Shown here: positions 1 through 64,000 of the stretch, in pieces | Layout of the letters: each line of letters opens with the position of its first letter | How positions within the stretch are numbered: the first letter of the stretch is position 1 | NCBI GenBank assembly: GCA_045541795.1 | Contig: JAZQJV010000018.1 | Coordinates: 118,236-182,235, forward strand | Reading direction: 5' to 3' | DNA length: 64,000 nucleotides | From: Patescibacteria group bacterium | Lineage (GTDB): Bacteria > Patescibacteriota > Microgenomatia > UBA1400 > PJMF01 | Translations under genes and position numbers: made by a program | The notes under the pieces: model-generated | Database searches by the model: none | What the model was told of the DNA's origin: nothing | What the model saw: the letters and a program-made list of their open reading frames with translations, nothing else

Positions 1-28
1 CTCAAATGTAGTGGCGGTAAACAACCCC

Positions 29-57
29 TTGACAAAACAAATATTTCTGGTATAATC
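29..57 (+). promoter_or_regulatory. Consensus sigma70 promoter: TTGACA, 17-nt spacer, TATAAT (TG-extended)
   Basis: Sequence ttgacaaaacaaatatttctggtataat is read directly. No annotated gene follows before the terminator at about 326-354. Confidence 0.55.
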
Positions 58-152
58 AGAGTTGTTCTTTGATATTGATTGCCGCTGCCGATTGCATGGC
101 GGTTTGGCGATCCGATAAAGACAAAATCTGGTTTTGCAGGAGGTGGCGGCCA

Positions 153-203
153 ATGATTGTGCGTTTGATGACGACTATGATTACAGATTGGGCGAACATC
201 TAG
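153..203 (+). CDS. Micro-ORF of 16 aa (MIVRLMTTMITDWANI) with a strong Shine-Dalgarno sequence (gcaggaggtgg) 6-7 nt upstream
   Basis: Read directly. It lies inside a promoter-to-terminator unit of about 300 nt. Function unknown (small peptide or sRNA). Confidence 0.2.
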   Translation: MIVRLMTTMITDWANI

Positions 204-325
204 CTCTCAAAAGAAGTGGGACGACAGATAGGAAAAATGCGCTTTTGGGCAGACTGATGGGCTCTACACTGTCAGTCTAGGAAGCAAAGCTGTACCATTG
301 CAAATTCGGAAATAAGGTTCAATTA

Positions 326-354
326 GCCCCGGAAATAATCCCGGGGCTTTTTTT
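326..354 (+). terminator. Rho-independent terminator: gccccgg, loop aaataat, ccggggc, then T7
   Basis: A perfect 7-bp GC stem followed by seven T residues. Confidence 0.7.
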
Positions 355-388
355 ACACAGATACAGGCAGGTAAAACACACAGGTTAA

Positions 389-565
389 GTGGGTAAAGAA
401 TTATCTAGTAATCGCACTGAACACGTAATTTATTTGCTTGACGAGCCAACCACTGGTTTGCATTTTGAGGATGTACAGCGATTGCTTTCGATTTTAAGTT
501 CGCTGGTAGGACAAAACTCCAAGTCATGGACAGGTAAGTTTTTGGTCACTGAATTGGCGCGTTAG
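389..565 (+). pseudogene. uvrA: UvrA C-terminal fragment, roughly a 58-codon remnant
   Basis: Translation ...[37 protein letters not shown]... carries the UvrA-specific [10 protein letters not shown] Walker-B region. The frame is closed by stops on both sides with no upstream part of the gene. Confidence 0.5.
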
Positions 566-834
566 TCGCAGAGAGTAATGTTTAGTTTTTGTGATGAATT
601 ACCCCGACCTTACGGTCGGGGTTATGGACAAATGTGATATGAATTATTTTGAACAATTATGTCTACTCAAAATTATAGTGACTACGCCCAGATTAACCTG
701 ATAACACCTATTGAATATGATCACTATTCAATTAGTTTGTTTAGGTTTTATCAATGTGAAAATTAATAAGTTGCCCAGCACGAGTTTGTTATAATCGGCT
801 TTAGGTTAATAATTTGTCTGGTCACCAGGCATAA

Positions 835-1374
835 GTGCCAACATTATTAACTGGAGGTTATATCACTTTTGCCTGGAAATCCATATGCGACCATCATGAC
901 TATAATCGTATTGATTTGCATGCCTTTAGACTGGACAATAGCTTTACTTATACAGTTTCACTTACAGTCAATTATGACAAGGTTAATCTTTTAGAGAAAC
1001 TGCCAGTCTTACCAAAGTTCGAACAATTATTTATAACTTTCAATCAACCACAAATGCTACTGACCGATACTTTATTGTGGCACGCTGATCGTTGTTACCA
1101 ATTTCAGGGACAAACATTCAATTATGTCCTCATCAGAGCACTGGTAAAAGCCAATGGAGAAATTCCCTGGAACGATCAGCTGCTGCTGATGTATGATCCT
1201 GGTCCTCTTCATCTAAGTAGCTCGAAAATAGATGATAGAAGTACTTTAATTTGTCGTGCTATAGATGACCTTAACTTGGAGCTCAAACAAAAACTTAAAA
1301 TGAATTTTACACCGATACACAGACGTAAAAATAAATTTATTAAATTTGATAAACAAATTATACTATCGACATAG
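835..1374 (+). CDS. Hypothetical protein in the AT-rich region
   Basis: ORF of 179 aa with no recognisable motif. Its low GC matches the surrounding island. Confidence 0.35.
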   Translation: MPTLLTGGYITFAWKSICDHHDYNRIDLHAFRLDNSFTYTVSLTVNYDKVNLLEKLPVLPKFEQLFITFNQPQMLLTDTLLWHADRCYQFQGQTFNYVLIRALVKANGEIPWNDQLLLMYDPGPLHLSSSKIDDRSTLICRAIDDLNLELKQKLKMNFTPIHRRKNKFIKFDKQIILST

Positions 1375-1469
1375 ACTCACTTAGCTGGAGTTACTCTAGG
1401 CTCAGTTTTTGCTTCTCTGGTAGTTTAATATCCCTGTCTAGAAATTAGTCGAGGCTATTAAACGACCGC

Positions 1470-1679
1470 ATGAGACAGAGCACAATAGTAGTACCAGCTC
1501 GCACCGACATCGGGAAAAAATATCGTACTAGCTACGACCCTATATCAGAGCAGGACGTTCACGATTTTATTGCTGCCGTTAAGGCAGATAGTGGATGGGT
1601 ATTGAAGTTTGATGAGGCAAAACAAACAGCCAATGATTTAATAGAGTTGGCCAAATTAGTCAATAAATATCAGGAATAA
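1470..1679 (+). CDS. Hypothetical small protein (69 aa)
   Basis: ORF only. It sits just upstream of the YhcG-like gene. Confidence 0.3.
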   Translation: MRQSTIVVPARTDIGKKYRTSYDPISEQDVHDFIAAVKADSGWVLKFDEAKQTANDLIELAKLVNKYQE

Positions 1680-1735
1680 CTGTCTTAAAAGTCTTGCATT
1701 TTTAATCAATTTGTGATATAAAGACCACATTAATT

Positions 1736-2824
1736 ATGACAAACACAAAAAAGATCCAGACAGTTACTAGTAACGATATGTCGATGTCTAATGATCAAGA
1801 GTATCGGGAATGGTTAGTCGACTTAAAAACAAGATATCAACATAGTCGCATTAAAGCATCTATAAAAATTAATTATGAGGTCATTTTTTATTACTGGTCT
1901 GTTGGTCGTGACATTGTGATTAAAAAAGCCGAATCAAAATGGGGTAGTGGTTTTTATGATAATTTGAGTCGCGATCTACGACGAGAATTACCTGGTATAC
2001 AGGGATTATCAAAAACAAATCTCAAATACATGAAGTACTTTTATGATCTTTTTCCAGATGTGTTTACTGATAAGTCAATTCGTCCACAAGTTGTGGACGA
2101 ATTGGAGCAAATACCTTGGGGACATATCCGATATATTATAGATAAGTGTCGCGGTGATCAACAAAAGGTGATATTTTTCATCAATAAGACCGTGGAAAAC
2201 AACTGGTCGAGAGCAATGCTGCTAAATTTCCTGGATACAGATCTTTACGAGAGGCAAGGGAAGGCGATTACGAATTTTACCAATAAGTTAGCTTCGCCTC
2301 AAGGAGAATTAGCTCAACAGCTTACCAAAGATCCTTACAGTTTTGACTTTCTTACTATGAGAGAAAACTATCAAGAAAAAGAGCTTAAGGATGCCCTGAT
2401 TGCTAATATTGAAAGATTTCTGCTGGAACTTGGCAAAGGTTTTGCTTATATGGGACGGGAATACCGCTTACAAATCGGTGAAACTGAAAAATTTATAGAT
2501 ATGCTCTTTTACAACACTGTCCTGCGTTGTTACGTGGTAGTAGAAGTCAAAGTGGAGAAATTTGAATCCGGACATTTAGGGCAATTGGGATTGTATGTGA
2601 CCGCGGTTAATCATCAGCTCAAAAACGAAACTGACAATCCCACTATCGGTCTGTTGATTTGCAAGAGCAAAGAGAATGTGGTGGCGAAATACTCGCTAGA
2701 AAGCATGGCGGTGCCGATCGGAATATCAGAATATGAGTTGCAAAAAATCTATCCCGCTGATTTCAAGAGTAGTTTGCCAACGATAGAGGAGATAGAGAAT
2801 GAGCTGGCTGATAATAACGATTAG
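1736..2824 (+). CDS. YhcG/DUF1016-family PD-(D/E)xK nuclease-like protein (copy 1)
   Basis: The N-terminal DUF1016-like region (YYWSVGRDIV...KAESKWGSGF...DLSRDL) and the C-terminal PD-ExK motif (FIDMLFYN...CYVVVEVK) are typical of the YhcG family. A paralog lies at 5609-6736. Confidence 0.65.
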   Translation: MTNTKKIQTVTSNDMSMSNDQEYREWLVDLKTRYQHSRIKASIKINYEVIFYYWSVGRDIVIKKAESKWGSGFYDNLSRDLRRELPGIQGLSKTNLKYMKYFYDLFPDVFTDKSIRPQVVDELEQIPWGHIRYIIDKCRGDQQKVIFFINKTVENNWSRAMLLNFLDTDLYERQGKAITNFTNKLASPQGELAQQLTKDPYSFDFLTMRENYQEKELKDALIANIERFLLELGKGFAYMGREYRLQIGETEKFIDMLFYNTVLRCYVVVEVKVEKFESGHLGQLGLYVTAVNHQLKNETDNPTIGLLICKSKENVVAKYSLESMAVPIGISEYELQKIYPADFKSSLPTIEEIENELADNND

Positions 2825-2845
2825 TAAAAATTAAGGTAATAACAT

Positions 2846-4273
2846 ATGTTCACACCTTTTGGCAAGAATCTCGACAATCTAAGTTTTGAAGACATTCAAA
2901 AATTTTGCGATAAAGGTGTTGCTGAAAATATTTATATTGATTACAAGAAAGAAATTAATCAGAAGAATGATCATCTTGCCAAAACTATTGCGTCCTTTGC
3001 TAATACACATGGCGGCTGGATAATAATTGGAGTAGAAGATAAGAATGATCGTCCAAACTCTCCATTTAACGGGATTGACTATACAGATGGAATAGAGTCT
3101 AGTATAACTACTATAATTGTTGACAATATTTATCCATATGTCGAAGTTACATCAAAGGTTATTGTCAACCATGATAATAAAAGAGCTTTTGTTGTAGTGT
3201 ATGTCCCAGAAAGTCATAAAACACCACATTGGATTAACAGCAGAAGGGATCTTTATATTAGAGCTAATACTAGAACAAAAACTGGCAGAGATGATATTAA
3301 GAATAAAAACGAAGACTTGGATATTTACGCCACTTCTGAAAATTGGGAATTCTTAAGAAATAAAAGGGAAAGGTCTCAACAACTGGCAATAGAATTGGAA
3401 ACAGCTTTAAATCGTTTGTTTCTATCATATAAAGATAAAGAAGAACGTTTGTGGTATCAAAATAACGAAAAAGTTAAAAATAATCCGTCGCTGCAAAGTA
3501 TAATATCTGAAGATATGGATACACTCGACTGTGCAGATCCAAGTATCACAACAATTAAAAATAGGCGAGAGTTCAGAAGCGAATGTTATCATGATAACAT
3601 TAGTATTATTGTCCAGCCAGTTTTCCCATCATACGCTATTTCTTCACCGCGTGATTTGAGAGAACACTATTCGTCTAACAGCGGTGCAAACCTCACTAAC
3701 GTTGGTTCACTTGACGAAAACTACAAACTTGATTATTTTCAAAACGGGATAGTAACTTTTTTTACTCCCGACAATAAGACAGGCAACCATTGCGCATTTT
3801 TTGCTCAAGACATCTTTGGTTCGTGCATGGTAAAACACAAGATAGTTCAACACAATCGAAAGAAGATTGATAACTACCAGGGTTATGAAGTGCCGCCAAA
3901 TAGTAACATTATTGACTTTGAATACTTGATAGTTTATATTGAACAATTTTTAAAATATGCATCAGTTTTTTATAAACAAATTGGTTATTTAGGCGAACTT
4001 AGACTTAAGGTGGTCATGAATGTGCCAGAATGGTCATATATGATAATTCATGATTCAACCAAGAATTTTCCGCTTGCATATAGTAATTCTGATAAATATT
4101 TTCTTTGGGAGAAAGTTTTTATTAATGCTGATTTTGTTAACGATCAAGAACGAAATAAAATACTAAATACTATGTATGAAAGTATTGGATTCTTTTTTAA
4201 TTGTGACGAAATTCCTAAACAAATAATTAATAATCTGAGAAAGAATCCAAATAATGCTAATGAGCAACTTTAA
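2846..4273 (+). CDS. AlbA_2 (Schlafen-like, divergent AAA-4) domain protein with an uncharacterised C-terminal region of about 350 aa
   Basis: The N-terminal motif TIASFANTHGGWIIIGVED matches the AlbA_2 DNA-binding domain signature. It lies 21 nt after the YhcG-like gene with an SD (aaggt), so a two-gene operon is likely. Confidence 0.6.
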   Translation: MFTPFGKNLDNLSFEDIQKFCDKGVAENIYIDYKKEINQKNDHLAKTIASFANTHGGWIIIGVEDKNDRPNSPFNGIDYTDGIESSITTIIVDNIYPYVEVTSKVIVNHDNKRAFVVVYVPESHKTPHWINSRRDLYIRANTRTKTGRDDIKNKNEDLDIYATSENWEFLRNKRERSQQLAIELETALNRLFLSYKDKEERLWYQNNEKVKNNPSLQSIISEDMDTLDCADPSITTIKNRREFRSECYHDNISIIVQPVFPSYAISSPRDLREHYSSNSGANLTNVGSLDENYKLDYFQNGIVTFFTPDNKTGNHCAFFAQDIFGSCMVKHKIVQHNRKKIDNYQGYEVPPNSNIIDFEYLIVYIEQFLKYASVFYKQIGYLGELRLKVVMNVPEWSYMIIHDSTKNFPLAYSNSDKYFLWEKVFINADFVNDQERNKILNTMYESIGFFFNCDEIPKQIINNLRKNPNNANEQL

Positions 4274-4299
4274 CTTCCCGTCTCAAAAACTCCCCAATC

Positions 4300-4365
4300 A
4301 TGCTATAATCAACCTCAAGTAACTGGGTTCGGATTTCCCGCCAGAAACCACCAAAAAATAGGATA
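4300..4365. repeat. Direct repeat copy 1: TATAAT box, 15 nt, then conserved 30-mer gggttcggatttcccgccagaaaccacc
   Basis: Aligns over about 65 bp with 6835-6902. The 30-mer (4325-4352) is identical apart from one base. Confidence 0.7.
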
Positions 4366-4423
4366 TTGAAGTACGCAAATTATATCCATATAAAAACGAT
4401 ATTTTAAGCAAATTATTTGGTAT

Positions 4424-5602
4424 TTAATCATTATTGTTAATGTTTAAAAGTAATTGTAATCTTTTCATGATTTCATCGAATGTTATTATTATATTTCTGG
4501 AAACACTCTTTCTGAATAAGTTGAACGATCTTTCTTGTTCTTCAAGAAGTCCTGATTTGTTACCGATAATAATTATTCCTAATGGATCAAGAGCATTCAA
4601 GCGGTTATCTTCATAATCTTTTCCAATAAGAGTTGAAAAATTATCACTCGCAATTCTAATTTGATTTTCTAGTTGAACTATCGCACCACTCAATTCGTCA
4701 GACATGGAATAGCACACATTCTCTCCAACGGCATCTGAATTGCCTCTATATTGATGTCCAATAATGGCACTTTGCGGTGTTTTAATTTCAATAACTGCAA
4801 AGCTTTTATTTGAAAGATTTTGCAAAAGAAAATCAGCGGCGACTCCTCCTTGGCCGTTTCTTCCACGACTGTTCTTTCCTCCTAGATATGTTTCGCCATT
4901 CAAATAACAGACTGGACAATAAAACAAACTCTCAAAAATCCACTGATTTTCTGTGAAGAATGCTTGCCAAAAGTTTTCTTTTTGGTTATTATTCATATTT
5001 TTCGCAATTGTATTAATTGCATTCTGCAATTTGGCTAGTAATATAATATTTTCTAATACTCTGATGTTTCCTTTTCCTAAATCTCTTAACTTGGTAATAA
5101 CCATTTCCTTATTTTTAATATCGCCAATTTGCAATAAAACACTTTCTATATTTCCTTCTCCAATAGATATTGTTGTGGTTCCAAATTTAATACCGTTTTC
5201 ATTTAGAGTCTCTCTAATTAACGGTAAATGCTCAAAGAGATTTTTCATGGCTTCACCATCAAGGTTGAGATCATAAAATTCTCCTTTTCTTAACTTAGTA
5301 ACAGATAGGCCTTTATAACTTTGCCAGTTGTCATTAATTCCTTTTCTTTCCCATCTGAAACCTCCTCGCAATGGTTTGTCAGTTTGAGATGGGTCTACCC
5401 ACTTTGGGTAAAAAAGTAATCTTGTGCTTTCAGTTTCTTTTAGTATAATTGGGGAAATATCAGCGGTTTTATTGGAAGTAGATTTTATTGTTATATCTTT
5501 TGATTCTTTCTGTTTGTCTGTAAATCCCTTGCGAGGTAGCGTGAAATCTATTTCTCCTGAAATATTGCTAAAATCATATTTTGGAGTCATGGTGGCTTTC
5601 AA
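4424..5602 (-). CDS. Shedu-like (DUF4263) PD-(D/E)xK nuclease
   Basis: Of 392 aa. The C-terminal half carries WQAFFTENQWIFESLF, ADFLL and VIEIKTP (a D...ExK motif), and ends in NIIITFDEI, as DUF4263/SduA-type proteins do. It lies 6 nt downstream of YhcG-like copy 2 in the same orientation. Confidence 0.5.
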   Translation of the reverse strand: MKATMTPKYDFSNISGEIDFTLPRKGFTDKQKESKDITIKSTSNKTADISPIILKETESTRLLFYPKWVDPSQTDKPLRGGFRWERKGINDNWQSYKGLSVTKLRKGEFYDLNLDGEAMKNLFEHLPLIRETLNENGIKFGTTTISIGEGNIESVLLQIGDIKNKEMVITKLRDLGKGNIRVLENIILLAKLQNAINTIAKNMNNNQKENFWQAFFTENQWIFESLFYCPVCYLNGETYLGGKNSRGRNGQGGVAADFLLQNLSNKSFAVIEIKTPQSAIIGHQYRGNSDAVGENVCYSMSDELSGAIVQLENQIRIASDNFSTLIGKDYEDNRLNALDPLGIIIIGNKSGLLEEQERSFNLFRKSVSRNIIITFDEIMKRLQLLLNINNND

Positions 5603-5608
5603 TCAAAA

Positions 5609-6736
5609 TTACCTATTTGCTTCTAGCAACTTTTTCTCTATCTCCTCTATCGTCGGCATCGTTCCTTCCACCTTTTGCGGATACAACTTCTCCAGTTCGT
5701 ACTCCGAAATTCCCAATGGTTGATTGCTAGATTCCAAAGCATACTGAGCGATTAAATTATCTTTTTGCTTGCAAATGAGCAAACCGATAGTCGGATTATC
5801 TCGTCCTTCTTTTTGTAAAAGGTGATTGCAAGAAACCACGTAACCGCCAAGTTGCCCCAAATCGGCAAAATCAAATTCGCCAATTTTCACTTCAACCACA
5901 ACGTAACAAGACAACTGTAAATTATAGAAAAGCAAATCAATAAATTTTTCTTTCTCGCCGATTTGCAGTCGATACTCTTTTCCCACATACGCGAAGCCCG
6001 TGCCAAGTTCTAATAAAAATTTGGTTATATTTTCTAGCAGGGCATCTTTTAATTTACGTTCATTGTATTTATCGGTAATACCAGTAAAAGCAAAATTATA
6101 TGGATCTTTTGTTAATTCCTGAGCTAAATCGCTAGTAACATTGGGTAAGGTTTTGCCAAAATTCGTCAATGCTTTTCCTCGTCGATCATAAAGATCGGTT
6201 TCAATAAAATTGAGTAGCATATCTCGGCTCCAACCATTTTCTATTGTTTGGTGAACAAAAAAGAGTGCTTTTTGTGGTTCTGTTTTGAATTTATCAATTA
6301 ACAGCTTATGATGGCCCCACGGAACAGAAAAAATGTCGCTTTCAATTTTCTCAATGACTTGCTGAGTAATTACATTACTTTCTATTTGCTCCCCAACTTG
6401 GGGAGCAATTTCGAAATATTGATGGTAAAGTATATAAAAGTTTTTCATGTACAACAAATTTGTCGGCGAAAAACACGTTGCGTCAGGATTGAGAGTTTTA
6501 AGGTCTCGGCTGAGATTTTTCATGAAACCACTGCTCCATTTACTTTCGGCTTTCATTACCACAATGTCTCTGCCCAAATCATAGTAAAAACGAAGCATTT
6601 CCCGATTAACTTTTACTGCTGCTCTAACTTGGCTCAAGCGATAACGAGAAGAAAGCTTCCCAATCCACGAGGCATAATTTTCATCTAGAATTGTTAGTGA
6701 CTGAACTTGTTTTGCAACCTGTTTTTTCTCTGTCAT
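5609..6736 (-). CDS. YhcG/DUF1016-family PD-(D/E)xK nuclease-like protein (copy 2)
   Basis: Clearly paralogous to 1736-2824 (RFYYDLGRDIVVMKAESKWSSGF; FIDLLFYN...CYVVVEVK). It is the first gene of the minus-strand two-gene operon. Confidence 0.65.
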   Translation of the reverse strand: MTEKKQVAKQVQSLTILDENYASWIGKLSSRYRLSQVRAAVKVNREMLRFYYDLGRDIVVMKAESKWSSGFMKNLSRDLKTLNPDATCFSPTNLLYMKNFYILYHQYFEIAPQVGEQIESNVITQQVIEKIESDIFSVPWGHHKLLIDKFKTEPQKALFFVHQTIENGWSRDMLLNFIETDLYDRRGKALTNFGKTLPNVTSDLAQELTKDPYNFAFTGITDKYNERKLKDALLENITKFLLELGTGFAYVGKEYRLQIGEKEKFIDLLFYNLQLSCYVVVEVKIGEFDFADLGQLGGYVVSCNHLLQKEGRDNPTIGLLICKQKDNLIAQYALESSNQPLGISEYELEKLYPQKVEGTMPTIEEIEKKLLEANR

Positions 6737-6834
6737 AGTGGCTATTACTTATAGCACAATAACGCTATTTTGTCAATACTGATAATTAATTATTATTGGC
6801 ATTTATTTTCAATTCTTGCAAAAACAACTTCATA

Positions 6835-6902
6835 CTGTTATAATCAGTTTCAAATAATTGGGTGCGGATTTCCCGCCAGAAACCACCCCAAAAAGATGGG
6901 AT
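6835..6902. repeat. Direct repeat copy 2: TATAAT box, 15 nt, then conserved 30-mer (6860-6887)
   Basis: Same spacing and sequence as copy 1. Here it serves as promoter and leader of the zinc-ribbon/TM2 gene. Confidence 0.7.
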
Positions 6903-6922
6903 TACTGCGATGAAAGTGAAAC

Positions 6923-7256
6923 ATGACAGATGAAAAAACAAAATACTGTAAACATTGCGGTTCGCTTATTGATGTAGAATTGCATAATATGCCCGAAGTG
7001 TGGCAAGCAGGTCGAACAAGTAAAAGCCGAGCTTCCAAATGTAGTGATCAATAACAATAACACCAATTCGAATATAAACTATGCTGGTGCTGTGGGGAGC
7101 GGGCGGCCTATCAATAAGTGGATAGCTTTGGGTTTATGTCTTTTTCTGGGCATATTCGGTGCTCATAAGTTTTATGAAGGAAAGATTGGCATGGGAATAT
7201 TGTATTTGTTTACATTTGGTTTGTTTAGTCTTGGTTGGTTTTTAGATATTTTTTAA
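6923..7256 (+). pseudogene. Zinc-ribbon plus TM2-domain membrane protein split by an apparent +1 frameshift
   Basis: Frame A reads MTDEKTKYCKHCGSLIDVELHN.... The TM2 frame reads ...CPKCGKQVEQVKAELPNVV then INNNN...GAHKFYEGKIGMGILYLF (TM2 domain). The two CxxC halves of one zinc ribbon sit in different frames around position 6989. Confidence 0.5.
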
Positions 7257-7355
7257 TCCTAACAAAGCCTAATCCTTATTACATATAATACTTTTACATT
7301 TGCGTTTTTATTATAACTACGTTATAATAACACAAACTTTAAGGAAAATATAAAC

Positions 7356-8429
7356 ATGAAAAATCATCGAAAATTCCATCCTCGCATTATTGTCAATATC
7401 ATCTGTCTTTTTTCATTGGCATTATCTCACATTATTTTTTCGCTACCGATTAAAATAATTGATACAGTTTATGCCGTCGAGCGTGAAACTGTCACTGTGA
7501 GCCGTGTGATTGATGGTGATACAATCGTTTTGAATGATGGGCGAAAGGTTAGATATATTGGAATTGATACACCAGAAACAGTTCATCCAACAAAAAATGT
7601 GCAGTGTTTTGGGAAACAAGCCAGTAACAAAAATAGAGAATTAGTCCTTGGTAAAACTGTGGAACTGGAAAAAGATATCAGTGAAACTGATCGCTATGGA
7701 CGTTTACTCAGATATGTATATTTGGATGGCGTCATGATTAATCATAAATTAGTCGCTGAAGGTTATGCCACAACCGTAACCTATCCTCCAGATGTTAAGT
7801 ATAAAGAAGAATTCTCCAAAGCTCAGGCGCAGGCAAGACAAGCAAGACTTGGGCTATGGGGTAATGAATGCAACGAAAGCAGCAGCACTCACGCATCCTC
7901 AAACAACAATGCTAGCTCAAATACAAATAAAATGGATTCGTCAAGCACATCGTCATCATCTCAAAACAACAAAACTCAAAATGACCATGAAGGCAACCAA
8001 GCTTCTACTCAACCAACTAACACTAGCGCACAAAAATGTCCATCAAATTGTAGTGAGGCCAAAAGCATGGGAATGGTTAACATTACACCGTCGCATCCAT
8101 GCTGGCAAGAAAAATTTGATGGCGATAAAGATGGCGTGGGTTGTGAAAGTGACAACCGGTCTACCAATACAAAAACAACTAACAAATCCAATAATGTCAA
8201 TAAACAGACCAGTGCTACGCCGGCACCCACGCCAGTGCCAAGTCGCGCCCCAACGCCAGAACCAACCCCACCGCCTACGTCAGTGCCAGCTCCAGCTGCG
8301 CCAACCCAATCTTGTCCAAATAACTGTACCCAAGCAAAGGCAATGGGAATGGCCAATATGACACCTTCTCATCCTTGTTGGCAATCTAAATTTGACCGAG
8401 ATAAAGACGGTATTGGTTGCGAAGACTAG
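7356..8429 (+). CDS. Secreted thermonuclease (SNase-like) with two C-terminal Excalibur calcium-binding domains
   Basis: SNase motifs are RYIGIDTPE and DRYGRLLRYVY. Two repeats of C..C...MG..N.TPSHPCW..KFD.DKDG.GCE follow. An N-terminal TM or signal segment is present. Confidence 0.75.
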   Translation: MKNHRKFHPRIIVNIICLFSLALSHIIFSLPIKIIDTVYAVERETVTVSRVIDGDTIVLNDGRKVRYIGIDTPETVHPTKNVQCFGKQASNKNRELVLGKTVELEKDISETDRYGRLLRYVYLDGVMINHKLVAEGYATTVTYPPDVKYKEEFSKAQAQARQARLGLWGNECNESSSTHASSNNNASSNTNKMDSSSTSSSSQNNKTQNDHEGNQASTQPTNTSAQKCPSNCSEAKSMGMVNITPSHPCWQEKFDGDKDGVGCESDNRSTNTKTTNKSNNVNKQTSATPAPTPVPSRAPTPEPTPPPTSVPAPAAPTQSCPNNCTQAKAMGMANMTPSHPCWQSKFDRDKDGIGCED

Positions 8430-8438
8430 AAAGTAAAA

Positions 8439-9119
8439 ATGTCACAAAAAGATAATAGCAAACATTCTTGCAGAATAATCATGGCCGCATTGCTAGTGCT
8501 TCTAAGCATTGCATTGCTGCATAAATCTTTTTTTGCTGCCGCCTTCACTATCTGCTACGCATATCTCATCTCGCCACTATCAATTCAATTGGTAAGTAAA
8601 ATATGTAAGAAAGAAAATGAGAAATGGCTATATTCAACCATGACTTTTATTTTTGCTCTTTGCTGGATGACCACAATTCAAACTGGTCAGCCACAAATGG
8701 ATAATGTGTTAACGCAAAATAGTGAAAAAAACGCATCGCTAGAGAATGCGTCAACACAAAATAATGAAAAAATCGCTTCACTAGAAAAAGAGCTCCAATC
8801 AGTTAAGAACGAAAGAGATGAAATTCAAGCAAACAACCAAAAAAGAGCCATTTCAGCTGCCAAATCATATTTGGAATACAGTCCAATGTCGAGCCGAGAG
8901 TTGATTAAGCAACTCGAGTTAGAAGAATTTTCTCATGAAGACGCAGCATACGGTGTAGAGCATGCTGATATCAATTGGAACGATCAAGCATCACGGTCAG
9001 CAGTCCTCTTTATTGAGTTTGCTAATCCGTCAACCGAAGAATTAAAAAAACAACTTGAGTACGAAGGTTTCACAAGCAACGAAATAAAATTCGCCATTGA
9101 GCATAATAGTAATGGGTAA
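8439..9119 (+). CDS. Membrane-anchored protein with two C-terminal Ltp-type repeats (phage superinfection-exclusion lipoprotein family)
   Basis: The repeats AKSYLEYSPMSSRELIKQLELEEFSHEDAAYGV and ...STEELKKQLEYEGFTSNEIKFAIEH match the Ltp repeat pattern (YL..S...LI.QLEYEGF...A.YAV). An N-terminal TM segment and a coiled-coil repeat region are present. Confidence 0.55.
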   Translation: MSQKDNSKHSCRIIMAALLVLLSIALLHKSFFAAAFTICYAYLISPLSIQLVSKICKKENEKWLYSTMTFIFALCWMTTIQTGQPQMDNVLTQNSEKNASLENASTQNNEKIASLEKELQSVKNERDEIQANNQKRAISAAKSYLEYSPMSSRELIKQLELEEFSHEDAAYGVEHADINWNDQASRSAVLFIEFANPSTEELKKQLEYEGFTSNEIKFAIEHNSNG

Positions 9120-9148
9120 ATGACTCTATTGCTTCCAGTAAGGAAAGT

Positions 9149-9490
9149 ATGCCATCTACCAAAAGTTACCTTAATCACCTTCTAACTCAATTCTCGCAGT
9201 TGGATGATATTTCTTACCGCTCGATGATGGGGGAGTATATCATTTATTTCAAAGGCAAAGTAGTAGGTGGAATTTATGATGATCGATTTTTGGTCAAGAC
9301 AACAAAATCTGCACTCGCGTTGATGCCAAACACAAGCAAAGAATTACCATATCCCGGTGCGAAAGAAATGTTGTTGGTAGACGATACGGGAGACAAAGTA
9401 TTTTTACGCGAGCTGCTGACCGCGATATATGAGGAGCTGTCAGTGGTAAAGAAAAAAGAAAGCACATTAAAACGTTTATTAACGAATTGA
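9149..9490 (+). CDS. TfoX N-terminal domain protein
   Basis: MMGEYIIYFKGKVVGGIYDDRFLVK matches the TfoX_N motif (MFGGYGLY..G..FALV.DD.LYLK). Confidence 0.55.
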   Translation: MPSTKSYLNHLLTQFSQLDDISYRSMMGEYIIYFKGKVVGGIYDDRFLVKTTKSALALMPNTSKELPYPGAKEMLLVDDTGDKVFLRELLTAIYEELSVVKKKESTLKRLLTN

Positions 9491-9502
9491 CATTCATTGT
9501 CC

Positions 9503-10204
9503 TCATCTTTGACGTCTCGCTCTCTCCATATACTCTCTTTGCACCCGCATAAATAATTCCTTATCTGCCAAAAGCGTCCGGATCTCATTTAAAAAACGCT
9601 CGTACTCCGGATCAGAAAAAAAGTATTTCGCATAGCCGCCCTCACCAAATTTTTCTTTCAGGTGTTGCCAACTTCTCACAAACAATTGCTCGTCACTAAA
9701 ATCCGGATGTAAATTTTTACCATACACAAAACTTCGATACAAACAATCTTCTACGCTCGTATTTCTGTCCGCCGTGGACACAATTTTCCCGTACACGCTC
9801 CGGGGCTCGTGATTGCTTGAAGCACGATGATCTTCGATTGCCTCTTTAATCAGTTTTAATTGTTTACCGCTAAAAAAATCAGGCAAATGCTTATCCTCAC
9901 TCATCATCCGCGCAGAAATAATCTCATGCTTGGCTGGATCAATGTGATGTCCCAGATCATGATAAGCAGCCACAGTGTAGACAATGTCTAAGTTAACGTC
10001 GGTCAGTTTTTGCGCCAAGTTAATACTTCTTTCAATGACATATTTAATGTGTTTTAAATTATGAGCTGGCTCATTTTGAGCGTACTGCGGGAAAACATTT
10101 TGCTGGATGTATGTTTGTAATTTTCTATTGACGGTAGGATAAAAATTATTTTCTAACATAAACATTACTATATTATAACACGAGCAGACATTTTGAAAGC
10201 TCAA
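9503..10204 (-). CDS. HD-domain phosphohydrolase
   Basis: HD motif (TVAAYHDLGHH). Confidence 0.6.
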   Translation of the reverse strand: MSFQNVCSCYNIVMFMLENNFYPTVNRKLQTYIQQNVFPQYAQNEPAHNLKHIKYVIERSINLAQKLTDVNLDIVYTVAAYHDLGHHIDPAKHEIISARMMSEDKHLPDFFSGKQLKLIKEAIEDHRASSNHEPRSVYGKIVSTADRNTSVEDCLYRSFVYGKNLHPDFSDEQLFVRSWQHLKEKFGEGGYAKYFFSDPEYERFLNEIRTLLADKELFMRVQREYMERARRQR

Positions 10205-10269
10205 AAATATAGCGTCCAGTTTTTACAACTTTCGCTCATTTCACCTTACCGGTATGGTATAATACCCCT

Positions 10270-10695
10270 ATGCAAAAATCAAATAATCTTATTTCAATTA
10301 TTTTGTGTGTGATCGCGGTGGTGAGTCTCGCTCTCAATGTCTACTGTGTCAATCAAAAACACACTCAGCCGGCGCCATCAAGTCAACTTGCCGAGGCACA
10401 GGCGGCCTACAAACTTTACATCGTCATCCCAGATAGTGTCACTGATACAGATAATTACATCCGTGAGCTGGAAACAATACTTGCCAATCGTGTCCCCGGC
10501 TACACGATGTATCCCACTCGTGGCGGCTCGCATGAAGACGACGGCAGCATGAGTTATCAGACCACTTTGGTCTGCGAGCTTTACGGCACTGATAAACAAA
10601 CTGTCACCCAAATTGCCCATCAAGTGATGACCAGTTTTAATGTGAACAGTGTGCCGGTGGCAACTCTTAGTTCACAGTGGGAAATAATTCGTTGA
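10270..10695 (+). CDS. Hypothetical secreted or membrane-anchored protein
   Basis: N-terminal hydrophobic segment. A TGnTATAAT box ends 6 nt before the ATG, so the mRNA looks leaderless. Confidence 0.4.
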   Translation: MQKSNNLISIILCVIAVVSLALNVYCVNQKHTQPAPSSQLAEAQAAYKLYIVIPDSVTDTDNYIRELETILANRVPGYTMYPTRGGSHEDDGSMSYQTTLVCELYGTDKQTVTQIAHQVMTSFNVNSVPVATLSSQWEIIR

Positions 10696-10735
10696 CGATC
10701 ATTACTGTGTAAAACTGGTACAAAACGCTACAGGT

Positions 10736-11833
10736 ATGGTGCAAACATTGATTAGGCGCTATTGGCAAACTGCATTCGCTGTTGTCCTCGTGTGTCTGTC
10801 ACTGTGGCAGCTGAGGTCTTTGTGGACTCTTCACCAATTAGATTTTCACGTTTATTATCAAGCTGGTAAAGCTTGGCGAGATGGCGGTGATCCTTATGGC
10901 GATCTAGGTCTTGGTGAAAGTTTGACCTTCCTTTATCCCGCCCCTGCTTTGCTTATCTTTTGGCCGCTTTCATTTTTGGATCTGGAGACAGCACAAAAAG
11001 TGTGGTTGCTCATCAATCTGAGTTTGATTTTTGCCAGTGTTTATTTGTGTCTCACGCTCCATCGCACGAAAATTGCCTTAGCATCAGTAATGCTGTTTTA
11101 TGCTTTTGTCCTGCAAACATTTAGCGTCAAGTATAATCTTGGCATGGGGCAGATTAATGTTTTAGTGTTATTTTTGGTTTTATCCACCTGTCACTTGCTT
11201 TCTCGCCAGCATACAAGGTTAGCGGGTTTCTTTTTAGGGCTGGCGGGCGTCGTTAAAATCTGGCCTTTGGCCTTGTTGCCGTTTTTGTTATCTAAAAAAC
11301 AGTGGACAGTGTCTATAGTCGCCATTCTCACATTTTTGCTGCTTCAATTGCCTTGGTGGCAGACGACGGCGCGCAGTTTTGCCGCTGTCAGCGCGCACTT
11401 ACATACGGCAGGGTCAATCAGCGATGACGTCTACGACCAGTCGTTTATTGTTGCCCTTAATCGTCTGATGAATTGGTCGGGATGGAAAATAGTAGTGCCG
11501 GCCGCGATGATCGCCATTTACGCCTTTGTAAGCTATCGCTTTGGCCAATGCTTACCAATTGATGAAGTTTGCTTGTTTCTAATCATTCCCATCATTTTTG
11601 CGGCGTCGCCGGTGTACGCTCACTATCTGATTTATCTTTATCCGTGCTTATATCTATTACTCCGGCGCCATTGGCTGGCTTTGCTGTGTGCTTGGTTGTC
11701 GGTGCAAATTAAAATTGGTACGGATACAGTGTGGTATTTACGCTCGTATTATGCATGGTGGGCAGCATTGCTTTGTATTATAGCATTGGTTTATGGCGGC
11801 AGCAAAAAGAATTGGCATCGACTTCCCGTATAA
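10736..11833 (+). CDS. Polytopic membrane protein, DUF2029/GT87-like glycosyltransferase
   Basis: N-terminal DFHVYYQAG....PYGD....FLYPAPALL motif and more than 9 TM helices. Confidence 0.45.
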   Translation: MVQTLIRRYWQTAFAVVLVCLSLWQLRSLWTLHQLDFHVYYQAGKAWRDGGDPYGDLGLGESLTFLYPAPALLIFWPLSFLDLETAQKVWLLINLSLIFASVYLCLTLHRTKIALASVMLFYAFVLQTFSVKYNLGMGQINVLVLFLVLSTCHLLSRQHTRLAGFFLGLAGVVKIWPLALLPFLLSKKQWTVSIVAILTFLLLQLPWWQTTARSFAAVSAHLHTAGSISDDVYDQSFIVALNRLMNWSGWKIVVPAAMIAIYAFVSYRFGQCLPIDEVCLFLIIPIIFAASPVYAHYLIYLYPCLYLLLRRHWLALLCAWLSVQIKIGTDTVWYLRSYYAWWAALLCIIALVYGGSKKNWHRLPV

Positions 11834-12024
11834 ATTTTCTCCTGGTGTCGCGTTTCGGGTTTGTACCTAGGTAATTCCAATTTCCTTTTCGCATTTTTTA
11901 TGGTATAATCACGCATCTTACTCACTTTCACGGTCAGATCATCACGGTTTTGCTCGTGGAGGCGGGTGAAATCAGATCTTTGACAAGTGAAGTGAAATCA
12001 TACATCCTTAAAGGAGGAATTTCC

Positions 12025-14049
12025 ATGAAGTTGAAGTTTTGGGTTTTGAGTTTGGCAGCAGTGTTGTGTTTCCCCGCTCTTGCGTCTGGTGCGAGCATCG
12101 AACAGATCTTGGCTAGCATGAGTACTAGCGATAAGATCTGTCAGCTCCTGATCCCAGCCTACCGCAAGACGGCCAGTAATGACGCCACTGTCTTAAGCAG
12201 CGACGCGGCGGCACTCATCAGTCAGTATCCTTTTGGTGGTTTTATCGTTTACGGCGAAAATCTTGTCGACAATGACGCCGGCGTCCGGTTCATCCATGAC
12301 GTCCAACGTGCTAATATCAGCGCTGATACCGGCCGGCCGCAATTGCTCGTAATGACCGATCAGGAAGGAGGCCTAGTCTATAGGCTTACTCACGGCACAA
12401 GCGGCATCTCGCCGATGGCTATGGGTGCGGCTAGAGACAGCACTGCCACTCAGACGATCGCCAAAATCCTAGGCACTGAAGTGTCGGCCCTCGGCATTAA
12501 TTGTAACCTCGCTCCAGTACTCGACGTCGTCACCAATCCGCGCGGTTATATCGGCCTGCGGGGTTTCGGCATTGATCCGCAGCTGGTAGCCGATCAAGCC
12601 AGTAGCTATCTGCGCGGCCTGCGGGAGGCGGGTGTCCTAGGGGCAGTCAAACATTTCCCCGGCACAGGCAGCGCTCAGGAAAACACAGATGGGGCCAATT
12701 TGCCCGTCGTCATTAGTAAGACCCTTGAAGAGCTAGAGTCTTGCGATCTCATTCCTTTCCGCCAGGTGATCAAGCAGGGCCTGGTAGACATCGTGATGGT
12801 TTGCAATGACAGTTTTTCAAGTATAGAAACGCGCCAATTTACCGGCTCTGACGGCCAGCAATATGCCCTCCCTGCTTCAGTTTCCCCGGCGATTATCAAT
12901 GACCTGCTGCGCTGTGGGCTCGGCTTTGACGGCCTGGTGCTCACTGATGCACTCTTGGGCACAGTCATGGCCGCACAGTTTAGTGCCGTGCAAGTCTTAG
13001 AGTTGGCTTTGCAGGCAGGCGCCGACATGATGCCGTACGCTTTAGACCTCAACTCAGTCGCGAGTGTGGCGGCATTCCAGCAGGCCCTGGAGACTTTCAC
13101 TGCACGGGTGGACGCGGATCAACAATTGCAAGGTCTACTAGACACTGCTGTCAGGAGGATTTTGACGTTTAAAAGTCGCCATGAACTCCTGACTCCGTAT
13201 GCTCGCTCAGATTCTTGGGCGGCTAGTCAGGCACAGACGGTACTCCAGAATGTCAGCAACCAGGCTCATCACGACCTCCAGTGGCCGGTTGCTTTGAGTG
13301 CGGTCACGCTGGTGGAAAACCGTAATCAGGCTTTGCCGCTTAGCGGTGATGAGAGAGTGGCCATCCTCTATTATTACGCTAGTCAGGAAGCATCAGTGCA
13401 ACTTGCTCTTGACCGGCTTGTAGCTGACGGTCAGCTGACAAGCAGCCAGGCGGCAGACGTCCTTAATCTAGACGTCCACGACGAAAACTTAAGCGAACTG
13501 CTCACCGGCGTGGACACCGTAGTCATTTTAAGCTCTGTCTATTATGAATCGGAGTTGAGCCCAGATTCTCCCTCTCCTTACAGCGACGAAATCAGTATCG
13601 TGCTGCCACTCCTGTCAGAACTCGCTGGTCGTGGAGTCAAAATCATTCACGCCAGTTGTCATCTTCCTTACGACATCGGGCTGTATCTGGGGCGAGTGGA
13701 TGCCATCCTGGCTTGCTATTTGGCCAACGGGATCTCCCTTCCTATCACCACACCAGATAATCAGCCTCGTTACGGCGTTATGGTACCGGCACTCGTTTAC
13801 AAGCTTTTTGATCAGCGGGGAGATTTTTCCGCCCGACTGCCCGTAGACATTTACACTATTAATGGCGGGCAGTATCAGCTAGACGATGTCCTTTTGTCTC
13901 GCGGCTGGGGTCTGACACTGGCTGGTGACGTCATCACTGATCCGGTAGCGACTCACCAGAGCTCTAGCGGCGGCTGTAATGCTTTGTCGGGATTGTGGCT
14001 GTGGACGGGCATTCTTGTTTTCGCCTCTAGCAAAAAGTACCACTGCTGA
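12025..14049 (+). CDS. Glycoside hydrolase family 3 (beta-N-acetylhexosaminidase/beta-glucosidase-like), secreted
   Basis: KHFPGTGSAQENTDG is a GH3 motif. Signal peptide MKLKFWVLSLAAVLCFPALASGAS. A strong SD (aaggagg) sits before the ATG at about 12025. The track ORF 11950 start is probably an upstream extension. Confidence 0.7.
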   Translation: MKLKFWVLSLAAVLCFPALASGASIEQILASMSTSDKICQLLIPAYRKTASNDATVLSSDAAALISQYPFGGFIVYGENLVDNDAGVRFIHDVQRANISADTGRPQLLVMTDQEGGLVYRLTHGTSGISPMAMGAARDSTATQTIAKILGTEVSALGINCNLAPVLDVVTNPRGYIGLRGFGIDPQLVADQASSYLRGLREAGVLGAVKHFPGTGSAQENTDGANLPVVISKTLEELESCDLIPFRQVIKQGLVDIVMVCNDSFSSIETRQFTGSDGQQYALPASVSPAIINDLLRCGLGFDGLVLTDALLGTVMAAQFSAVQVLELALQAGADMMPYALDLNSVASVAAFQQALETFTARVDADQQLQGLLDTAVRRILTFKSRHELLTPYARSDSWAASQAQTVLQNVSNQAHHDLQWPVALSAVTLVENRNQALPLSGDERVAILYYYASQEASVQLALDRLVADGQLTSSQAADVLNLDVHDENLSELLTGVDTVVILSSVYYESELSPDSPSPYSDEISIVLPLLSELAGRGVKIIHASCHLPYDIGLYLGRVDAILACYLANGISLPITTPDNQPRYGVMVPALVYKLFDQRGDFSARLPVDIYTINGGQYQLDDVLLSRGWGLTLAGDVITDPVATHQSSSGGCNALSGLWLWTGILVFASSKKYHC

Positions 14050-14088
14050 TTTCACCAGTCTAGCCAAACTAGACATCTTGTCAATCGC

Positions 14089-14112
14089 GCCGCCCTGTAT
14101 AGGGCGGCTTTT
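14089..14112. terminator. Bidirectional hairpin terminator between convergent genes
   Basis: gccgccct, loop gtat, agggcggc, followed by tttt. Confidence 0.55.
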
Positions 14113-14125
14113 ACGGTGTTAATTA

Positions 14126-15766
14126 CTATTTGGCCCCAAGTTTAGCTTCACTAGTGGCTGGTTTTTGCTCCCACAAAATAAACTCTTCTCCCCGCTGCAG
14201 GATTTGATAATTACTCAGCAATGCTGCCGGGAAAAAATAACCTTCATCATCTATCGTATAAGCAGCATACTCATATTCGGGAGCGTATTCATGCTGCATC
14301 TCACTGCTACCGTAGCGTGTTACTATCAGGTCTGGTGTCCGCTTGGCTATCATTTCGATGATCTCACTAAATACTTCTGGCGCCCCGGCGCGTGATAGTG
14401 TTGGCACCATGTAGTAACGCCCAGCATTGACAGCATTTGTCCCGTGGAAAAACGTATACCAACTATACGGATACAAAGCCAAAAGTTTTGGCGCGGGCGC
14501 ATAGCTCATGATGGCCGTCATGACATCTTGTTTTTCGGCGTAGATAAAATCCCTCGTGCTCTGGTAATTACGACTCAAAACAGCTGCTGTCGCCAGCACG
14601 CAGATCACACTATAAGCGGCAAATTCTGGCAAGTGAGGTTGCAAAATTTTCTCGTCCAATACCAATATTAGCATCAGCGCCAAAATCCCCATCACCCAAA
14701 ACCAATCATAAAAATGCCCGAAAACACCGTTAAAAACGATCCCGCCAACCAACAATGAGATCAGCAACACTTTAAACTGTACCGGGCACTTTTTCAAAGT
14801 TAAAAATAGCACGCTCACGAGTAAGTACACGAGCGACCAGGTGTGATTGGCTGGCAAATTCCACATCAAAGCCAATTGCTCCATGATTTTGAGGATTTTA
14901 GCCACCAAACTACCACCGGCTTGATTACCATAAGCACGAAAGGGAAGAAGAAAATAATGATAAATCAAATCAGCCCAAGCTCCATGAACGGTATACCAGG
15001 CAGCAACCAACAAACACACGCCCAAAAAACCGCCACCAAAGCCGGCCCAGAGCCTTATTTGGTCGCCCGCGCGCCGCTTAGAAATCCAGCCTAGGTAACC
15101 CAGTGTCACCAAAAAAATCCCAATATCTGTGTACTTACACCAAAAAACAACTCCAGCTAGCAAGCCCAAAATGACACTAGCTACCAATTTAGACTTGCTA
15201 GGCAATTTGGTCCAGTTTTGCGCCAGGAGCACACATCCCAAAGTGCATGTTAAAAGCAAACTCCCGATCGAACCCAAAGCGGGTGCAATCGGCTGTGGCG
15301 GTAGACCTAGATATACCAATACTGTGGCTAAAAGCGCCAGAACCAGCCGATATTTTTCTTGTACCCGCACTGACACTAAAATTTGGTGCAGCAAAAAGAA
15401 ATTGACTAAAGCGAGACTGCATTGCACCAAAAACATCCCCCGGAAGACATCACCAGGGTAAAGCAGACCTATAAGACCCCACCAATACATCCATATCGGG
15501 CCTTTCATGTCAAAAAAGTCCCGGTGTGGGAGCTCTCCACGCCGGATAAAATCACTATAAGTAGCGTAAATGCCAAAATCATCACCCAGACCAAAAACTG
15601 ACTGCAACGGCGAGAAAGGACTGGCAAGCGTCACCACGCCTAAAATAGCAAAGCAAGTAATGAAAATACCGAAACACAGCCGAAATTTTGTGTTTTCTTG
15701 CCAATAAGTAATTAGTTTGTGCATATTTGCTATTATATCATACCAAGTATTCTTCACGCTTAGCAA
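14126..15766 (-). CDS. GT-C fold membrane glycosyltransferase-like protein
   Basis: Of 546 aa with many TM helices. The first loop contains HRDFFDMKGPIWMYWW. Confidence 0.4.
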   Translation of the reverse strand: MLSVKNTWYDIIANMHKLITYWQENTKFRLCFGIFITCFAILGVVTLASPFSPLQSVFGLGDDFGIYATYSDFIRRGELPHRDFFDMKGPIWMYWWGLIGLLYPGDVFRGMFLVQCSLALVNFFLLHQILVSVRVQEKYRLVLALLATVLVYLGLPPQPIAPALGSIGSLLLTCTLGCVLLAQNWTKLPSKSKLVASVILGLLAGVVFWCKYTDIGIFLVTLGYLGWISKRRAGDQIRLWAGFGGGFLGVCLLVAAWYTVHGAWADLIYHYFLLPFRAYGNQAGGSLVAKILKIMEQLALMWNLPANHTWSLVYLLVSVLFLTLKKCPVQFKVLLISLLVGGIVFNGVFGHFYDWFWVMGILALMLILVLDEKILQPHLPEFAAYSVICVLATAAVLSRNYQSTRDFIYAEKQDVMTAIMSYAPAPKLLALYPYSWYTFFHGTNAVNAGRYYMVPTLSRAGAPEVFSEIIEMIAKRTPDLIVTRYGSSEMQHEYAPEYEYAAYTIDDEGYFFPAALLSNYQILQRGEEFILWEQKPATSEAKLGAK

Positions 15767-15851
15767 TTAGCGCTCGCTTCAAACTACCCAAGATAGTCGC
15801 TTTCGCCCGGTTGGGTCTTGACAAATAGCGATTTTATGGTATAATAAGAAT

Positions 15852-16175
15852 ATGGGTAAGGTACAAGCACATAAAAGAGCAGAAAAAGCCAAAAGACAGG
15901 TGAATTTTCAGCTGGATAAAGTCAAGAATCCAGACATGTTTGAATTTGAAGGCATTGTGGAGGACTGTCTGCCCAATACCAGTTTCCGCCTTAGCGTCAC
16001 CAGTTCCTCGCTCGAACCGCTTGTAGGTAAAAAACTGCTGGCGACACTAGCCGGCAAAATGCGCCTCTACCGCATCCGGGTGATGCCCGGTGATCAGGTC
16101 AAAGGATATGTGTCAAAATATGATCTAACTAAGGCAAAAATCACCTATAGATCCACAAAAAAGACTTCGGCGTAA
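15852..16175 (+). CDS. infA: Translation initiation factor IF-1 with a basic N-terminal extension of about 30 aa
   Basis: ...LPNTSFRLSV...GKMRLYRIRVMPGDQVKGYVSKYDLTKAKITYR matches IF-1. A TGgTATAAT box lies immediately upstream. Confidence 0.85.
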   Translation: MGKVQAHKRAEKAKRQVNFQLDKVKNPDMFEFEGIVEDCLPNTSFRLSVTSSSLEPLVGKKLLATLAGKMRLYRIRVMPGDQVKGYVSKYDLTKAKITYRSTKKTSA

Positions 16176-16245
16176 ATTGGATGTACATTCTTGATAAATT
16201 GTGATATAATAGCGATTCTTAACAGGGAAAAAATGAGAAAGAAAA

Positions 16246-16359
16246 ATGAAAGTCAGATCGTCAGTTAAACCACTCTGCAATAAGTGTAAAGTAGTCAAGC
16301 GTCGTGGCGTCGTGCGTGTAGTCTGCACGAATCCAAAACACAAACAAAGACAAGGTTAA
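16246..16359 (+). CDS. rpmJ: Ribosomal protein L36
   Basis: Translates to [37 protein letters not shown]. It is not in the ORF track because it is shorter than 60 aa. Confidence 0.9.
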
Positions 16360-16367
16360 AGGTCAAT

Positions 16368-16778
16368 ATGTTGCGCATTTCAGGTGTTGATATCCCAGAA
16401 CAAAAGAAAGTGGCGTTTGCCCTCAGATACATTCATGGTGTCGGTCCTAAAGTGGCCGCAGACGTGATTCATCGCTCTAATATTGATGAAAACAAGCGCG
16501 CTCGTGATCTGACCTCAGAAGAGATCGGCCGTATCCAGACTGTATTAGAACAATATGTAATCGAGGGTGACCTCAAGCGCAAAGTAGCTGACGACATCGA
16601 CCGGCTCAAACGTATCCGTTCTTATCGCGGTTTACGGCATATCGCTGGCTTGCCGGTACGCGGACAACGTACCCGCACCAATTCTCGCTCAGTGCGCGGC
16701 AATAAGCGGACTACTATCGGTTCCATGACTAAGGAAATGGCGGCTAAACTGGAGGAAGCCAAAAATAAAAAAGGCTAA
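16368..16778 (+). CDS. rpsM: Ribosomal protein S13
   Basis: MLRISGVDIPEQKKV...IHGVG matches S13. Confidence 0.9.
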   Translation: MLRISGVDIPEQKKVAFALRYIHGVGPKVAADVIHRSNIDENKRARDLTSEEIGRIQTVLEQYVIEGDLKRKVADDIDRLKRIRSYRGLRHIAGLPVRGQRTRTNSRSVRGNKRTTIGSMTKEMAAKLEEAKNKKG

Positions 16779-16784
16779 TAGACT

Positions 16785-17186
16785 ATGAGAAAAAACCACA
16801 ATAATCGTCGTAATTTTAAGAAGAAAAGCAACAGAGTCGTTTCTAAAGGCCGGTTGTATGTGAGCGCTACCTTTAATAGTACCTTGGCCACCGTCACCGA
16901 CGAAAAAGGCAATGCGCTTTGCTGGTCATCCACTGGTGAATCTGGATTTTCTGGCGGTCGCAAATCTACACCTTTTGCCGCCACTGTCGCCGTGGAAAAC
17001 GCGCTCAATAAATCTAAGGCTTTTGGCATGAATGAAATTGATGTCTACATCAAAGGCATCGGCCCGGGGCGTGATGTCGTGCTCAATGTGCTGCGCGCCT
17101 CCAAAATGAAAGTAGGCATGATCGTGGACCGCACTCCTATTCCGCACAACGGTACTCGTTCACGCAAGGCAAAACATAATCGCTAA
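16785..17186 (+). CDS. rpsK: Ribosomal protein S11
   Basis: The C-terminal motif DRTPIPHNGTRSRKAKH and conserved operon position. Confidence 0.9.
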   Translation: MRKNHNNRRNFKKKSNRVVSKGRLYVSATFNSTLATVTDEKGNALCWSSTGESGFSGGRKSTPFAATVAVENALNKSKAFGMNEIDVYIKGIGPGRDVVLNVLRASKMKVGMIVDRTPIPHNGTRSRKAKHNR

Positions 17187-17197
17187 GGAATACTAAT

Positions 17198-17806
17198 ATG
17201 TCAAGATATACCGGACCAAAAACAAGAATTTCTCGCAAATTTAATGAAGACTTGTCGCTCAAGACAAATGCAGCTAAGACGGCACGCCGTCTCATGCAAG
17301 CTCCTGGTCAGCATGGTGCCAAAATGCGCCGCAAGCTCTCCCAGTACGGCATGCAGCTCAAAGAAAAGCAAAAAGTCAAAGCCATTTATGGTGTCAGCGA
17401 GAAGCAACTCGTACGTCTTTATAAGGAAGCTGCCAGCAAGCAGACCAATACGGGTATGACTTTGCTTTCATACTTAGAGCGCCGTCTCGATAATGTGATT
17501 TATCGCGCTGGTTTCGCTCCTACTCGTGCTGCCGCCAGACAGATAGTCAATCATGCTCACATCTGTGTCAATGGTCGTAAGCTAGATATTCCTTCATATA
17601 GAGTACAGGTGGGTGACGTGGTGACTATTGCTCCACGCTCCAATAAAATCAAAATTATCGCTGAAGCGATCAAAAATAGTGAAGTTCCTGAAATGGAATG
17701 GCTACAGGTCAAGGCTGGAGCAATCAAGATTGCTAGCTTGCCCAAGCGCGAAAACACCATGGAAAATATTGAAGAGCAGCTAATTGTGGAGTTCTATTCT
17801 CGATAG
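17198..17806 (+). CDS. rpsD: Ribosomal protein S4
   Basis: MSRYTGPKTRISRKF is the S4 N-terminus. Confidence 0.9.
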   Translation: MSRYTGPKTRISRKFNEDLSLKTNAAKTARRLMQAPGQHGAKMRRKLSQYGMQLKEKQKVKAIYGVSEKQLVRLYKEAASKQTNTGMTLLSYLERRLDNVIYRAGFAPTRAAARQIVNHAHICVNGRKLDIPSYRVQVGDVVTIAPRSNKIKIIAEAIKNSEVPEMEWLQVKAGAIKIASLPKRENTMENIEEQLIVEFYSR

Positions 17807-17812
17807 AGGGGA

Positions 17813-18772
17813 GTGTGTATGAGAGATTTAAGTCAATATGAAGTATTAAATCCAGGTTTTGAGACGAAAGTTCTTGAAGAGTTAGAACCCAATCAAGCAG
17901 TGATTGAGATCTCGCCGCTGATGAATGGCTACGGTCACACCATCGGTAATGCTCTCCGCCGTGTTTTGCTGACCTCCTTAGTGGGCAGTGCGATCACGAG
18001 CGTGAAATTTGCTGATTCTGACCATCCCTATACTGGTGTGGATGGCTTGAGCGATGATTTGCTCAACATTATCCTTAATCTCAAGCAAGTAGTCATCCGT
18101 GGTGATTCTGACGAACGAGTCAATATCAGTCTAGATGTAGTCGGTCCCAAAGTCGTCACTGCTGGCGATATTCAAGTGCCGGCTGGCTTTGAGATCATCA
18201 ATAAAGATCTGGTGATTACCGAAATTGTCACTGATAAAGCTTTCAATGTCGAAATGGAAGTAGAAAGTGGCTTCGGCTATCGTATGGCTCCGGAAAAAGC
18301 CAAATCCTTGATCGGCCAGATAGATATTGATGCGCTCTTTTCTCCTGTCGCGACTGTGTCTTACAAAGTGGAAGAAACTCGTGTCGGCCGTCAGACTGAC
18401 TATGATCGTCTACTTTTAACTGTCAAGACCAAAGGTACGCTCACACCCTTAGAAGCGGTACAGCAGGGCGCACAGATCTTGGCGAAGCAATTCACTCAGA
18501 TCTTTGACCCAGTGGCCTTAGATCCAAGCAAACAAGATTTCTCGCAACGCAAATTTGATCCTAAGGAGGCTAAGATTATGCTCTTGACGGTGGAAGAGTT
18601 GGAACTGCCCACTAGATTGAGTAATGCCTTGCGGCGTGCTGGCTTTAAGACAGTCTATGATTTACTAAGTACCCAAAAGAGCGTTATTGCTAAGGTTAAA
18701 AACCTCGGTGCCAAGAGTATTGGCATCATTGAAGAAGCCTTAGCTGCTCACGGAGTGAAGCTGGAGGATTAA
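17813..18772 (+). CDS. rpoA: DNA-directed RNA polymerase alpha subunit
   Basis: RpoA N-terminal domain motifs (GYGHTIGNALRRVLL) and a C-terminal domain. Confidence 0.9.
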   Translation: MCMRDLSQYEVLNPGFETKVLEELEPNQAVIEISPLMNGYGHTIGNALRRVLLTSLVGSAITSVKFADSDHPYTGVDGLSDDLLNIILNLKQVVIRGDSDERVNISLDVVGPKVVTAGDIQVPAGFEIINKDLVITEIVTDKAFNVEMEVESGFGYRMAPEKAKSLIGQIDIDALFSPVATVSYKVEETRVGRQTDYDRLLLTVKTKGTLTPLEAVQQGAQILAKQFTQIFDPVALDPSKQDFSQRKFDPKEAKIMLLTVEELELPTRLSNALRRAGFKTVYDLLSTQKSVIAKVKNLGAKSIGIIEEALAAHGVKLED

Positions 18773-18774
18773 TT

Positions 18775-19353
18775 ATGAGACACCGCCTAAATAAAAAATC
18801 ATTCAATCGTGACACCAAATCCAGAAGAGCACTTTTGCACGGCGTTGCTGTCGCTGTCTTAGAACATGGCGAAATTATCACCACCAAACCCAAGGGTAAG
18901 GAGGCAAGTAAACTGATTGACAAGGTCATTTCTAAAGCCAAAAAAGGCGATCTGGCCTCCCGCCGACAACTACACCGCATTTTCGGCAGCCGTCAAGTGG
19001 TCAATAATCTGTGCGATCGGGTAGCTCCTGTGTTTGCCAATCGGCAATCTGGCTTTTCTCGCTTGGTATTTTACGGCAATCGTCGCGGTGATAACACGCC
19101 GATGTACCGTTTGAGCCTGGTGGAAGTATTACCCGCTCCCAAGAAAAGTGAAAAGCAAACTTCGCCGGTAAAAACAGCTAAGGCAACTAGTAAGTCAACC
19201 GCGAGCGCTCATGTCCATGACGACCAGGCAAAAAAGGCAGTTAAGACTGACCAAGGCAAGGCAGAAAAAGTGACCAATAAAATCGGTAATCTAGTGCGCC
19301 GTTCTACCAATCGGAATCGGTCTACAGCTAGCGGCGGTGGCAGAGGGAAATAA
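18775..19353 (+). CDS. rplQ: Ribosomal protein L17 with a Lys/Ala-rich C-terminal extension
   Basis: MRHRLNKKSFNR...SRQLHRIFG matches L17. The roughly 60-aa basic tail is unusual. Confidence 0.9.
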   Translation: MRHRLNKKSFNRDTKSRRALLHGVAVAVLEHGEIITTKPKGKEASKLIDKVISKAKKGDLASRRQLHRIFGSRQVVNNLCDRVAPVFANRQSGFSRLVFYGNRRGDNTPMYRLSLVEVLPAPKKSEKQTSPVKTAKATSKSTASAHVHDDQAKKAVKTDQGKAEKVTNKIGNLVRRSTNRNRSTASGGGRGK

Positions 19354-19355
19354 CT

Positions 19356-19787
19356 ATGCAAATCAGACATCAAAAAACGACAACGCTTAAACAAAAACAA
19401 GTGAAAAGAAATTGGCACTTGCTTGACGGCGATAATAAAGTCTTAGGACAGTTAGCCACTCAAATTGTGGAGTTACTTATGGGTAAACAAAAACCCACTT
19501 ATACTCCTAATATTGACGATGGCGACTACGTGGTGGTGGTGAATGCCTCAAACGTGGTCGTTACCGGCAACAAAGCTGATAAGAAAATCTACACTCACCA
19601 CTCCAATTATCCTGGGGGGCTAGTTAGCGAGAGCTTCCGCTCTTTGCAATCTCGTGACCCGGAGGCGGTTATCCGCTTGGCTGTCAAACGGATGCTACCA
19701 GATAACAAATTGCGCGACGTCCGCTTGGGACGGCTCAAGGTTTTTCCGGGATCGGAGCATTCTTATCAGAATTTTATAAAGGAATAA
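19356..19787 (+). CDS. rplM: Ribosomal protein L13
   Basis: KRNWHLLDGDNKVLGQLAT... matches L13. Confidence 0.9.
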   Translation: MQIRHQKTTTLKQKQVKRNWHLLDGDNKVLGQLATQIVELLMGKQKPTYTPNIDDGDYVVVVNASNVVVTGNKADKKIYTHHSNYPGGLVSESFRSLQSRDPEAVIRLAVKRMLPDNKLRDVRLGRLKVFPGSEHSYQNFIKE

Positions 19788-19793
19788 AAGCGT

Positions 19794-20297
19794 ATGGCGA
19801 TCAAGAAAAACAAAAAATCAGTAGCGCAAAAAGTGGTCAAGAAAGAAAAACCAAAAATCATGACTAAATCTGGTCGTGGCGCGGTAGCTATGGCTTCGCC
19901 CAAGGGCGAATACGTGGCTGCGGTGGGTCGCAGACGTACCTCTACAGCTCGCATCCGCCTCTATCCTCGTCCTGGTGATTTTGTCGTTAACGGCGTGCCC
20001 GCAGGCAAGTATTTTGAGAATATTCCCAATGCGGCCACATATTACAATCGCCCGTTTGCAATCACCAATTGTCTGGGACGTTTTGCGGTGACAGTCAAAG
20101 TCACTGGCGGCGGTAAAAACGGCCAACTGGGCGCGCTTGCTCACGGCTTGGCTCGAGCTTTGGTAAAAATGAATCCAGATTATCATGAATTATTTAAAGA
20201 TTCTTCCTTGCTTACACGTGATGACCGGATGAAAGAAAGCCGCAAGATCGGCACTGGCGGTAAGGCTCGCCGCAAACGGCAATCTCCAAAGCGCTAA
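19794..20297 (+). CDS. rpsI: Ribosomal protein S9 with a basic N-terminal extension
   Basis: The C-terminal motif GGGKNGQ...GTGGKARRKRQSPKR matches S9. Confidence 0.9.
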   Translation: MAIKKNKKSVAQKVVKKEKPKIMTKSGRGAVAMASPKGEYVAAVGRRRTSTARIRLYPRPGDFVVNGVPAGKYFENIPNAATYYNRPFAITNCLGRFAVTVKVTGGGKNGQLGALAHGLARALVKMNPDYHELFKDSSLLTRDDRMKESRKIGTGGKARRKRQSPKR

Positions 20298-20322
20298 TAC
20301 ATTGCAAAAGCCAACATCAAAA

Positions 20323-20345
20323 CCCACCAGATACGGTGGGTTTTT
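20323..20345 (+). terminator. Rho-independent terminator after rpsI
   Basis: cccacc, loop agatac, ggtggg, then ttttt. Confidence 0.65.
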
Positions 20346-20389
20346 AAATTGCCTGCCCACAGCCCGCTTTTTGTGGTACAATCAGGAGT

Positions 20390-22195
20390 ATGCAGTTTAG
20401 TAAATTAAGCCAGACGCTACTTGACATCGAAGCAATCAACGCGCGCTTGCAAATCACTCAGATTTTATCAAAACTCTGGCCGCAGCTGGACGAGCGTGAA
20501 TTATGGCAAGCTGCCAACCTTATCCAGGGACAATTACAACCGCCCTATGAACAGCTTGTTTTTAGTCTGTCCGTGAAAATGATCGCCCGCGCTCTGGTGC
20601 AGCTGGCGCTCGCCAATGGTGGCTTGGCTGGCGGCGTAAGTGTGGATTTATTTGGGCAAGCTGATGAACAGTCACTTACTGATCAAATTAAAGCGATACA
20701 TCGCCGTTTTGGTGACTGGGGCGAGACGGCAGCGTCAGTGCACACCGAGCTTTTTGGTGCAAAAGGCTCTAATTTGAGCATTAATGATGTGTATACCAGA
20801 CTGACCGCGATTGCCAAGATCAGTGGCGACGGTTCACAACAGGCTAAGCTTGATGCCTTGGTCTCTTTACTGTCTGCAATTGATGCCTCGAGTGCTAAAT
20901 TTGTGATCAGGATGGTGATCGGCAAACTGCGTTTGGGTTTTTCTACGATGACGATTTTAGACAGCCTTTCGTGGGCGGTTTGCGGTGATAAATCCGAAAG
21001 CAAACTGCTAGAAAGCGCCTGGCAAAAAAAAGCTGATGTTGGCTTACTGGCGGCCGCCTACTTGCCACTGCAAAACCTCACGCCGCTCAAGCGCCGGGAA
21101 AAATTAGCTGCAGACTATCACGCGAGCGTGGGCGTACCTTTAGTGCCGGCTTTGTGCCAACGGCTCAATTCTACCACTGACATCATCGAAAAGGTGGGCG
21201 CTACCATCGCTGAGCCTAAATATGATGGCATGCGCATCCAAATTCACGTCCGCCGTCAGGGTGGGCTGCAAGTTTTTGCTTTCACCAGGAGTTTGGAAAA
21301 TGTTTCTCACATGTTTCCAGAGCTACAAGAATTTGCCAGTAGCCTCGATGTGGATGCCGCCATTTTTGACTCAGAAGCTGTGGGCTTTAATGCTCACACC
21401 GGGCAGATGTTGCCTTTCCAAGAGACCATTAGTCGGCGTCGGCTTCACGACGTCGATCAAAAAGCTCAGTCCATCAAAATGAAATTTTTCATTTTTGACG
21501 TTTTACTTTTAAATGAGCAGGAACTCATCACGACGCCCTTGGCTGAGCGCAAAAAACTACTGCGCCAAACAGTTGCCGATAGCGACGTCGCGCAGGTGAC
21601 GAGTTTTATCGTCACTAGTGATCCCGGACAGCTGCGCCAGTTCCATGAACGCCAGCTCCAGCTTGGTCTGGAGGGGATGGTGGCCAAAGGGGAGAGCAGT
21701 GATTATCAAAGCGGCCGCAAAGGCTGGCACTGGGTCAAGATTAAAGAAGCAGAAGGTACTCGTGGCAAGCTCAATGACACCCTTGATTTAGTAGTCATGG
21801 GTTATTATTATGGTCAGGGCCGGCGGCATGATATGGGCGTGGGAGCGATTCTTACAGGCGTGTTGGCAGATAATGGTGATATTGTCACGATCAGCAAAAT
21901 CGGCACCGGCTTTACTGATGAAAATCTTTCTTCCTTCCACTCTCAAGCAGAAAATTACCGTACAGATACCAAGCCCACCGACTACCAAGTAGGCAAGCAG
22001 CTGATACCGGATGTGTGGTTGAGGCCGCACCTAGTAGCCGAAATTGCTGCTGACGAGCTTACTCGCTCTACCATGCATACAAGCGGCTACGGCCTCCGTT
22101 TCCCCCGCATTATCCGGTGGCGAGACGATAAAACCGCTGCTCAAGCTACCACCCGCAGCGAGCTGGCATCCATTACTATAGATAAAGGAGATTAA
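20390..22195 (+). CDS. ATP-dependent DNA ligase
   Basis: Adenylation motif I is KYDGMR (KxDG), within a 601-aa eukaryotic/archaeal-type ligase architecture. Confidence 0.75.
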   Translation: MQFSKLSQTLLDIEAINARLQITQILSKLWPQLDERELWQAANLIQGQLQPPYEQLVFSLSVKMIARALVQLALANGGLAGGVSVDLFGQADEQSLTDQIKAIHRRFGDWGETAASVHTELFGAKGSNLSINDVYTRLTAIAKISGDGSQQAKLDALVSLLSAIDASSAKFVIRMVIGKLRLGFSTMTILDSLSWAVCGDKSESKLLESAWQKKADVGLLAAAYLPLQNLTPLKRREKLAADYHASVGVPLVPALCQRLNSTTDIIEKVGATIAEPKYDGMRIQIHVRRQGGLQVFAFTRSLENVSHMFPELQEFASSLDVDAAIFDSEAVGFNAHTGQMLPFQETISRRRLHDVDQKAQSIKMKFFIFDVLLLNEQELITTPLAERKKLLRQTVADSDVAQVTSFIVTSDPGQLRQFHERQLQLGLEGMVAKGESSDYQSGRKGWHWVKIKEAEGTRGKLNDTLDLVVMGYYYGQGRRHDMGVGAILTGVLADNGDIVTISKIGTGFTDENLSSFHSQAENYRTDTKPTDYQVGKQLIPDVWLRPHLVAEIAADELTRSTMHTSGYGLRFPRIIRWRDDKTAAQATTRSELASITIDKGD

Positions 22196-22196
22196 A

Positions 22197-23384
22197 ATGC
22201 GCATTGCGATGTTTACTGATACCTTTTACCCCAAAAATGATGGCATGTCTACCAGTACGCAGCATCTGGCCGTCAGTTTAGCTGCCTCTGGTCATCAGGT
22301 CTTGATTGTCGCTCCCAAAGTTCACCGTTCTTCCCTCGATTTTACTCTTCCTGGCGTGCAAATCGTCTGGCTTACTTCCATTCCCGCGGGATTATATCCT
22401 GATCTACGCCTTGCTTCCTGGTCACCGCGCCTCCACAAAAAGCTCCACGACTTCGCGCCAGAAGTTATCCACGTCATGTCACCGATGCCAGTTAGTCTGA
22501 CGGGCATGGCTTACGCCAAAGTACAGCGCCTACCTATCGTCATGACTTTTCACACTTATTTTATGGATCCCGAATACCTCAAAGTCATTCATATAGATAA
22601 ATCCAGTCGGTCAAAATTTGTGGAAGAACTGGGCTGGGATTTGGCCAAAACTGTCCACGCTCGCGCCGATGTCACTATTGCTCCCACAGACTTTGTCGCC
22701 GCCGACCTCAAAAAGCGCAATTTCAAGCAGCCCATCCTCACTATCCCCAGCGGCGTGCAGATCAAAAAAAAACCTCTCTCACGAGAAAAAATCGCCAACC
22801 TGCGTCAATCACTAGGGATTAGTGATGATAAACGGGTGATAGTTAGTATTGGGCGTGTCAGTCAAGAAAAAAACCTGCGCGGTCTGCTGCGGGTGTTTCA
22901 AGCAGCACACCGTGAAGTCCCAGAAGCTTGCCTGCTGGTAGTCGGCGGCGGGCCTGATCTCGAAGCTGTCAAAAAGTACGCCGCTAAACTCGATCTTGCA
23001 GATAGTGTCATTTTCACCGGCGATGTCCCTCACGAAAAAGTTTTGAGCGCTGGTTATTACGCACTGGGTGAATTTTTCACCACCGCCAGCATGAGCGAAA
23101 CTCAAGGCATGACGAGCGTCGAAGCTCAGATATACGGTTTACCAGTAGTGGCTTATCACTCTAAAGGCTTACCTTTTGTCATCGGTCAAGCGGGCGTCAT
23201 GGTGACGGAAAATGACGAGTCAGCTTTGGCGAGGGCAATGATAGATTTGCTGTGTCAGCCGCATCAACTGGAAGCGTTGCGTGAAAAAGTCACTGCCAAC
23301 TTAGCTCGCTTTGACATTAACCATACTACTAAACAAATTGTAGAAGGCTACGAGCTGGCGCTGACAATTAATCATTCCCAATAA
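22197..23384 (+). CDS. Glycosyltransferase family 4
   Basis: GT-B fold with the GT4 signature E..G...E (ETQGMTSVEAQIYGLPVV). Confidence 0.7.
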   Translation: MRIAMFTDTFYPKNDGMSTSTQHLAVSLAASGHQVLIVAPKVHRSSLDFTLPGVQIVWLTSIPAGLYPDLRLASWSPRLHKKLHDFAPEVIHVMSPMPVSLTGMAYAKVQRLPIVMTFHTYFMDPEYLKVIHIDKSSRSKFVEELGWDLAKTVHARADVTIAPTDFVAADLKKRNFKQPILTIPSGVQIKKKPLSREKIANLRQSLGISDDKRVIVSIGRVSQEKNLRGLLRVFQAAHREVPEACLLVVGGGPDLEAVKKYAAKLDLADSVIFTGDVPHEKVLSAGYYALGEFFTTASMSETQGMTSVEAQIYGLPVVAYHSKGLPFVIGQAGVMVTENDESALARAMIDLLCQPHQLEALREKVTANLARFDINHTTKQIVEGYELALTINHSQ

Positions 23385-23781
23385 GATCGGCAAGACTGTC
23401 AACTTTTTTCGGCATAGTCTTGCTCATCACTGTCCACATCCGGATTTGTTTGGGATCTTCGCTAAAGTCAGCGTCAGTGACCTCACTGGTGGCGACTGCA
23501 AGACTATCGCTGCTGTCCTGCACTGCTACTTCTACCCGGCACATCCCCAGCGGGTGCAAATCACTGGCAAAAGTTCGCAAGAAAATCAGTTTACCACCTT
23601 TTTTCTGATAAGCAAAACGTTCCGGCTTAGTGACGGTACTAGCTATTCTTTCAATGAACTCATCAGGATCTTGATTGGCGTTAATGGCGATCATTTTGTC
23701 CTTTTTGTGCGCAATTTGTAAAATTATGTTCACTTTTTCCAGATGTAGGTGTTTAACATTTGTTAAACATTTGTTTAACAA
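23368..23781 (-). CDS. Hypothetical protein of uncertain reality
   Basis: ORF only. It overlaps the GT4 3' end by 17 nt and has no motif. Confidence 0.2.
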   Translation of the reverse strand: MLNKCLTNVKHLHLEKVNIILQIAHKKDKMIAINANQDPDEFIERIASTVTKPERFAYQKKGGKLIFLRTFASDLHPLGMCRVEVAVQDSSDSLAVATSEVTDADFSEDPKQIRMWTVMSKTMPKKVDSLADLIGND

Positions 23782-23816
23782 ACTGCCAAACGCATTGATA
23801 AATTTTACCTACCAAT

Positions 23817-23893
23817 TGGTGACTCCAGAGGGATTCGAACCCTCGATCTTTTGGATGAAAACCAAATATCCTGGACCGCTAGACGATGGAGCC
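23817..23893 (-). tRNA. tRNA-Glu(UUC), CCA encoded
   Basis: The reverse complement reads GGCTCCATCGTCTAGCGGTCCAGGAT..TTTGG-TTTTCAT-CCAAA..GAGGGTTCGAATCCCTCTGGAGTCACCA. It has a 7-bp acceptor stem with one G-U pair, a TCGTCTAG D-arm typical of tRNA-Glu, anticodon TTC and a GGTTCGAATCC T-arm. Confidence 0.85.
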
Positions 23894-23956
23894 AGCTTTC
23901 AAAGAACTCACATATTATATCACATTTCCTGCCAAAAGCAAGAGGAAAAACGAAGA

Positions 23957-26050
23957 TTATGGCTTATTTTTGGTTTTGACCGCTGATTTGCTTTTTAGCG
24001 CAAATAGTAAACTGAGCACGCACTCCTTAATGCTTGGCCGATGATAGGCACGAGCACACACATTTTTTTTATCAAATGTCAGCCGTCGAAACGTAAAATG
24101 ACGTTCGCGTTCCAATAAAAAACGTAAAATTTTCTCGCTGGCCACTCCGGCGGCCACATATGCAGTACTGCCGAGCTGCGGCATCGCGACGCCAAAAGGA
24201 GTAATTTTTTGTCCTCGCACATACAAACCCATTTCATCACGCACGGCATTTTCTAGTCCCACCATCCGTGCTGCCACTTGCAAAAAATCACCTGAGAGCA
24301 TAGCTTGGAGTTTATCGTCACCAAGCCCAAACACCAGCGACTCACCACGCTTAGCGGCATCACTATTTTGGAAGGTAAGCTGAGCGATAGAGCCTACGTC
24401 AGATACCGCCACCACCGCCACGTTTTCTTTCCGGGCAATTTCGAGAATCGCCAATTTATCTTTGAGCGTATCTATCGCTTCTACCACTACGTCCACTTTT
24501 TGACCGGTAATGCCACCGGTCAGCCAGACAGTAAGGTTTTCTCGGTGAAAGCCATCGGCAGATAAATAAATGATTTGCGTGGGGTCTTGACGATGCAGAC
24601 GTCTGGCAAAATCCACACTTTTGGTGTCATGACTGGCGGCATCCAAAACGTCATAATTGGTGCGGTTAAAATTGGTAACATTTGGTCCTTTGGGATCACC
24701 GATACTTAGGTATCCGATCCGGCCGTCGCGGATCAAGTTTTCTGCCGTGGCGCTAGCCACACTTGCTCCGGCCACCAGTACGTGGGCCCGTGCAAAAATC
24801 AAACGAGCCTCCAGCCAAGAAATCGAGTAGGCACGGTCTTGTAGCAGCTGACCTGGGCTGGAGTTGAGTGCCAATTTCCAGGCCGGCAAAGGAGGGAATT
24901 GTACAACTGCTTCCAGTTGTCCGGTACGCGTAAAATAAAAGCCAAAAAACCCGTAATTCATTTTGTCGGTCAAATGCTCCCAAGCACTAAATTGCTCCGC
25001 TAAATATCGTGCCACCGGACCTTTGTCTGTAGAGAGGTTCTCTTTGAGTTTAGCGTAAGTACTCTCGACTAAAGTATAAAACTTGCCGCCTACATTTTCA
25101 AAAGTTTGCCCGGCAAAATTGACACTTAAATGCTGATCGCTCAGATCAAAAATCCGCGCGCTGGCTACTTCTTCCCATGACATCAAAATCGGACGTCCGG
25201 GATAAAAAGTGGCTGGATGAGCGAGTTTGTCTCGTACAAAGCTCAAATTCCATTCGTTGGTAATCAGCTCCTGCCAGATGTACTCGTCGCCAGCTGACGG
25301 CATATTAGTTGTATTTTCGCCTTGATTTTCGGTTTTATTTATACGGTCACTGCGTAAAGCAATTTCGTATGGTCTGCAGTTGTGGAAGTATCGCGGCCAA
25401 TGTGCCAGCATAAATCTCGTCTGCTCGTTGTCTGCAAGTTTGGCCTGCGCCATTTCCCGAGCCTCAATCCCGCACCGATCCATAAATGCTTTCACATTGG
25501 TGCTCATCGTGCAAGCCAACCATGATTTGGGCATATCTAAGTCTGCTGTTAAAGTCTGCACGAGACCATGTAAAATCTGGATTCTTAGCTCGTCATCATG
25601 AGTGAGGTCAAAATAAGGATGAAAGGCCAGTCGTTCAAATTCATAAGGTACTTGCCCGGTTTTTTGGTACGGCCAGCCGTCAGGCATTGTAAAAAACTGG
25701 AAGAGTTCAAGCCTCTCGTGCACTAGTCGTAGTGTCCCCAAAATTACACCTTGGCTGCAAGCAACTGCCGTTTTGATGTGGGCGTCACTGCCTGTTTCGT
25801 TAAAAGTCATGCGTTTGGGATCACTATTTGTCGCATAGCGGCCATTGTAAGCGACGCTTATAAGCGGTTGCAATAAAATGTAATCTGCGGGTTGGGCCAA
25901 ACGGTAAGAAATTCCCGCTTGCGCAAACGAGTTTTTTAAATTGCCCAAATTGCTAATTAAAGCCGCCGCATCCGCTAAAACTGCCTCGTCACTAGTGTGC
26001 TGTTTTAGCTTATTTAGATATAGTTGAGTGGTAGTTGGTGCAAAATTCAT
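23957..26050 (-). CDS. Large protein: an unknown N-terminal region of about 440 aa fused to a C-terminal E1/ThiF-like Rossmann domain with a degenerate Gly loop
   Basis: The C-terminal VLVAGASVASATAENLIRDGRIGYLSIGDPKGPNVTNFNRTNY aligns to the ThiF/MoeB pattern VLVVGAGGLGS...VD.D.V..SNLNRQ but lacks the glycines. The likely start is MNFAPTT at about 26050. Confidence 0.4.
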   Translation of the reverse strand: MNFAPTTTQLYLNKLKQHTSDEAVLADAAALISNLGNLKNSFAQAGISYRLAQPADYILLQPLISVAYNGRYATNSDPKRMTFNETGSDAHIKTAVACSQGVILGTLRLVHERLELFQFFTMPDGWPYQKTGQVPYEFERLAFHPYFDLTHDDELRIQILHGLVQTLTADLDMPKSWLACTMSTNVKAFMDRCGIEAREMAQAKLADNEQTRFMLAHWPRYFHNCRPYEIALRSDRINKTENQGENTTNMPSAGDEYIWQELITNEWNLSFVRDKLAHPATFYPGRPILMSWEEVASARIFDLSDQHLSVNFAGQTFENVGGKFYTLVESTYAKLKENLSTDKGPVARYLAEQFSAWEHLTDKMNYGFFGFYFTRTGQLEAVVQFPPLPAWKLALNSSPGQLLQDRAYSISWLEARLIFARAHVLVAGASVASATAENLIRDGRIGYLSIGDPKGPNVTNFNRTNYDVLDAASHDTKSVDFARRLHRQDPTQIIYLSADGFHRENLTVWLTGGITGQKVDVVVEAIDTLKDKLAILEIARKENVAVVAVSDVGSIAQLTFQNSDAAKRGESLVFGLGDDKLQAMLSGDFLQVAARMVGLENAVRDEMGLYVRGQKITPFGVAMPQLGSTAYVAAGVASEKILRFLLERERHFTFRRLTFDKKNVCARAYHRPSIKECVLSLLFALKSKSAVKTKNKP

Positions 26051-26126
26051 ATTTGACTTTCTGTAAAATTTGTAGTACAACATTAACAATCATAAATTAG
26101 TGATGATTATAAACGAGGAACGTTAT

Positions 26127-27791
26127 ATGTCAAGGACTAAATATGAATTTGAATTATATCAGGCTGAGCCGATGGCCGACCTGAGAGAAGTTATTAATTA
26201 TGCCGCCCAAAGTTACGCCGATAAACCGGCGTTTATTTTTCAGCAGCACCTTGAGGATGAGCCAGAAAAGATCACTTTTGCTCAGTATCGGCAAGATATT
26301 AAAGAAGTCGCCTGCGGGTTGATTAGCGCGCTCCGGATTGACGTTAGTCGTCGTGACAGCAAAAAAATCGCACTGCTTGCGCCTAATAGTTACTGGTGGT
26401 CAGTCTGCTACCTGGCCGTCACTACCATCGGTCATGTCATCGTGCCTCTAGATCCTAATTTGCCTAGTGATGATTTACTATCATTTATGAAGCGCGCGGG
26501 AGTAAGTTCGGTCATTTTCACGCCTACTATCAATGATAAAATTGCCAGCCTTAAAAATTCTTTGGTCAAAATGAAGCATTACATCGCCATGGGCGAAGCC
26601 AGTGAGGCCACAATTACACTAGAAAAAGTGCGCGCTGCCGGCATCAAGCAACTGCAAAAAAATCCGGGTCTTTATGATGAGATCACTATTTTCCCAGATA
26701 GCCTGTCGACTTTGCTTTTTACCTCTGGTACCACTTCTACACCCAAAGCAGTAATGCTCACTCACAAAAACCTCGCCTCAGAGTTGGCTGGTATGCGCCA
26801 GTTTAACGACTTCCAAAACGAACGCCTACTTTCGGTACTTCCACTTTACCACTCGTATGAGTTTATGGTAGGGTTACTTTTCCCGATCTACTGCGGCTGC
26901 ACTATTTACTATTTGCCGGGCGGCTTGCGCGCTTTCACCGATCAACTCGAGCGTGTTCGGCCGACAGTGATGGTCTTAGTACCTTTGGTGATCGAGGAAG
27001 CCTACCGCCGGGTACGAGCAAGTTTGGATGATCCCGAAGATCACGAGGCCTTGGCGGCAGCCCTAAAAAATTACTACGGCGGACAACTGACGAGAATCAT
27101 TGATGGCGGCGCGCCTATCAATAGTGACATCGCCGAGATTTACGACCGCTCCGGCATCAAGCTCCTGCAAGGCTACGGCATCACGGAATGCTCACCAGTA
27201 GTTTCCATGAATCCAGACCGCTATTACAAACCACGCAGTATCGGTATGCCGTTGCCCAATATCCGGGTGAAGATTTTTGAGCCCGATAGTGAGGGAGTGG
27301 GGGAAGTCATCGTGCGCGGGCTCACAGTCATGCTTGGCTACTATAAAGATGAGCGCAAAACTGATCAAGCCATCATTGACAATTGGTTGCACACGGGTGA
27401 TTATGGCCGCTTCGATGAAGATGGTTTTCTCTATGTGGTGGGGCGCAAAAAAAACGTTATCATCGGTAAAAACGCCAAGAAAATCTACCCGGAAGAAGTA
27501 GAATATCATCTCACCTGCTGCCCGGAAATTCGTGAGGCGATGGTTTACGGTCAGGCAGTAGATGATGATACCAAAGTCGCGGCTTTACTGGTGATTGACG
27601 AGGATAATTTCCGCCGTTACCACAGCGAACTCGGCTCTAAGCCGACACCTGAACAAATCCAAAAAGTGATGGCGGGAGTAATTGAAGCTGTCAACCAGGC
27701 GAATGTCAAATACAAGCGCATCTATAATTGGCAGATTGTCACCGCCTTACCGCGGACAGCAACAGGTAAAATAAAAAGGAATCAAGTTTGA
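26127..27791 (+). CDS. Acyl-adenylate-forming enzyme (ANL superfamily; long-chain fatty-acid CoA ligase / FAAL-like)
   Basis: Core motifs TSGTTSTPKAV, GYGITE, TGDYGRFDEDGFLYVVGRKK and a C-terminal GKIKR. An SD (acgaggaa) lies upstream. The gene is divergent from the E1-like gene across a 76-bp gap. Confidence 0.75.
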   Translation: MSRTKYEFELYQAEPMADLREVINYAAQSYADKPAFIFQQHLEDEPEKITFAQYRQDIKEVACGLISALRIDVSRRDSKKIALLAPNSYWWSVCYLAVTTIGHVIVPLDPNLPSDDLLSFMKRAGVSSVIFTPTINDKIASLKNSLVKMKHYIAMGEASEATITLEKVRAAGIKQLQKNPGLYDEITIFPDSLSTLLFTSGTTSTPKAVMLTHKNLASELAGMRQFNDFQNERLLSVLPLYHSYEFMVGLLFPIYCGCTIYYLPGGLRAFTDQLERVRPTVMVLVPLVIEEAYRRVRASLDDPEDHEALAAALKNYYGGQLTRIIDGGAPINSDIAEIYDRSGIKLLQGYGITECSPVVSMNPDRYYKPRSIGMPLPNIRVKIFEPDSEGVGEVIVRGLTVMLGYYKDERKTDQAIIDNWLHTGDYGRFDEDGFLYVVGRKKNVIIGKNAKKIYPEEVEYHLTCCPEIREAMVYGQAVDDDTKVAALLVIDEDNFRRYHSELGSKPTPEQIQKVMAGVIEAVNQANVKYKRIYNWQIVTALPRTATGKIKRNQV

Positions 27792-27847
27792 GCTTGCATT
27801 TTGCGCGCAAACGTTATATAATATTAAAAAGTTGTCTGAAAGGGGTT

Positions 27848-28243
27848 ATGTCAGATAATGCAAAAAAAATCTTACTCGTAGAAGATGAAACAGAACTGCG
27901 AGAGCTATACAAAATCCTCTTACAAGGGGAGAATTATCAGGTAGATGCTGTCGGTGACGGCAAAGCCGGACTGGAAGCAATGAGTCGCGGCGGCTATGAT
28001 TTGGTCCTTTTGGATATCATGCTGCCATTCATTGACGGACTAGATGTGCTTGAGCGCAATGCTAAATCGGATATTGCTACCAAGCAGCCCAATAAATCCG
28101 TGGTTTTGCTTACCAATTTGGCTCAAGACCAGACCATTGCCAAGGGGCTGGAGTACGGCGTGCGTGGTTACATGATCAAAAGTGACTACAACCCAGAACA
28201 GCTATTGGAAGCGGTCGCTGATTTCATCGCCAATCCGGCTTAG
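27848..28243 (+). CDS. Stand-alone response-regulator receiver (CheY-like) domain protein
   Basis: KILLVEDE, the phospho-acceptor Asp in LVLLDIMLP, and the conserved Lys in GYMIKS. No output domain. It overlaps or abuts the ANL gene, so the two are likely co-transcribed. Confidence 0.7.
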   Translation: MSDNAKKILLVEDETELRELYKILLQGENYQVDAVGDGKAGLEAMSRGGYDLVLLDIMLPFIDGLDVLERNAKSDIATKQPNKSVVLLTNLAQDQTIAKGLEYGVRGYMIKSDYNPEQLLEAVADFIANPA

Positions 28244-28250
28244 GTGCCGT

Positions 28251-28631
28251 TTACATCCCATCTACCAATGTGGGGACACTGATGCCACTAGCATCTGTGC
28301 CGAAGGCCACCGTCAGGACGAGCTGGAAAACGGCCCAGGTGCATGCCAACACTAAAATACCGATAATGGCGGCTAAAATCTGATTACGGGCGTCTTCGAC
28401 TTTACCCTTATCGCCGCCAGAAGCGATCCAGTGAATGGCGCCCATGATGAGGTGATAAAGAGTTAGTAAAGCCGCTACCATGATAGTGAGCGTAAACACG
28501 TTATGCAAAAGCGAGCCAGCACTGGGGTTGATTTTCAGACCGCCGACGCCATTGGGATCGAGATCGTTGAGATTAAAAACCCCCGCCGAAAACAGCGGAA
28601 TACTTGCCAGTTGACCGTACTTTTTATTCAT
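28251..28631 (-). CDS. TrbC/VirB2-like pilin family protein (paralog 1)
   Basis: Of 126 aa, with two hydrophobic helices separated by WIASGGDKGKVEDARNQ. Same architecture as 40090-40563 (MISGGNPSGFETAKNT). Confidence 0.45.
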   Translation of the reverse strand: MNKKYGQLASIPLFSAGVFNLNDLDPNGVGGLKINPSAGSLLHNVFTLTIMVAALLTLYHLIMGAIHWIASGGDKGKVEDARNQILAAIIGILVLACTWAVFQLVLTVAFGTDASGISVPTLVDGM

Positions 28632-28880
28632 TTACACTTTCTAACAATAAGTACTATTATATACCCATTTGATCATTTTGTCAAGAGGGGAAACGCATTC
28701 CGCTGTCACCAAGATTATCGGAACTGTATCCCATCTAGTAAATACGGATTGGCTGGCGCCGTGGCTTCATCAGCCGTCAGATTAAAACGTTTCACCGTAT
28801 TCCATAAAAGATATAGTTTGTCAAAGGTGAATGCAACTGCCACCCACATTGTCATCCAAGCGTGATATAATAAGATGTAG

Positions 28881-29546
28881 ATGCAAAAAATTTGGCAAGC
28901 AATTGGTGATTTTTTGGTAGGGTTGATCTATCCACCTTTTTGCGTACGTTGCGGGCAAATCGGCACTCTTTTTTGCGATCGCTGCTATACTCATCTCAAT
29001 TTCATCACCACCAAAAACCTAGTGCCATCACTTTTTCGTGACGAAAAAAACCCGGTGTATCTGGAAAATGTGACAGCCCTGTGCGTCTACGACGCTGTAC
29101 TGAAAAAAGTTTTACATCAATACAAATACGGCGGCGTGCGCGATCTTTTCCGGTCATTGGCTTACTGGCTTTATGAATTTACATCCTGGGACGCAGACAT
29201 TATCACTTACATTCCCATTCATAAAAAAAGGAAAGTGGAGCGCGGCTATAATCAAGCCCAACTTCTAGCACAGGAATTGTCGCGCTTGTCCGGCATTCCT
29301 TGCGTCAGCCTGCTCGCTCGTCCCGTCTACAAACAAAAGCAAGCCTTAAGCAAAAATAAAGCCGAGCGTCTTGCCAAAACTAAAAACATTTTTGCCGCCC
29401 GCGAAAATGACCTCGATCGTCGTCTTAGAGTTCTAATAATTGATGACGTAGTCACTTCTGGCGCTACTCTCAATGAAGCGGCGCGGATTCTGCATGATGC
29501 CGGTTTCCAGCACATCCAAGCCTTGGCAGTAGCGCATGGAGATTGA
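28881..29546 (+). CDS. comFC: ComF family protein (ComFC-type phosphoribosyltransferase)
   Basis: N-terminal 4-Cys zinc finger (CVRCG...CDRCY) and a C-terminal PRTase motif LIIDDVVTSGATL. Confidence 0.7.
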   Translation: MQKIWQAIGDFLVGLIYPPFCVRCGQIGTLFCDRCYTHLNFITTKNLVPSLFRDEKNPVYLENVTALCVYDAVLKKVLHQYKYGGVRDLFRSLAYWLYEFTSWDADIITYIPIHKKRKVERGYNQAQLLAQELSRLSGIPCVSLLARPVYKQKQALSKNKAERLAKTKNIFAARENDLDRRLRVLIIDDVVTSGATLNEAARILHDAGFQHIQALAVAHGD

Positions 29547-31344
29547 TATGTCAGAGATTCAAGACATCAAAGATCGGGTGGTTTTAAGTGAAATTATAGG
29601 CCGTCACGTCAAGCTTACTCCGGCTGGCACTTACCTCAAGGGCCTTTGCCCTTTTCACCATGAAAAATCTCCTAGCTTCCACGTCAACGACCAGCTCGGC
29701 TTTTATAAGTGTTTTGGTTGCGGTGAGGGAGGGGATGTCTTTAATTTCCTGGAAAAATACGAAGGTATGACTTTCCGCGAAGCACTAGAGTATTTGGCAG
29801 AAATGACCGGCGTCCAGCTTGTCAACCGTCAAAGCTCGCCCGAAGACAAACTGCGCGAACGCGTCCTTAAATGCCTAGAGGAAGCCGCTAACTGGTATCA
29901 AAAAAACCTCTCTGAGCCGGTAGGTGAGCAAGCCCGAAAATATCTGCAAACGCGCGGTACTAGTAGCACACTGATCAAAGATTTCAAACTCGGTGCCGCT
30001 CCTGATGATTGGCAAGCACTCTGTACTTTCTTGCGCCGTCAAAAATTTAGTGATGAAGAAATTGTCGCCGCCGGCCTTGCTAGGAAAAAAGATACTGGCC
30101 GGATTTACGATGCTTTCCGTGGTCGGCTGATGTTTCCACTGCGCAACCATCGTGGTCAGGTAGTTGGTTTTTCCGGTCGTCAGCTCGTCACCAATCCCAA
30201 CGAAGGTAAATACATCAATACCCCAGAAACTATGGTCTATCACAAAGGCAAAATGTTATACGGTCTTTATGAACATGCGGGGCCGATCCGCAAAAATAAG
30301 ACCATGCTGATCGTGGAGGGCGAGTTTGACATGCTGTCTAGTACTCAGGCTGGAGTGGACTTTGTCTGCGCGATCAAAGGCTCAGCGCTTACGGCCGATC
30401 ATGCCACACTAATATCCCGGTACACCAATAAAGTTTTGCTCTCGCTTGACAGCGATAATGCCGGCATTAATGCCACCAAAAAAGCCATCAAAGCGCTGCG
30501 TCCGCAAGGAGTAGAACTGCGCGTAGTAATGATAGAAGGCGGCAAAGACCCAGATGAGCTTGCCCGGAGTAATCCTGCCTCATGGCGTGAACAGGTCAAA
30601 AAAGCAGTGAGTGTTTATGAATTTTTCATTCAAGTCATCACGACCCAAAACGATATTCGTACGATCGACGGCCAAAAACACGTCCTCCAGGAACTCGGGC
30701 AAATTTTCCCGCTGATAGACAACCGCCTGGAGTACGAATTCTACCTCAAAAAAGTCGCCTCCATCCTCAATCAAGACCTCGAAGTGGTGCGCGCTGACAT
30801 CCAGCAATACGGCCAACTCTTGCCAAAAGATCCGCCATCATCTCCTAAGCTCCAGGCTCATCCCCCCAAAAAATCCTCTGGCACTCCCAAGCTCAAGCGT
30901 CAGGAGGCCTATGTCTGGTTTCTTTTCTTGCAATGTCTGGCTCGGAGCGAGCAAATTGCCGATGCTAGTACTTACGTCATTCATGCTGACTGGCAGACGC
31001 CGTTTTTGCGCCAACTTGCCAGTGCCTATCAGGATTATTATCAAAAAAATCCTCAAGCCACGCTCAAGGGTTTTCATCAATCACTACCAGAGGATTTCCA
31101 GGATAAAGTCGCACTTTTGAGCCTTAATCAAAATTTCCTCACGCTGGCGGGCAAAACCAATCTCCAGACAGAATGGCTCAAGCAATCAAAAGCTCATGAA
31201 CGCCTGGTGGCGACCCAAAAAATTGCCGTACTTGCGGCGGAAATCGCTGCCTTGGATAAAATTGATGACCCCACTCTGGAGCAAGAAAAACACAAAAATG
31301 AGCTCCTCCAACAGGTGGTCGAGCTGCGCAGATTTAAACTCTAA
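29536..31344 (+). CDS. dnaG: DNA primase
   Basis: CHC2 zinc finger (CPFHHEKSPSFHV), RNA polymerase domain and Toprim (LIVEGEFDMLS...DSDNAG). Confidence 0.85.
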   Translation: MEIDMSEIQDIKDRVVLSEIIGRHVKLTPAGTYLKGLCPFHHEKSPSFHVNDQLGFYKCFGCGEGGDVFNFLEKYEGMTFREALEYLAEMTGVQLVNRQSSPEDKLRERVLKCLEEAANWYQKNLSEPVGEQARKYLQTRGTSSTLIKDFKLGAAPDDWQALCTFLRRQKFSDEEIVAAGLARKKDTGRIYDAFRGRLMFPLRNHRGQVVGFSGRQLVTNPNEGKYINTPETMVYHKGKMLYGLYEHAGPIRKNKTMLIVEGEFDMLSSTQAGVDFVCAIKGSALTADHATLISRYTNKVLLSLDSDNAGINATKKAIKALRPQGVELRVVMIEGGKDPDELARSNPASWREQVKKAVSVYEFFIQVITTQNDIRTIDGQKHVLQELGQIFPLIDNRLEYEFYLKKVASILNQDLEVVRADIQQYGQLLPKDPPSSPKLQAHPPKKSSGTPKLKRQEAYVWFLFLQCLARSEQIADASTYVIHADWQTPFLRQLASAYQDYYQKNPQATLKGFHQSLPEDFQDKVALLSLNQNFLTLAGKTNLQTEWLKQSKAHERLVATQKIAVLAAEIAALDKIDDPTLEQEKHKNELLQQVVELRRFKL

Positions 31345-31389
31345 AAAATTGCCAGCCAAACTGCCCAAAAGTGTGATATAATATAGCAT

Positions 31390-31632
31390 ATGCCAATTTT
31401 GAAAAACGCAAAAAAAGCTTTACGTAGTAGTGAACGCAAACGGGTCATCAACCGCCGCGTCAAAACCCAAGTGAAGACTTTCATGGACAAAGTCAAAAAA
31501 TCTGGTTTGGCCGCTGATGGCAATGCTGCTTATTCCGCTATTGATAAAGCCGTCAAGAAAAACTTGATCCATCACAATAAAGCTGCCAGGCTTAAAGCCC
31601 ACGTCGCCAAGGCCATCAAAGCCAGCAAGTGA
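31390..31632 (+). CDS. rpsT: Ribosomal protein S20
   Basis: MPILKNAKKALRSSERKRVINRRVK matches S20. A TGaTATAAT box ends about 8 nt before the ATG. Confidence 0.85.
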   Translation: MPILKNAKKALRSSERKRVINRRVKTQVKTFMDKVKKSGLAADGNAAYSAIDKAVKKNLIHHNKAARLKAHVAKAIKASK

Positions 31633-31672
31633 GCCCTGTCCTGCTTGCCTGATACAGCCAGAAAGGTGTGGT

Positions 31673-33496
31673 ATGAACTCTGATACTTTACCAGTGTCTA
31701 GTGATAAGATCCGCAACTTTTCTATAATTGCTCATATTGATCACGGCAAGACCACGCTGACCGATCGTCTTTTGGAGCTCACGGGCAACGTCACTCGGGG
31801 ACAGGCGGAGCGAGTCATGGATTCCAATCCCATCGAAAAGGAGCGCGGCATCACCATTAAATTAGCTCCGGTCAGGCTTAATTACCGCGGCTTTCAGCTC
31901 AATTTGATTGATACACCAGGGCATGTAGACTTTAATTACGAGGTTTCCCGGTCTCTGGCAGCCTGCGAAGGCGCGCTCCTCGTGGTGGACGCTACTCAGG
32001 GAGTGCAGGCTCAGACTCTTTCAAATTATTACAAAGCCGCCCGGCTCGGCCTCAAAATCATCCCCGTCATTAATAAAATCGATCTACCAGTGGCCGATGT
32101 GGAAAAAACCACGCTCGAACTGATGGAAGCCTTTGATTTTGCTCCCGAAGATGTGATCGCTGTCTCGGCCAAATCTGGCGTCGGCGTCGAGAAAATCTTA
32201 GACGCCATCATCCGGCAAATCCCGCCACCCTCAAGTAGTCAATACGCCGGAGCGCCGGATGATCCCGCTTGCGGCTCTATCATCACTGCCACTTTTGACC
32301 GCCATCGTGGTGCTGTCGCTTATGTCCGCATGTACCAAGGACAAATCCATCATGATGACAAACTCATCTTCTTGGCCAACGGTCAGACCTGCCATCCGCT
32401 GGAAATTGGCTGCTTTTCGCCGTCAATGACGCCACTGTCGACACTAAGCGCCGGTGAGGTCGGCTATATTTGTACTGGTCTCAAAGACATCCGTCAGCTA
32501 GCCATCGGCGATAGTTTTACCACTTTTCCCGCTGATCCCGCCGTCCAGCCACTGCCGGGATTTAAAAAAGTCCAGCCAGTAGTCTTCATGGAAGTTTATC
32601 CTATTGATGCCGATCTTTTCCCGTCGCTCCAGGATGCCGTCATTAAACTTTCTTATCACGATGCCGCCCTCACTTATTCCACCACTCATTCCAACGCTTT
32701 GGGATCGGGGATCAAAGTGGGTTTTTTGGGAATTTTACATGCTGAGATCGTCCTTGAGCGCCTTAGTCAAGAATTTAATCTCGATCTGATCGCTACCGCG
32801 CCCACCGTGGATTATAAAGTAACTCTCACCACGGGTGAGCAGTTGCACGTCTTCACGCCTTCGGATCTACCGGATCCGTCGCAAATCGCCCAGATCGAAG
32901 AACCGATCGTCCGCCTCGAAATTTTCACGCCTGAGCTTTACGGCAGCGACATTATCCAATTTGTCCGTTCTCGGCGCGGCGAGCTGACCAGTAGCGAGTT
33001 TACCGCTGGCAACCTCAAAATTATTTTTAAGCTCCCCCTAAGCGAACTCATCACCGATTTTCACGATCAGCTCAAATCATTAAGTTCTGGTTTTGCTTCT
33101 CTTGAGTACGAACAAATTGGTTACCGGGCAGTAGACGCTGTCAAAGTCAGTATCCTTTTGGCCGGTGAGCCAGTGGAAGCCCTCAGTTTTATTGCCCTCG
33201 AGTCACAAGCAGAAGCCAAAGGTCGAGCAATGGTGGAAAAACTCAAAAAAGTTGTCCCGCGCCAGATGTTTGAAATCCCCATCCAAGCCGCCATCGGGGC
33301 CAAAGTTATCGCTCGCGAGACAATCAAAGCCTACCGCAAAGACGTGACAGCTAAACTTTACGGCGGCGACGTCACTAGGCGTCAAAAACTCCTCAAAAAG
33401 CAAGCTCGCGGCAAAAAACGGATGAAGCAATTTGGCAAAGTCAATCTCGATCAGGATGTATTTTTAAGCCTTTTGCGCCAAAACACGAATGAGTAG
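31673..33496 (+). CDS. lepA: Elongation factor 4
   Basis: The G-domain IRNFSIIAHIDHGKTTL with LepA-specific C-terminal domain length (607 aa). Confidence 0.85.
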   Translation: MNSDTLPVSSDKIRNFSIIAHIDHGKTTLTDRLLELTGNVTRGQAERVMDSNPIEKERGITIKLAPVRLNYRGFQLNLIDTPGHVDFNYEVSRSLAACEGALLVVDATQGVQAQTLSNYYKAARLGLKIIPVINKIDLPVADVEKTTLELMEAFDFAPEDVIAVSAKSGVGVEKILDAIIRQIPPPSSSQYAGAPDDPACGSIITATFDRHRGAVAYVRMYQGQIHHDDKLIFLANGQTCHPLEIGCFSPSMTPLSTLSAGEVGYICTGLKDIRQLAIGDSFTTFPADPAVQPLPGFKKVQPVVFMEVYPIDADLFPSLQDAVIKLSYHDAALTYSTTHSNALGSGIKVGFLGILHAEIVLERLSQEFNLDLIATAPTVDYKVTLTTGEQLHVFTPSDLPDPSQIAQIEEPIVRLEIFTPELYGSDIIQFVRSRRGELTSSEFTAGNLKIIFKLPLSELITDFHDQLKSLSSGFASLEYEQIGYRAVDAVKVSILLAGEPVEALSFIALESQAEAKGRAMVEKLKKVVPRQMFEIPIQAAIGAKVIARETIKAYRKDVTAKLYGGDVTRRQKLLKKQARGKKRMKQFGKVNLDQDVFLSLLRQNTNE

Positions 33497-33512
33497 ATGA
33501 TATAATAGTACC

Positions 33513-34127
33513 ATGCAAGATAAAGATGGACGCCAACTTGATCAAAAAACTATTGCCGCTAAAGTGAGCCGCCGGTTGCAGGCGTATTGGCTAGAATTTG
33601 TCACTGGTTTTTTATGGTGGTTCGTCGGTCATATCCCGTTTCACACCGTCCGCAAACTTTTTTACCGTCTTTCTGGCATACGTATCGGCCGTCATTCCAC
33701 CATTCATATGCGCGCGCGCATTTTTGATCCCCGTTTTATCACTATCGGCGATGACACGATTATTGGCGAACGCGCGACGCTTGATGGTCGCCGTCAACTG
33801 CCGGGCTCTGACAGCTATCTGTGCATCGGCAATCATGTGGATATTGCCTCGGAAGTGATGATTTGGAATAGTGAACATGATCTAAAAAGCCCTACTTGGG
33901 CGGCTCGTGAAGAGCCGGTAATCATTGATGATTATGTTTTTATCGGCCCGCGCGCCATCATCTTGCCGGGGGTCAGGCTGGGGCGGGGGAGTGTGGTCGC
34001 CGCGGGGGCGGTGGTCACCAAAGACGTGCCAGCCATGACCATTGTCGCTGGCGTCCCCGCCAAAAAAATCGGCGAACGTCAGGGAGCGCTTGATTATCAG
34101 CTCGGCCGGTATCGGCTGTGGCAATAG
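33513..34127 (+). CDS. Hexapeptide-repeat acetyltransferase (WcaF / sugar O-acetyltransferase-like)
   Basis: Left-handed beta-helix repeats (VFIGPRAIILPGVRLGRGSVVAAGAVVTKDVPAMTIVAGVPAKKI). Confidence 0.6.
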   Translation: MQDKDGRQLDQKTIAAKVSRRLQAYWLEFVTGFLWWFVGHIPFHTVRKLFYRLSGIRIGRHSTIHMRARIFDPRFITIGDDTIIGERATLDGRRQLPGSDSYLCIGNHVDIASEVMIWNSEHDLKSPTWAAREEPVIIDDYVFIGPRAIILPGVRLGRGSVVAAGAVVTKDVPAMTIVAGVPAKKIGERQGALDYQLGRYRLWQ

Positions 34128-34472
34128 TCATTCCCAATCAGTGACAGATTGGCAGGAATTTGGAATGGGAGAGCCAGCAAAATTGCGTCCCCTCATTTCC
34201 CTTTCTTGTGTTATAATAGCGACAGCACAAGTACAAATTATTGCTGAAGGGAGACGTGAAGAGTTAACAGAAGAAAAATGAACCGCACCAACACGAAATT
34301 ACGATGGATGGCAATCGAAAGCGGAAAGAAGCGAGTGACGTATTCTGGCTTAAGTATAGGTTTTCGATTGAGGAAGCTGTTATAGCGACTCCTGAGATAA
34401 TTTGTGCTTGTGCGGGTCGGAGAGTCGCTCGTTTCTTTGCGTCAGCATACCTTTTGCAGCTAGAAAGCACGT

Positions 34473-35684
34473 ATGAACGGGAAAATAGTGCCGGTGTTTT
34501 TGGCGGCAGTTTTACTTCTCCCCTTATGGAGGGGAGATAGGCATACCACAGGTACAGCCAGAGGGGAGGTGCAAGCAGCCAGTAGTGCCACCACCAAAAA
34601 ACTCAAAGACGTGGCGCTTGGTGAGGTTATCCAAATTGGTGTTACTAAGTACGTCAAGATCGCTGCCAATAGCTATCAGGCGGTAAAGCCGTATACCTGT
34701 GCTGACCCAGTACTCACTTATGCCGGTGCTAGCAAAAGTTTCACTTATACGGGGAACTATCAGACATTTACGGCATATGCTGGGTGCCAGTACCAGGTGG
34801 AGCTGTGGGGTGCACAGGGCAATGACAACGGTTCAGTACTTGGCGGCAGAGGCAGTTACACTGCCGGATTATTTACGCCAGACGGCACAAGCTCACTTTA
34901 CGTTTATGTCGGCCAACATCAACAGTCAGTGCTAGCAGCTTCCTTTAATTGCGGTTCTACCGGCCCCTTAAATCACGGCGGCGATGCTGTTGGCTACGGG
35001 GGCGGCGGTGCTACAGATATTCGCACCGTAAGCGGAACTTGGGATAATGAAAACTCACTGCGTTCCCGGATCATTGTCGCCGCCGGCGGTGGTGGCAGTA
35101 AAATCTGGGGCGGTTGTAATTCAGTCGGATCTCAAGAAGGGATTTTTGCTGGCGGTATTAGCGGCTATACTGGTCCAGGCTCTGGTTACGCACCCAATGC
35201 TTGCGTCGCCGGGACTGGCGGTACTCAAGTGGCTGGTGGCAGTGCCTCTACGTGTACTGGTAATGGTGGCACCAGAGCGAGTGCGGGCAGCTTTGGTAAA
35301 GGCGGCAATCCTGGCAGTACATATAGCGCCGGTGGTGGCGGCGGCTGGTATGGTGGGGGCGGCGGCACTGCTAGTCACTGTTATATTGCCTGCGGCGGTT
35401 CTGGTTCCTCTTACATCTCCGGCCACACTGGCTGCGTCGGCGTCACTTCACTAAGCGACACTACTCCCAAATCCGGCTGCACCACCGGTACGACTAATAA
35501 TGCCTGTTCGCTTAGCCCTACTGGTCTGAGCTTCACTGACACCGTGATGATTGACGGTGCTGGTTATTCCTGGACAAATGTAAAAGGATCACTTCAACAA
35601 ATGCCCAATCCTGCCGGCGGTTACTACGCGAGCGGCGTGGGTCATACCGGCAATGGTGCCGCCCGTATCACCCGCCTTAATTAA
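34473..35684 (+). CDS. Secreted glycine-rich protein
   Basis: Signal peptide, then poly-Gly tracts (GGGGSKIWGG, GGGGGWYGGGGGTASHCY) and a Cys-containing C-terminal region. Function unknown. Confidence 0.45.
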   Translation: MNGKIVPVFLAAVLLLPLWRGDRHTTGTARGEVQAASSATTKKLKDVALGEVIQIGVTKYVKIAANSYQAVKPYTCADPVLTYAGASKSFTYTGNYQTFTAYAGCQYQVELWGAQGNDNGSVLGGRGSYTAGLFTPDGTSSLYVYVGQHQQSVLAASFNCGSTGPLNHGGDAVGYGGGGATDIRTVSGTWDNENSLRSRIIVAAGGGGSKIWGGCNSVGSQEGIFAGGISGYTGPGSGYAPNACVAGTGGTQVAGGSASTCTGNGGTRASAGSFGKGGNPGSTYSAGGGGGWYGGGGGTASHCYIACGGSGSSYISGHTGCVGVTSLSDTTPKSGCTTGTTNNACSLSPTGLSFTDTVMIDGAGYSWTNVKGSLQQMPNPAGGYYASGVGHTGNGAARITRLN

Positions 35685-35718
35685 TCACTTACCACTCTTT
35701 CTACCTTTTAGATGTGCT

Positions 35719-35748
35719 CACGCCCGCGAAAGCGGGCGCGGGTTTTTT
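35719..35748 (+). terminator. Rho-independent terminator
   Basis: gcccgc, loop gaaa, gcgggc, then gcggg and tttttt. Confidence 0.6.
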
Positions 35749-35841
35749 AATCTCGTATTTTGTACACAAAACATACCCATTTAACCCCTTGCAATGTGCA
35801 CCACACGATGATAAAATAAAAACGAGAAAGAAAGAATTTTT

Positions 35842-37059
35842 ATGCTCAACAACCGCAAACTGATTTACTTCATCTTAGTACTCGCCATTGCCATCGTGAG
35901 CGCCGGCATCGGCGCCTGGTTCGGCTACGGCCAAAAAGTAAGCACCGGCACCAAACTGCTAACTGCCAATCATGTTGCTCCCGCAGACTCATCACTTGCC
36001 GAAAGTCAAGAATACGAATCGCTGCTGGCCGATATCGAGGCTGGTAACTTTGCACAAACCGAGGCAGCTCCAACGACACCGGCCTCAATTGCTCCTGTCA
36101 TGTCTGGCAGCGTCGAGCCGTCAGGCACAGTTCCCAAAACCGTCTCCATCCCCACGCTGGGAGAAGCCAACGCCATCAGCTACACGAGCAGGGATCTCGG
36201 TGGCGGCAACTGGGAGAGTCACTTTTACATCTATACGGTGGATTTTGGCGGCGATGTCTTTAACTTTTTGGATCTGTCGCTTCCCGTCCATGCTGCCGCT
36301 TACGTGGGCGCCGTGCCAGGATTTAGTGACCACACCATGGTTTTCAGCTCTTCAGATGACGCTGGTATGCCGATCATTTATGCTGTCGACCTGGCAGAAA
36401 ATCCGGATCAATACGTCACTTTCGCCAGCGTCGCCGATCAGAAGGCCTTTTGTCAGTTGGTGCCTAACTGCGATCTTGGTTCCTCGATTTTTGCGCTGCA
36501 AAAAGTAAACGGCCGGCTCGCTTTTAACACCGGCGTAGATTGCTACGCTAATTCCTGTCCTACTTATTATATCGATTTGTTTAAAGGCGGTCACCTGGAA
36601 AACGCTACCAGTCAACCAGCAAACGCACCATTAGCTTATCCCAATAGCCTTTCTGCCAGTGACGGTTTCAGCGTCCAGCGGGAGGGCGGCAGCTTATATT
36701 TAACCGATCCTTCTGGTAAATCAAGCGAAGTTCTAAGCGGTGTCATTAGTTACTTTTTCTGGCGCAATCACATTTTTTACCTGCTCAATAACGACCGCAC
36801 CAACGTCTACCGTTTTGATATCCGCTCTGGCAAGTCGGACTCAATCTATACAGTCACTGGCGGCCGCTTGCTTGGTCTGTCCACCATGGGTCAAAATAAA
36901 ATCTTGCTCACCTTCCAACCCGATGGCTCCAATCAGTGGCAGTCCCGGATCATTGATCATGATGGTCAAGCGGCGAGCTTCACCTATTACCAAGCTGGCG
37001 CAGCTGTACCCGTAGATTTCAGCGACACTCACAGTATTACGGTGCAGTACTTTGAGTAG
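35842..37059 (+). CDS. Hypothetical membrane-anchored extracytoplasmic protein
   Basis: N-terminal TM (LIYFILVLAIAIVSAGIGAWF) and a Gly/Ser/Thr-rich body. No motif assigned. Confidence 0.4.
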   Translation: MLNNRKLIYFILVLAIAIVSAGIGAWFGYGQKVSTGTKLLTANHVAPADSSLAESQEYESLLADIEAGNFAQTEAAPTTPASIAPVMSGSVEPSGTVPKTVSIPTLGEANAISYTSRDLGGGNWESHFYIYTVDFGGDVFNFLDLSLPVHAAAYVGAVPGFSDHTMVFSSSDDAGMPIIYAVDLAENPDQYVTFASVADQKAFCQLVPNCDLGSSIFALQKVNGRLAFNTGVDCYANSCPTYYIDLFKGGHLENATSQPANAPLAYPNSLSASDGFSVQREGGSLYLTDPSGKSSEVLSGVISYFFWRNHIFYLLNNDRTNVYRFDIRSGKSDSIYTVTGGRLLGLSTMGQNKILLTFQPDGSNQWQSRIIDHDGQAASFTYYQAGAAVPVDFSDTHSITVQYFE

Positions 37060-37212
37060 TCACTAGCAAAATTGCAGAGTGCATCAACGCTCACAAAAAT
37101 GTCAGCGCAAAAATTAGCAGTCTCATGTCTACTCTGCTAATGATTTTAATGGTGTTAAAAAATACTGAAACACAAAGCAAAATTCATTTATTGTACACAA
37201 TAAATACTCAAT

Positions 37213-38655
37213 TTAATCTTCCACCACGTATGCCACCAGCTCATCACCAGCTTGGAAGTCGAGCTTTTTTTGCCGGAAAGTGATACCACCCTCAGTTGGC
37301 GCTTTAAAATGATCCACTTCGAGTTTACCGTGCATCATTGACGAGACAATGGGATCGGCGATGATCTGTCCGTCACGCTTGAGATGGTATTTATCATTTT
37401 TCTTGAGTTCACCACTGGTCACTTTCACGCCCGCAATCCGCAAGCCTTTCATCTCAAAAATTTCTTGGATCGTAGCCGTGCCCGTCACTACCTCATCAAT
37501 GGTTGGCTCCAAAAGCTTGAGCATCTTTTTTTGGATGTATTCAATCAACTCATAAATAATGTCATATGATTTAATCTTGACACCATGCGCTTTGGCCACT
37601 TGGGTGATATGTGGACTGACTTTCACTTGGAAACTTAAAATCTTTGCCCCGGCAGTGTGTGCTAATTCTACATCTGTATCCGTCACTTCGCCCACACCTT
37701 GGCTAATGATCTCGACACTGTCCGGATCGCAGTTGGCAGCAATTGCCTCCAGCGTTCCCTGGGTGTCAGCTTTGAGGATAAATTTGAGCTTGTTGCTATC
37801 GCCTAAAACAGAAAAATCAATTCCGGCATAAGGATCATTACTGACACTTTGCTTCTCCACTGCTGGGCTGTGGTCTTGAGGATGGCACGTGACGATCGAA
37901 CCGACGGCAGGCACATCTTTGAAACCAATTATTTGTCCCGGCTCACCAGGAAGAAGTTGCTGTACCGGTTTACCAAAATCATTGAGGATGTTTTTGACTT
38001 TACCACTCGTCTCTGCCGTGTAAATATCATCACGCACTTTGAGCGTGCCCGACTGGACGATAATATTAGCGACCGCTCCCCGGCGTGGATCTTTGGCCGA
38101 CTCAATCACTACAGCCTGGAAGTCATCATTTGGATCGGCTTGCAGCTCTAGCAAATCAGCCGTAATGACCAAAGTTTCCAATAGCTTGTCAATTCCTTTG
38201 CCGGTTTTGGCGGATATTTCTACTGCTTCGGTGTCGCCGCCAAAATCAGTCACCACTACATCATGCTCGGCCAGCTGTGACTTGACGTTGATCACATTAA
38301 TGTCTGGTAAATCAATTTTATTGATGGCTACCACCACCGGTACACCAGCCGTTTTGATGTGACGGATAGACTCGATGGTTTGCGGTTTGACGCCATCATT
38401 AGCGGCCACTACTAGTACTACAATATCCGTGATCGCTGCACCTCGCTCCCGCATCGCGCTAAAAGCAGCGTGGCCTGGTGTATCAATAAAAGTCAGCTGA
38501 GCATCGCCCACCTTTACCTGGTAAGCGCCGATATGCTGAGTGATCCCCCCTTGTTCTTTGGCCGTGAGCCGCGAGCGGCGCAAGAAGTCCAAAAGCGTCG
38601 TCTTACCGTGGTCTACATGGCCCATGATGGTGATGACTGGGGATCTTTTGCTCAT
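37213..38655 (-). CDS. infB: Translation initiation factor IF-2, short form (480 aa) lacking an N-terminal region
   Basis: The G domain begins at residue 8 ([14 protein letters not shown]) and IF-2 C-terminal domains follow. The gene sits downstream of nusA. Confidence 0.85.
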
Positions 38656-39959
38656 GCTTTCTTTGCTAAAGGATTCGGGGTCAGAAGCGACGGCGAATTC
38701 TGATAATCAGTTTCTACTTGCTTGGTCGCGCGCTCAATGATTGCTTGCTTGTCTTCGGCTGAAAGCACTTCATTATCCTGCAAGCGGTTTTGGAAACGCA
38801 CGATGTCGTTACTATTGGTCAGCTTAAGGTTGACGAGCTCTTCGCGGACTTGCGGGCTTAGTCCAAAACTATCAATTTCATATTCCTCGCTACCGCTCAC
38901 TTGCTTGGCCACGTCGCCAGCTTCATCCACGATCGTGATCGACATGCCCAAAAGTTTGCCGGCTAAACGCACGTTTTGCCCACTGCGACCGATCGCGAGA
39001 GAAATTTGATCCGCCGGTGCTTTTACCGTGGCGGTATTAGTCTTGGCATCATAGTTGATGGTTAAGTTTTCGGCTGGCGCCAAAGCCGCAGCAATTAGCT
39101 GTGTCTTATCATCATAAAAGGGGATAATGTCAATTTTTTCGTTATTTAGTTCCTTGATGATTTCTTGTACTCGGACACCACGCTGGCCGACACAAGAACC
39201 TACCGGATCTACGCCTTGAGGCTGGTTGCTGGAGACCGCCAACTTGGTGCGGATACCCGCTTCCCGGGCGATCATACGGATCTGGACGGCCCCACTGGCA
39301 ATTTCTGGGACTTCTCGCTCAAATAGTAACTCTACCAAGCGGGCATCGGCCCTGGAGACGATAATCGTCCGGTGACCAGCCACCTCACCAATCTCCTTGA
39401 TGAGTACGGCCAGCCGAGCGTTACTCTTGTAAAACTCACCGCGCATCTGCTCGCGTGGCGGCATCGCAGCATAACCACGTCCCACATCCATCCAGACCAC
39501 ACCCCGCTCCATCCGGACTACTTGCGCCGTAATCATCTGACCGATTTGATTTTGGTATTCACCAATGATCTGGTCACGCTCGGCATCACGCATCCGGGCA
39601 ATAATAATTTGCTTAGCCAACTGTGCTGCAATCCGCCCAAAACCAGACGGCGTAACGTCTTCGGCTTGCGTCTCATCATAGCTTTCGTCTTCGGGATCAT
39701 CAGGATGAAGCCGTGGCGCACGGAAAACATACATCTCGCCAGTAAGCCGGTCCACTTGACCCCAATAATAAAAAGCGGGATCTAGAGGGATGTCATTTTC
39801 TCCGCCTGCCTGCTTGCGGTAAGCACCGACAAGGCCCGCTTCAATCGCCAGATAAACTTGCTCTGGATCAATTTTGCGTTCGGCAGACACCTGGGCGATG
39901 GCCGCGGCAAATTCTGTTCTCTGGGATTTTTTTGCTTTTAGATCGTTTTTTCTTGCCAT
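38652..39959 (-). CDS. nusA: Transcription termination/antitermination factor NusA
   Basis: S1 and tandem KH domains (GQRGVRVQEIIKELNNEKIDII) in the conserved nusA-infB arrangement. Confidence 0.85.
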   Translation of the reverse strand: MARKNDLKAKKSQRTEFAAAIAQVSAERKIDPEQVYLAIEAGLVGAYRKQAGGENDIPLDPAFYYWGQVDRLTGEMYVFRAPRLHPDDPEDESYDETQAEDVTPSGFGRIAAQLAKQIIIARMRDAERDQIIGEYQNQIGQMITAQVVRMERGVVWMDVGRGYAAMPPREQMRGEFYKSNARLAVLIKEIGEVAGHRTIIVSRADARLVELLFEREVPEIASGAVQIRMIAREAGIRTKLAVSSNQPQGVDPVGSCVGQRGVRVQEIIKELNNEKIDIIPFYDDKTQLIAAALAPAENLTINYDAKTNTATVKAPADQISLAIGRSGQNVRLAGKLLGMSITIVDEAGDVAKQVSGSEEYEIDSFGLSPQVREELVNLKLTNSNDIVRFQNRLQDNEVLSAEDKQAIIERATKQVETDYQNSPSLLTPNPLAKKA

Positions 39960-40089
39960 GTTATCCTTGCTTGCTTACTAAAAATCGGCAACTGGGAGGA
40001 TGCCGAGCTTGGCTAAGGTCAATAACTACATTATATCACAAAAACTGCTTCTTGTCAAGGGCTAATTTTGGTGTATAATTGGGGAACTT

Positions 40090-40563
40090 ATGAAAAAATG
40101 GAGTGTGATCGCAGTTTTAATTTTGAGCCTGTTTGCGGGACGGCCAGCACATGCTGCCCCTTACGAAAGTTGGAAGAGTTCCAAAATGTGCACAGGCGCT
40201 AAAGACACGCTTTCTGAAGACGTTGCCACTATCGCTGGTATCGTTTGCCTGATCGCCAATGCCTTAAATGCCGTCCTGACGCTGTTTTCCTTCGTCGGCT
40301 TCCTCATGTTTGTGTATGCCAGTTTTATGCTCATGATCTCTGGCGGTAATCCCAGCGGCTTTGAAACAGCGAAAAATACCTTTACTTACGCAATTTTTGG
40401 CTTCGTGCTGGCTTTATCATCATTTGTGATCATCAATCTTATTTCTTATTACACTGGCCTCAATAGCTTCTTTGTCATCAAATTCTTGCCCAATACTATT
40501 TCTGGCAGCGCCAGCAGTGGCGGTACAGGCGGTAGCGGTACGGGAGGTACAAGCGGGCCATAA
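40090..40563 (+). CDS. TrbC/VirB2-like pilin family protein (paralog 2)
   Basis: Signal peptide followed by two hydrophobic helices flanking MISGGNPSGFETAKNT. Its stop and the next gene's ATG are 1 nt apart. Confidence 0.45.
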   Translation: MKKWSVIAVLILSLFAGRPAHAAPYESWKSSKMCTGAKDTLSEDVATIAGIVCLIANALNAVLTLFSFVGFLMFVYASFMLMISGGNPSGFETAKNTFTYAIFGFVLALSSFVIINLISYYTGLNSFFVIKFLPNTISGSASSGGTGGSGTGGTSGP

Positions 40564-40564
40564 T

Positions 40565-43500
40565 ATGCGCATTGATAAATTCTTACCGGCAAAACGTTGG
40601 CAAACTGTTATCATTGGGGTCAGTTTGGTTTTTGGCTGCATGATGTCGCTGCAAAATTTGCACCTAGACCTAGTTTCTGACGTCTGGAGTGCGCAGTATC
40701 AGGATGTTTATAGTCAAGTGATGAGTATTTTCCAGTCACGAGGTGAGACCATCCCTACTAATGTCGCCGCCGACATCATCGAGCGTTCTGGCGGTGATCA
40801 AAATCAAGCTATAGCTACTCTGGAAAAGTATCTCAACGTCTACAAAGCTTTGCAAGCGCGTAATCCTGATGTCTCTTCTCTAGTCATCAGTTTGATCGCC
40901 AAACAGTACCCAGATAATTACTCACAGGCCAGCACAGCTTTGTCGCAGACGGTCTCGACAGCTAAGCAGATCCAGGACTACCAAAATATAAATACTATTG
41001 CGGCGCAAATTGTGGCCGCTTTAGGGATTAATAATAGTTTCACGCAGACACTCTCAGACGCTTATGACGTCGTCAATAATGCCAGTAATATGGGCCAGCA
41101 GATGAACGTCAACAATATCGCCGCTCAAATTTTGTCTGCGCTCGATCTTACCGGAGAACTATCCTCGGGTTTTGGCAGCCAGGCTGATTTGCAAAATACG
41201 CTTCAAAGCATGACTAGATCGTCCCTCTTGCAAAGTCAAGACGCTAAGGATGTCCTCGGTGCCTTAGACATTTTCACGCCGGGTAATTTCTCGTCTGATG
41301 CCGGCAGCGTGAGTAAAATTGCCAGTGATCTTTTAGGCGGAAAACTTTCAGACACGGTCAAAAGTGTGGTAGATAAAGAAATTGCCGAAAGTTTGGGCGC
41401 GCTTAATCTAGGTAGTTTGTCTGGTCTTAGCGAAGGTAAAGGGAATTTTTCTGGCATTCTTGAGCAGGTGACATCTAAAACTGCCGGTGAAGCTGGCAAA
41501 TACAAGGATGTCTACGAAACCGTCACCAAAGGTATGAGCACTCAGGACATCGTCAAAATGGGCACCGACAAAATCAAAGACAGTATCTTAGATAATTCTA
41601 CCCTCGACCAGGAAAAAGCCGCTCAGGAAACCAAAAAAGAACTTGACCAAGAGGCAAAAAAAGCCGTAGACGAGGAAAAAAAACTACAGGATGAAGGATT
41701 GATTGATCCGTCGAGCGTACCAAGCAGTAGCCCTTCGCCTTCTTCAACTCCCGATCCTTCAGCCAGTCCTTCACCATCACCTTCCGCAAGTCCTTCTCCT
41801 GGTGCCAGCCCGTCGCCAGGGGCGAGCCCGAGTCCCTCTCCGTCTGCTAGTCCGTCACCGAGCGCTTCGCCGTCGCCGTCAGCGTCACCGAAAGCAACTG
41901 AATACATCAGAAGTGGTGCACAGGGATCCTTTATCACCGCTATCATAGATAAACTCAGAATGAGCGGCACGGCCGAAAATATTAAGGAAGGTTTTGCTGC
42001 TAAAATGATCGCCAAGAATTTATCGCTGGAGGGATATGAAGCCTATCATATCAAAACTGTCAGCCGTTTGCAGCCCTATATGAATTTTTCTCATCGCCGT
42101 AACAATGTAGATTTTAGCCAAGCCAAAGTACCCCTCATGCGCAATAGTAACTACAAACCTGAACGGCTTAATTCTGCCGAAAATTATTACGGCTATAATG
42201 CCCGGGTAGGAGTGAATGACACTGATATCCTTACTGAGTCAGCCTGGGTCGCCAAAATGTCGCAGCCTGTCAAATGCAGCCTCAAAGCCGCCAATCTTGC
42301 CTATATCGTGCGCACTTGCGACATTCTTCATGAAGACACATGCGAAGGTCTATACCTGACCGCTGATGGCAGTGAAACCATCAAAGATACTAAGATCAAA
42401 GTCCATGATTTGGCTCTTGCGGTGACAGCCATTCTCATCACTGATGGCAGCCAACGTGACGAGTTAATCAATGCGGTGGCGCTCGCTTTGGCGACGGGCA
42501 AAGGCGATCTTAGCGGCATCATGGGACAAGTAACCAATATTATTAATAGTATTGGCGGTGAGAATTCAGATGTACTGTCGCGTTTGCTGGCTATGGCTTC
42601 AGATAAAGTCATGGAACCTATCTATGATAACCGGATTCCTTTTTGTGAGACACTTTATAATACTCCAGCCACAGCGGCTACGGATGAGACGGGCTTACTG
42701 CTAGAAATGGCCAAAGGCAACATCCAAGCGGAGGATATGGGCAAAATTTATCTGCGCTGGGCGATGGAAAAATTGGACTTTTACCTGGCACGTGAATACC
42801 GCACTGCATACCTAGTGCAAACTACAAGAATCTGCCCGGTACGTCGGCAATTTATCTGCTCTAAATCCTCACCCGTATATAAGTATGCACCAGCACCCAC
42901 AGGCACCTGCTTAGTACAACTCCCCTGTATACCTGGTATCACCCCAGATCAGGTGCGTGTATATCCATTCAAAATCCCAGATCTTTTCACCAATAAGAAT
43001 TTTTGCAAAACGTCTGATCTAGAATATCCTGGGCTCTTGAATGACGTCAAATGTGAGCCCTCTGAGCAATTCCAATATGCAGACATGATACAAGAATATC
43101 ACGATCCGGCACTTTTACAAAAAAATTTCCTCATGAATATGGAGCAGATCCGCGCTGAACGTGAAGAGTTTTTAGCAAAACGCAAAACTCGCGCCCAGCA
43201 CTCTGCCGAAGCCTGTACGGCCAATAGTGCTACCACTCTTGCCAAAATGCAAGAGGCCGACTTAACATGCACCGACAAAAATGTGCTTAGCGGTGATCTG
43301 ATTGACTGTGAAAACTGCAATGGCGAAGCCAGACGAGTCAAAGCGGCTCTAGTGAAAGTCATCAACGGTGCCATCAAACATGGCGAACTTTACAAAATCG
43401 AAAATCCCAACGGCAACTCGCCGGGTACTGATGATGTCAGCGGCGGGCTTAGTAGTTCCGCCATTACCACTTCTGCCGTGAATCCGCTCGAACCAGCTAT

Positions 43501-44137
43501 CACTGATGTCAACTATTTTAATGATTTCTGCTTATGTCGGGAAAAAATGTTCCTTTGGGTCCCGTGGTTTGCCTACGCTAAACTTGATTACTTTGTCGTC
43601 GAGCCGATCAGTGATGAGGTGGAAAGTATTGAGGAGCACATTGTCTCGCCGTTTTTCCGCACTAGTCAATACCAGCAATTCCTCAAAAATGACAGCCGTC
43701 AAAATCGTAAAATCCAAGTCACTGGCGCCAAGAGTAACCTGAGTGACATCCCGATTTGGCTGCCTGCTGGCGGGCCGATCAGTAATGTCTTTTTGCAGCA
43801 GCAAGTTTTATACAATCAAGATCAAGACATTTATAAGAACTTTAAAAAATGCGTTTCCGCCGCCTCATATTTTGAGTCACAGTGCATGGGTGCGGATAGC
43901 GGCAAAGAGGATGAGGCTTTTGACGAGGCTAAAAGTCAGTGCATATTGCGTGCGGAAGCTGGCTGTACTCGTGGCTGTGGCGAGAACGGAGTGATTTCGC
44001 TTACCTATGGTAGCGAGGACGGTAAGACTATTATTGACTGTGAATGCGGCAATACTGGCGGTGAAGACAGTAGCGGGCCAAGAAATTATCATTATGAATG
44101 TGAAAATTCCACCGATACTGAATGGGATGACGTCTAA
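40565..44137 (+). CDS. Large (about 1190 aa) membrane-anchored surface protein with Ala/Gln-rich repeats, a Pro/Ser linker and a Cys-rich C-terminal region
   Basis: N-terminal TM (WQTVIIGVSLVFGCMM), the internal repeat INTIAAQIVAALGINNSF / VNNIAAQILSALDLTGEL, and (SPSPSA/SPSPGA)n. The likely start is MRIDKF at about 40565; the track start at 40472 overlaps the pilin gene. Confidence 0.5.
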   Translation: MRIDKFLPAKRWQTVIIGVSLVFGCMMSLQNLHLDLVSDVWSAQYQDVYSQVMSIFQSRGETIPTNVAADIIERSGGDQNQAIATLEKYLNVYKALQARNPDVSSLVISLIAKQYPDNYSQASTALSQTVSTAKQIQDYQNINTIAAQIVAALGINNSFTQTLSDAYDVVNNASNMGQQMNVNNIAAQILSALDLTGELSSGFGSQADLQNTLQSMTRSSLLQSQDAKDVLGALDIFTPGNFSSDAGSVSKIASDLLGGKLSDTVKSVVDKEIAESLGALNLGSLSGLSEGKGNFSGILEQVTSKTAGEAGKYKDVYETVTKGMSTQDIVKMGTDKIKDSILDNSTLDQEKAAQETKKELDQEAKKAVDEEKKLQDEGLIDPSSVPSSSPSPSSTPDPSASPSPSPSASPSPGASPSPGASPSPSPSASPSPSASPSPSASPKATEYIRSGAQGSFITAIIDKLRMSGTAENIKEGFAAKMIAKNLSLEGYEAYHIKTVSRLQPYMNFSHRRNNVDFSQAKVPLMRNSNYKPERLNSAENYYGYNARVGVNDTDILTESAWVAKMSQPVKCSLKAANLAYIVRTCDILHEDTCEGLYLTADGSETIKDTKIKVHDLALAVTAILITDGSQRDELINAVALALATGKGDLSGIMGQVTNIINSIGGENSDVLSRLLAMASDKVMEPIYDNRIPFCETLYNTPATAATDETGLLLEMAKGNIQAEDMGKIYLRWAMEKLDFYLAREYRTAYLVQTTRICPVRRQFICSKSSPVYKYAPAPTGTCLVQLPCIPGITPDQVRVYPFKIPDLFTNKNFCKTSDLEYPGLLNDVKCEPSEQFQYADMIQEYHDPALLQKNFLMNMEQIRAEREEFLAKRKTRAQHSAEACTANSATTLAKMQEADLTCTDKNVLSGDLIDCENCNGEARRVKAALVKVINGAIKHGELYKIENPNGNSPGTDDVSGGLSSSAITTSAVNPLEPAITDVNYFNDFCLCREKMFLWVPWFAYAKLDYFVVEPISDEVESIEEHIVSPFFRTSQYQQFLKNDSRQNRKIQVTGAKSNLSDIPIWLPAGGPISNVFLQQQVLYNQDQDIYKNFKKCVSAASYFESQCMGADSGKEDEAFDEAKSQCILRAEAGCTRGCGENGVISLTYGSEDGKTIIDCECGNTGGEDSSGPRNYHYECENSTDTEWDDV
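41700..41895 (+). repeat. Tandem Pro/Ser/Ala codon repeats encoding an SPSPSASPSPGA linker
   Basis: Read directly in the DNA and in the translated protein. Confidence 0.7.
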
Positions 44138-45725
44138 ATGGCGCCAACTTCAATCTTGGCGCTGCTGGCTGCCATACCTGGTTTTGGCACTAGCGATGGC
44201 GATCGCCATCGCCCTCAAAAAGGATTATTACATTGATGAAATTTACAGCTATGGTCTCGCCAATAGTCTGACGCCGCAAATAGATATTAGCAATCCTGGT
44301 ATTTTCCGGCCGGCTTGGTCAGTGTTTCGCCCGTACGTGACCGCTTCCTGGTGGCACGTGCTTGATTTACCTTCTGTGTGGCAAAATCAGGCCGCTGATG
44401 TCCATCCTCCATTTTACTATTTGTTGCTGCATGTGGTTTCCTCACTTGCGCCAGGTATTTTCTCGCGTGGCTTTGCGGGCTTGATTAATATCATTTCTGC
44501 TCTAGTGTGCCTTTATTTTGTGGGGAGTATCTTGCGTCGTCTGGAAGTCAGCCCAGCTGCTCGGCATTGGATCAGCCTGTGTCTCTCGCTCCATCCAGCC
44601 ATCATTGGCGCTGGTAGCTTTTTGCGGATGTACTTGTTGCTGTCAGCACTCCTTTTGGCCATTACTGATCAAACGCTTGCCCTCATCCAAAATCCTGTGT
44701 CAATCAAATCCTGGTATCGCACTCCGCTTACGTGGCTTGTCACCGCCGCTTGCCTTACCCATTACTATGCATACGTCTATCTGATTGGACTTGTCGGTGC
44801 CGCTCTCATTTTGTTTTGGCGGCGTGGTCAAAAACAAGCCTGTCGCCATTTGTTGGCTTGTGCCGTTGCTGGCGTCGCCAGCGCCTTAATACTATTCCCG
44901 TATGCGCTGCGCCATGTATTTTTTGCTGACCGCGGGACTCAGTCATGGAGCAACTTTTTGCAGCTGTCTGCCTTTCGCGCGCGTTTAGATCTTTATACGA
45001 ATTTGCTCAATAGACAGCTTTTTGGCGGTTTTGGCTGGTTGCTTATTGGTATGATCGGTATTGCTTTGGCGGTTTATCTTTGGCAAGGAAGACGCCGGCT
45101 CCAAGCGAGTGTAAATAAACTTGGTCTTTGGCTGGTGGTGACGGCGCCAGCGTGTGCTTACCTGATTCTTGTTGGTATTTCTTCAGTCTTTACTGTGGAC
45201 CGGTACATGCAGCCGCTGTATTTCCCCGTTATCACCATTGTGTACGGCAGTTTGGCACTACTAATTTGGCGCCATGCGCCTTCTCGTTGGCGATCAGGAC
45301 TATTAATAGCAGTACTCAGCGTGTGTACTGTTTTTTCTTGGCGCGTACAAGAATGGCCCTATCTTTATTGGGAGAGAGAGCAAGAAATTGCCAGAGCACG
45401 CGCTCACGAGGGCTTAGATTGCCTCTTCCTGTATCAAGATCGTTGGACCGCTCTTTACTATTTTGAGGAATTGCGTCATTACCGTTCTGTCACCTTTATC
45501 CCTGTAGAGGCCAATGACCGCATCCGTTATTATATGGAAGTCATCAAGCACGCCCATATAGATGAATTAGTAGTCGCTTTTGGTTTGGGTGATGACGATC
45601 CTCGTGAACCAGAAGCAGTTCTTAATAAATTCCTTGATATATCGGGATTTTTAGAGTACAAGCAAACAATTTGGCAGCATAGCCCCAAATCAGCAAGTTA
45701 TCTAGTGGGCAGTAAAGTCGACTGA
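44127..45725 (+). CDS. GT-C membrane glycosyltransferase (ArnT/PMT-like, GT39/GT83-type)
   Basis: VHPPFYYLLLH motif and many TM helices. The ATG at about 44127 overlaps the upstream stop. Confidence 0.5.
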   Translation: MTSKWRQLQSWRCWLPYLVLALAMAIAIALKKDYYIDEIYSYGLANSLTPQIDISNPGIFRPAWSVFRPYVTASWWHVLDLPSVWQNQAADVHPPFYYLLLHVVSSLAPGIFSRGFAGLINIISALVCLYFVGSILRRLEVSPAARHWISLCLSLHPAIIGAGSFLRMYLLLSALLLAITDQTLALIQNPVSIKSWYRTPLTWLVTAACLTHYYAYVYLIGLVGAALILFWRRGQKQACRHLLACAVAGVASALILFPYALRHVFFADRGTQSWSNFLQLSAFRARLDLYTNLLNRQLFGGFGWLLIGMIGIALAVYLWQGRRRLQASVNKLGLWLVVTAPACAYLILVGISSVFTVDRYMQPLYFPVITIVYGSLALLIWRHAPSRWRSGLLIAVLSVCTVFSWRVQEWPYLYWEREQEIARARAHEGLDCLFLYQDRWTALYYFEELRHYRSVTFIPVEANDRIRYYMEVIKHAHIDELVVAFGLGDDDPREPEAVLNKFLDISGFLEYKQTIWQHSPKSASYLVGSKVD

Positions 45726-47348
45726 TTATTTTAGCCGCCACACTTGTAGTGTTGGCGCATCTGCCTGTGGTCGCTCATACTCCTGTACCAATGCGACGGG
45801 CTTGATGTCCTCATCCAAATCCAGCCGGTGCGAATTAGCGACCAGTAAGACCTCGTCATATTCATCCCAGTTTGGCTGGGGAGAAAGTTTATCAAAATTG
45901 TGTATCGGCGGCGCACCCAAACCTAGGACTTTGATGTTGTCACGCACACTACTTTTCCATAAATATATCTGCAAACCGTCGGGTAATGTCCCCACAAAAC
46001 CTTCAGTAAGAACCAACAGCTTCTTACTCGCCGCCAACTCTTGTAAATATTCGGCCGTTTGCTTGATCCCATGTCCGGAAGACCAGTCCCAAAATAATTG
46101 CTGTCTGTCGGCTGGCAGTAGCGGCAGTTTAAATGGATTGGTATGAATCCGCCAGCTCCAATAATGGCCAGTAACTAATACAATTAAAATTAACGCGAGT
46201 TTAAAATTTATCAATTCAATCCGACGAATCAGGGATAAGCACACCACAAAGCTGACGATAATAAACGGTACCACCGGTAGAAAATAACGCGGGTAGACGA
46301 CTTTACCCAGCATGATGATAGGCAAAGCATAGGCGAATCCTGAGATTAAAATCAAAAGCGGTAACGCTGTCCGTGAACGCCGGCGACAAACATAAATCAA
46401 AGCCATACACAAAGTAGTGACAGTCATCGTGAGTCCAGTATAATTTGTAATTACGCGGGCAAAGTTGAGCACATTGTAAGTTAAAATCGCAAACGGTTGA
46501 CGCAAAAAGTCACCCACGCTATATAAAAAGTCACCACCGCGACTAAATAGCATCGGGAATGCGGGGCTGATTTTTAAGACAGCAAAAATTATCACTCCGA
46601 TCGCACTAATGACAAAAAGTGGCATTAACTGCGAGGCAAGCGAGCGCCAAAAACTTTCTCGGTTTTGTTTGTTTTTTATCTTTGACCACTGCGCGTGGTA
46701 AAACGGCACAGTGGCTAAAACTGGCGCCAACAAAAGACAGGAAAACTTTGTCCACATCGCCAGTCCCCACGAGGTGCCAGCAGCCAGCGTCCACCAGTAC
46801 CAACTGTTTTTGTCCTTGTCTCGGCTCAAATATGCGCCAGTCGCTTGATAAGTAAGGATGAACGTGAGACTGATGAAAAAAGACACGGCGCTGTCCATCA
46901 GTGCCAAACGATTAGTCAGCATTAATCCAGGCGAGAAAATTACCAGCAACCCTGCTAAAAGTTGATAACGCCTTTTATGGACGAAAACTTTGACCATATA
47001 AATCGTCACGAGCAATTGACCCAGACCAAAAAGAATCGCCGCCACCCGTCCTGCCACCAGCGGATCGGCAAAAATTTTGATCAAAGGTATCGCCGTCCAA
47101 ATGACCAGCGGCGTTTTACCATCATTGAGAGCAAAAAAACTATACTGCTGCCAATCAGAAATAGCCAGCTGCGACCAATAAATATAAATTGCTTCATCCA
47201 CAAAAACAGGGATGGATTGCAGTTTGGCCAGCCGCTGCCAACAAAAGATTACAATGATTATTCCTAAAAGATAATAGTACCAATACCGAGCTAAATGAAT
47301 GCTAGCCTTGAGCGTTTTTTTCAATTTTGTATACCAATCCCACCACAT
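45726..47348 (-). CDS. GT-C membrane glycosyltransferase (ArnT/PMT-like)
   Basis: VFVDEAIYIYW (the DE motif) and KTPLVIW, with at least 10 TM helices. Confidence 0.5.
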   Translation of the reverse strand: MWWDWYTKLKKTLKASIHLARYWYYYLLGIIIVIFCWQRLAKLQSIPVFVDEAIYIYWSQLAISDWQQYSFFALNDGKTPLVIWTAIPLIKIFADPLVAGRVAAILFGLGQLLVTIYMVKVFVHKRRYQLLAGLLVIFSPGLMLTNRLALMDSAVSFFISLTFILTYQATGAYLSRDKDKNSWYWWTLAAGTSWGLAMWTKFSCLLLAPVLATVPFYHAQWSKIKNKQNRESFWRSLASQLMPLFVISAIGVIIFAVLKISPAFPMLFSRGGDFLYSVGDFLRQPFAILTYNVLNFARVITNYTGLTMTVTTLCMALIYVCRRRSRTALPLLILISGFAYALPIIMLGKVVYPRYFLPVVPFIIVSFVVCLSLIRRIELINFKLALILIVLVTGHYWSWRIHTNPFKLPLLPADRQQLFWDWSSGHGIKQTAEYLQELAASKKLLVLTEGFVGTLPDGLQIYLWKSSVRDNIKVLGLGAPPIHNFDKLSPQPNWDEYDEVLLVANSHRLDLDEDIKPVALVQEYERPQADAPTLQVWRLK

Positions 47349-47419
47349 ATCACTTATTATACCCTAGATTTTGCAAAATTTCCCTGCGATTACACTTATA
47401 AGTGTGGTAAAATACAACC

Positions 47420-48238
47420 ATGTCAAAAAACGCCAAAAAATTACTTGTTATTGCAGTTTCGTTGTTTGTTTTGGCAGCTGTCTTTTACTGGACGAAAACC
47501 CAGCAGCCTGCTCCAGATCGCCTTTCACGACAAACTGCTATCACTCCGCAAACCCGCTATTTATCTACACTTGAAAGTCTCGATACATTTGTGGTCCGCC
47601 ACACAGCAATTTTTACCTCTCCCGACGAAACTTCTGACGGCACACCGTTTACCATTACCGAAACTGTCCGCCATGAATACTCACTCTCACCCAATCTGCG
47701 CGTCGAGACGAGCTTGCCCGCTTCTGTCAGTGCTAGTTTGAGCAGTAATCCTCAAGTGCAATCGCGCGTCGCCCAAATCTCCCAAGCTTACACTGACCAA
47801 GAGAATTTTCCACTTTATATCGTCACTGATCATCAAGCACAAACCATCACTTACTACGAAAACTTTGGCGGTGACTGGACGTATTCCACTAAACCCCTTT
47901 ATCAAGTGGACCGTCAGCATTTTTACGGCGGACTGTGGGAGACCAACCAGACGCCAAAGTTAATCAGTGATGGCGTCTTACAGGCTCGCGATAGTGCCGA
48001 CACTGGTACTTACAACTTTTATTTCAATGATCAAGATCAGCTCACAATGGTGGAATTCATTGAAGACGGCGACATGATGAGTGAAGAGTATCAGATTTTA
48101 GACGAACTTCCTATAGTCACGATCCCAGCCACAGTAATGGAAAGCGCTGTAGAATTCCAGCCGGAAATAATTTTTGAGGACACTAGTGAGTATTTGCCTA
48201 CAGTCGGTGAGAGTGTCTATGTTCCTGACATGGAGTAG
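47420..48238 (+). CDS. Hypothetical membrane-anchored secreted protein
   Basis: N-terminal TM. No motif. Confidence 0.4.
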   Translation: MSKNAKKLLVIAVSLFVLAAVFYWTKTQQPAPDRLSRQTAITPQTRYLSTLESLDTFVVRHTAIFTSPDETSDGTPFTITETVRHEYSLSPNLRVETSLPASVSASLSSNPQVQSRVAQISQAYTDQENFPLYIVTDHQAQTITYYENFGGDWTYSTKPLYQVDRQHFYGGLWETNQTPKLISDGVLQARDSADTGTYNFYFNDQDQLTMVEFIEDGDMMSEEYQILDELPIVTIPATVMESAVEFQPEIIFEDTSEYLPTVGESVYVPDME

Positions 48239-48253
48239 GGCAGACGCTATCGT

Positions 48254-50128
48254 TTATATCCACCGTTGCAGGTGTCCCACTATTGCGCTGGCGAGCTCGC
48301 TATCGAGTAATCCTCTCCGGGCAAAATCCAGACAGTATTCTCGCACTAAGTGATACTGCGATAGCTTGTAATAGCGATCCAGAAGTAAGCGTGCAAACTG
48401 CCAGCTCCAGCGTCTATCACGCATGAGTAATGTCCACTCATCTTCTTCATTCCAAGTCAAAAGTTGACTCTCACCGCTCGCTTCCCGATTATAACTAAAT
48501 GTCATGTTGACTCCTTCATTAATCCGCAGCGTCTCTTCATGATAAGTGGCTACCTCACCATGAGTATTGTAAGCAAAAAGACTAAAAGTCGCTCCCGGAT
48601 CGCCGCTCGAGAGTGCGAGTCGATATTTTTCATCCCTGGGCTTAGGTAGTAGATACTGATACCCCACCTGCTTGCCGGTGTCTTGATCATAAAAAGGTGC
48701 TTTGATACCACCAACTTCCACGCCGTTTGTATTATAGACACCGATTTCACTCTCGCCGATTACATTTACGATTAAGTAACTTTGGTCAGTAAATGATGGC
48801 ACAAAACGCCTTCGGGAAATAATTTTGCCAGCATATGTCTTTAAGCTTCGCTTGCCATAATAAGGATCATTGATTTGCGCCTCCAAATTATTTATCGCGA
48901 CACCGCTGCCTACTACAAAGTGCCCCGTTACTTCCTGGATGAATGGCTCATATTTGAGCAGTCCTATAGGCGCGCTTGCATAGAGAAAGTCACTTTTTTC
49001 AAAACGGTATTCAAATTTGGGGAAAGACATGTCCCAAGCTTGATAATAGTCATGTAGCCAATTTGACAGTCTCATGATTGCTGCCATATTGAGATAAGTT
49101 TTATTGACGTAACCATCTTTTTGCCCCTTAAGCCATTCATTTAAGTGTGGCACATCTAGTTGCTGACTATTAGGAAATTGCAAGTAACCGTACGAGTTGA
49201 GCAGCATTACGACACTGGTAAGTAAGCACCCATGACTGCCGATGGTGAGCGTATCTGAGTGACCCAACTTAATGTCGCGCCAGCGTTCATCTGTTTGGAA
49301 TAATTGAGGCACGTTTAAATTGAGCTGGTAATTATCTGGAGTGTAGGCTACCCAGTGTAAATTAAAGCTTGATGTATCGGGATGCGTCAGCATACTGCTG
49401 TCAATCAAAAAACTTGGGTGCGCAAGTGTTGGCTCTAAGTGCACCGTCTTTGACTCAATCACCTGACCGTGAGCGTAATACTCGCGGTGCGCCTCATCCG
49501 TAGGGTACATTTTAATCAGTCTGTTATCTGCAAACTCCTGGATCGTGACGATGAAATGTTCTCCTTCAGGCACGGCATACACAGTTAAGCGTTCATGACT
49601 GCTGACGGTTTCGAGTCCTTCGGCATCACGATTACCAGTCAGACAATAAAAAGCGGTATCCCGCCTGTCTTCGCCCAAATCTAGCCGACAACGCAAAAAA
49701 TCTACACTCCCGTCCTCATGAGTGCGCCAGTCGACCTCCCAGCGGTCGCCAAGCTGATAATCCGTCACAGAAAACTCAAACGTGAGCGCATACTCCACTG
49801 GCAAACCGATCGACTGACCATCGTAACCATGTATCTGCGATCGCGCCAAATCATTTTCACCAGGCCTTAGATGCAGTGTCCCGGTAGCCAAGGGATTGCG
49901 AGTTTTATCGGGCGGCTCTACCCAGACATCTCCAGTCTTACTCCAGTTAGTGTCACTTGCAAAAAAATCCAGCAAAAAAGCTCGTGGTGATTCCTGCGCT
50001 CCTGCGGACTGACTCGTGATCAGCAGCCAGACAAGTGCCGCCCACATTACTACTATATTTTGTATCATTTGTTTTAATTTGTTTTGCATATTGGCAAATA
50101 TACACACAATTCTTTCAAATTCTTTCAT
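48254..50128 (-). CDS. Secreted protein with a possible C39-like papain-fold peptidase domain
   Basis: Signal peptide. TIGSHGCLLTSVVMLLNSYGY resembles the Peptidase_C39_2 catalytic-Cys region. The call is tentative. Confidence 0.35.
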   Translation of the reverse strand: MKEFERIVCIFANMQNKLKQMIQNIVVMWAALVWLLITSQSAGAQESPRAFLLDFFASDTNWSKTGDVWVEPPDKTRNPLATGTLHLRPGENDLARSQIHGYDGQSIGLPVEYALTFEFSVTDYQLGDRWEVDWRTHEDGSVDFLRCRLDLGEDRRDTAFYCLTGNRDAEGLETVSSHERLTVYAVPEGEHFIVTIQEFADNRLIKMYPTDEAHREYYAHGQVIESKTVHLEPTLAHPSFLIDSSMLTHPDTSSFNLHWVAYTPDNYQLNLNVPQLFQTDERWRDIKLGHSDTLTIGSHGCLLTSVVMLLNSYGYLQFPNSQQLDVPHLNEWLKGQKDGYVNKTYLNMAAIMRLSNWLHDYYQAWDMSFPKFEYRFEKSDFLYASAPIGLLKYEPFIQEVTGHFVVGSGVAINNLEAQINDPYYGKRSLKTYAGKIISRRRFVPSFTDQSYLIVNVIGESEIGVYNTNGVEVGGIKAPFYDQDTGKQVGYQYLLPKPRDEKYRLALSSGDPGATFSLFAYNTHGEVATYHEETLRINEGVNMTFSYNREASGESQLLTWNEEDEWTLLMRDRRWSWQFARLLLDRYYKLSQYHLVREYCLDFARRGLLDSELASAIVGHLQRWI

Positions 50129-50280
50129 CTTTTTACCGCAAAATATGCGGTAATAACCAATTTACCTGCGTTCACCAGCAATATTCATCAGTCAAAATCT
50201 ATCATAATTTGCTACCACCACCTGCAAAAAATACCAATATAACAGCACATTTTTCTCTTATAATGACTAAAAGTGACGGC

Positions 50281-50314
50281 GGGAAAAATTTCGACCTTAG
50301 TCGAAATTTTTCCC
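50281..50314. promoter_or_regulatory. Perfect 15-bp inverted repeat (gggaaaaatttcgac, ctta, gtcgaaatttttccc) in a divergent intergenic region
   Basis: Read directly. It lies about 15 nt downstream of a TATAAT box (50259-50264) and about 55 nt upstream of the DUF360 gene, a position typical of an operator. Confidence 0.5.
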
Positions 50315-50370
50315 CAAACCCCTCACTAAATTGCCCCGCCAACTTCAAGAATTTGTGCTATAATAACCTC

Positions 50371-50781
50371 ATGATTACAAAATTCATTCGCAATTATATA
50401 ATTATTGTCCTGGCTTTATTTGTCACTGACTGGCTGATGAATAACATCTCTTTCGGCTATCCCACCGGCAAAAATTTTTCATTTGCTGTTTTTTGGGACG
50501 GCTTGCCCGTGCTTTTGGTCACCGCACTCGTGCTCACATTACTTTCATTGATCGCCAAGCCTATTCTCAAAATTCTTTCTGCGCCCATTAATTTTGTCAC
50601 TCTCGGCCTATTTAATGTCGTTATTGATGTCCTGATTTTTTGGCTGACGGCATATTTGGTGTCTGGCTTTAGCATTGGTGAGCTCTCACTCGGGCAGATT
50701 CACCTCGGCGCCTTCTTTTCGTATGCCGCAGTTTCTCTCGTTTTTGGCTTTTTACAGGGGCTTTTGGCTTTGATTTTGTGA
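50371..50781 (+). CDS. DUF360-type (phage holin family IV-like) small membrane protein
   Basis: Four hydrophobic helices; ...PILKILSAPINFVTLGLFNVVIDVLIFWL resembles DUF360. The likely start is MITKF at 50371, 7 nt after TGcTATAAT; the track start at 50035 is an upstream extension. Confidence 0.45.
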   Translation: MITKFIRNYIIIVLALFVTDWLMNNISFGYPTGKNFSFAVFWDGLPVLLVTALVLTLLSLIAKPILKILSAPINFVTLGLFNVVIDVLIFWLTAYLVSGFSIGELSLGQIHLGAFFSYAAVSLVFGFLQGLLALIL

Positions 50782-50846
50782 CATTGCCCATTTTGTACCT
50801 TTAAGATAGGGTTGATTTTTGTGGCGGCTTAGATTACAATGAAACT

Positions 50847-52145
50847 ATGGCAATACTTACAGCACAAAATAATAGCGTTACAATTAGTAGCTTGATTGCA
50901 AGGGAAATTCTTGACTCGCGTGGCATTCCCACCATCGAATGCTCCCTTACCCTCTCGAACGGAGTGATGGTCGTCACCAGCGTCTCTACTGCCAATCTGA
51001 CCGGCAATGTGGGCTATCATGAACTTCGTGATCATGATCCCAATCGCATGCTCGGCATGGGCGTCACCAAAGCTGTAGACATCATCAATACTCAAATTGC
51101 CGGACGGCTAATCGGCAAAAATCCTATTGACCAAGAAAGCATTGATGCTCTGCTCATTAGTCTTGATTCCTCCAAAAGTCTCGAAAACATCGGCGCTAAT
51201 ACAACTATGGTCGTTTCTCAAGCAGTGCTCAAAGCTGCGGCTTTATCCTACGGCTGGCCGCCATACTATTATATTTTCAAACGTTACGCTCTTTCGAGCG
51301 TGCTGGCTGTGCCTACCTGTATTTACGGCCTGATTGATGGCGGAAAACACGGCACTGATAATCTTGATTTCCAAGAATTTCAAGTCATCCCCGCCAATCA
51401 TCTCAATTTCCAGCGTTCACTGGAAATTGCTGTTTCTCTTTTTAAAGCACTAGGCGATCTGCTCAAATCCAAAGGTGCCATCCGCTCAGTCGGGCCAAAT
51501 GGCGGTTATACGCCAAATTTGTACAAAAACACTGATGCCTTCGATTTGATGTCTGAAGCCGCCCGTCAAATCAGTCTCATTATCGGCCGTGATATTTTCT
51601 TTGGTGCGGATTTCAACGCCGATAGCTTTTATTCTGCTGGCCGCTACAAGATCAAAGACAAAACCGAAGCCTTTAGCGCGAAACAATGGATGGATTATCT
51701 CAAAGATCTCAATAAACTTTACGCTCTGTACTCATTCGAGGATCCATTTGCCAGTGCAGATTTGGGCTCTTGGCGTGAATTTACCAATGAATTTGACAAA
51801 GCCGCACGCATTGTCTCGGATTCCATGACTCGCACTGATGCCAAGCTGACTGCGGGCGCCATCAAAGAGCGTATCGGCAACACTCTTATCGTCAAGACGG
51901 GTCAAGTGCCCACGATCACTGATCTGATCGAGGCCGTCAAAACCGCTCGTCAGGCCAACTGGCAGATCGTCGTCTCTAATCGCGAAGGTGAAACTATGGA
52001 TGACTTTATCGCTGATTTGGGCGTAGGTTTGGGTGCAGAATTTGTCAAATTTGGCCCGCCTAATCGTGGTGAGCGCATTATCAAGTACAACCGCTTGCTC
52101 CAGATCAATAACGAATTGCAGATGATCAATCAGGCAAGTAAATAG
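50847..52145 (+). CDS. eno: Enolase
   Basis: ILDSRGIPTIE N-terminus and enolase length and motifs. Confidence 0.85.
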   Translation: MAILTAQNNSVTISSLIAREILDSRGIPTIECSLTLSNGVMVVTSVSTANLTGNVGYHELRDHDPNRMLGMGVTKAVDIINTQIAGRLIGKNPIDQESIDALLISLDSSKSLENIGANTTMVVSQAVLKAAALSYGWPPYYYIFKRYALSSVLAVPTCIYGLIDGGKHGTDNLDFQEFQVIPANHLNFQRSLEIAVSLFKALGDLLKSKGAIRSVGPNGGYTPNLYKNTDAFDLMSEAARQISLIIGRDIFFGADFNADSFYSAGRYKIKDKTEAFSAKQWMDYLKDLNKLYALYSFEDPFASADLGSWREFTNEFDKAARIVSDSMTRTDAKLTAGAIKERIGNTLIVKTGQVPTITDLIEAVKTARQANWQIVVSNREGETMDDFIADLGVGLGAEFVKFGPPNRGERIIKYNRLLQINNELQMINQASK

Positions 52146-52147
52146 TT

Positions 52148-53842
52148 ATGCTCAAAGTTAACAAACACATCATCCAGCCAATGCTCTCCGGTAAAGATTT
52201 TACTGATGAGTTTCCGCGTAAACCGTACGGTCGCCCGCCCACTGTCCTCCTGATTCTTGATGGCTGGGGGATTGGCCCCAATAATGCCGGTAATGCAATT
52301 TCTTTGGGCAAAACACCCAACATGGATCTTTTTTGGTTATCATTTCCGCATACCCAACTAGCAGCTTCTGGTGAGGCCGTCGGCTTGCCTAAAGGTGAAG
52401 ACGGTAATAGTGAGACTGGGCACGTCAATATCGGTGCTGGCAATATCGTGTATCAGGATTTACCGCGGGTTAATATGTCGATTAATGATGGCAGTTTCCA
52501 GCGTAATACCGCTTTCCTAGGCGCTTTTGAGCACGTCAAAAAAAATAATTCTGCTCTCCACATTATGGGATTAGCCGGCAGCGGCGGAGTGCATGCCAAC
52601 CTCCAACACATGCTTACCTTAATCGAAATGGCGGCCGCTCACAATGTCCCACACGTGTACTTACATCTTTTTACTGACGGCCGTGATTCACCGCCCTATC
52701 AATCACCAGATATTATCCAGACTGTGCTCAATAAATGCCAGCAGGTAGGTAAAGGTGAAATTGTCTCGGTGATGGGTCGTTTTTACGCTATGGATCGTGA
52801 TTTACGCTGGGATCGGGTAGAAGCTGCATATGACTGCCTTACCTCTGGCATCGGCGAAAAGGCCAACGATCCTTTTGCCGCTATCAATCTCGAACATCAA
52901 AAAGGCAATACTGATGAGTTCGTCACTCCTACCAATATTCTTGACAGCGAGGGTAAGCTCATTACCATCACTGACAACGACGCCGTCATTTTCACCAATT
53001 ACCGTATTGACCGGCCGCGCGAACTCACACGTGCTTTTGTGTTGCAAGAATTTGGTGAGCAGACAGTGAGTTTTGATCCTTATGCTGAAAAGTACGAAAA
53101 AACCAATCTTCACCAAAACCAGGTCTCCGTCGCCTTCCCTCGCAAACGCTATCTGCAAAATCTGTATTTCGTCACGATGACGCGTTATGAGGATAACTTG
53201 CCAGTGGTAGAAGCATTTCCGCCTCAGCCCGTCAAAATGCCTATTGGTCGCATTTTTGCAGAAAACGGTCTCAAGCAATTACGCGTGAGTGAGACGGAAA
53301 AAGAACGTTTTGTCACTTACTACATGAATGGCCAGAAAGAATTCATTTACCCGGGTGAAGATCGCGTAATCCTGCCCTCCAAAGGTGAGCGATCTTATGA
53401 TCTCGTGCCAGAAATGAGCGCTTTTGAAATCACTGATGAAGTTTGCAGTCGTGTCACTCAGTCAGATTACGATGTGATCGTCATTAATATTGCTAATGGC
53501 GACATGGTCGGGCATACCGGCAATCTTCAAGCCGGCATTAAGGCCTGTGAATACGTGGATGAGTGCGTCGGGCGCATTGCCAAAGCAGTTTACCAAAAAG
53601 GCGGCAATCTCATCATCACTGCCGATCACGGCAACGTGGAAGAAATGATTGACATGAACACTGGCAACATGGATACCGAGCACTCCACTTTCCCAGTGCC
53701 TTTCATCGTGATCTCGCCGCAATTTTTTAATCAATCTCGCACCCTGCCCTCCGGCGTATTGGCCGATATTGCTCCCACTATGCTAGCGCTTATGGGCATT
53801 CCTCAACCCGTCTCTATGACCGGTCGCAATCTGCTGCAATAA
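52148..53842 (+). CDS. gpmI: 2,3-bisphosphoglycerate-independent phosphoglycerate mutase
   Basis: iPGM architecture (LILDGWG...; ITADHGN). Confidence 0.85.
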   Translation: MLKVNKHIIQPMLSGKDFTDEFPRKPYGRPPTVLLILDGWGIGPNNAGNAISLGKTPNMDLFWLSFPHTQLAASGEAVGLPKGEDGNSETGHVNIGAGNIVYQDLPRVNMSINDGSFQRNTAFLGAFEHVKKNNSALHIMGLAGSGGVHANLQHMLTLIEMAAAHNVPHVYLHLFTDGRDSPPYQSPDIIQTVLNKCQQVGKGEIVSVMGRFYAMDRDLRWDRVEAAYDCLTSGIGEKANDPFAAINLEHQKGNTDEFVTPTNILDSEGKLITITDNDAVIFTNYRIDRPRELTRAFVLQEFGEQTVSFDPYAEKYEKTNLHQNQVSVAFPRKRYLQNLYFVTMTRYEDNLPVVEAFPPQPVKMPIGRIFAENGLKQLRVSETEKERFVTYYMNGQKEFIYPGEDRVILPSKGERSYDLVPEMSAFEITDEVCSRVTQSDYDVIVINIANGDMVGHTGNLQAGIKACEYVDECVGRIAKAVYQKGGNLIITADHGNVEEMIDMNTGNMDTEHSTFPVPFIVISPQFFNQSRTLPSGVLADIAPTMLALMGIPQPVSMTGRNLLQ

Positions 53843-53916
53843 GTCCAGTGACTACAGCTGAGAAGGTTTCCGGTCACAAGCCACTGCTTACGACTGCATG
53901 ATCGTAATATCAGTGC

Positions 53917-55734
53917 TTATATTTTTTTGAGTAAAGCCACGCCTTCTATATTATCCAGCCGAAATTCCCCAGTGTCATTGTCACGCTCGCCGTGCCAGTG
54001 ACTGAGCAAAACGTGCGCCTCCCAGCCGTCGAGATTTACTTTCCAGCTGGCGCCCGCACCATCTTGGAAATGTTCCAGGCCGTGCGGCTTGAGCTTTGTA
54101 AGCACCGCGCCAAAGTTTTCGCTGTCGCCGCAACCGTAAACGTACTGACTACTTTCAGCATTTGTAAGCTCACACTGCGTATTCAACTCGGCCACCAGCG
54201 GCGTCACGTCCAAAGTTAACTGCGCACTCGGACTGGCCAAAAGTAATACACCCACCTTGTCGTCTAGCGGAGTTTCACTTTCACTCCAGCGCCACGTCCA
54301 CGTCTCACCATTCCAATTTACACTTTGCATTTCATTATTGACACTCACGAGCAGATCATAATCACTCACATCTGGGTAAAACCGCAACAGCGATGTCAAA
54401 TTGCCGTAAAAGTGGACCACTTGCGCCGCCGGCTTATCATTATCTTCGCGCGTCGGGCCAGTATAATAATGCCGGTGCGGATAAAGCTCGGCCAACCACG
54501 CGTCCGCATGCAGACTTTTTTGCGACCATGCTACCACGACGGGACTAAGTAAGCATATACTCAAGGCGATCAAAGCGGTGCTCAGTAAAATGCCTATAGT
54601 CTGGCGCCGCCACCACAAATACAAAGTTGTTAAGACCCAGATTACTCCTGCTACCACCAAAAACCGCGGCTGTGTCCAGCCAAAAGCACTTATCCGAGTC
54701 CCAATCCCCCAAATCACTAAAGCCATTAATGGCACTAAGCTTACAGCCAAAATTTTGGCAAAAGTATCAGCCAAGCTTTTGCTATTTTTGCGCATGCAAT
54801 CGGTCAATATCAGCCATAGACCAGCGCCAATAGCAAACCACAACGCTAGATGTGTCATCCCGTACTCCGGCCATTGCCGGATCAGAGCCTGCTTGATTAA
54901 GTATACATATAAAATCACGTCATACAAAGCCAAAAGCGGCCCGGCCAAATAAATCCCGCAAATCCGCCAAAATTTATTCACGCGCCAGGACTCTAAATCA
55001 AAATCTTTCTCCGGCCACACCAAAAGCAGTGCTAAGCTCGGCCAGATCAACTCGCATCCTGTCAGCCACATGAGTGTCCAGTCCCATACGTGCTTCACGT
55101 CAAATAATACTTCCAAAAGGCCCAAAGCCAAAAGCACACCGATAAAAACGATGCTGCCAAAAACATACGCCAACGCTGCCTGATGTATAAAATACAGCCC
55201 TAGTTTGCCTAGCAGGCGTGGCTTTTTTACAGCCAACAACAAGTGATACCAGGCAGCGCACGCGAGCATTATCAACATACATATCCCGCCTGTCACTACG
55301 ATTCCTTCCCACCAATCCATGAGGTCTGCCGGCGGGTTTAAATCGCGCAAGTATCTAAGCAGTCCACCGCTGGCACGCTCCAAGATTAGTCCGCCCGTTA
55401 GCGCTAGTGTCGTTACCAAGCACGCCGGTGGGATTCTTCCCAAAAACTTCGGCAAACGGCAATTATCCTGTTGCAAGTAAGTCCTCGCAGTCAAGGCCAA
55501 AAGCCAGCTCCAAGTTAAAAAGTTCAACCAGATTACCAATGTCTCCACGGCGGGTTCTACCCACTCTGGCTGCGGATAATTTAAGACCTCGGTCAAATAA
55601 ACAATCGCCAAAATCACACCACTCCAAGCCGCCCACAGCATCACGGTCTCTGGCATCCGCCGGAAAAGTCGCAGCCAAGCCTGCCGCACGCGAGCGGAAA
55701 AATCATGAATAAAACCAGCAACTCTATTTGTCAT
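53917..55734 (-). CDS. Polytopic membrane protein with a C-terminal extracytoplasmic domain; function unknown
   Basis: At least 12 TM helices. It is the last gene of the minus-strand surface-glycan operon. Confidence 0.4.
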   Translation of the reverse strand: MTNRVAGFIHDFSARVRQAWLRLFRRMPETVMLWAAWSGVILAIVYLTEVLNYPQPEWVEPAVETLVIWLNFLTWSWLLALTARTYLQQDNCRLPKFLGRIPPACLVTTLALTGGLILERASGGLLRYLRDLNPPADLMDWWEGIVVTGGICMLIMLACAAWYHLLLAVKKPRLLGKLGLYFIHQAALAYVFGSIVFIGVLLALGLLEVLFDVKHVWDWTLMWLTGCELIWPSLALLLVWPEKDFDLESWRVNKFWRICGIYLAGPLLALYDVILYVYLIKQALIRQWPEYGMTHLALWFAIGAGLWLILTDCMRKNSKSLADTFAKILAVSLVPLMALVIWGIGTRISAFGWTQPRFLVVAGVIWVLTTLYLWWRRQTIGILLSTALIALSICLLSPVVVAWSQKSLHADAWLAELYPHRHYYTGPTREDNDKPAAQVVHFYGNLTSLLRFYPDVSDYDLLVSVNNEMQSVNWNGETWTWRWSESETPLDDKVGVLLLASPSAQLTLDVTPLVAELNTQCELTNAESSQYVYGCGDSENFGAVLTKLKPHGLEHFQDGAGASWKVNLDGWEAHVLLSHWHGERDNDTGEFRLDNIEGVALLKKI

Positions 55735-56981
55735 CAGTTAATTATATCACTTATCACTGCCTTTGTGCTGCCCGATACCGGCGAGTTTTTACTTTTCGTC
55801 ATTTGGGCCACCAAGCAGACATTCATCAATACAAGCAGTCCCTCTCCGCCTACCATTGCCCACACGCCGCCCGAGATCCCCAAGCGCGGCACTAGCAAAT
55901 AATTAAGGCACAAATTAAAAACCGTCGAGCCTAACAAAAACGGTACGTAACGGGCGACCCCGTCACTGCTTTGCAGCACGGTATTTAGTGGAGCGTTAAA
56001 AAAGAACAAAATCACCACCACGCCAAACAGCCGCAAAATCTTGGCCGCTGGAGCGTATGCCTCACCCAAAAGTCCCGTCGTCAAAAAATTGGCGCCCAGC
56101 GCCATTCCTCCCGCCACCACAAAGCCCAGCCCACACATCACTGCGACCATTTTCGCAATTTGCAGCCTAGAAAGTCCTCCTTTTTTTGCCGCCAGCGGGA
56201 AAAGATTATGGAAAAGCGCCTGCGGGAGCAAGTTAAACGCATCCAAATATCGGTACGCCGCCGAATAAATTCCCAGACTGCTACTCGCCAAAAACCGGTT
56301 GATGATCAGCTGATCCGCCCGCGAGTAAATTACGCCCAAACTGTCAATTGCCGCATACGGCCAACTAGACCACCAGTTGATCCGTCCACTCTGCTTGTAA
56401 TGCTTGAGGCTGCGCCAACAAACCGTCACGGGGAAGTACCACGGTATCATGATCAGCCACGTCAGTAAATAAGCCAGATAAAACTTCCCGCTATCATCCG
56501 GTGTGCGGATAAAAAACAAACTCCCAAAAAGCAGCACGTTGCGGACAATCAGCTTGACACCCAGCATAAAACTGCGCTCATGACTCAAGTAATAAGCATC
56601 CGCCACCGTCACCAAGGCTTCAATTGCCAGACTGCCCAAAAAAAACGGCCAGACGCCAGCTTGCAGCCAGCCAAAATGCTGCTCAGCCACCATAAAAATC
56701 ACCGCCGAGCAGACCAGCAGCAGTCCCCGCCAAGCGGTCAGCCGCCCCAATAGTCCCGGCGTTTTGGCGAGGGCTGTTTGTTTGAGGTACCAGTTTTTGA
56801 CGCCCAAGTCCCCAATCGTCGTCACCAGCTGGATGAGCGTCACAAAAAGCATGATTTGTCCAAATTTTTCCGGCAAGACTGCCCGCGCAATGATCATAAA
56901 ATACACCGCCGAAAGCAGCTTGCCGCCCACCAAAAGTCCAAAATAAATGAGTGATTTTCCCAGTAGTCGGCGCAACATCAA
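55734..56981 (-). CDS. Oligosaccharide/polysaccharide flippase (Wzx-like, MOP superfamily)
   Basis: About 12 TM helices with Wzx-like topology and context. Confidence 0.55.
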   Translation of the reverse strand: MMLRRLLGKSLIYFGLLVGGKLLSAVYFMIIARAVLPEKFGQIMLFVTLIQLVTTIGDLGVKNWYLKQTALAKTPGLLGRLTAWRGLLLVCSAVIFMVAEQHFGWLQAGVWPFFLGSLAIEALVTVADAYYLSHERSFMLGVKLIVRNVLLFGSLFFIRTPDDSGKFYLAYLLTWLIMIPWYFPVTVCWRSLKHYKQSGRINWWSSWPYAAIDSLGVIYSRADQLIINRFLASSSLGIYSAAYRYLDAFNLLPQALFHNLFPLAAKKGGLSRLQIAKMVAVMCGLGFVVAGGMALGANFLTTGLLGEAYAPAAKILRLFGVVVILFFFNAPLNTVLQSSDGVARYVPFLLGSTVFNLCLNYLLVPRLGISGGVWAMVGGEGLLVLMNVCLVAQMTKSKNSPVSGSTKAVISDIIN

Positions 56982-57904
56982 GCCCTCCGGTACTCAGCCC
57001 ACAAATCCTCAGGATACACGCCGTCGGCGATCAGCTGCTTGATCGCACCCACCGTAGTCTGCTTATCGGCCGCATACGTCACGCCAAACCAGCGCTCATG
57101 AGTCGGTAACATCTGCATCTGCGCGATCCCAGCCTGGATCAAATCATTGACCACATTGGGAGTAAAAAATTCTCGGCTTTCATCGTGGCCGTACTGGGTC
57201 AAAAACGCCAGCAGCCCTTCATCTAAGTAGCTAAAAATATCCGGTGTAAAAGCGAAAAGTATCATGGATACCGGCCGATCAGGCGCGATCTCATGATCGA
57301 CGCCTTGCTTGTCTCGGCTCACGATTTTCCCGTCACACCAGCCGATCTTGGTGTGCTCGTGGATAGACGTCACCAGGCCCGCCTCATTGGTTTTTAGCAA
57401 TCCGCGCGCCACCCAACCGTTGGCAGAAAGCGTCTTGCTGATCTGGTAGCCGACGACTCCATATCGCTTGCGGCTATCCGCCGGTAAGCTGTCTATCCAC
57501 TCGGCCGCTTGGAGGAAAGCCCCCCGGCCGTAAAAATCGTCAGCGCTGATCACCGCAAACGGTTCCTGGATCGTTTTTCTGGCCGTCCAGACGGCATGAC
57601 CAGTACCCCAGGGCTTAGTCCGTCCCGGCGGAGCGCTAAAGCCCTCCGGCAAATCTGTCATTTCTTGATTTAAATATATAAGTTCTGCCTGCGCCTGTGC
57701 CCCAGTAGCGGCAAAATGCGCCTGAAAATCAGCGGCAAATTCCTGGCGGATCACAAACACCACGCGCTCAAATCCCGCCTGAAGCGCATCATACACCGAA
57801 TAATCTATCAGGTACTGTCCGCCCGGCCCCACACAGTCAATTTGCTTGAGCCCGCCATAGCGCGAACCCATCCCTGCTGCCATGATCAAAAGCGTTTTGC
57901 GCAT
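56978..57904 (-). CDS. Sugar-phosphate nucleotidyltransferase
   Basis: MRKTLLIMAAGMGSRYGGLKQ is the NTP_transferase G-x-G-x-R loop. The likely start is at 57904; the track ORF extends to 58093. Confidence 0.6.
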   Translation of the reverse strand: MRKTLLIMAAGMGSRYGGLKQIDCVGPGGQYLIDYSVYDALQAGFERVVFVIRQEFAADFQAHFAATGAQAQAELIYLNQEMTDLPEGFSAPPGRTKPWGTGHAVWTARKTIQEPFAVISADDFYGRGAFLQAAEWIDSLPADSRKRYGVVGYQISKTLSANGWVARGLLKTNEAGLVTSIHEHTKIGWCDGKIVSRDKQGVDHEIAPDRPVSMILFAFTPDIFSYLDEGLLAFLTQYGHDESREFFTPNVVNDLIQAGIAQMQMLPTHERWFGVTYAADKQTTVGAIKQLIADGVYPEDLWAEYRRA

Positions 57905-57959
57905 ATGCGTTATTATACCATACAAAAAGCTGTCTGCATCGGTAAAATTCACCCAGGCA

Positions 57960-58000
57960 AAAATTGCCTCTTGACAAATGACCCATAATGTGATATAATA
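57960..58000 (+). promoter_or_regulatory. Consensus sigma70 promoter, copy 1 (aaaattgcctcttgacaaatgacccataatgtgatataata)
   Basis: TTGACA, 17 nt, then tgaTATAAT. It matches 61687-61727 at 38 of 40 positions. It sits on the plus strand inside the minus-strand operon and is followed by a 31-codon K-rich ORF (MIEKRIKKNNYY...). Confidence 0.55.
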
Positions 58001-58049
58001 TAAGATATTATGATAGAAAAAAGAATAAAGAAAAATAATTATTATAGGT

Positions 58050-59090
58050 TTAGACAAAAACTGCCCACTGCTTGGGGTTTTGCCCGGCCACAATCTGACA
58101 GCTAATTTCCAGCGCTCCGTAAACTGGGGATTTTTCCGGGATGATGAGCACGGCTGGCAGTCCTGAGTCTGCTATCATTTTGGCAAATTCCTCCCGCCAG
58201 CAAAGCAAGAAACTCCCGCCCGCCACCAAGTCAAATTGCGTCTCCGCCAGCCCCAATTTGTAAGCCAACGCCTGCACATGAGTGAACAATTGCCCCAGAC
58301 AATAATTGACGATGTGGATGGCTACCTGGTCACCAGCTAGGGCCTGCGTACTGCATACCTTAGCCAAAGCCGCGATCTCATCTTTGCCCGGGACACGGCT
58401 ATATATGACGTCTTTAAGCTCTGCCAAATTGTCCACTTCAAAATGCCGTAAAACTGGTTTTGTCAGCGTTGTCTCCATGCCGCGCCCATCGAGTGCTCGT
58501 GCCACCGCGCGCAAAGTCAGTCTACCGGCGTCAAAGCCGCTGCCTTCGTCACTCAAAAGGTAATCCAGTCCGCCCATGCGCGACCATTGACCCTCACTGC
58601 TCACGCCGATACAATTACTGCCCGTCCCGCCGATAATTACCATTGCTGGCCGCTTGCTGGTCCCGGCTGTCAGCGCCGCCACCGCGTCATTAATGATCAC
58701 GATTTTTTTAATTGGCCACTCACGCAAGGTCTCGCCCAAAACTTGCTCTGCTCGCCGCAGATCCTGCTTGGTATCCAGCCCCGCAGTCGCGATCACCGCT
58801 AATTCTATTTCTTCATCCAGTGTCTGCTGGACAAACAACGCTGGTGGCACTTGATCGCTGTCGGTGTTTGTCGCTTCTTTTTGTAAAAGTTGACGCACGC
58901 CTTCGCGCGCATTATAGCCGGCCACGCCTACGCTTACCGCTGATACATTGACACTACCACCACTGACAATTTTTTCTATCCTGCCGCTGGCGTCTGCGAG
59001 TAAGTATTCCGATCGGCTCGCGCCGCCATCTATAGCAATGATCTTGCCGCTCACGCGCACCTTTCTTGCAGATCTGCCAGTACGATACAA
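58050..59090 (-). CDS. BadF/BadG/BcrA/BcrD-type ATPase (N-acetylglucosamine kinase-like)
   Basis: IAIDGGASRSEYLL is the N-terminal ASKHA phosphate-1 motif. Confidence 0.55.
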   Translation of the reverse strand: MYRTGRSARKVRVSGKIIAIDGGASRSEYLLADASGRIEKIVSGGSVNVSAVSVGVAGYNAREGVRQLLQKEATNTDSDQVPPALFVQQTLDEEIELAVIATAGLDTKQDLRRAEQVLGETLREWPIKKIVIINDAVAALTAGTSKRPAMVIIGGTGSNCIGVSSEGQWSRMGGLDYLLSDEGSGFDAGRLTLRAVARALDGRGMETTLTKPVLRHFEVDNLAELKDVIYSRVPGKDEIAALAKVCSTQALAGDQVAIHIVNYCLGQLFTHVQALAYKLGLAETQFDLVAGGSFLLCWREEFAKMIADSGLPAVLIIPEKSPVYGALEISCQIVAGQNPKQWAVFV

Positions 59091-60274
59091 TAGCGCCGGT
59101 AAGCCTCATACGGCGAATCATAAGCACTAAAGTAAGCGTGCACATCACCGTCAGCAAAGTATTTGGTGCACATATAATAAAAATGATCACTCGTCTGCAA
59201 ACGACGCCAGTCAGTCAGCAAACGCTCATCTTTTTTGCGCCACACCGCTTTTTCTAAGTCATAAATTTTCCGGAGGGTGTCCCATTGCAAATCATTTGAC
59301 CGCCACGCGGATAAGTCGCGGTCTTCATCTGCCCACGAGATCGGCTCATCCACATTATAAACTGGTAAAGTTTTCACCCACGCTGCCCAGTCTTTTTTGG
59401 TCCGGTATTTTTTGGGCGTCAGTTCATCGCGCGGATTGACGAAATTAATGTGCTCATCATTGCAGCCCAGCTCTACAAACTTTTCAAAAAAAGGAAAGAT
59501 ACCCGTGCTCGCCCACTGATGTTCGCCAAAAGTTTCAAAGTCCATGAAAAGATTAATAATTTCTTCATCGCGGTAGTCATGTAGCCAACGGCAATATTTG
59601 TCTGCGGTCAATGGCCACTCACTCCAGCTTTTTTGCGAAAAACGGAAAGCAATATCATCACTTAAAGGAGCATGCTTGAGCAACATCGGCAGTGCTGGGT
59701 CGCAATTTGCCCGGTAAACCTGTGTTTTTGGCCGGCCGGCCATTAGCCTGTCCACTCCTTCCACCAAAATCCCGCGGAAACCCAAATTAGCCACCTGCCA
59801 GCCGATATAATTACTGTAAATCATTTCGGTATTGCGGAAAACCACCGGTTTGACGTCAAAGAGTTCCCGCAGTAAATCCTTGTGCATTTTTACCTGACGT
59901 TTAAATTCCGTCTCTGAGTAAAGCGCTGACAAAGAGTGATAATAGTTTTCGCCCACAATTTCTACTTGACCGCGATGCTGGCTCAAGCGATAAAGCAAAT
60001 CCAAAACGTCCTGACCCCAAGCTTGACATTGCTCCAAAAATACTCCCGAGCACGAAAACGCAAATTTAAAATCCGGATATTTTTCCACTAGTTTTAAAAG
60101 TAAGCCCAGCATCGGCCGGTAGCTTTTTTCGGCCACCTTCAAAAAGACCTCATGATTTTGGTCGCGGCAATCATCACAAAAATAACGATGCCGCTCATCC
60201 CCGAGATCCGTCACCGCAAAATTTGTCAACCGGTAAGGCTGATGGAGCAAAAAATAAAAACAAACTTTCGGCAT
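59051..60274 (-). CDS. Glycoside hydrolase family 57 (alpha-glucan-active)
   Basis: N-terminal FYFLLHQPYR and the length typical of a GH57 catalytic domain. Confidence 0.5.
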   Translation of the reverse strand: MPKVCFYFLLHQPYRLTNFAVTDLGDERHRYFCDDCRDQNHEVFLKVAEKSYRPMLGLLLKLVEKYPDFKFAFSCSGVFLEQCQAWGQDVLDLLYRLSQHRGQVEIVGENYYHSLSALYSETEFKRQVKMHKDLLRELFDVKPVVFRNTEMIYSNYIGWQVANLGFRGILVEGVDRLMAGRPKTQVYRANCDPALPMLLKHAPLSDDIAFRFSQKSWSEWPLTADKYCRWLHDYRDEEIINLFMDFETFGEHQWASTGIFPFFEKFVELGCNDEHINFVNPRDELTPKKYRTKKDWAAWVKTLPVYNVDEPISWADEDRDLSAWRSNDLQWDTLRKIYDLEKAVWRKKDERLLTDWRRLQTSDHFYYMCTKYFADGDVHAYFSAYDSPYEAYRRYCIVLADLQERCA

Positions 60275-61557
60275 TAACTCGTTTTCCTTTTTTTGGTCGT
60301 CACCTTACGTTTACGGGATGTTTTTTTCTTAGCGTCACTGGCCACTTTTTGATATACTTTTTCAATTTTGGCCGCCGACTTTTTCCAGGTGTTTTGGTCT
60401 AGGTGCGCCAACTGATCGCTCACTACTTGTTCGCGGTAAGCGTGATCATTGATCAAATGTAACACTTCCGCCGCCATCGCGTCTACGTCCCAAAAATCAA
60501 ATTTCGGGCTGCCGGTCATCACTTCTACCACTCCAGAATTTTTGGAAGCAATCACCGGCGTGTGTGCCATGGCCGCCTCCGCCGCCGACAGCCCAAAAGG
60601 CTCACTTACACTCGGCATCACAAACACATCCGCTCGCCGCAAAATTGCTTGCTGCGCTCCGCCGCGCACAAATCCCGAAAACAGCAAATTGGCAGACAAA
60701 GATTTACTGGCGGTGCTCAAAAGTAAATGCTGGTACATGTCGCCCATGCCCGAAACAATAAACAAGATGTCTGGCCGCACCGTCATCAGTTTTTCGGCCA
60801 ACTGTACGAAGTAATCCGGGCCTTTTTGCATCGTCAGCCGCCCCATGAACACCACTACCGGCCGGCCGGTGGCAAATACTTTCTCGCCGCCGCTCATTTT
60901 TTGTAAGAAACGCACCACGCCGTTGTGCACTACGTCGATTTTGCAAGGATCAATCCCGTACTGCTCTACCAACACCCGTTTGGTGTAATAGCTCACGGCT
61001 AACACTCTGTCGGCCAGCCGCATTCCGGTCACCTCACACTGTCCGATATAAGTAGCTAAGTCTGCTCCACCACTGCGGTCATATTCGGTAGAATGGATAT
61101 GAGCAATGAAAGGCTTGCCGAGTTTTTGTTTGATCCGGATCGCCGCTGGCATACTCATCCAGTCGTGGGCATGCACCACATCAAACTCATCAATGTGGGC
61201 CAGGGCATAATCAAAAACTTTGGCCGCGTATTCTTCTACTCGGTCTTCCATCCATGATCCCGGGCGCGGGCAAAATTCAGTCTCAGCACTATCGGTATTT
61301 TTGCTATTGGCGTAAGCATTAAAAGGCGGGCGAGAATTTGAGTCTTCCGGCAAGAAATCAGCCCAACTACTATTATAACAGTCCACCACATCGATGTTTT
61401 CCGGCACATCCTGGGCGATGTAGGGCAGAGTAAACTTTACGCTCACACCATCAGCATGCAGCGCTTGTGCCATCTGCGCACAGGCAGTGCCCAAACCGCC
61501 ACTATTGTGTGGTGGTAACTCCCAGCCGATCATTAATACTCTTGGTTTTTCTTGCAC
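60274..61557 (-). CDS. Glycogen-synthase-like glycosyltransferase (GT4/GT5) with a Lys-rich C-terminal tail
   Basis: N-terminal WELPPHNSGGLGTA resembles the K-x-GGL nucleotide-sugar motif. GT-B fold. Confidence 0.5.
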   Translation of the reverse strand: MQEKPRVLMIGWELPPHNSGGLGTACAQMAQALHADGVSVKFTLPYIAQDVPENIDVVDCYNSSWADFLPEDSNSRPPFNAYANSKNTDSAETEFCPRPGSWMEDRVEEYAAKVFDYALAHIDEFDVVHAHDWMSMPAAIRIKQKLGKPFIAHIHSTEYDRSGGADLATYIGQCEVTGMRLADRVLAVSYYTKRVLVEQYGIDPCKIDVVHNGVVRFLQKMSGGEKVFATGRPVVVFMGRLTMQKGPDYFVQLAEKLMTVRPDILFIVSGMGDMYQHLLLSTASKSLSANLLFSGFVRGGAQQAILRRADVFVMPSVSEPFGLSAAEAAMAHTPVIASKNSGVVEVMTGSPKFDFWDVDAMAAEVLHLINDHAYREQVVSDQLAHLDQNTWKKSAAKIEKVYQKVASDAKKKTSRKRKVTTKKRKTS

Positions 61558-61686
61558 GGACTTATGTTATCACGAATTGGGATGTCCTGCAAGTAGATAT
61601 TTTATACTCATAAGGGGTCAGATTTTTATAGGTCCTAAACTTAAAATATTATAGGGTATGCAAATTTAGGCCTATAATATTAAATC

Positions 61687-61727
61687 AAAATTGACTCTTG
61701 ACAAATGACCCATAATGTGGTATAATA
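61687..61727 (+). promoter_or_regulatory. Consensus sigma70 promoter, copy 2 (aaaattgactcttgacaaatgacccataatgtggtataata)
   Basis: Near-identical to copy 1. It drives a 27-codon K-rich ORF (MKGKQVIKNSQKY...) and the gene at 61831. Confidence 0.6.
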
Positions 61728-61830
61728 GGTAATTATGAAAGGTAAACAGGTGATAAAAAACAGTCAAAAATACTCGCGAATGTGGTCGGCGTGGATTTTG
61801 GGGGTTGACAATATGTGAATTGATGGTAAA

Positions 61831-62334
61831 ATGCACACCATGGAAGAAAGATATACACCCATCATTACAATTAGCGTCGTGATTGCAGCTTTGTTTGCGA
61901 CTTTGGTCTTTGTCCGGCTACATCGTACCCCGCTCGCCACCCCAGAGACATATAATGAAGTTTCACCCAGTGCTGAGCTGGCATTAGATTTTAATGCTCA
62001 CCGTCATTATATCTTTAGTCGTGACGACTGCATCCACTGTCAAAACCTAGAAAGCTACCTTGATAGTCATGAAGGCAGCCGTTCTCGTCTCGACATCGAG
62101 ATAGCCAATCTCTCTCAAACGGCCACTGCCAACTACTTCTATAATAAAGCCGTGGAATTTAGTGAAGTTTGCGGCCAGGATTCCAGCCAGTTGGGTACAC
62201 CGTTCCTCTATATCAATGATGAGAGTGTGCCCATGAGTGAACGTTGCATCGCTGGCGATACGCCGATCATGGCTTACTTTGACGGTTTGCTCGCGCCAGA
62301 GACAGCCAGTATGCCTGCTGCCGATAATCAATGA
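61831..62334 (+). CDS. Membrane-anchored thioredoxin/glutaredoxin-fold protein
   Basis: N-terminal TM. CIHC (CxxC) and a downstream GTPFLYIND resemble the glutaredoxin fold. Confidence 0.35.
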   Translation: MHTMEERYTPIITISVVIAALFATLVFVRLHRTPLATPETYNEVSPSAELALDFNAHRHYIFSRDDCIHCQNLESYLDSHEGSRSRLDIEIANLSQTATANYFYNKAVEFSEVCGQDSSQLGTPFLYINDESVPMSERCIAGDTPIMAYFDGLLAPETASMPAADNQ

Positions 62335-62381
62335 CTATTAGTGAATTAGCCGTGGTAAGTAGTGAGTAGAAATGGGGTTTT

Positions 62382-63368
62382 GTGAAAAAAGTGATCTGGG
62401 CAGCATTGATTTTAGGTTTGGTCGTAGTTTTTGGCGGATTCTTTGGTCTGGTGTGGTATGTGCAAGCTCTATTTGCTCCCATCAATCCTGCCGACCAGAC
62501 AGAAATTCACTATGTGGTGGCAAAGGGTAGCTCACTGGGGGCGGTGGCCGCTGATCTGGAAGCTCAAGGCATTGTCAAGAGTGCGGAAGGCTTGCGGCTT
62601 TATGCCCGGATTTTCCATGTGGGCGATAGCGTCCAGGCTGGAGAGCATATCTTGCATCGCAGTGATGATGCCGCCGGGATTATCTCGAGCCTAGAAATGC
62701 CACCCGCTCAGGTGACGTTTACCATTTTGCCCGGGTGGCGGCGTGAAGAAATCGCTGCTTATCTGAGCACTGCTGGTTTGAGCGAATTTGATGACAAGCA
62801 GTTTTTGGCGCTCACTGCCGATCTGGAAGGTCAGCTCATGCCCGAAACCTACAAAATTGCTCCCTTGAGTGATACAGCGACCATCGTGGATGTGCTCCAT
62901 GGACAATTTGTACACGACATCCTAGAAAACCCCGAGCTGCAGCCACAGTTTGCCGCCTCCAGCTATAGTCAAAATGAAATCATTACTCTCGCCTCCTTGC
63001 TCCAGCGCGAGGGCAAATCTCTATCCGAAATGAAAATGATCGCCGGGATCTTGTATTCCCGTCTGGAAGACCATTATCCGCTTCAGCTGTGCGCTAGTGC
63101 GCAATACGCCACGGGTCAAGACAGTGAGAGTGGCAAATGGTGGGAACCGCCCACCCTGGCCGATACTCAGTTTGACTCACCATACAATACTTACGTCAAC
63201 AAGGGGCTGCCACCAGGGCCGATCAGTACTGTCAGCGTGGATGCCGTGCGCGCCGCTCTGGATCCCACGCCGAGTGACTATTATTACTATTTACATGATA
63301 GTGATGGGCAGATTCACTATGCCACCACGCTTGATGGTCACGAACGTAATAAAAGTTTATATTTATAG
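62382..63368 (+). CDS. mltG: Endolytic murein transglycosylase MltG (YceG family)
   Basis: N-terminal TM and YceG-like motifs (GLPPGPIST...). Confidence 0.7.
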   Translation: MKKVIWAALILGLVVVFGGFFGLVWYVQALFAPINPADQTEIHYVVAKGSSLGAVAADLEAQGIVKSAEGLRLYARIFHVGDSVQAGEHILHRSDDAAGIISSLEMPPAQVTFTILPGWRREEIAAYLSTAGLSEFDDKQFLALTADLEGQLMPETYKIAPLSDTATIVDVLHGQFVHDILENPELQPQFAASSYSQNEIITLASLLQREGKSLSEMKMIAGILYSRLEDHYPLQLCASAQYATGQDSESGKWWEPPTLADTQFDSPYNTYVNKGLPPGPISTVSVDAVRAALDPTPSDYYYYLHDSDGQIHYATTLDGHERNKSLYL

Positions 63369-63370
63369 TC

Positions 63371-64000
63371 ATGAAAAAAACCGTCTTGGCACTCGTTTTT
63401 TCGCTTACATGGGTAAGCAGCGTGCAGGCGGCCGAATTTGACGCGGATTTACAGGCGGAGTATAGTTTTGCACCCAGTAGTCCGGCTAAAGTTACCCTTG
63501 ATTATACCCTGACCAACACCAACGCTGCCGTCTTTGTCCAAAATTACCAGGTGATTTTGCCTGGCAGCGCGGCCAGTATTGTCGTCCAAAACAAAGACGA
63601 GGATATTACGAAAGAAGTGCATACCGATCACGATCGGCAGGTTTTAGACCTCGCTTTTCAAAATGATACCGTGGGTCAAGGCAAAAAAAGAAAGTTTGCC
63701 CTTGAATACATAGACAGCAAGCTCCTCGGGCGCCGGGGCGGCAGTCAGCTGATCCGGATCCCAGCTCTTGAAGGCTACGAAAACCTCACAACGTACAAAA
63801 CTATCGTCCGCTTGCCGCTAGGCTTTGGCAGCCCAGATCTACTCACCCCGCAGCCGAGTAAGGTGGGCACGGCTTCTGGGCAACTGGTATATACCTTTGA
63901 CCAAAAAGACGGCCAGACGATTAATATCGGTTTTGGGCAAAAACAAGTCCTCCAGTTTAATTACGAGCGGATCTTGACCAACCTCAGTAATTATCCGGCC
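63371..64000 (+). CDS. Secreted protein, partial (continues past the window end)
   Basis: Signal peptide MKKTVLALVFSLTWVSSVQA. Truncated at the window end. Confidence 0.4.
   Translation, partial: MKKTVLALVFSLTWVSSVQAAEFDADLQAEYSFAPSSPAKVTLDYTLTNTNAAVFVQNYQVILPGSAASIVVQNKDEDITKEVHTDHDRQVLDLAFQNDTVGQGKKRKFALEYIDSKLLGRRGGSQLIRIPALEGYENLTTYKTIVRLPLGFGSPDLLTPQPSKVGTASGQLVYTFDQKDGQTINIGFGQKQVLQFNYERILTNLSNYPA

What the first reader, a model, noticed from the sequence alone, without database searches (positions are those of the whole stretch)
57960..61727. Near-identical 40-bp consensus promoter duplicated on both sides of the alpha-glucan gene cluster, each followed by a K-rich micro-ORF
aaaattg(c/a)ctcTTGACAaatgacccataatgtg(a/g)TATAATa occurs at 57960-58000 and at 61687-61727, matching at 38 of 40 positions, both on the plus strand. 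Copy 2 drives the gene at 61831. Copy 1 sits inside the minus-strand operon between the BadF kinase and nucleotidyltransferase genes and would fire antisense into the kinase/GH57/GT genes.
Each copy is followed within about 10 nt by a small Lys-rich ORF (MIEKRIKKNNYY..., 31 aa; MKGKQVIKNSQKY..., 27 aa). This could be a regulatory duplication (antisense control), a recombination footprint flanking the 3.7-kb cluster, or a family of leaderless micro-proteins.
Basis: seen in the sequence. Interest (0 to 1): 0.55.

Follow-up and report, generated by a model that had tools for sequence, protein, structure and literature searches.

The report
Duplicated strong promoter, one copy orphaned
Two nearly identical copies of a very strong, clade-typical bacterial promoter flank a sugar-polymer gene cluster in a Patescibacteria genome. 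One is the conserved promoter of the neighbouring operon and the other is a recently copied orphan pointing backwards into the cluster. The small Lys-rich ORFs behind them are not conserved genes.

Summary
The repeat is real. Positions 57960-58000 and 61687-61727 (+) are 39/41 identical, with sharp edges and no other copy in the window. Each copy is a perfect TTGACA-17-TGnTATAAT promoter.

It is not a private pair. The same module (AAATTGCCTC-TTGACAAA..CC.ATAAT.TG.TATAATA) occurs 1-3 times per roughly 17-kb locus in relatives L003, L004 and L008, and once in the 3.9-kb contig L018, upstream of unrelated genes.

- **Copy 2** is the orthologous distal promoter (P1) of the membrane CxxC protein/YceG operon. 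It lies about 105 nt upstream of a second, leaderless promoter (P2).
- **Copy 1** has no plus-strand gene to drive. It sits back-to-back with the nucleotidyltransferase's own leaderless promoter, at a gene-order junction seen only in this lineage, and points into the 3' end of the BadF gene. Its 29-nt core carries all four derived substitutions of copy 2, so it was copied or gene-converted recently.
- **Micro-ORFs** are not conserved. The ORF after P1 is 27, 5, 2 and 1 codons in four genomes, and micro-ORF 1 has no homologues.
- **Downstream RNA** shows no structure and no terminator.

Antisense or insulating activity of copy 1 is plausible but untested. This is an ordinary case of promoter propagation, with a modestly interesting orphan copy.

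The parts
57960..58000 (+). Copy 1 of the promoter module. UP-like AAAATTGCCTC 57960-57970, -35 TTGACA 57971-57976, 17-nt spacer, TGTG 57989-57992, -10 TATAAT 57994-57999. It is orphaned: it points into the 3' end of the BadF gene.
   Evidence: The core is identical in strain L002.
61687..61727 (+). Copy 2 of the module, the conserved distal promoter P1 of the CxxC-protein/YceG operon. -35 at 61698-61703, -10 at 61721-61726.
   Evidence: Orthologous copies lie at the same site in L003, L008 and L018.
61805..61832 (+). P2: TTGACA-16-TAAAAT with a TG extension, 7 nt before ATG 61840. It is the leaderless proximal promoter of the same operon.
   Evidence: Equivalent P2 promoters occur in L003, L008 and L018.
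61840..62334 (+). Hypothetical 164-aa protein with an N-terminal hydrophobic segment and a CIHC motif; no Pfam family. First gene downstream of P1/P2, followed by YceG at 62382-63368.
   Evidence: P0244, 164 aa, 100% identical.
57912..57920 (-). Extended -10 promoter (TGGTATAAT) of the nucleotidyltransferase, 7 nt before its ATG at 57904. It lies back-to-back with copy 1.
   Evidence: The start agrees with P0121, 308 aa.
56978..57904 (-). NTP_transferase gene, first gene of the unit NTP-transferase / flippase-like / DUF4153.
58050..59054 (-). BadF/BcrAD-type ATPase (kinase-like) gene, last gene of the GT-GH57-BadF unit. Its 3' end faces copy 1.
   Evidence: (the L002 gene call gives the GTG start).
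59051..60274 (-). GH57 glycoside hydrolase gene.
60274..61557 (-). GT4/GT5 (starch-synthase-like) glycosyltransferase gene, first gene of the unit, divergent from copy 2.
58010..58105 (+). Micro-ORF 1 (31 codons). It overlaps the BadF 3' end and is judged non-coding.
   Evidence: Both L002 changes within it (58039, 58053) alter the encoded residue, and the change that lies in the BadF overlap is silent in BadF.
61735..61818 (+). Micro-ORF 2 (27 codons). Judged non-coding. Only its ATG, 7-8 nt after the -10, is conserved in relatives.

Best explanation
Both copies belong to a lineage-specific family of maximal-strength housekeeping (sigma-70/sigma-A type) promoters in a Patescibacteria genome. 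Each carries an UP-like AAATTGCC element with a C-rich end, consensus -35, an optimal 17-bp spacer of AT/GC/AT/TRTG pattern, and consensus -10. Copy 2 is the orthologously conserved distal promoter P1 of the CxxC membrane protein/YceG operon, about 105 nt upstream of a leaderless proximal promoter P2. Copy 1 is a paralogue whose 29-nt core was copied from, or gene-converted by, copy 2 (or an unseen sibling copy) after this lineage split from its nearest sampled relative. It lies at a lineage-specific junction between the GT-GH57-BadF unit and the nucleotidyltransferase unit, back-to-back with the latter's own promoter, and has no plus-strand gene. It is therefore an orphan promoter whose only predicted product is an unstructured transcript antisense to BadF. 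Inferred, not shown: that it fires, and that convergent transcription lowers BadF expression or blocks read-through from BadF into the nucleotidyltransferase unit. The Lys-rich micro-ORFs are by-products of A-rich initially transcribed sequence.
For: Repeat and promoter quality.

Family membership: the same module lies upstream of unrelated genes in relatives. These are L003 P1, L018 P1, L008 P1, L008 at 2314 (before an array of small genes), L008 at 12127 (before alaS), and L004 at 4166 (before further promoters and a tRNA).

Orthology of copy 2: the order GT | P1 | P2 | CxxC protein | YceG is the same in L003, L008 and L018.

Recent copying: the core TTGACAAAAAGCCTATAATGTGGTATAAT is identical in L008 P1, L008 2314 and L018 P1, which I take as the ancestral state. 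Window copy 2 differs from it at 4 positions (A3T, A4G, G5A, T8C of the spacer) and shares two of them with its sister L003. Copy 1 carries all four.

Mosaic flanks: the upstream CCAGGCnAAATTGCCTC of copy 1 matches L008 2314 and L008 alaS. Copy 2 has the TCAAAATTG flank of the P1 type.

Junction is lineage-specific but real. In L015, NTP-transferase plus flippase follow an AAA ATPase. In L008 and L016, BadF is followed by a convergent alaS. The independent 97%-identical contig L002 has the same BadF/copy 1/NTP-transferase junction, so it is not an assembly artefact.

No plus-strand gene, no Rfam family, no stable fold and no convincing terminator downstream.

General knowledge on spacer pattern and TRTG: PMC12641261. 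On promoter reuse: PMC3488235.
Against: There are no expression data, so activity of either copy is only predicted from consensus. The rest of the genome could not be retrieved: an NCBI contig of 288,690 nt that carries 100%-identical proteins, probably the source, is not readable with these tools. The donor of copy 1 and the total copy number are therefore unknown. The strict conservation of the spacer across diverged genomes (0 mismatches between L008 and L018) suggests something reads the spacer, such as a regulator, which a plain strong-promoter model does not require. L002 shows 0 SNPs in 57970-58038 against 6 in the rest of the 145-nt spacer. This hints at constraint on the orphan, although P is only about 0.06. 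Only four related genomes carry the family, so the ancestral-state inference rests on few sequences.
Confidence: 0.6

Rival explanations
1. Copy 1 is a selected cis-antisense or insulator promoter. Strong convergent transcription from 58005 into BadF tunes the alpha-glucan unit and prevents read-through into the nucleotidyltransferase/flippase unit, which is then driven only by its own leaderless promoter.
For: It is a perfect consensus promoter facing the 3' end of BadF, with no terminator detected between BadF and the next gene on the minus strand. The core and the first 38 transcribed nt carry no SNP between two strains that differ at 3% overall and at 6 sites in the rest of the spacer. L004 also has a family copy pointing toward the 3' end of a minus-strand gene, but there it precedes plus-strand RNA genes.
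Against: The arrangement is seen in only one lineage (window and L002), so there is no comparative support. Relatives manage the same GT-GH57-BadF unit without it. The SNP deficit is marginal. No transcript data exist.
Confidence: 0.2
2. The two copies share a binding site for one regulator within the spacer or UP region, so the duplication co-regulates the CxxC/YceG operon with whatever copy 1 controls. The genome-specific spacer reflects co-evolution with that protein.
For: The spacer is unusually conserved: 29/29 identity between L008 and L018 despite strongly diverged proteins. Both window copies changed together. An inverted repeat AGGC-N6-7-GCCT lies just upstream of the -35 in copy 1, L008 2314 and L008 alaS.
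Against: The spacer motif AATGACCCATAATG occurs nowhere else in the window, not even at 3 mismatches above chance. The spacer follows the generic strong-spacer pattern of AT tract, GC patch, AT tract, TRTG (PMC12641261). Near-identical cores also turn up in apparently unrelated contigs (L001, L006/L007), as expected from convergence on an optimum. No candidate regulator is linked to the sites.
Confidence: 0.1
3. The 41-bp direct repeats are the footprint of insertion (or a substrate for excision) of the 3.7-kb GT-GH57-BadF cluster, in the manner of attL/attR or Campbell-type integration.
For: The repeats are direct and flank exactly the three-gene unit, 3727 bp apart. Copy 1 lies at a synteny break.
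Against: GT-GH57(-BadF) is adjacent to P1/CxxC protein/YceG in L003, L008 and L018 with only one promoter copy at that border. The cluster is therefore ancestral there, and only the far junction is new. There is no integrase or transposase, no target-site duplication and no terminal inverted repeats. GC content across the cluster is unremarkable.
Confidence: 0.05
4. The promoters drive leaderless, Lys-rich micro-proteins of 31 and 27 aa.
For: This genome uses leaderless starts heavily, so an ATG close to the -10 could be translated. An ATG 7-8 nt after the -10 is kept in all four P1 orthologues.
Against: The ORF length behind P1 is 27, 5, 2 and 1 codons in four genomes. The two peptides are unrelated to each other. 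Micro-ORF 1 has no homologue: the single hit is a tandem-repeat artefact. Neither has a Pfam match. Real leaderless genes here have 6-7 nt between the -10 and the ATG, against 10 and 8 nt for the micro-ORFs. The L002 changes in micro-ORF 1 are both non-synonymous.
Confidence: 0.05

Closest known systems
Putative mobile promoters / promoter propagation (Matus-Garcia, Nijveen and van Passel 2012, PMC3488235)
   Same: A highly similar promoter sequence is found within one genome next to non-homologous upstream and downstream genes. The family is also shared between related genomes. No IS or MITE features are attached.
   Different: The shared block is 41 nt, below that study's alignment threshold of at least 50 nt. 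One copy has no downstream CDS at all. Here the direction and recency of copying can be inferred from derived spacer substitutions.
Consensus extended -10 (TRTG) sigma-A/sigma-70 promoters with a proximal UP element
   Same: TTGACA, 17-bp spacer, TGTGnTATAAT, an A/T tract with a C-rich 3' end upstream of the -35, and a spacer built as AT tract / GC patch / AT tract / G-rich Ex region (pattern described in PMC12641261).
   Different: The upstream element is a specific octamer, AAATTGCC. It is over-represented in this genome (19 observed against 5.6 expected) and sits 31-33 nt before the -10 in several other promoters. Activity has not been measured in any Patescibacterium for this sequence.
Tandem P1-P2 promoters such as E. 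coli rrn P1/P2 (from my own knowledge, not tested here)
   Same: A very strong distal promoter with an UP element lies roughly 100-120 bp upstream of a second promoter for the same operon. The spacing is conserved while the intervening sequence is not.
   Different: The operon is not rRNA. P2 produces a leaderless mRNA, whereas P1 would produce a leader of about 107 nt that begins with a short, non-conserved ORF.
Convergent-promoter / cis-antisense transcriptional interference (from my own knowledge, not tested here)
   Same: A strong promoter faces the 3' end of an operon on the other strand, with no gene of its own.
   Different: There is no transcript evidence and no conservation outside one lineage, so only the geometry is shared.

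Membership tests
Sigma-70/sigma-A extended -10 promoter | -35 hexamer close to TTGACA | tested here: met
   6/6 in both copies.
Sigma-70/sigma-A extended -10 promoter | -10 hexamer close to TATAAT with a 16-18 bp spacer | tested here: met
   6/6 with a 17-bp spacer in both copies.
Sigma-70/sigma-A extended -10 promoter | TG (TRTG) motif one base upstream of the -10 | tested here: met
   TGTGA / TGTGG before TATAAT.
Sigma-70/sigma-A extended -10 promoter | Transcription actually initiates 6-8 nt downstream of the -10 | not testable with these tools
   No transcript data. Indirect support only: 13 of 15 TGnTAnnAT elements that precede long ORFs in the window sit 6-7 nt before the ATG, so such elements are used as promoters here.
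Putative mobile promoter (PMC3488235) | Two promoter regions of one genome align over at least 50 nt at 80% identity or more | tested here: not met
   The local alignment is 41 nt at 95%. The flanks are not significantly similar. An ungapped 50-nt frame would give about 40/50 by my own count, but the alignment does not extend.
Putative mobile promoter (PMC3488235) | Upstream and downstream coding sequences of the two copies are not homologous | tested here: met
   Copy 1 lies between NTP_transferase and BadF. Copy 2 lies between GT4/5 and the CxxC protein.
Putative mobile promoter (PMC3488235) | Each copy lies within about 150 nt upstream of the start of a transcription unit | tested here: not met
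   Copy 2 does (the ATG at 61840 is 113 nt after its -10). Copy 1 has no plus-strand CDS downstream.
MITE / IS-derived outward promoter | Terminal inverted repeats and a target-site duplication, or a transposase nearby | tested here: not met
   The ends AAAATTG... and ...TATAATA are not inverted repeats. The flanking bases differ between copies. No transposase domain was found in the neighbours.
att-type direct repeats of an integrated island | The island is absent from the site in relatives, and an integrase or tRNA lies at one border | tested here: not met
   The cluster is present at the same border in L003, L008 and L018. There is no integrase and no tRNA here.
Leaderless small protein gene | The ORF is conserved in length and sequence in relatives | tested here: not met
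   27, 5, 2 and 1 codons. No homologues.
Known structured sRNA or riboswitch | Match to a curated RNA family, or a fold more stable than shuffles | tested here: not met
   Rfam found nothing at gathering score and only noise at E up to 10. Fold z-scores were +1.56 and +0.06.
cis-antisense RNA / transcriptional interference | An antisense transcript is detected and sense expression depends on it | not testable with these tools
   Only the geometry is shown.

The most novel reading that the evidence does not exclude
In this Patescibacteria subclade a complete promoter module, about 41-45 nt from the UP-like element to the -10, behaves as a unit. It is kept nearly invariant across species, spacer included, and is copied or gene-converted between loci within a genome. 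This leaves orphan copies at rearrangement junctions. The orphan between BadF and the nucleotidyltransferase would be retained because its convergent transcription insulates two newly adjacent sugar-metabolism units. It would be an example of regulatory rewiring by promoter copy-paste in a minimal genome with few transcription factors.
Probability: 0.2. Interest if true: 0.5.

Novelty: new member of a known kind. Interest (0 to 1): 0.3.

Why it matters
Promoter architecture and regulation in Patescibacteria are almost unstudied. This locus gives a concrete, testable strong-promoter module: AAATTGCC element, consensus -35, TRTG -10. It also shows that leaderless starts 6-7 nt after the -10 are the norm in this genome. 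Finally, it offers a datable case of a promoter core being copied between loci. If the orphan copy is active, it would be a simple natural example of convergent-promoter insulation created by genome rearrangement. If it is not, it is a neutral relic. Either way the micro-ORFs should not be annotated as genes.

Tried and rejected
1. Retrieving the source genome to count further copies. Exact look-ups of window proteins found no readable contig. Proteins 100% identical to the window's are on record from an NCBI contig of 288,690 nt, probably the source, but it cannot be read.

2. Exact 22-mer scan of 185,579 species genomes. There was one hit, L001, which matches copy 1 over 31 nt with unrelated flanks. 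It is a low-GC MAG labelled Gammaproteobacteria whose genes look Patescibacteria-like to me. I judge it a probable convergence on an optimal spacer, but it is unexplained.

3. Degenerate 25-base scan of metagenome contigs. Only L006 and L007 matched, and their surrounding sequence bears no resemblance to the window's. A scan of viral contigs found nothing.

4. Known RNA downstream. Rfam found nothing at gathering score and only noise at a permissive threshold. Folding gave no stable structure or terminator.

5. Extending the repeat with gaps (ATTATGA.AG after both copies). Not significant: 583 of 2000 shuffles scored as well.

6. Idea that copy 1 is the orphaned alaS promoter. In L008 and L016 alaS is convergent with BadF, and the L008 alaS promoter has the same CCAGGC flank. 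Flank homology is only marginal (75 of 2000 shuffles). The 61 nt after BadF in L003 are neither an AlaS C-terminus nor significantly similar to the window spacer (194 of 1000 shuffles). I keep this as speculation only.

7. Within-genome concerted evolution in L008. Its P1 and 2314 copies are identical, but L018 P1 has the same core, so retention of the ancestral sequence explains it. Only the window pair needs copying.

8. More distant relatives (L011-L014, L016, L017, at 66-69% GH57 identity) have the GT-GH57-BadF triad but no family member within 7 mismatches.

9. Plus-strand ORFs antisense to the cluster have no Pfam match.

Full report
**Observation.**
The window carries AAAATTGCCTCTTGACAAATGACCCATAATGTGATATAATA at 57960-58000 and AAAATTGACTCTTGACAAATGACCCATAATGTGGTATAATA at 61687-61727, both on the plus strand. 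They match at 39 of 41 positions. A search allowing 3 mismatches finds only these two in 64 kb, and no shuffle gives any match. The repeat finder reports the same 41-nt family, 3727 bp apart. Both score 12/12 as TTGACA-17-TATAAT with a TG extension. Other consensus promoters in the window (near 29, 15818, 28684, 40058 and 61805) share at most 28/41 positions, so the identical spacer is not a by-product of promoter consensus. Alignment tests show no significant similarity outside the 41 nt.

**Gene context.**
Pfam confirms the neighbours on the minus strand: NTP_transferase (56978-57904), BadF/BcrAD (58050-59054), GH57 (59051-60274) and a GT4/GT5 glycosyltransferase (60274-61557). On the plus strand lie a 164-aa protein without a Pfam family (61840-62334, with a hydrophobic N-terminus and a CIHC motif) and YceG (62382-63368).
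- GH57 homologues carry source names such as Pacebacteria and Patescibacteria group, so the organism is a member of the candidate phyla radiation.
- GT, GH57 and BadF overlap or abut, and form one unit.
- The nucleotidyltransferase is separated from BadF by 145 nt. It has its own extended -10 promoter (TGGTATAAT) exactly 7 nt before its ATG.
- That geometry is the rule in this genome. Of 15 TGnTAnnAT elements that precede long ORFs within 5-10 nt, 13 have a 6-7 nt gap, which implies widespread leaderless mRNAs.
- The starts at 57904 and 61840 match the lengths of 100%-identical proteins held from an NCBI contig of 288,690 nt (308 and 164 aa).
- Copy 1 therefore lies between two transcription units, back-to-back with the nucleotidyltransferase promoter, not inside an operon.

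**Copy 2 is a conserved, orthologous promoter.**
Three related contigs keep the order GT | promoter | CxxC protein | YceG: L003 (GH57 85% identical), L018 (CxxC protein 73%) and L008 (GH57 72%). All three keep the same module at the same place. In all four genomes a second promoter lies about 105 nt downstream, with its -10 placed 6-7 nt before the ATG of the CxxC protein gene. In the window this is TTGACA-16-TAAAAT at 61805-61832. Copy 2 is thus the distal promoter P1 of a tandem P1/P2 pair.

**The module is a family.**
Scanning all fetched loci for the 29-nt core at up to 7 mismatches finds further copies before unrelated genes:
- L008 at 2314, between uvrC and an array of small genes.
- L008 at 12127, before alaS.
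- L004 at 4166, divergent from ybeY and followed by two more plus-strand promoters and a tRNA.

The conserved block runs from AAATTGCCTC through TATAATA. More distant relatives at 66-69% GH57 identity have the GT-GH57-BadF triad but no family member. Part of the block is a general feature of this genome. AAATTGCC occurs 19 times against 5.6 expected, and no shuffle reaches 19. It sits 31-33 nt before the -10 of at least six promoters. The spacer follows the widely conserved pattern of AT tract, GC patch, AT tract and G-rich TRTG region described in PMC12641261.

**Copy 1 is a recent copy.**
The 29-nt core is identical in L008 P1, L008 2314 and L018 P1 (TTGACAAAAAGCCTATAATGTGGTATAAT), which I take as the ancestral state.
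- L003 P1 and window copy 2 each differ from it at four positions. They share two of these (spacer positions 3 and 8), as expected for sister lineages. The AG-to-GA change at positions 4-5 is specific to the window.
- Copy 1 carries all four derived states of copy 2. Four parallel substitutions in an independent old paralogue are very unlikely. The core of copy 1 was therefore copied from copy 2, or from an unseen sibling, after the split from the L003 lineage.
- The upstream flank of copy 1 (CCAGGCnAAATTGCCTC) matches L008 2314 and L008 alaS, not copy 2, whose flank TCAAAATTG is the P1 type.
- This mosaic fits gene conversion of an older family member, or descent from a third copy outside the window. 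I cannot distinguish these.

**Copy 1 sits at a lineage-specific junction.**
The triad GT-GH57-BadF is conserved, but what follows BadF is not:
- A convergent alaS in L008 and L016.
- Other genes in L011, L014 and L017.
- In L015, which comes from the same sample as L003, the nucleotidyltransferase and flippase follow an AAA ATPase and isoprenoid genes. They lie a few kb from homologues of window 24.9-28.6 kb.

The junction is nevertheless real. An independently assembled contig from a 97.0%-identical strain (L002) has the same BadF/copy 1/nucleotidyltransferase order. Between the two strains the 145-nt spacer carries 6 SNPs, none of them in 57970-58038. That is a weak hint of constraint: about 2.8 are expected there, so P is about 0.06 by my own estimate.

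**What the copies do not encode.**
- The micro-ORFs translate as reported.
- Behind the orthologous P1 an ATG is kept 7-8 nt after the -10, but the ORF is 27 codons in the window, 5 in L003 (MKGIN), 2 in L018 and 1 in L008.
- Micro-ORF 1 has one hit among 1.84 billion representative proteins. That hit is a 642-aa tandem-repeat ORF matching through a repeated short motif, not a homologue.
- Neither micro-ORF nor any plus-strand ORF antisense to the cluster has a Pfam match.
- Rfam finds nothing at either site.
- The predicted transcripts are no more stable than shuffles, with z-scores of +1.56 and +0.06. Terminator-like hairpins are weak and no more frequent than in shuffles.

**Mechanism.**
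Shown:
- There are two copies of a maximal-consensus promoter module.
- One is orthologous and paired with P2.
- One is recently copied, orphaned, and antisense-facing at a new junction.

Inferred:
- Both fire.
- Copy 1 yields an unstructured antisense transcript into BadF. This could reduce BadF expression or stop read-through into the nucleotidyltransferase unit. It may equally be a neutral relic.

I put 0.6 on the orphan-copy-of-a-promoter-family account. On the rivals I put 0.2 on selected antisense or insulator function, 0.1 on a shared regulator site, and 0.05 each on an insertion footprint and on micro-proteins.

**Comparison with known systems.**
The closest concept is promoter propagation, or putative mobile promoters (PMC3488235). 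The non-homologous neighbours fit. The 41-nt block misses that study's 50-nt threshold, and copy 1 lacks a downstream gene. There are no MITE, IS or att features.

**Verdict.**
This is a new example of a known kind of event. It is of modest interest in itself, and somewhat more so as a handle on promoter architecture in Patescibacteria.

Noticed in passing
window, e.g. 55734(-), 20390(+), 15724(-), 57904(-), 47420(+), 10165(-), 33513(+), 61840(+), 10270(+), 50371(+), 15852(+), 31390(+): Many long ORFs start 6-7 nt after an extended -10 element (TGnTAnnAT). This implies that leaderless mRNAs are the dominant gene-start architecture in this genome.
   Followed up: partly
window, 19 sites, e.g. 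20346, 31346, 50328, 57961; variants at 47376 and 61688: The octamer AAATTGCC is over-represented (19 observed, 5.6 expected, 0 of 100 shuffles reach 19). It sits 31-33 nt upstream of the -10 in at least six promoters. It is a candidate clade-specific UP-like promoter element.
   Followed up: partly
window 61624-61656; L018 2484-2515; L003 about 4355-4390; L004 about 8650-8685: The block TTTTTATAGGTCCTAAACTTAAAATATTATAGG, with TTATAGG occurring twice, lies upstream of the GT-GH57-BadF unit. It is nearly invariant across relatives, while the surrounding spacer diverges. It is a likely promoter or regulator site of the alpha-glucan unit.
   Followed up: no
L001 1412-1442 (-) and downstream to about 1345: A low-GC MAG labelled Gammaproteobacteria, whose genes look Patescibacteria-like to me, carries a 31-nt stretch identical to copy 1 (CTTGACAAATGACCCATAATGTGATATAATA) with unrelated flanks. 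It is followed by a roughly 65-nt stretch ending in a hairpin plus T-run, then small membrane ORFs. This may be chance convergence on an optimal spacer or transfer; it is unresolved.
   Followed up: partly
L004 4166-4525: Three plus-strand promoters lie in tandem: the family copy, then TTGCGA-17-TATAAT, then TGGTATAAT. They precede a tRNA at 4452-4525. Between the second and third lies a roughly 110-nt hairpin-rich stretch that matches no Rfam family and could be an unannotated small RNA.
   Followed up: no
P1 orthologues: window 61735, L003 about 4277, L018 about 2595, L008 about 6590: An ATG is conserved 7-8 nt after the -10 of P1 in four genomes, although the ORF behind it is 27, 5, 2 or 1 codons. 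It could be a 5'-terminal start-stop-like mini-ORF on the P1 leader, or simply a constraint on the initially transcribed sequence.
   Followed up: partly
window 58050-59054 compared with relatives: BadF diverges much faster than its operon partners. It is 47% identical to L003, against 80% for GT and 85% for GH57. It is 38-50% identical among all relatives compared.
   Followed up: partly
L008 147-2314 (-): An array of small hypothetical genes (100-140 aa) is present. At least three of them are preceded by their own consensus promoter and a conserved 5' leader, GTTCTYTAAAATCCAGTT..AAGGAGG.
   Followed up: no
window 4284-4358 and 6819-6893: A 75-nt direct repeat (79% identical, 2535 bp apart) brackets two minus-strand genes (4424-5602 and 5609-6736). 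The repeat contains a -10-like TGYTATAAT and a segment GGGTKCGGATTTCCCGCCAGAAACCACC that looks to me like a tRNA 3' end. It may mark the borders of a small inserted island.
   Followed up: no
window 24866-28595 and 55809-57925 compared with L015: Blocks that are about 6 kb apart and co-oriented in the relative L015 are about 29 kb apart and inverted in the window. The isoprenoid (ispH/F/E/G) genes that lie between them in L015 are absent from the window. This indicates large rearrangements between these lineages.
   Followed up: partly
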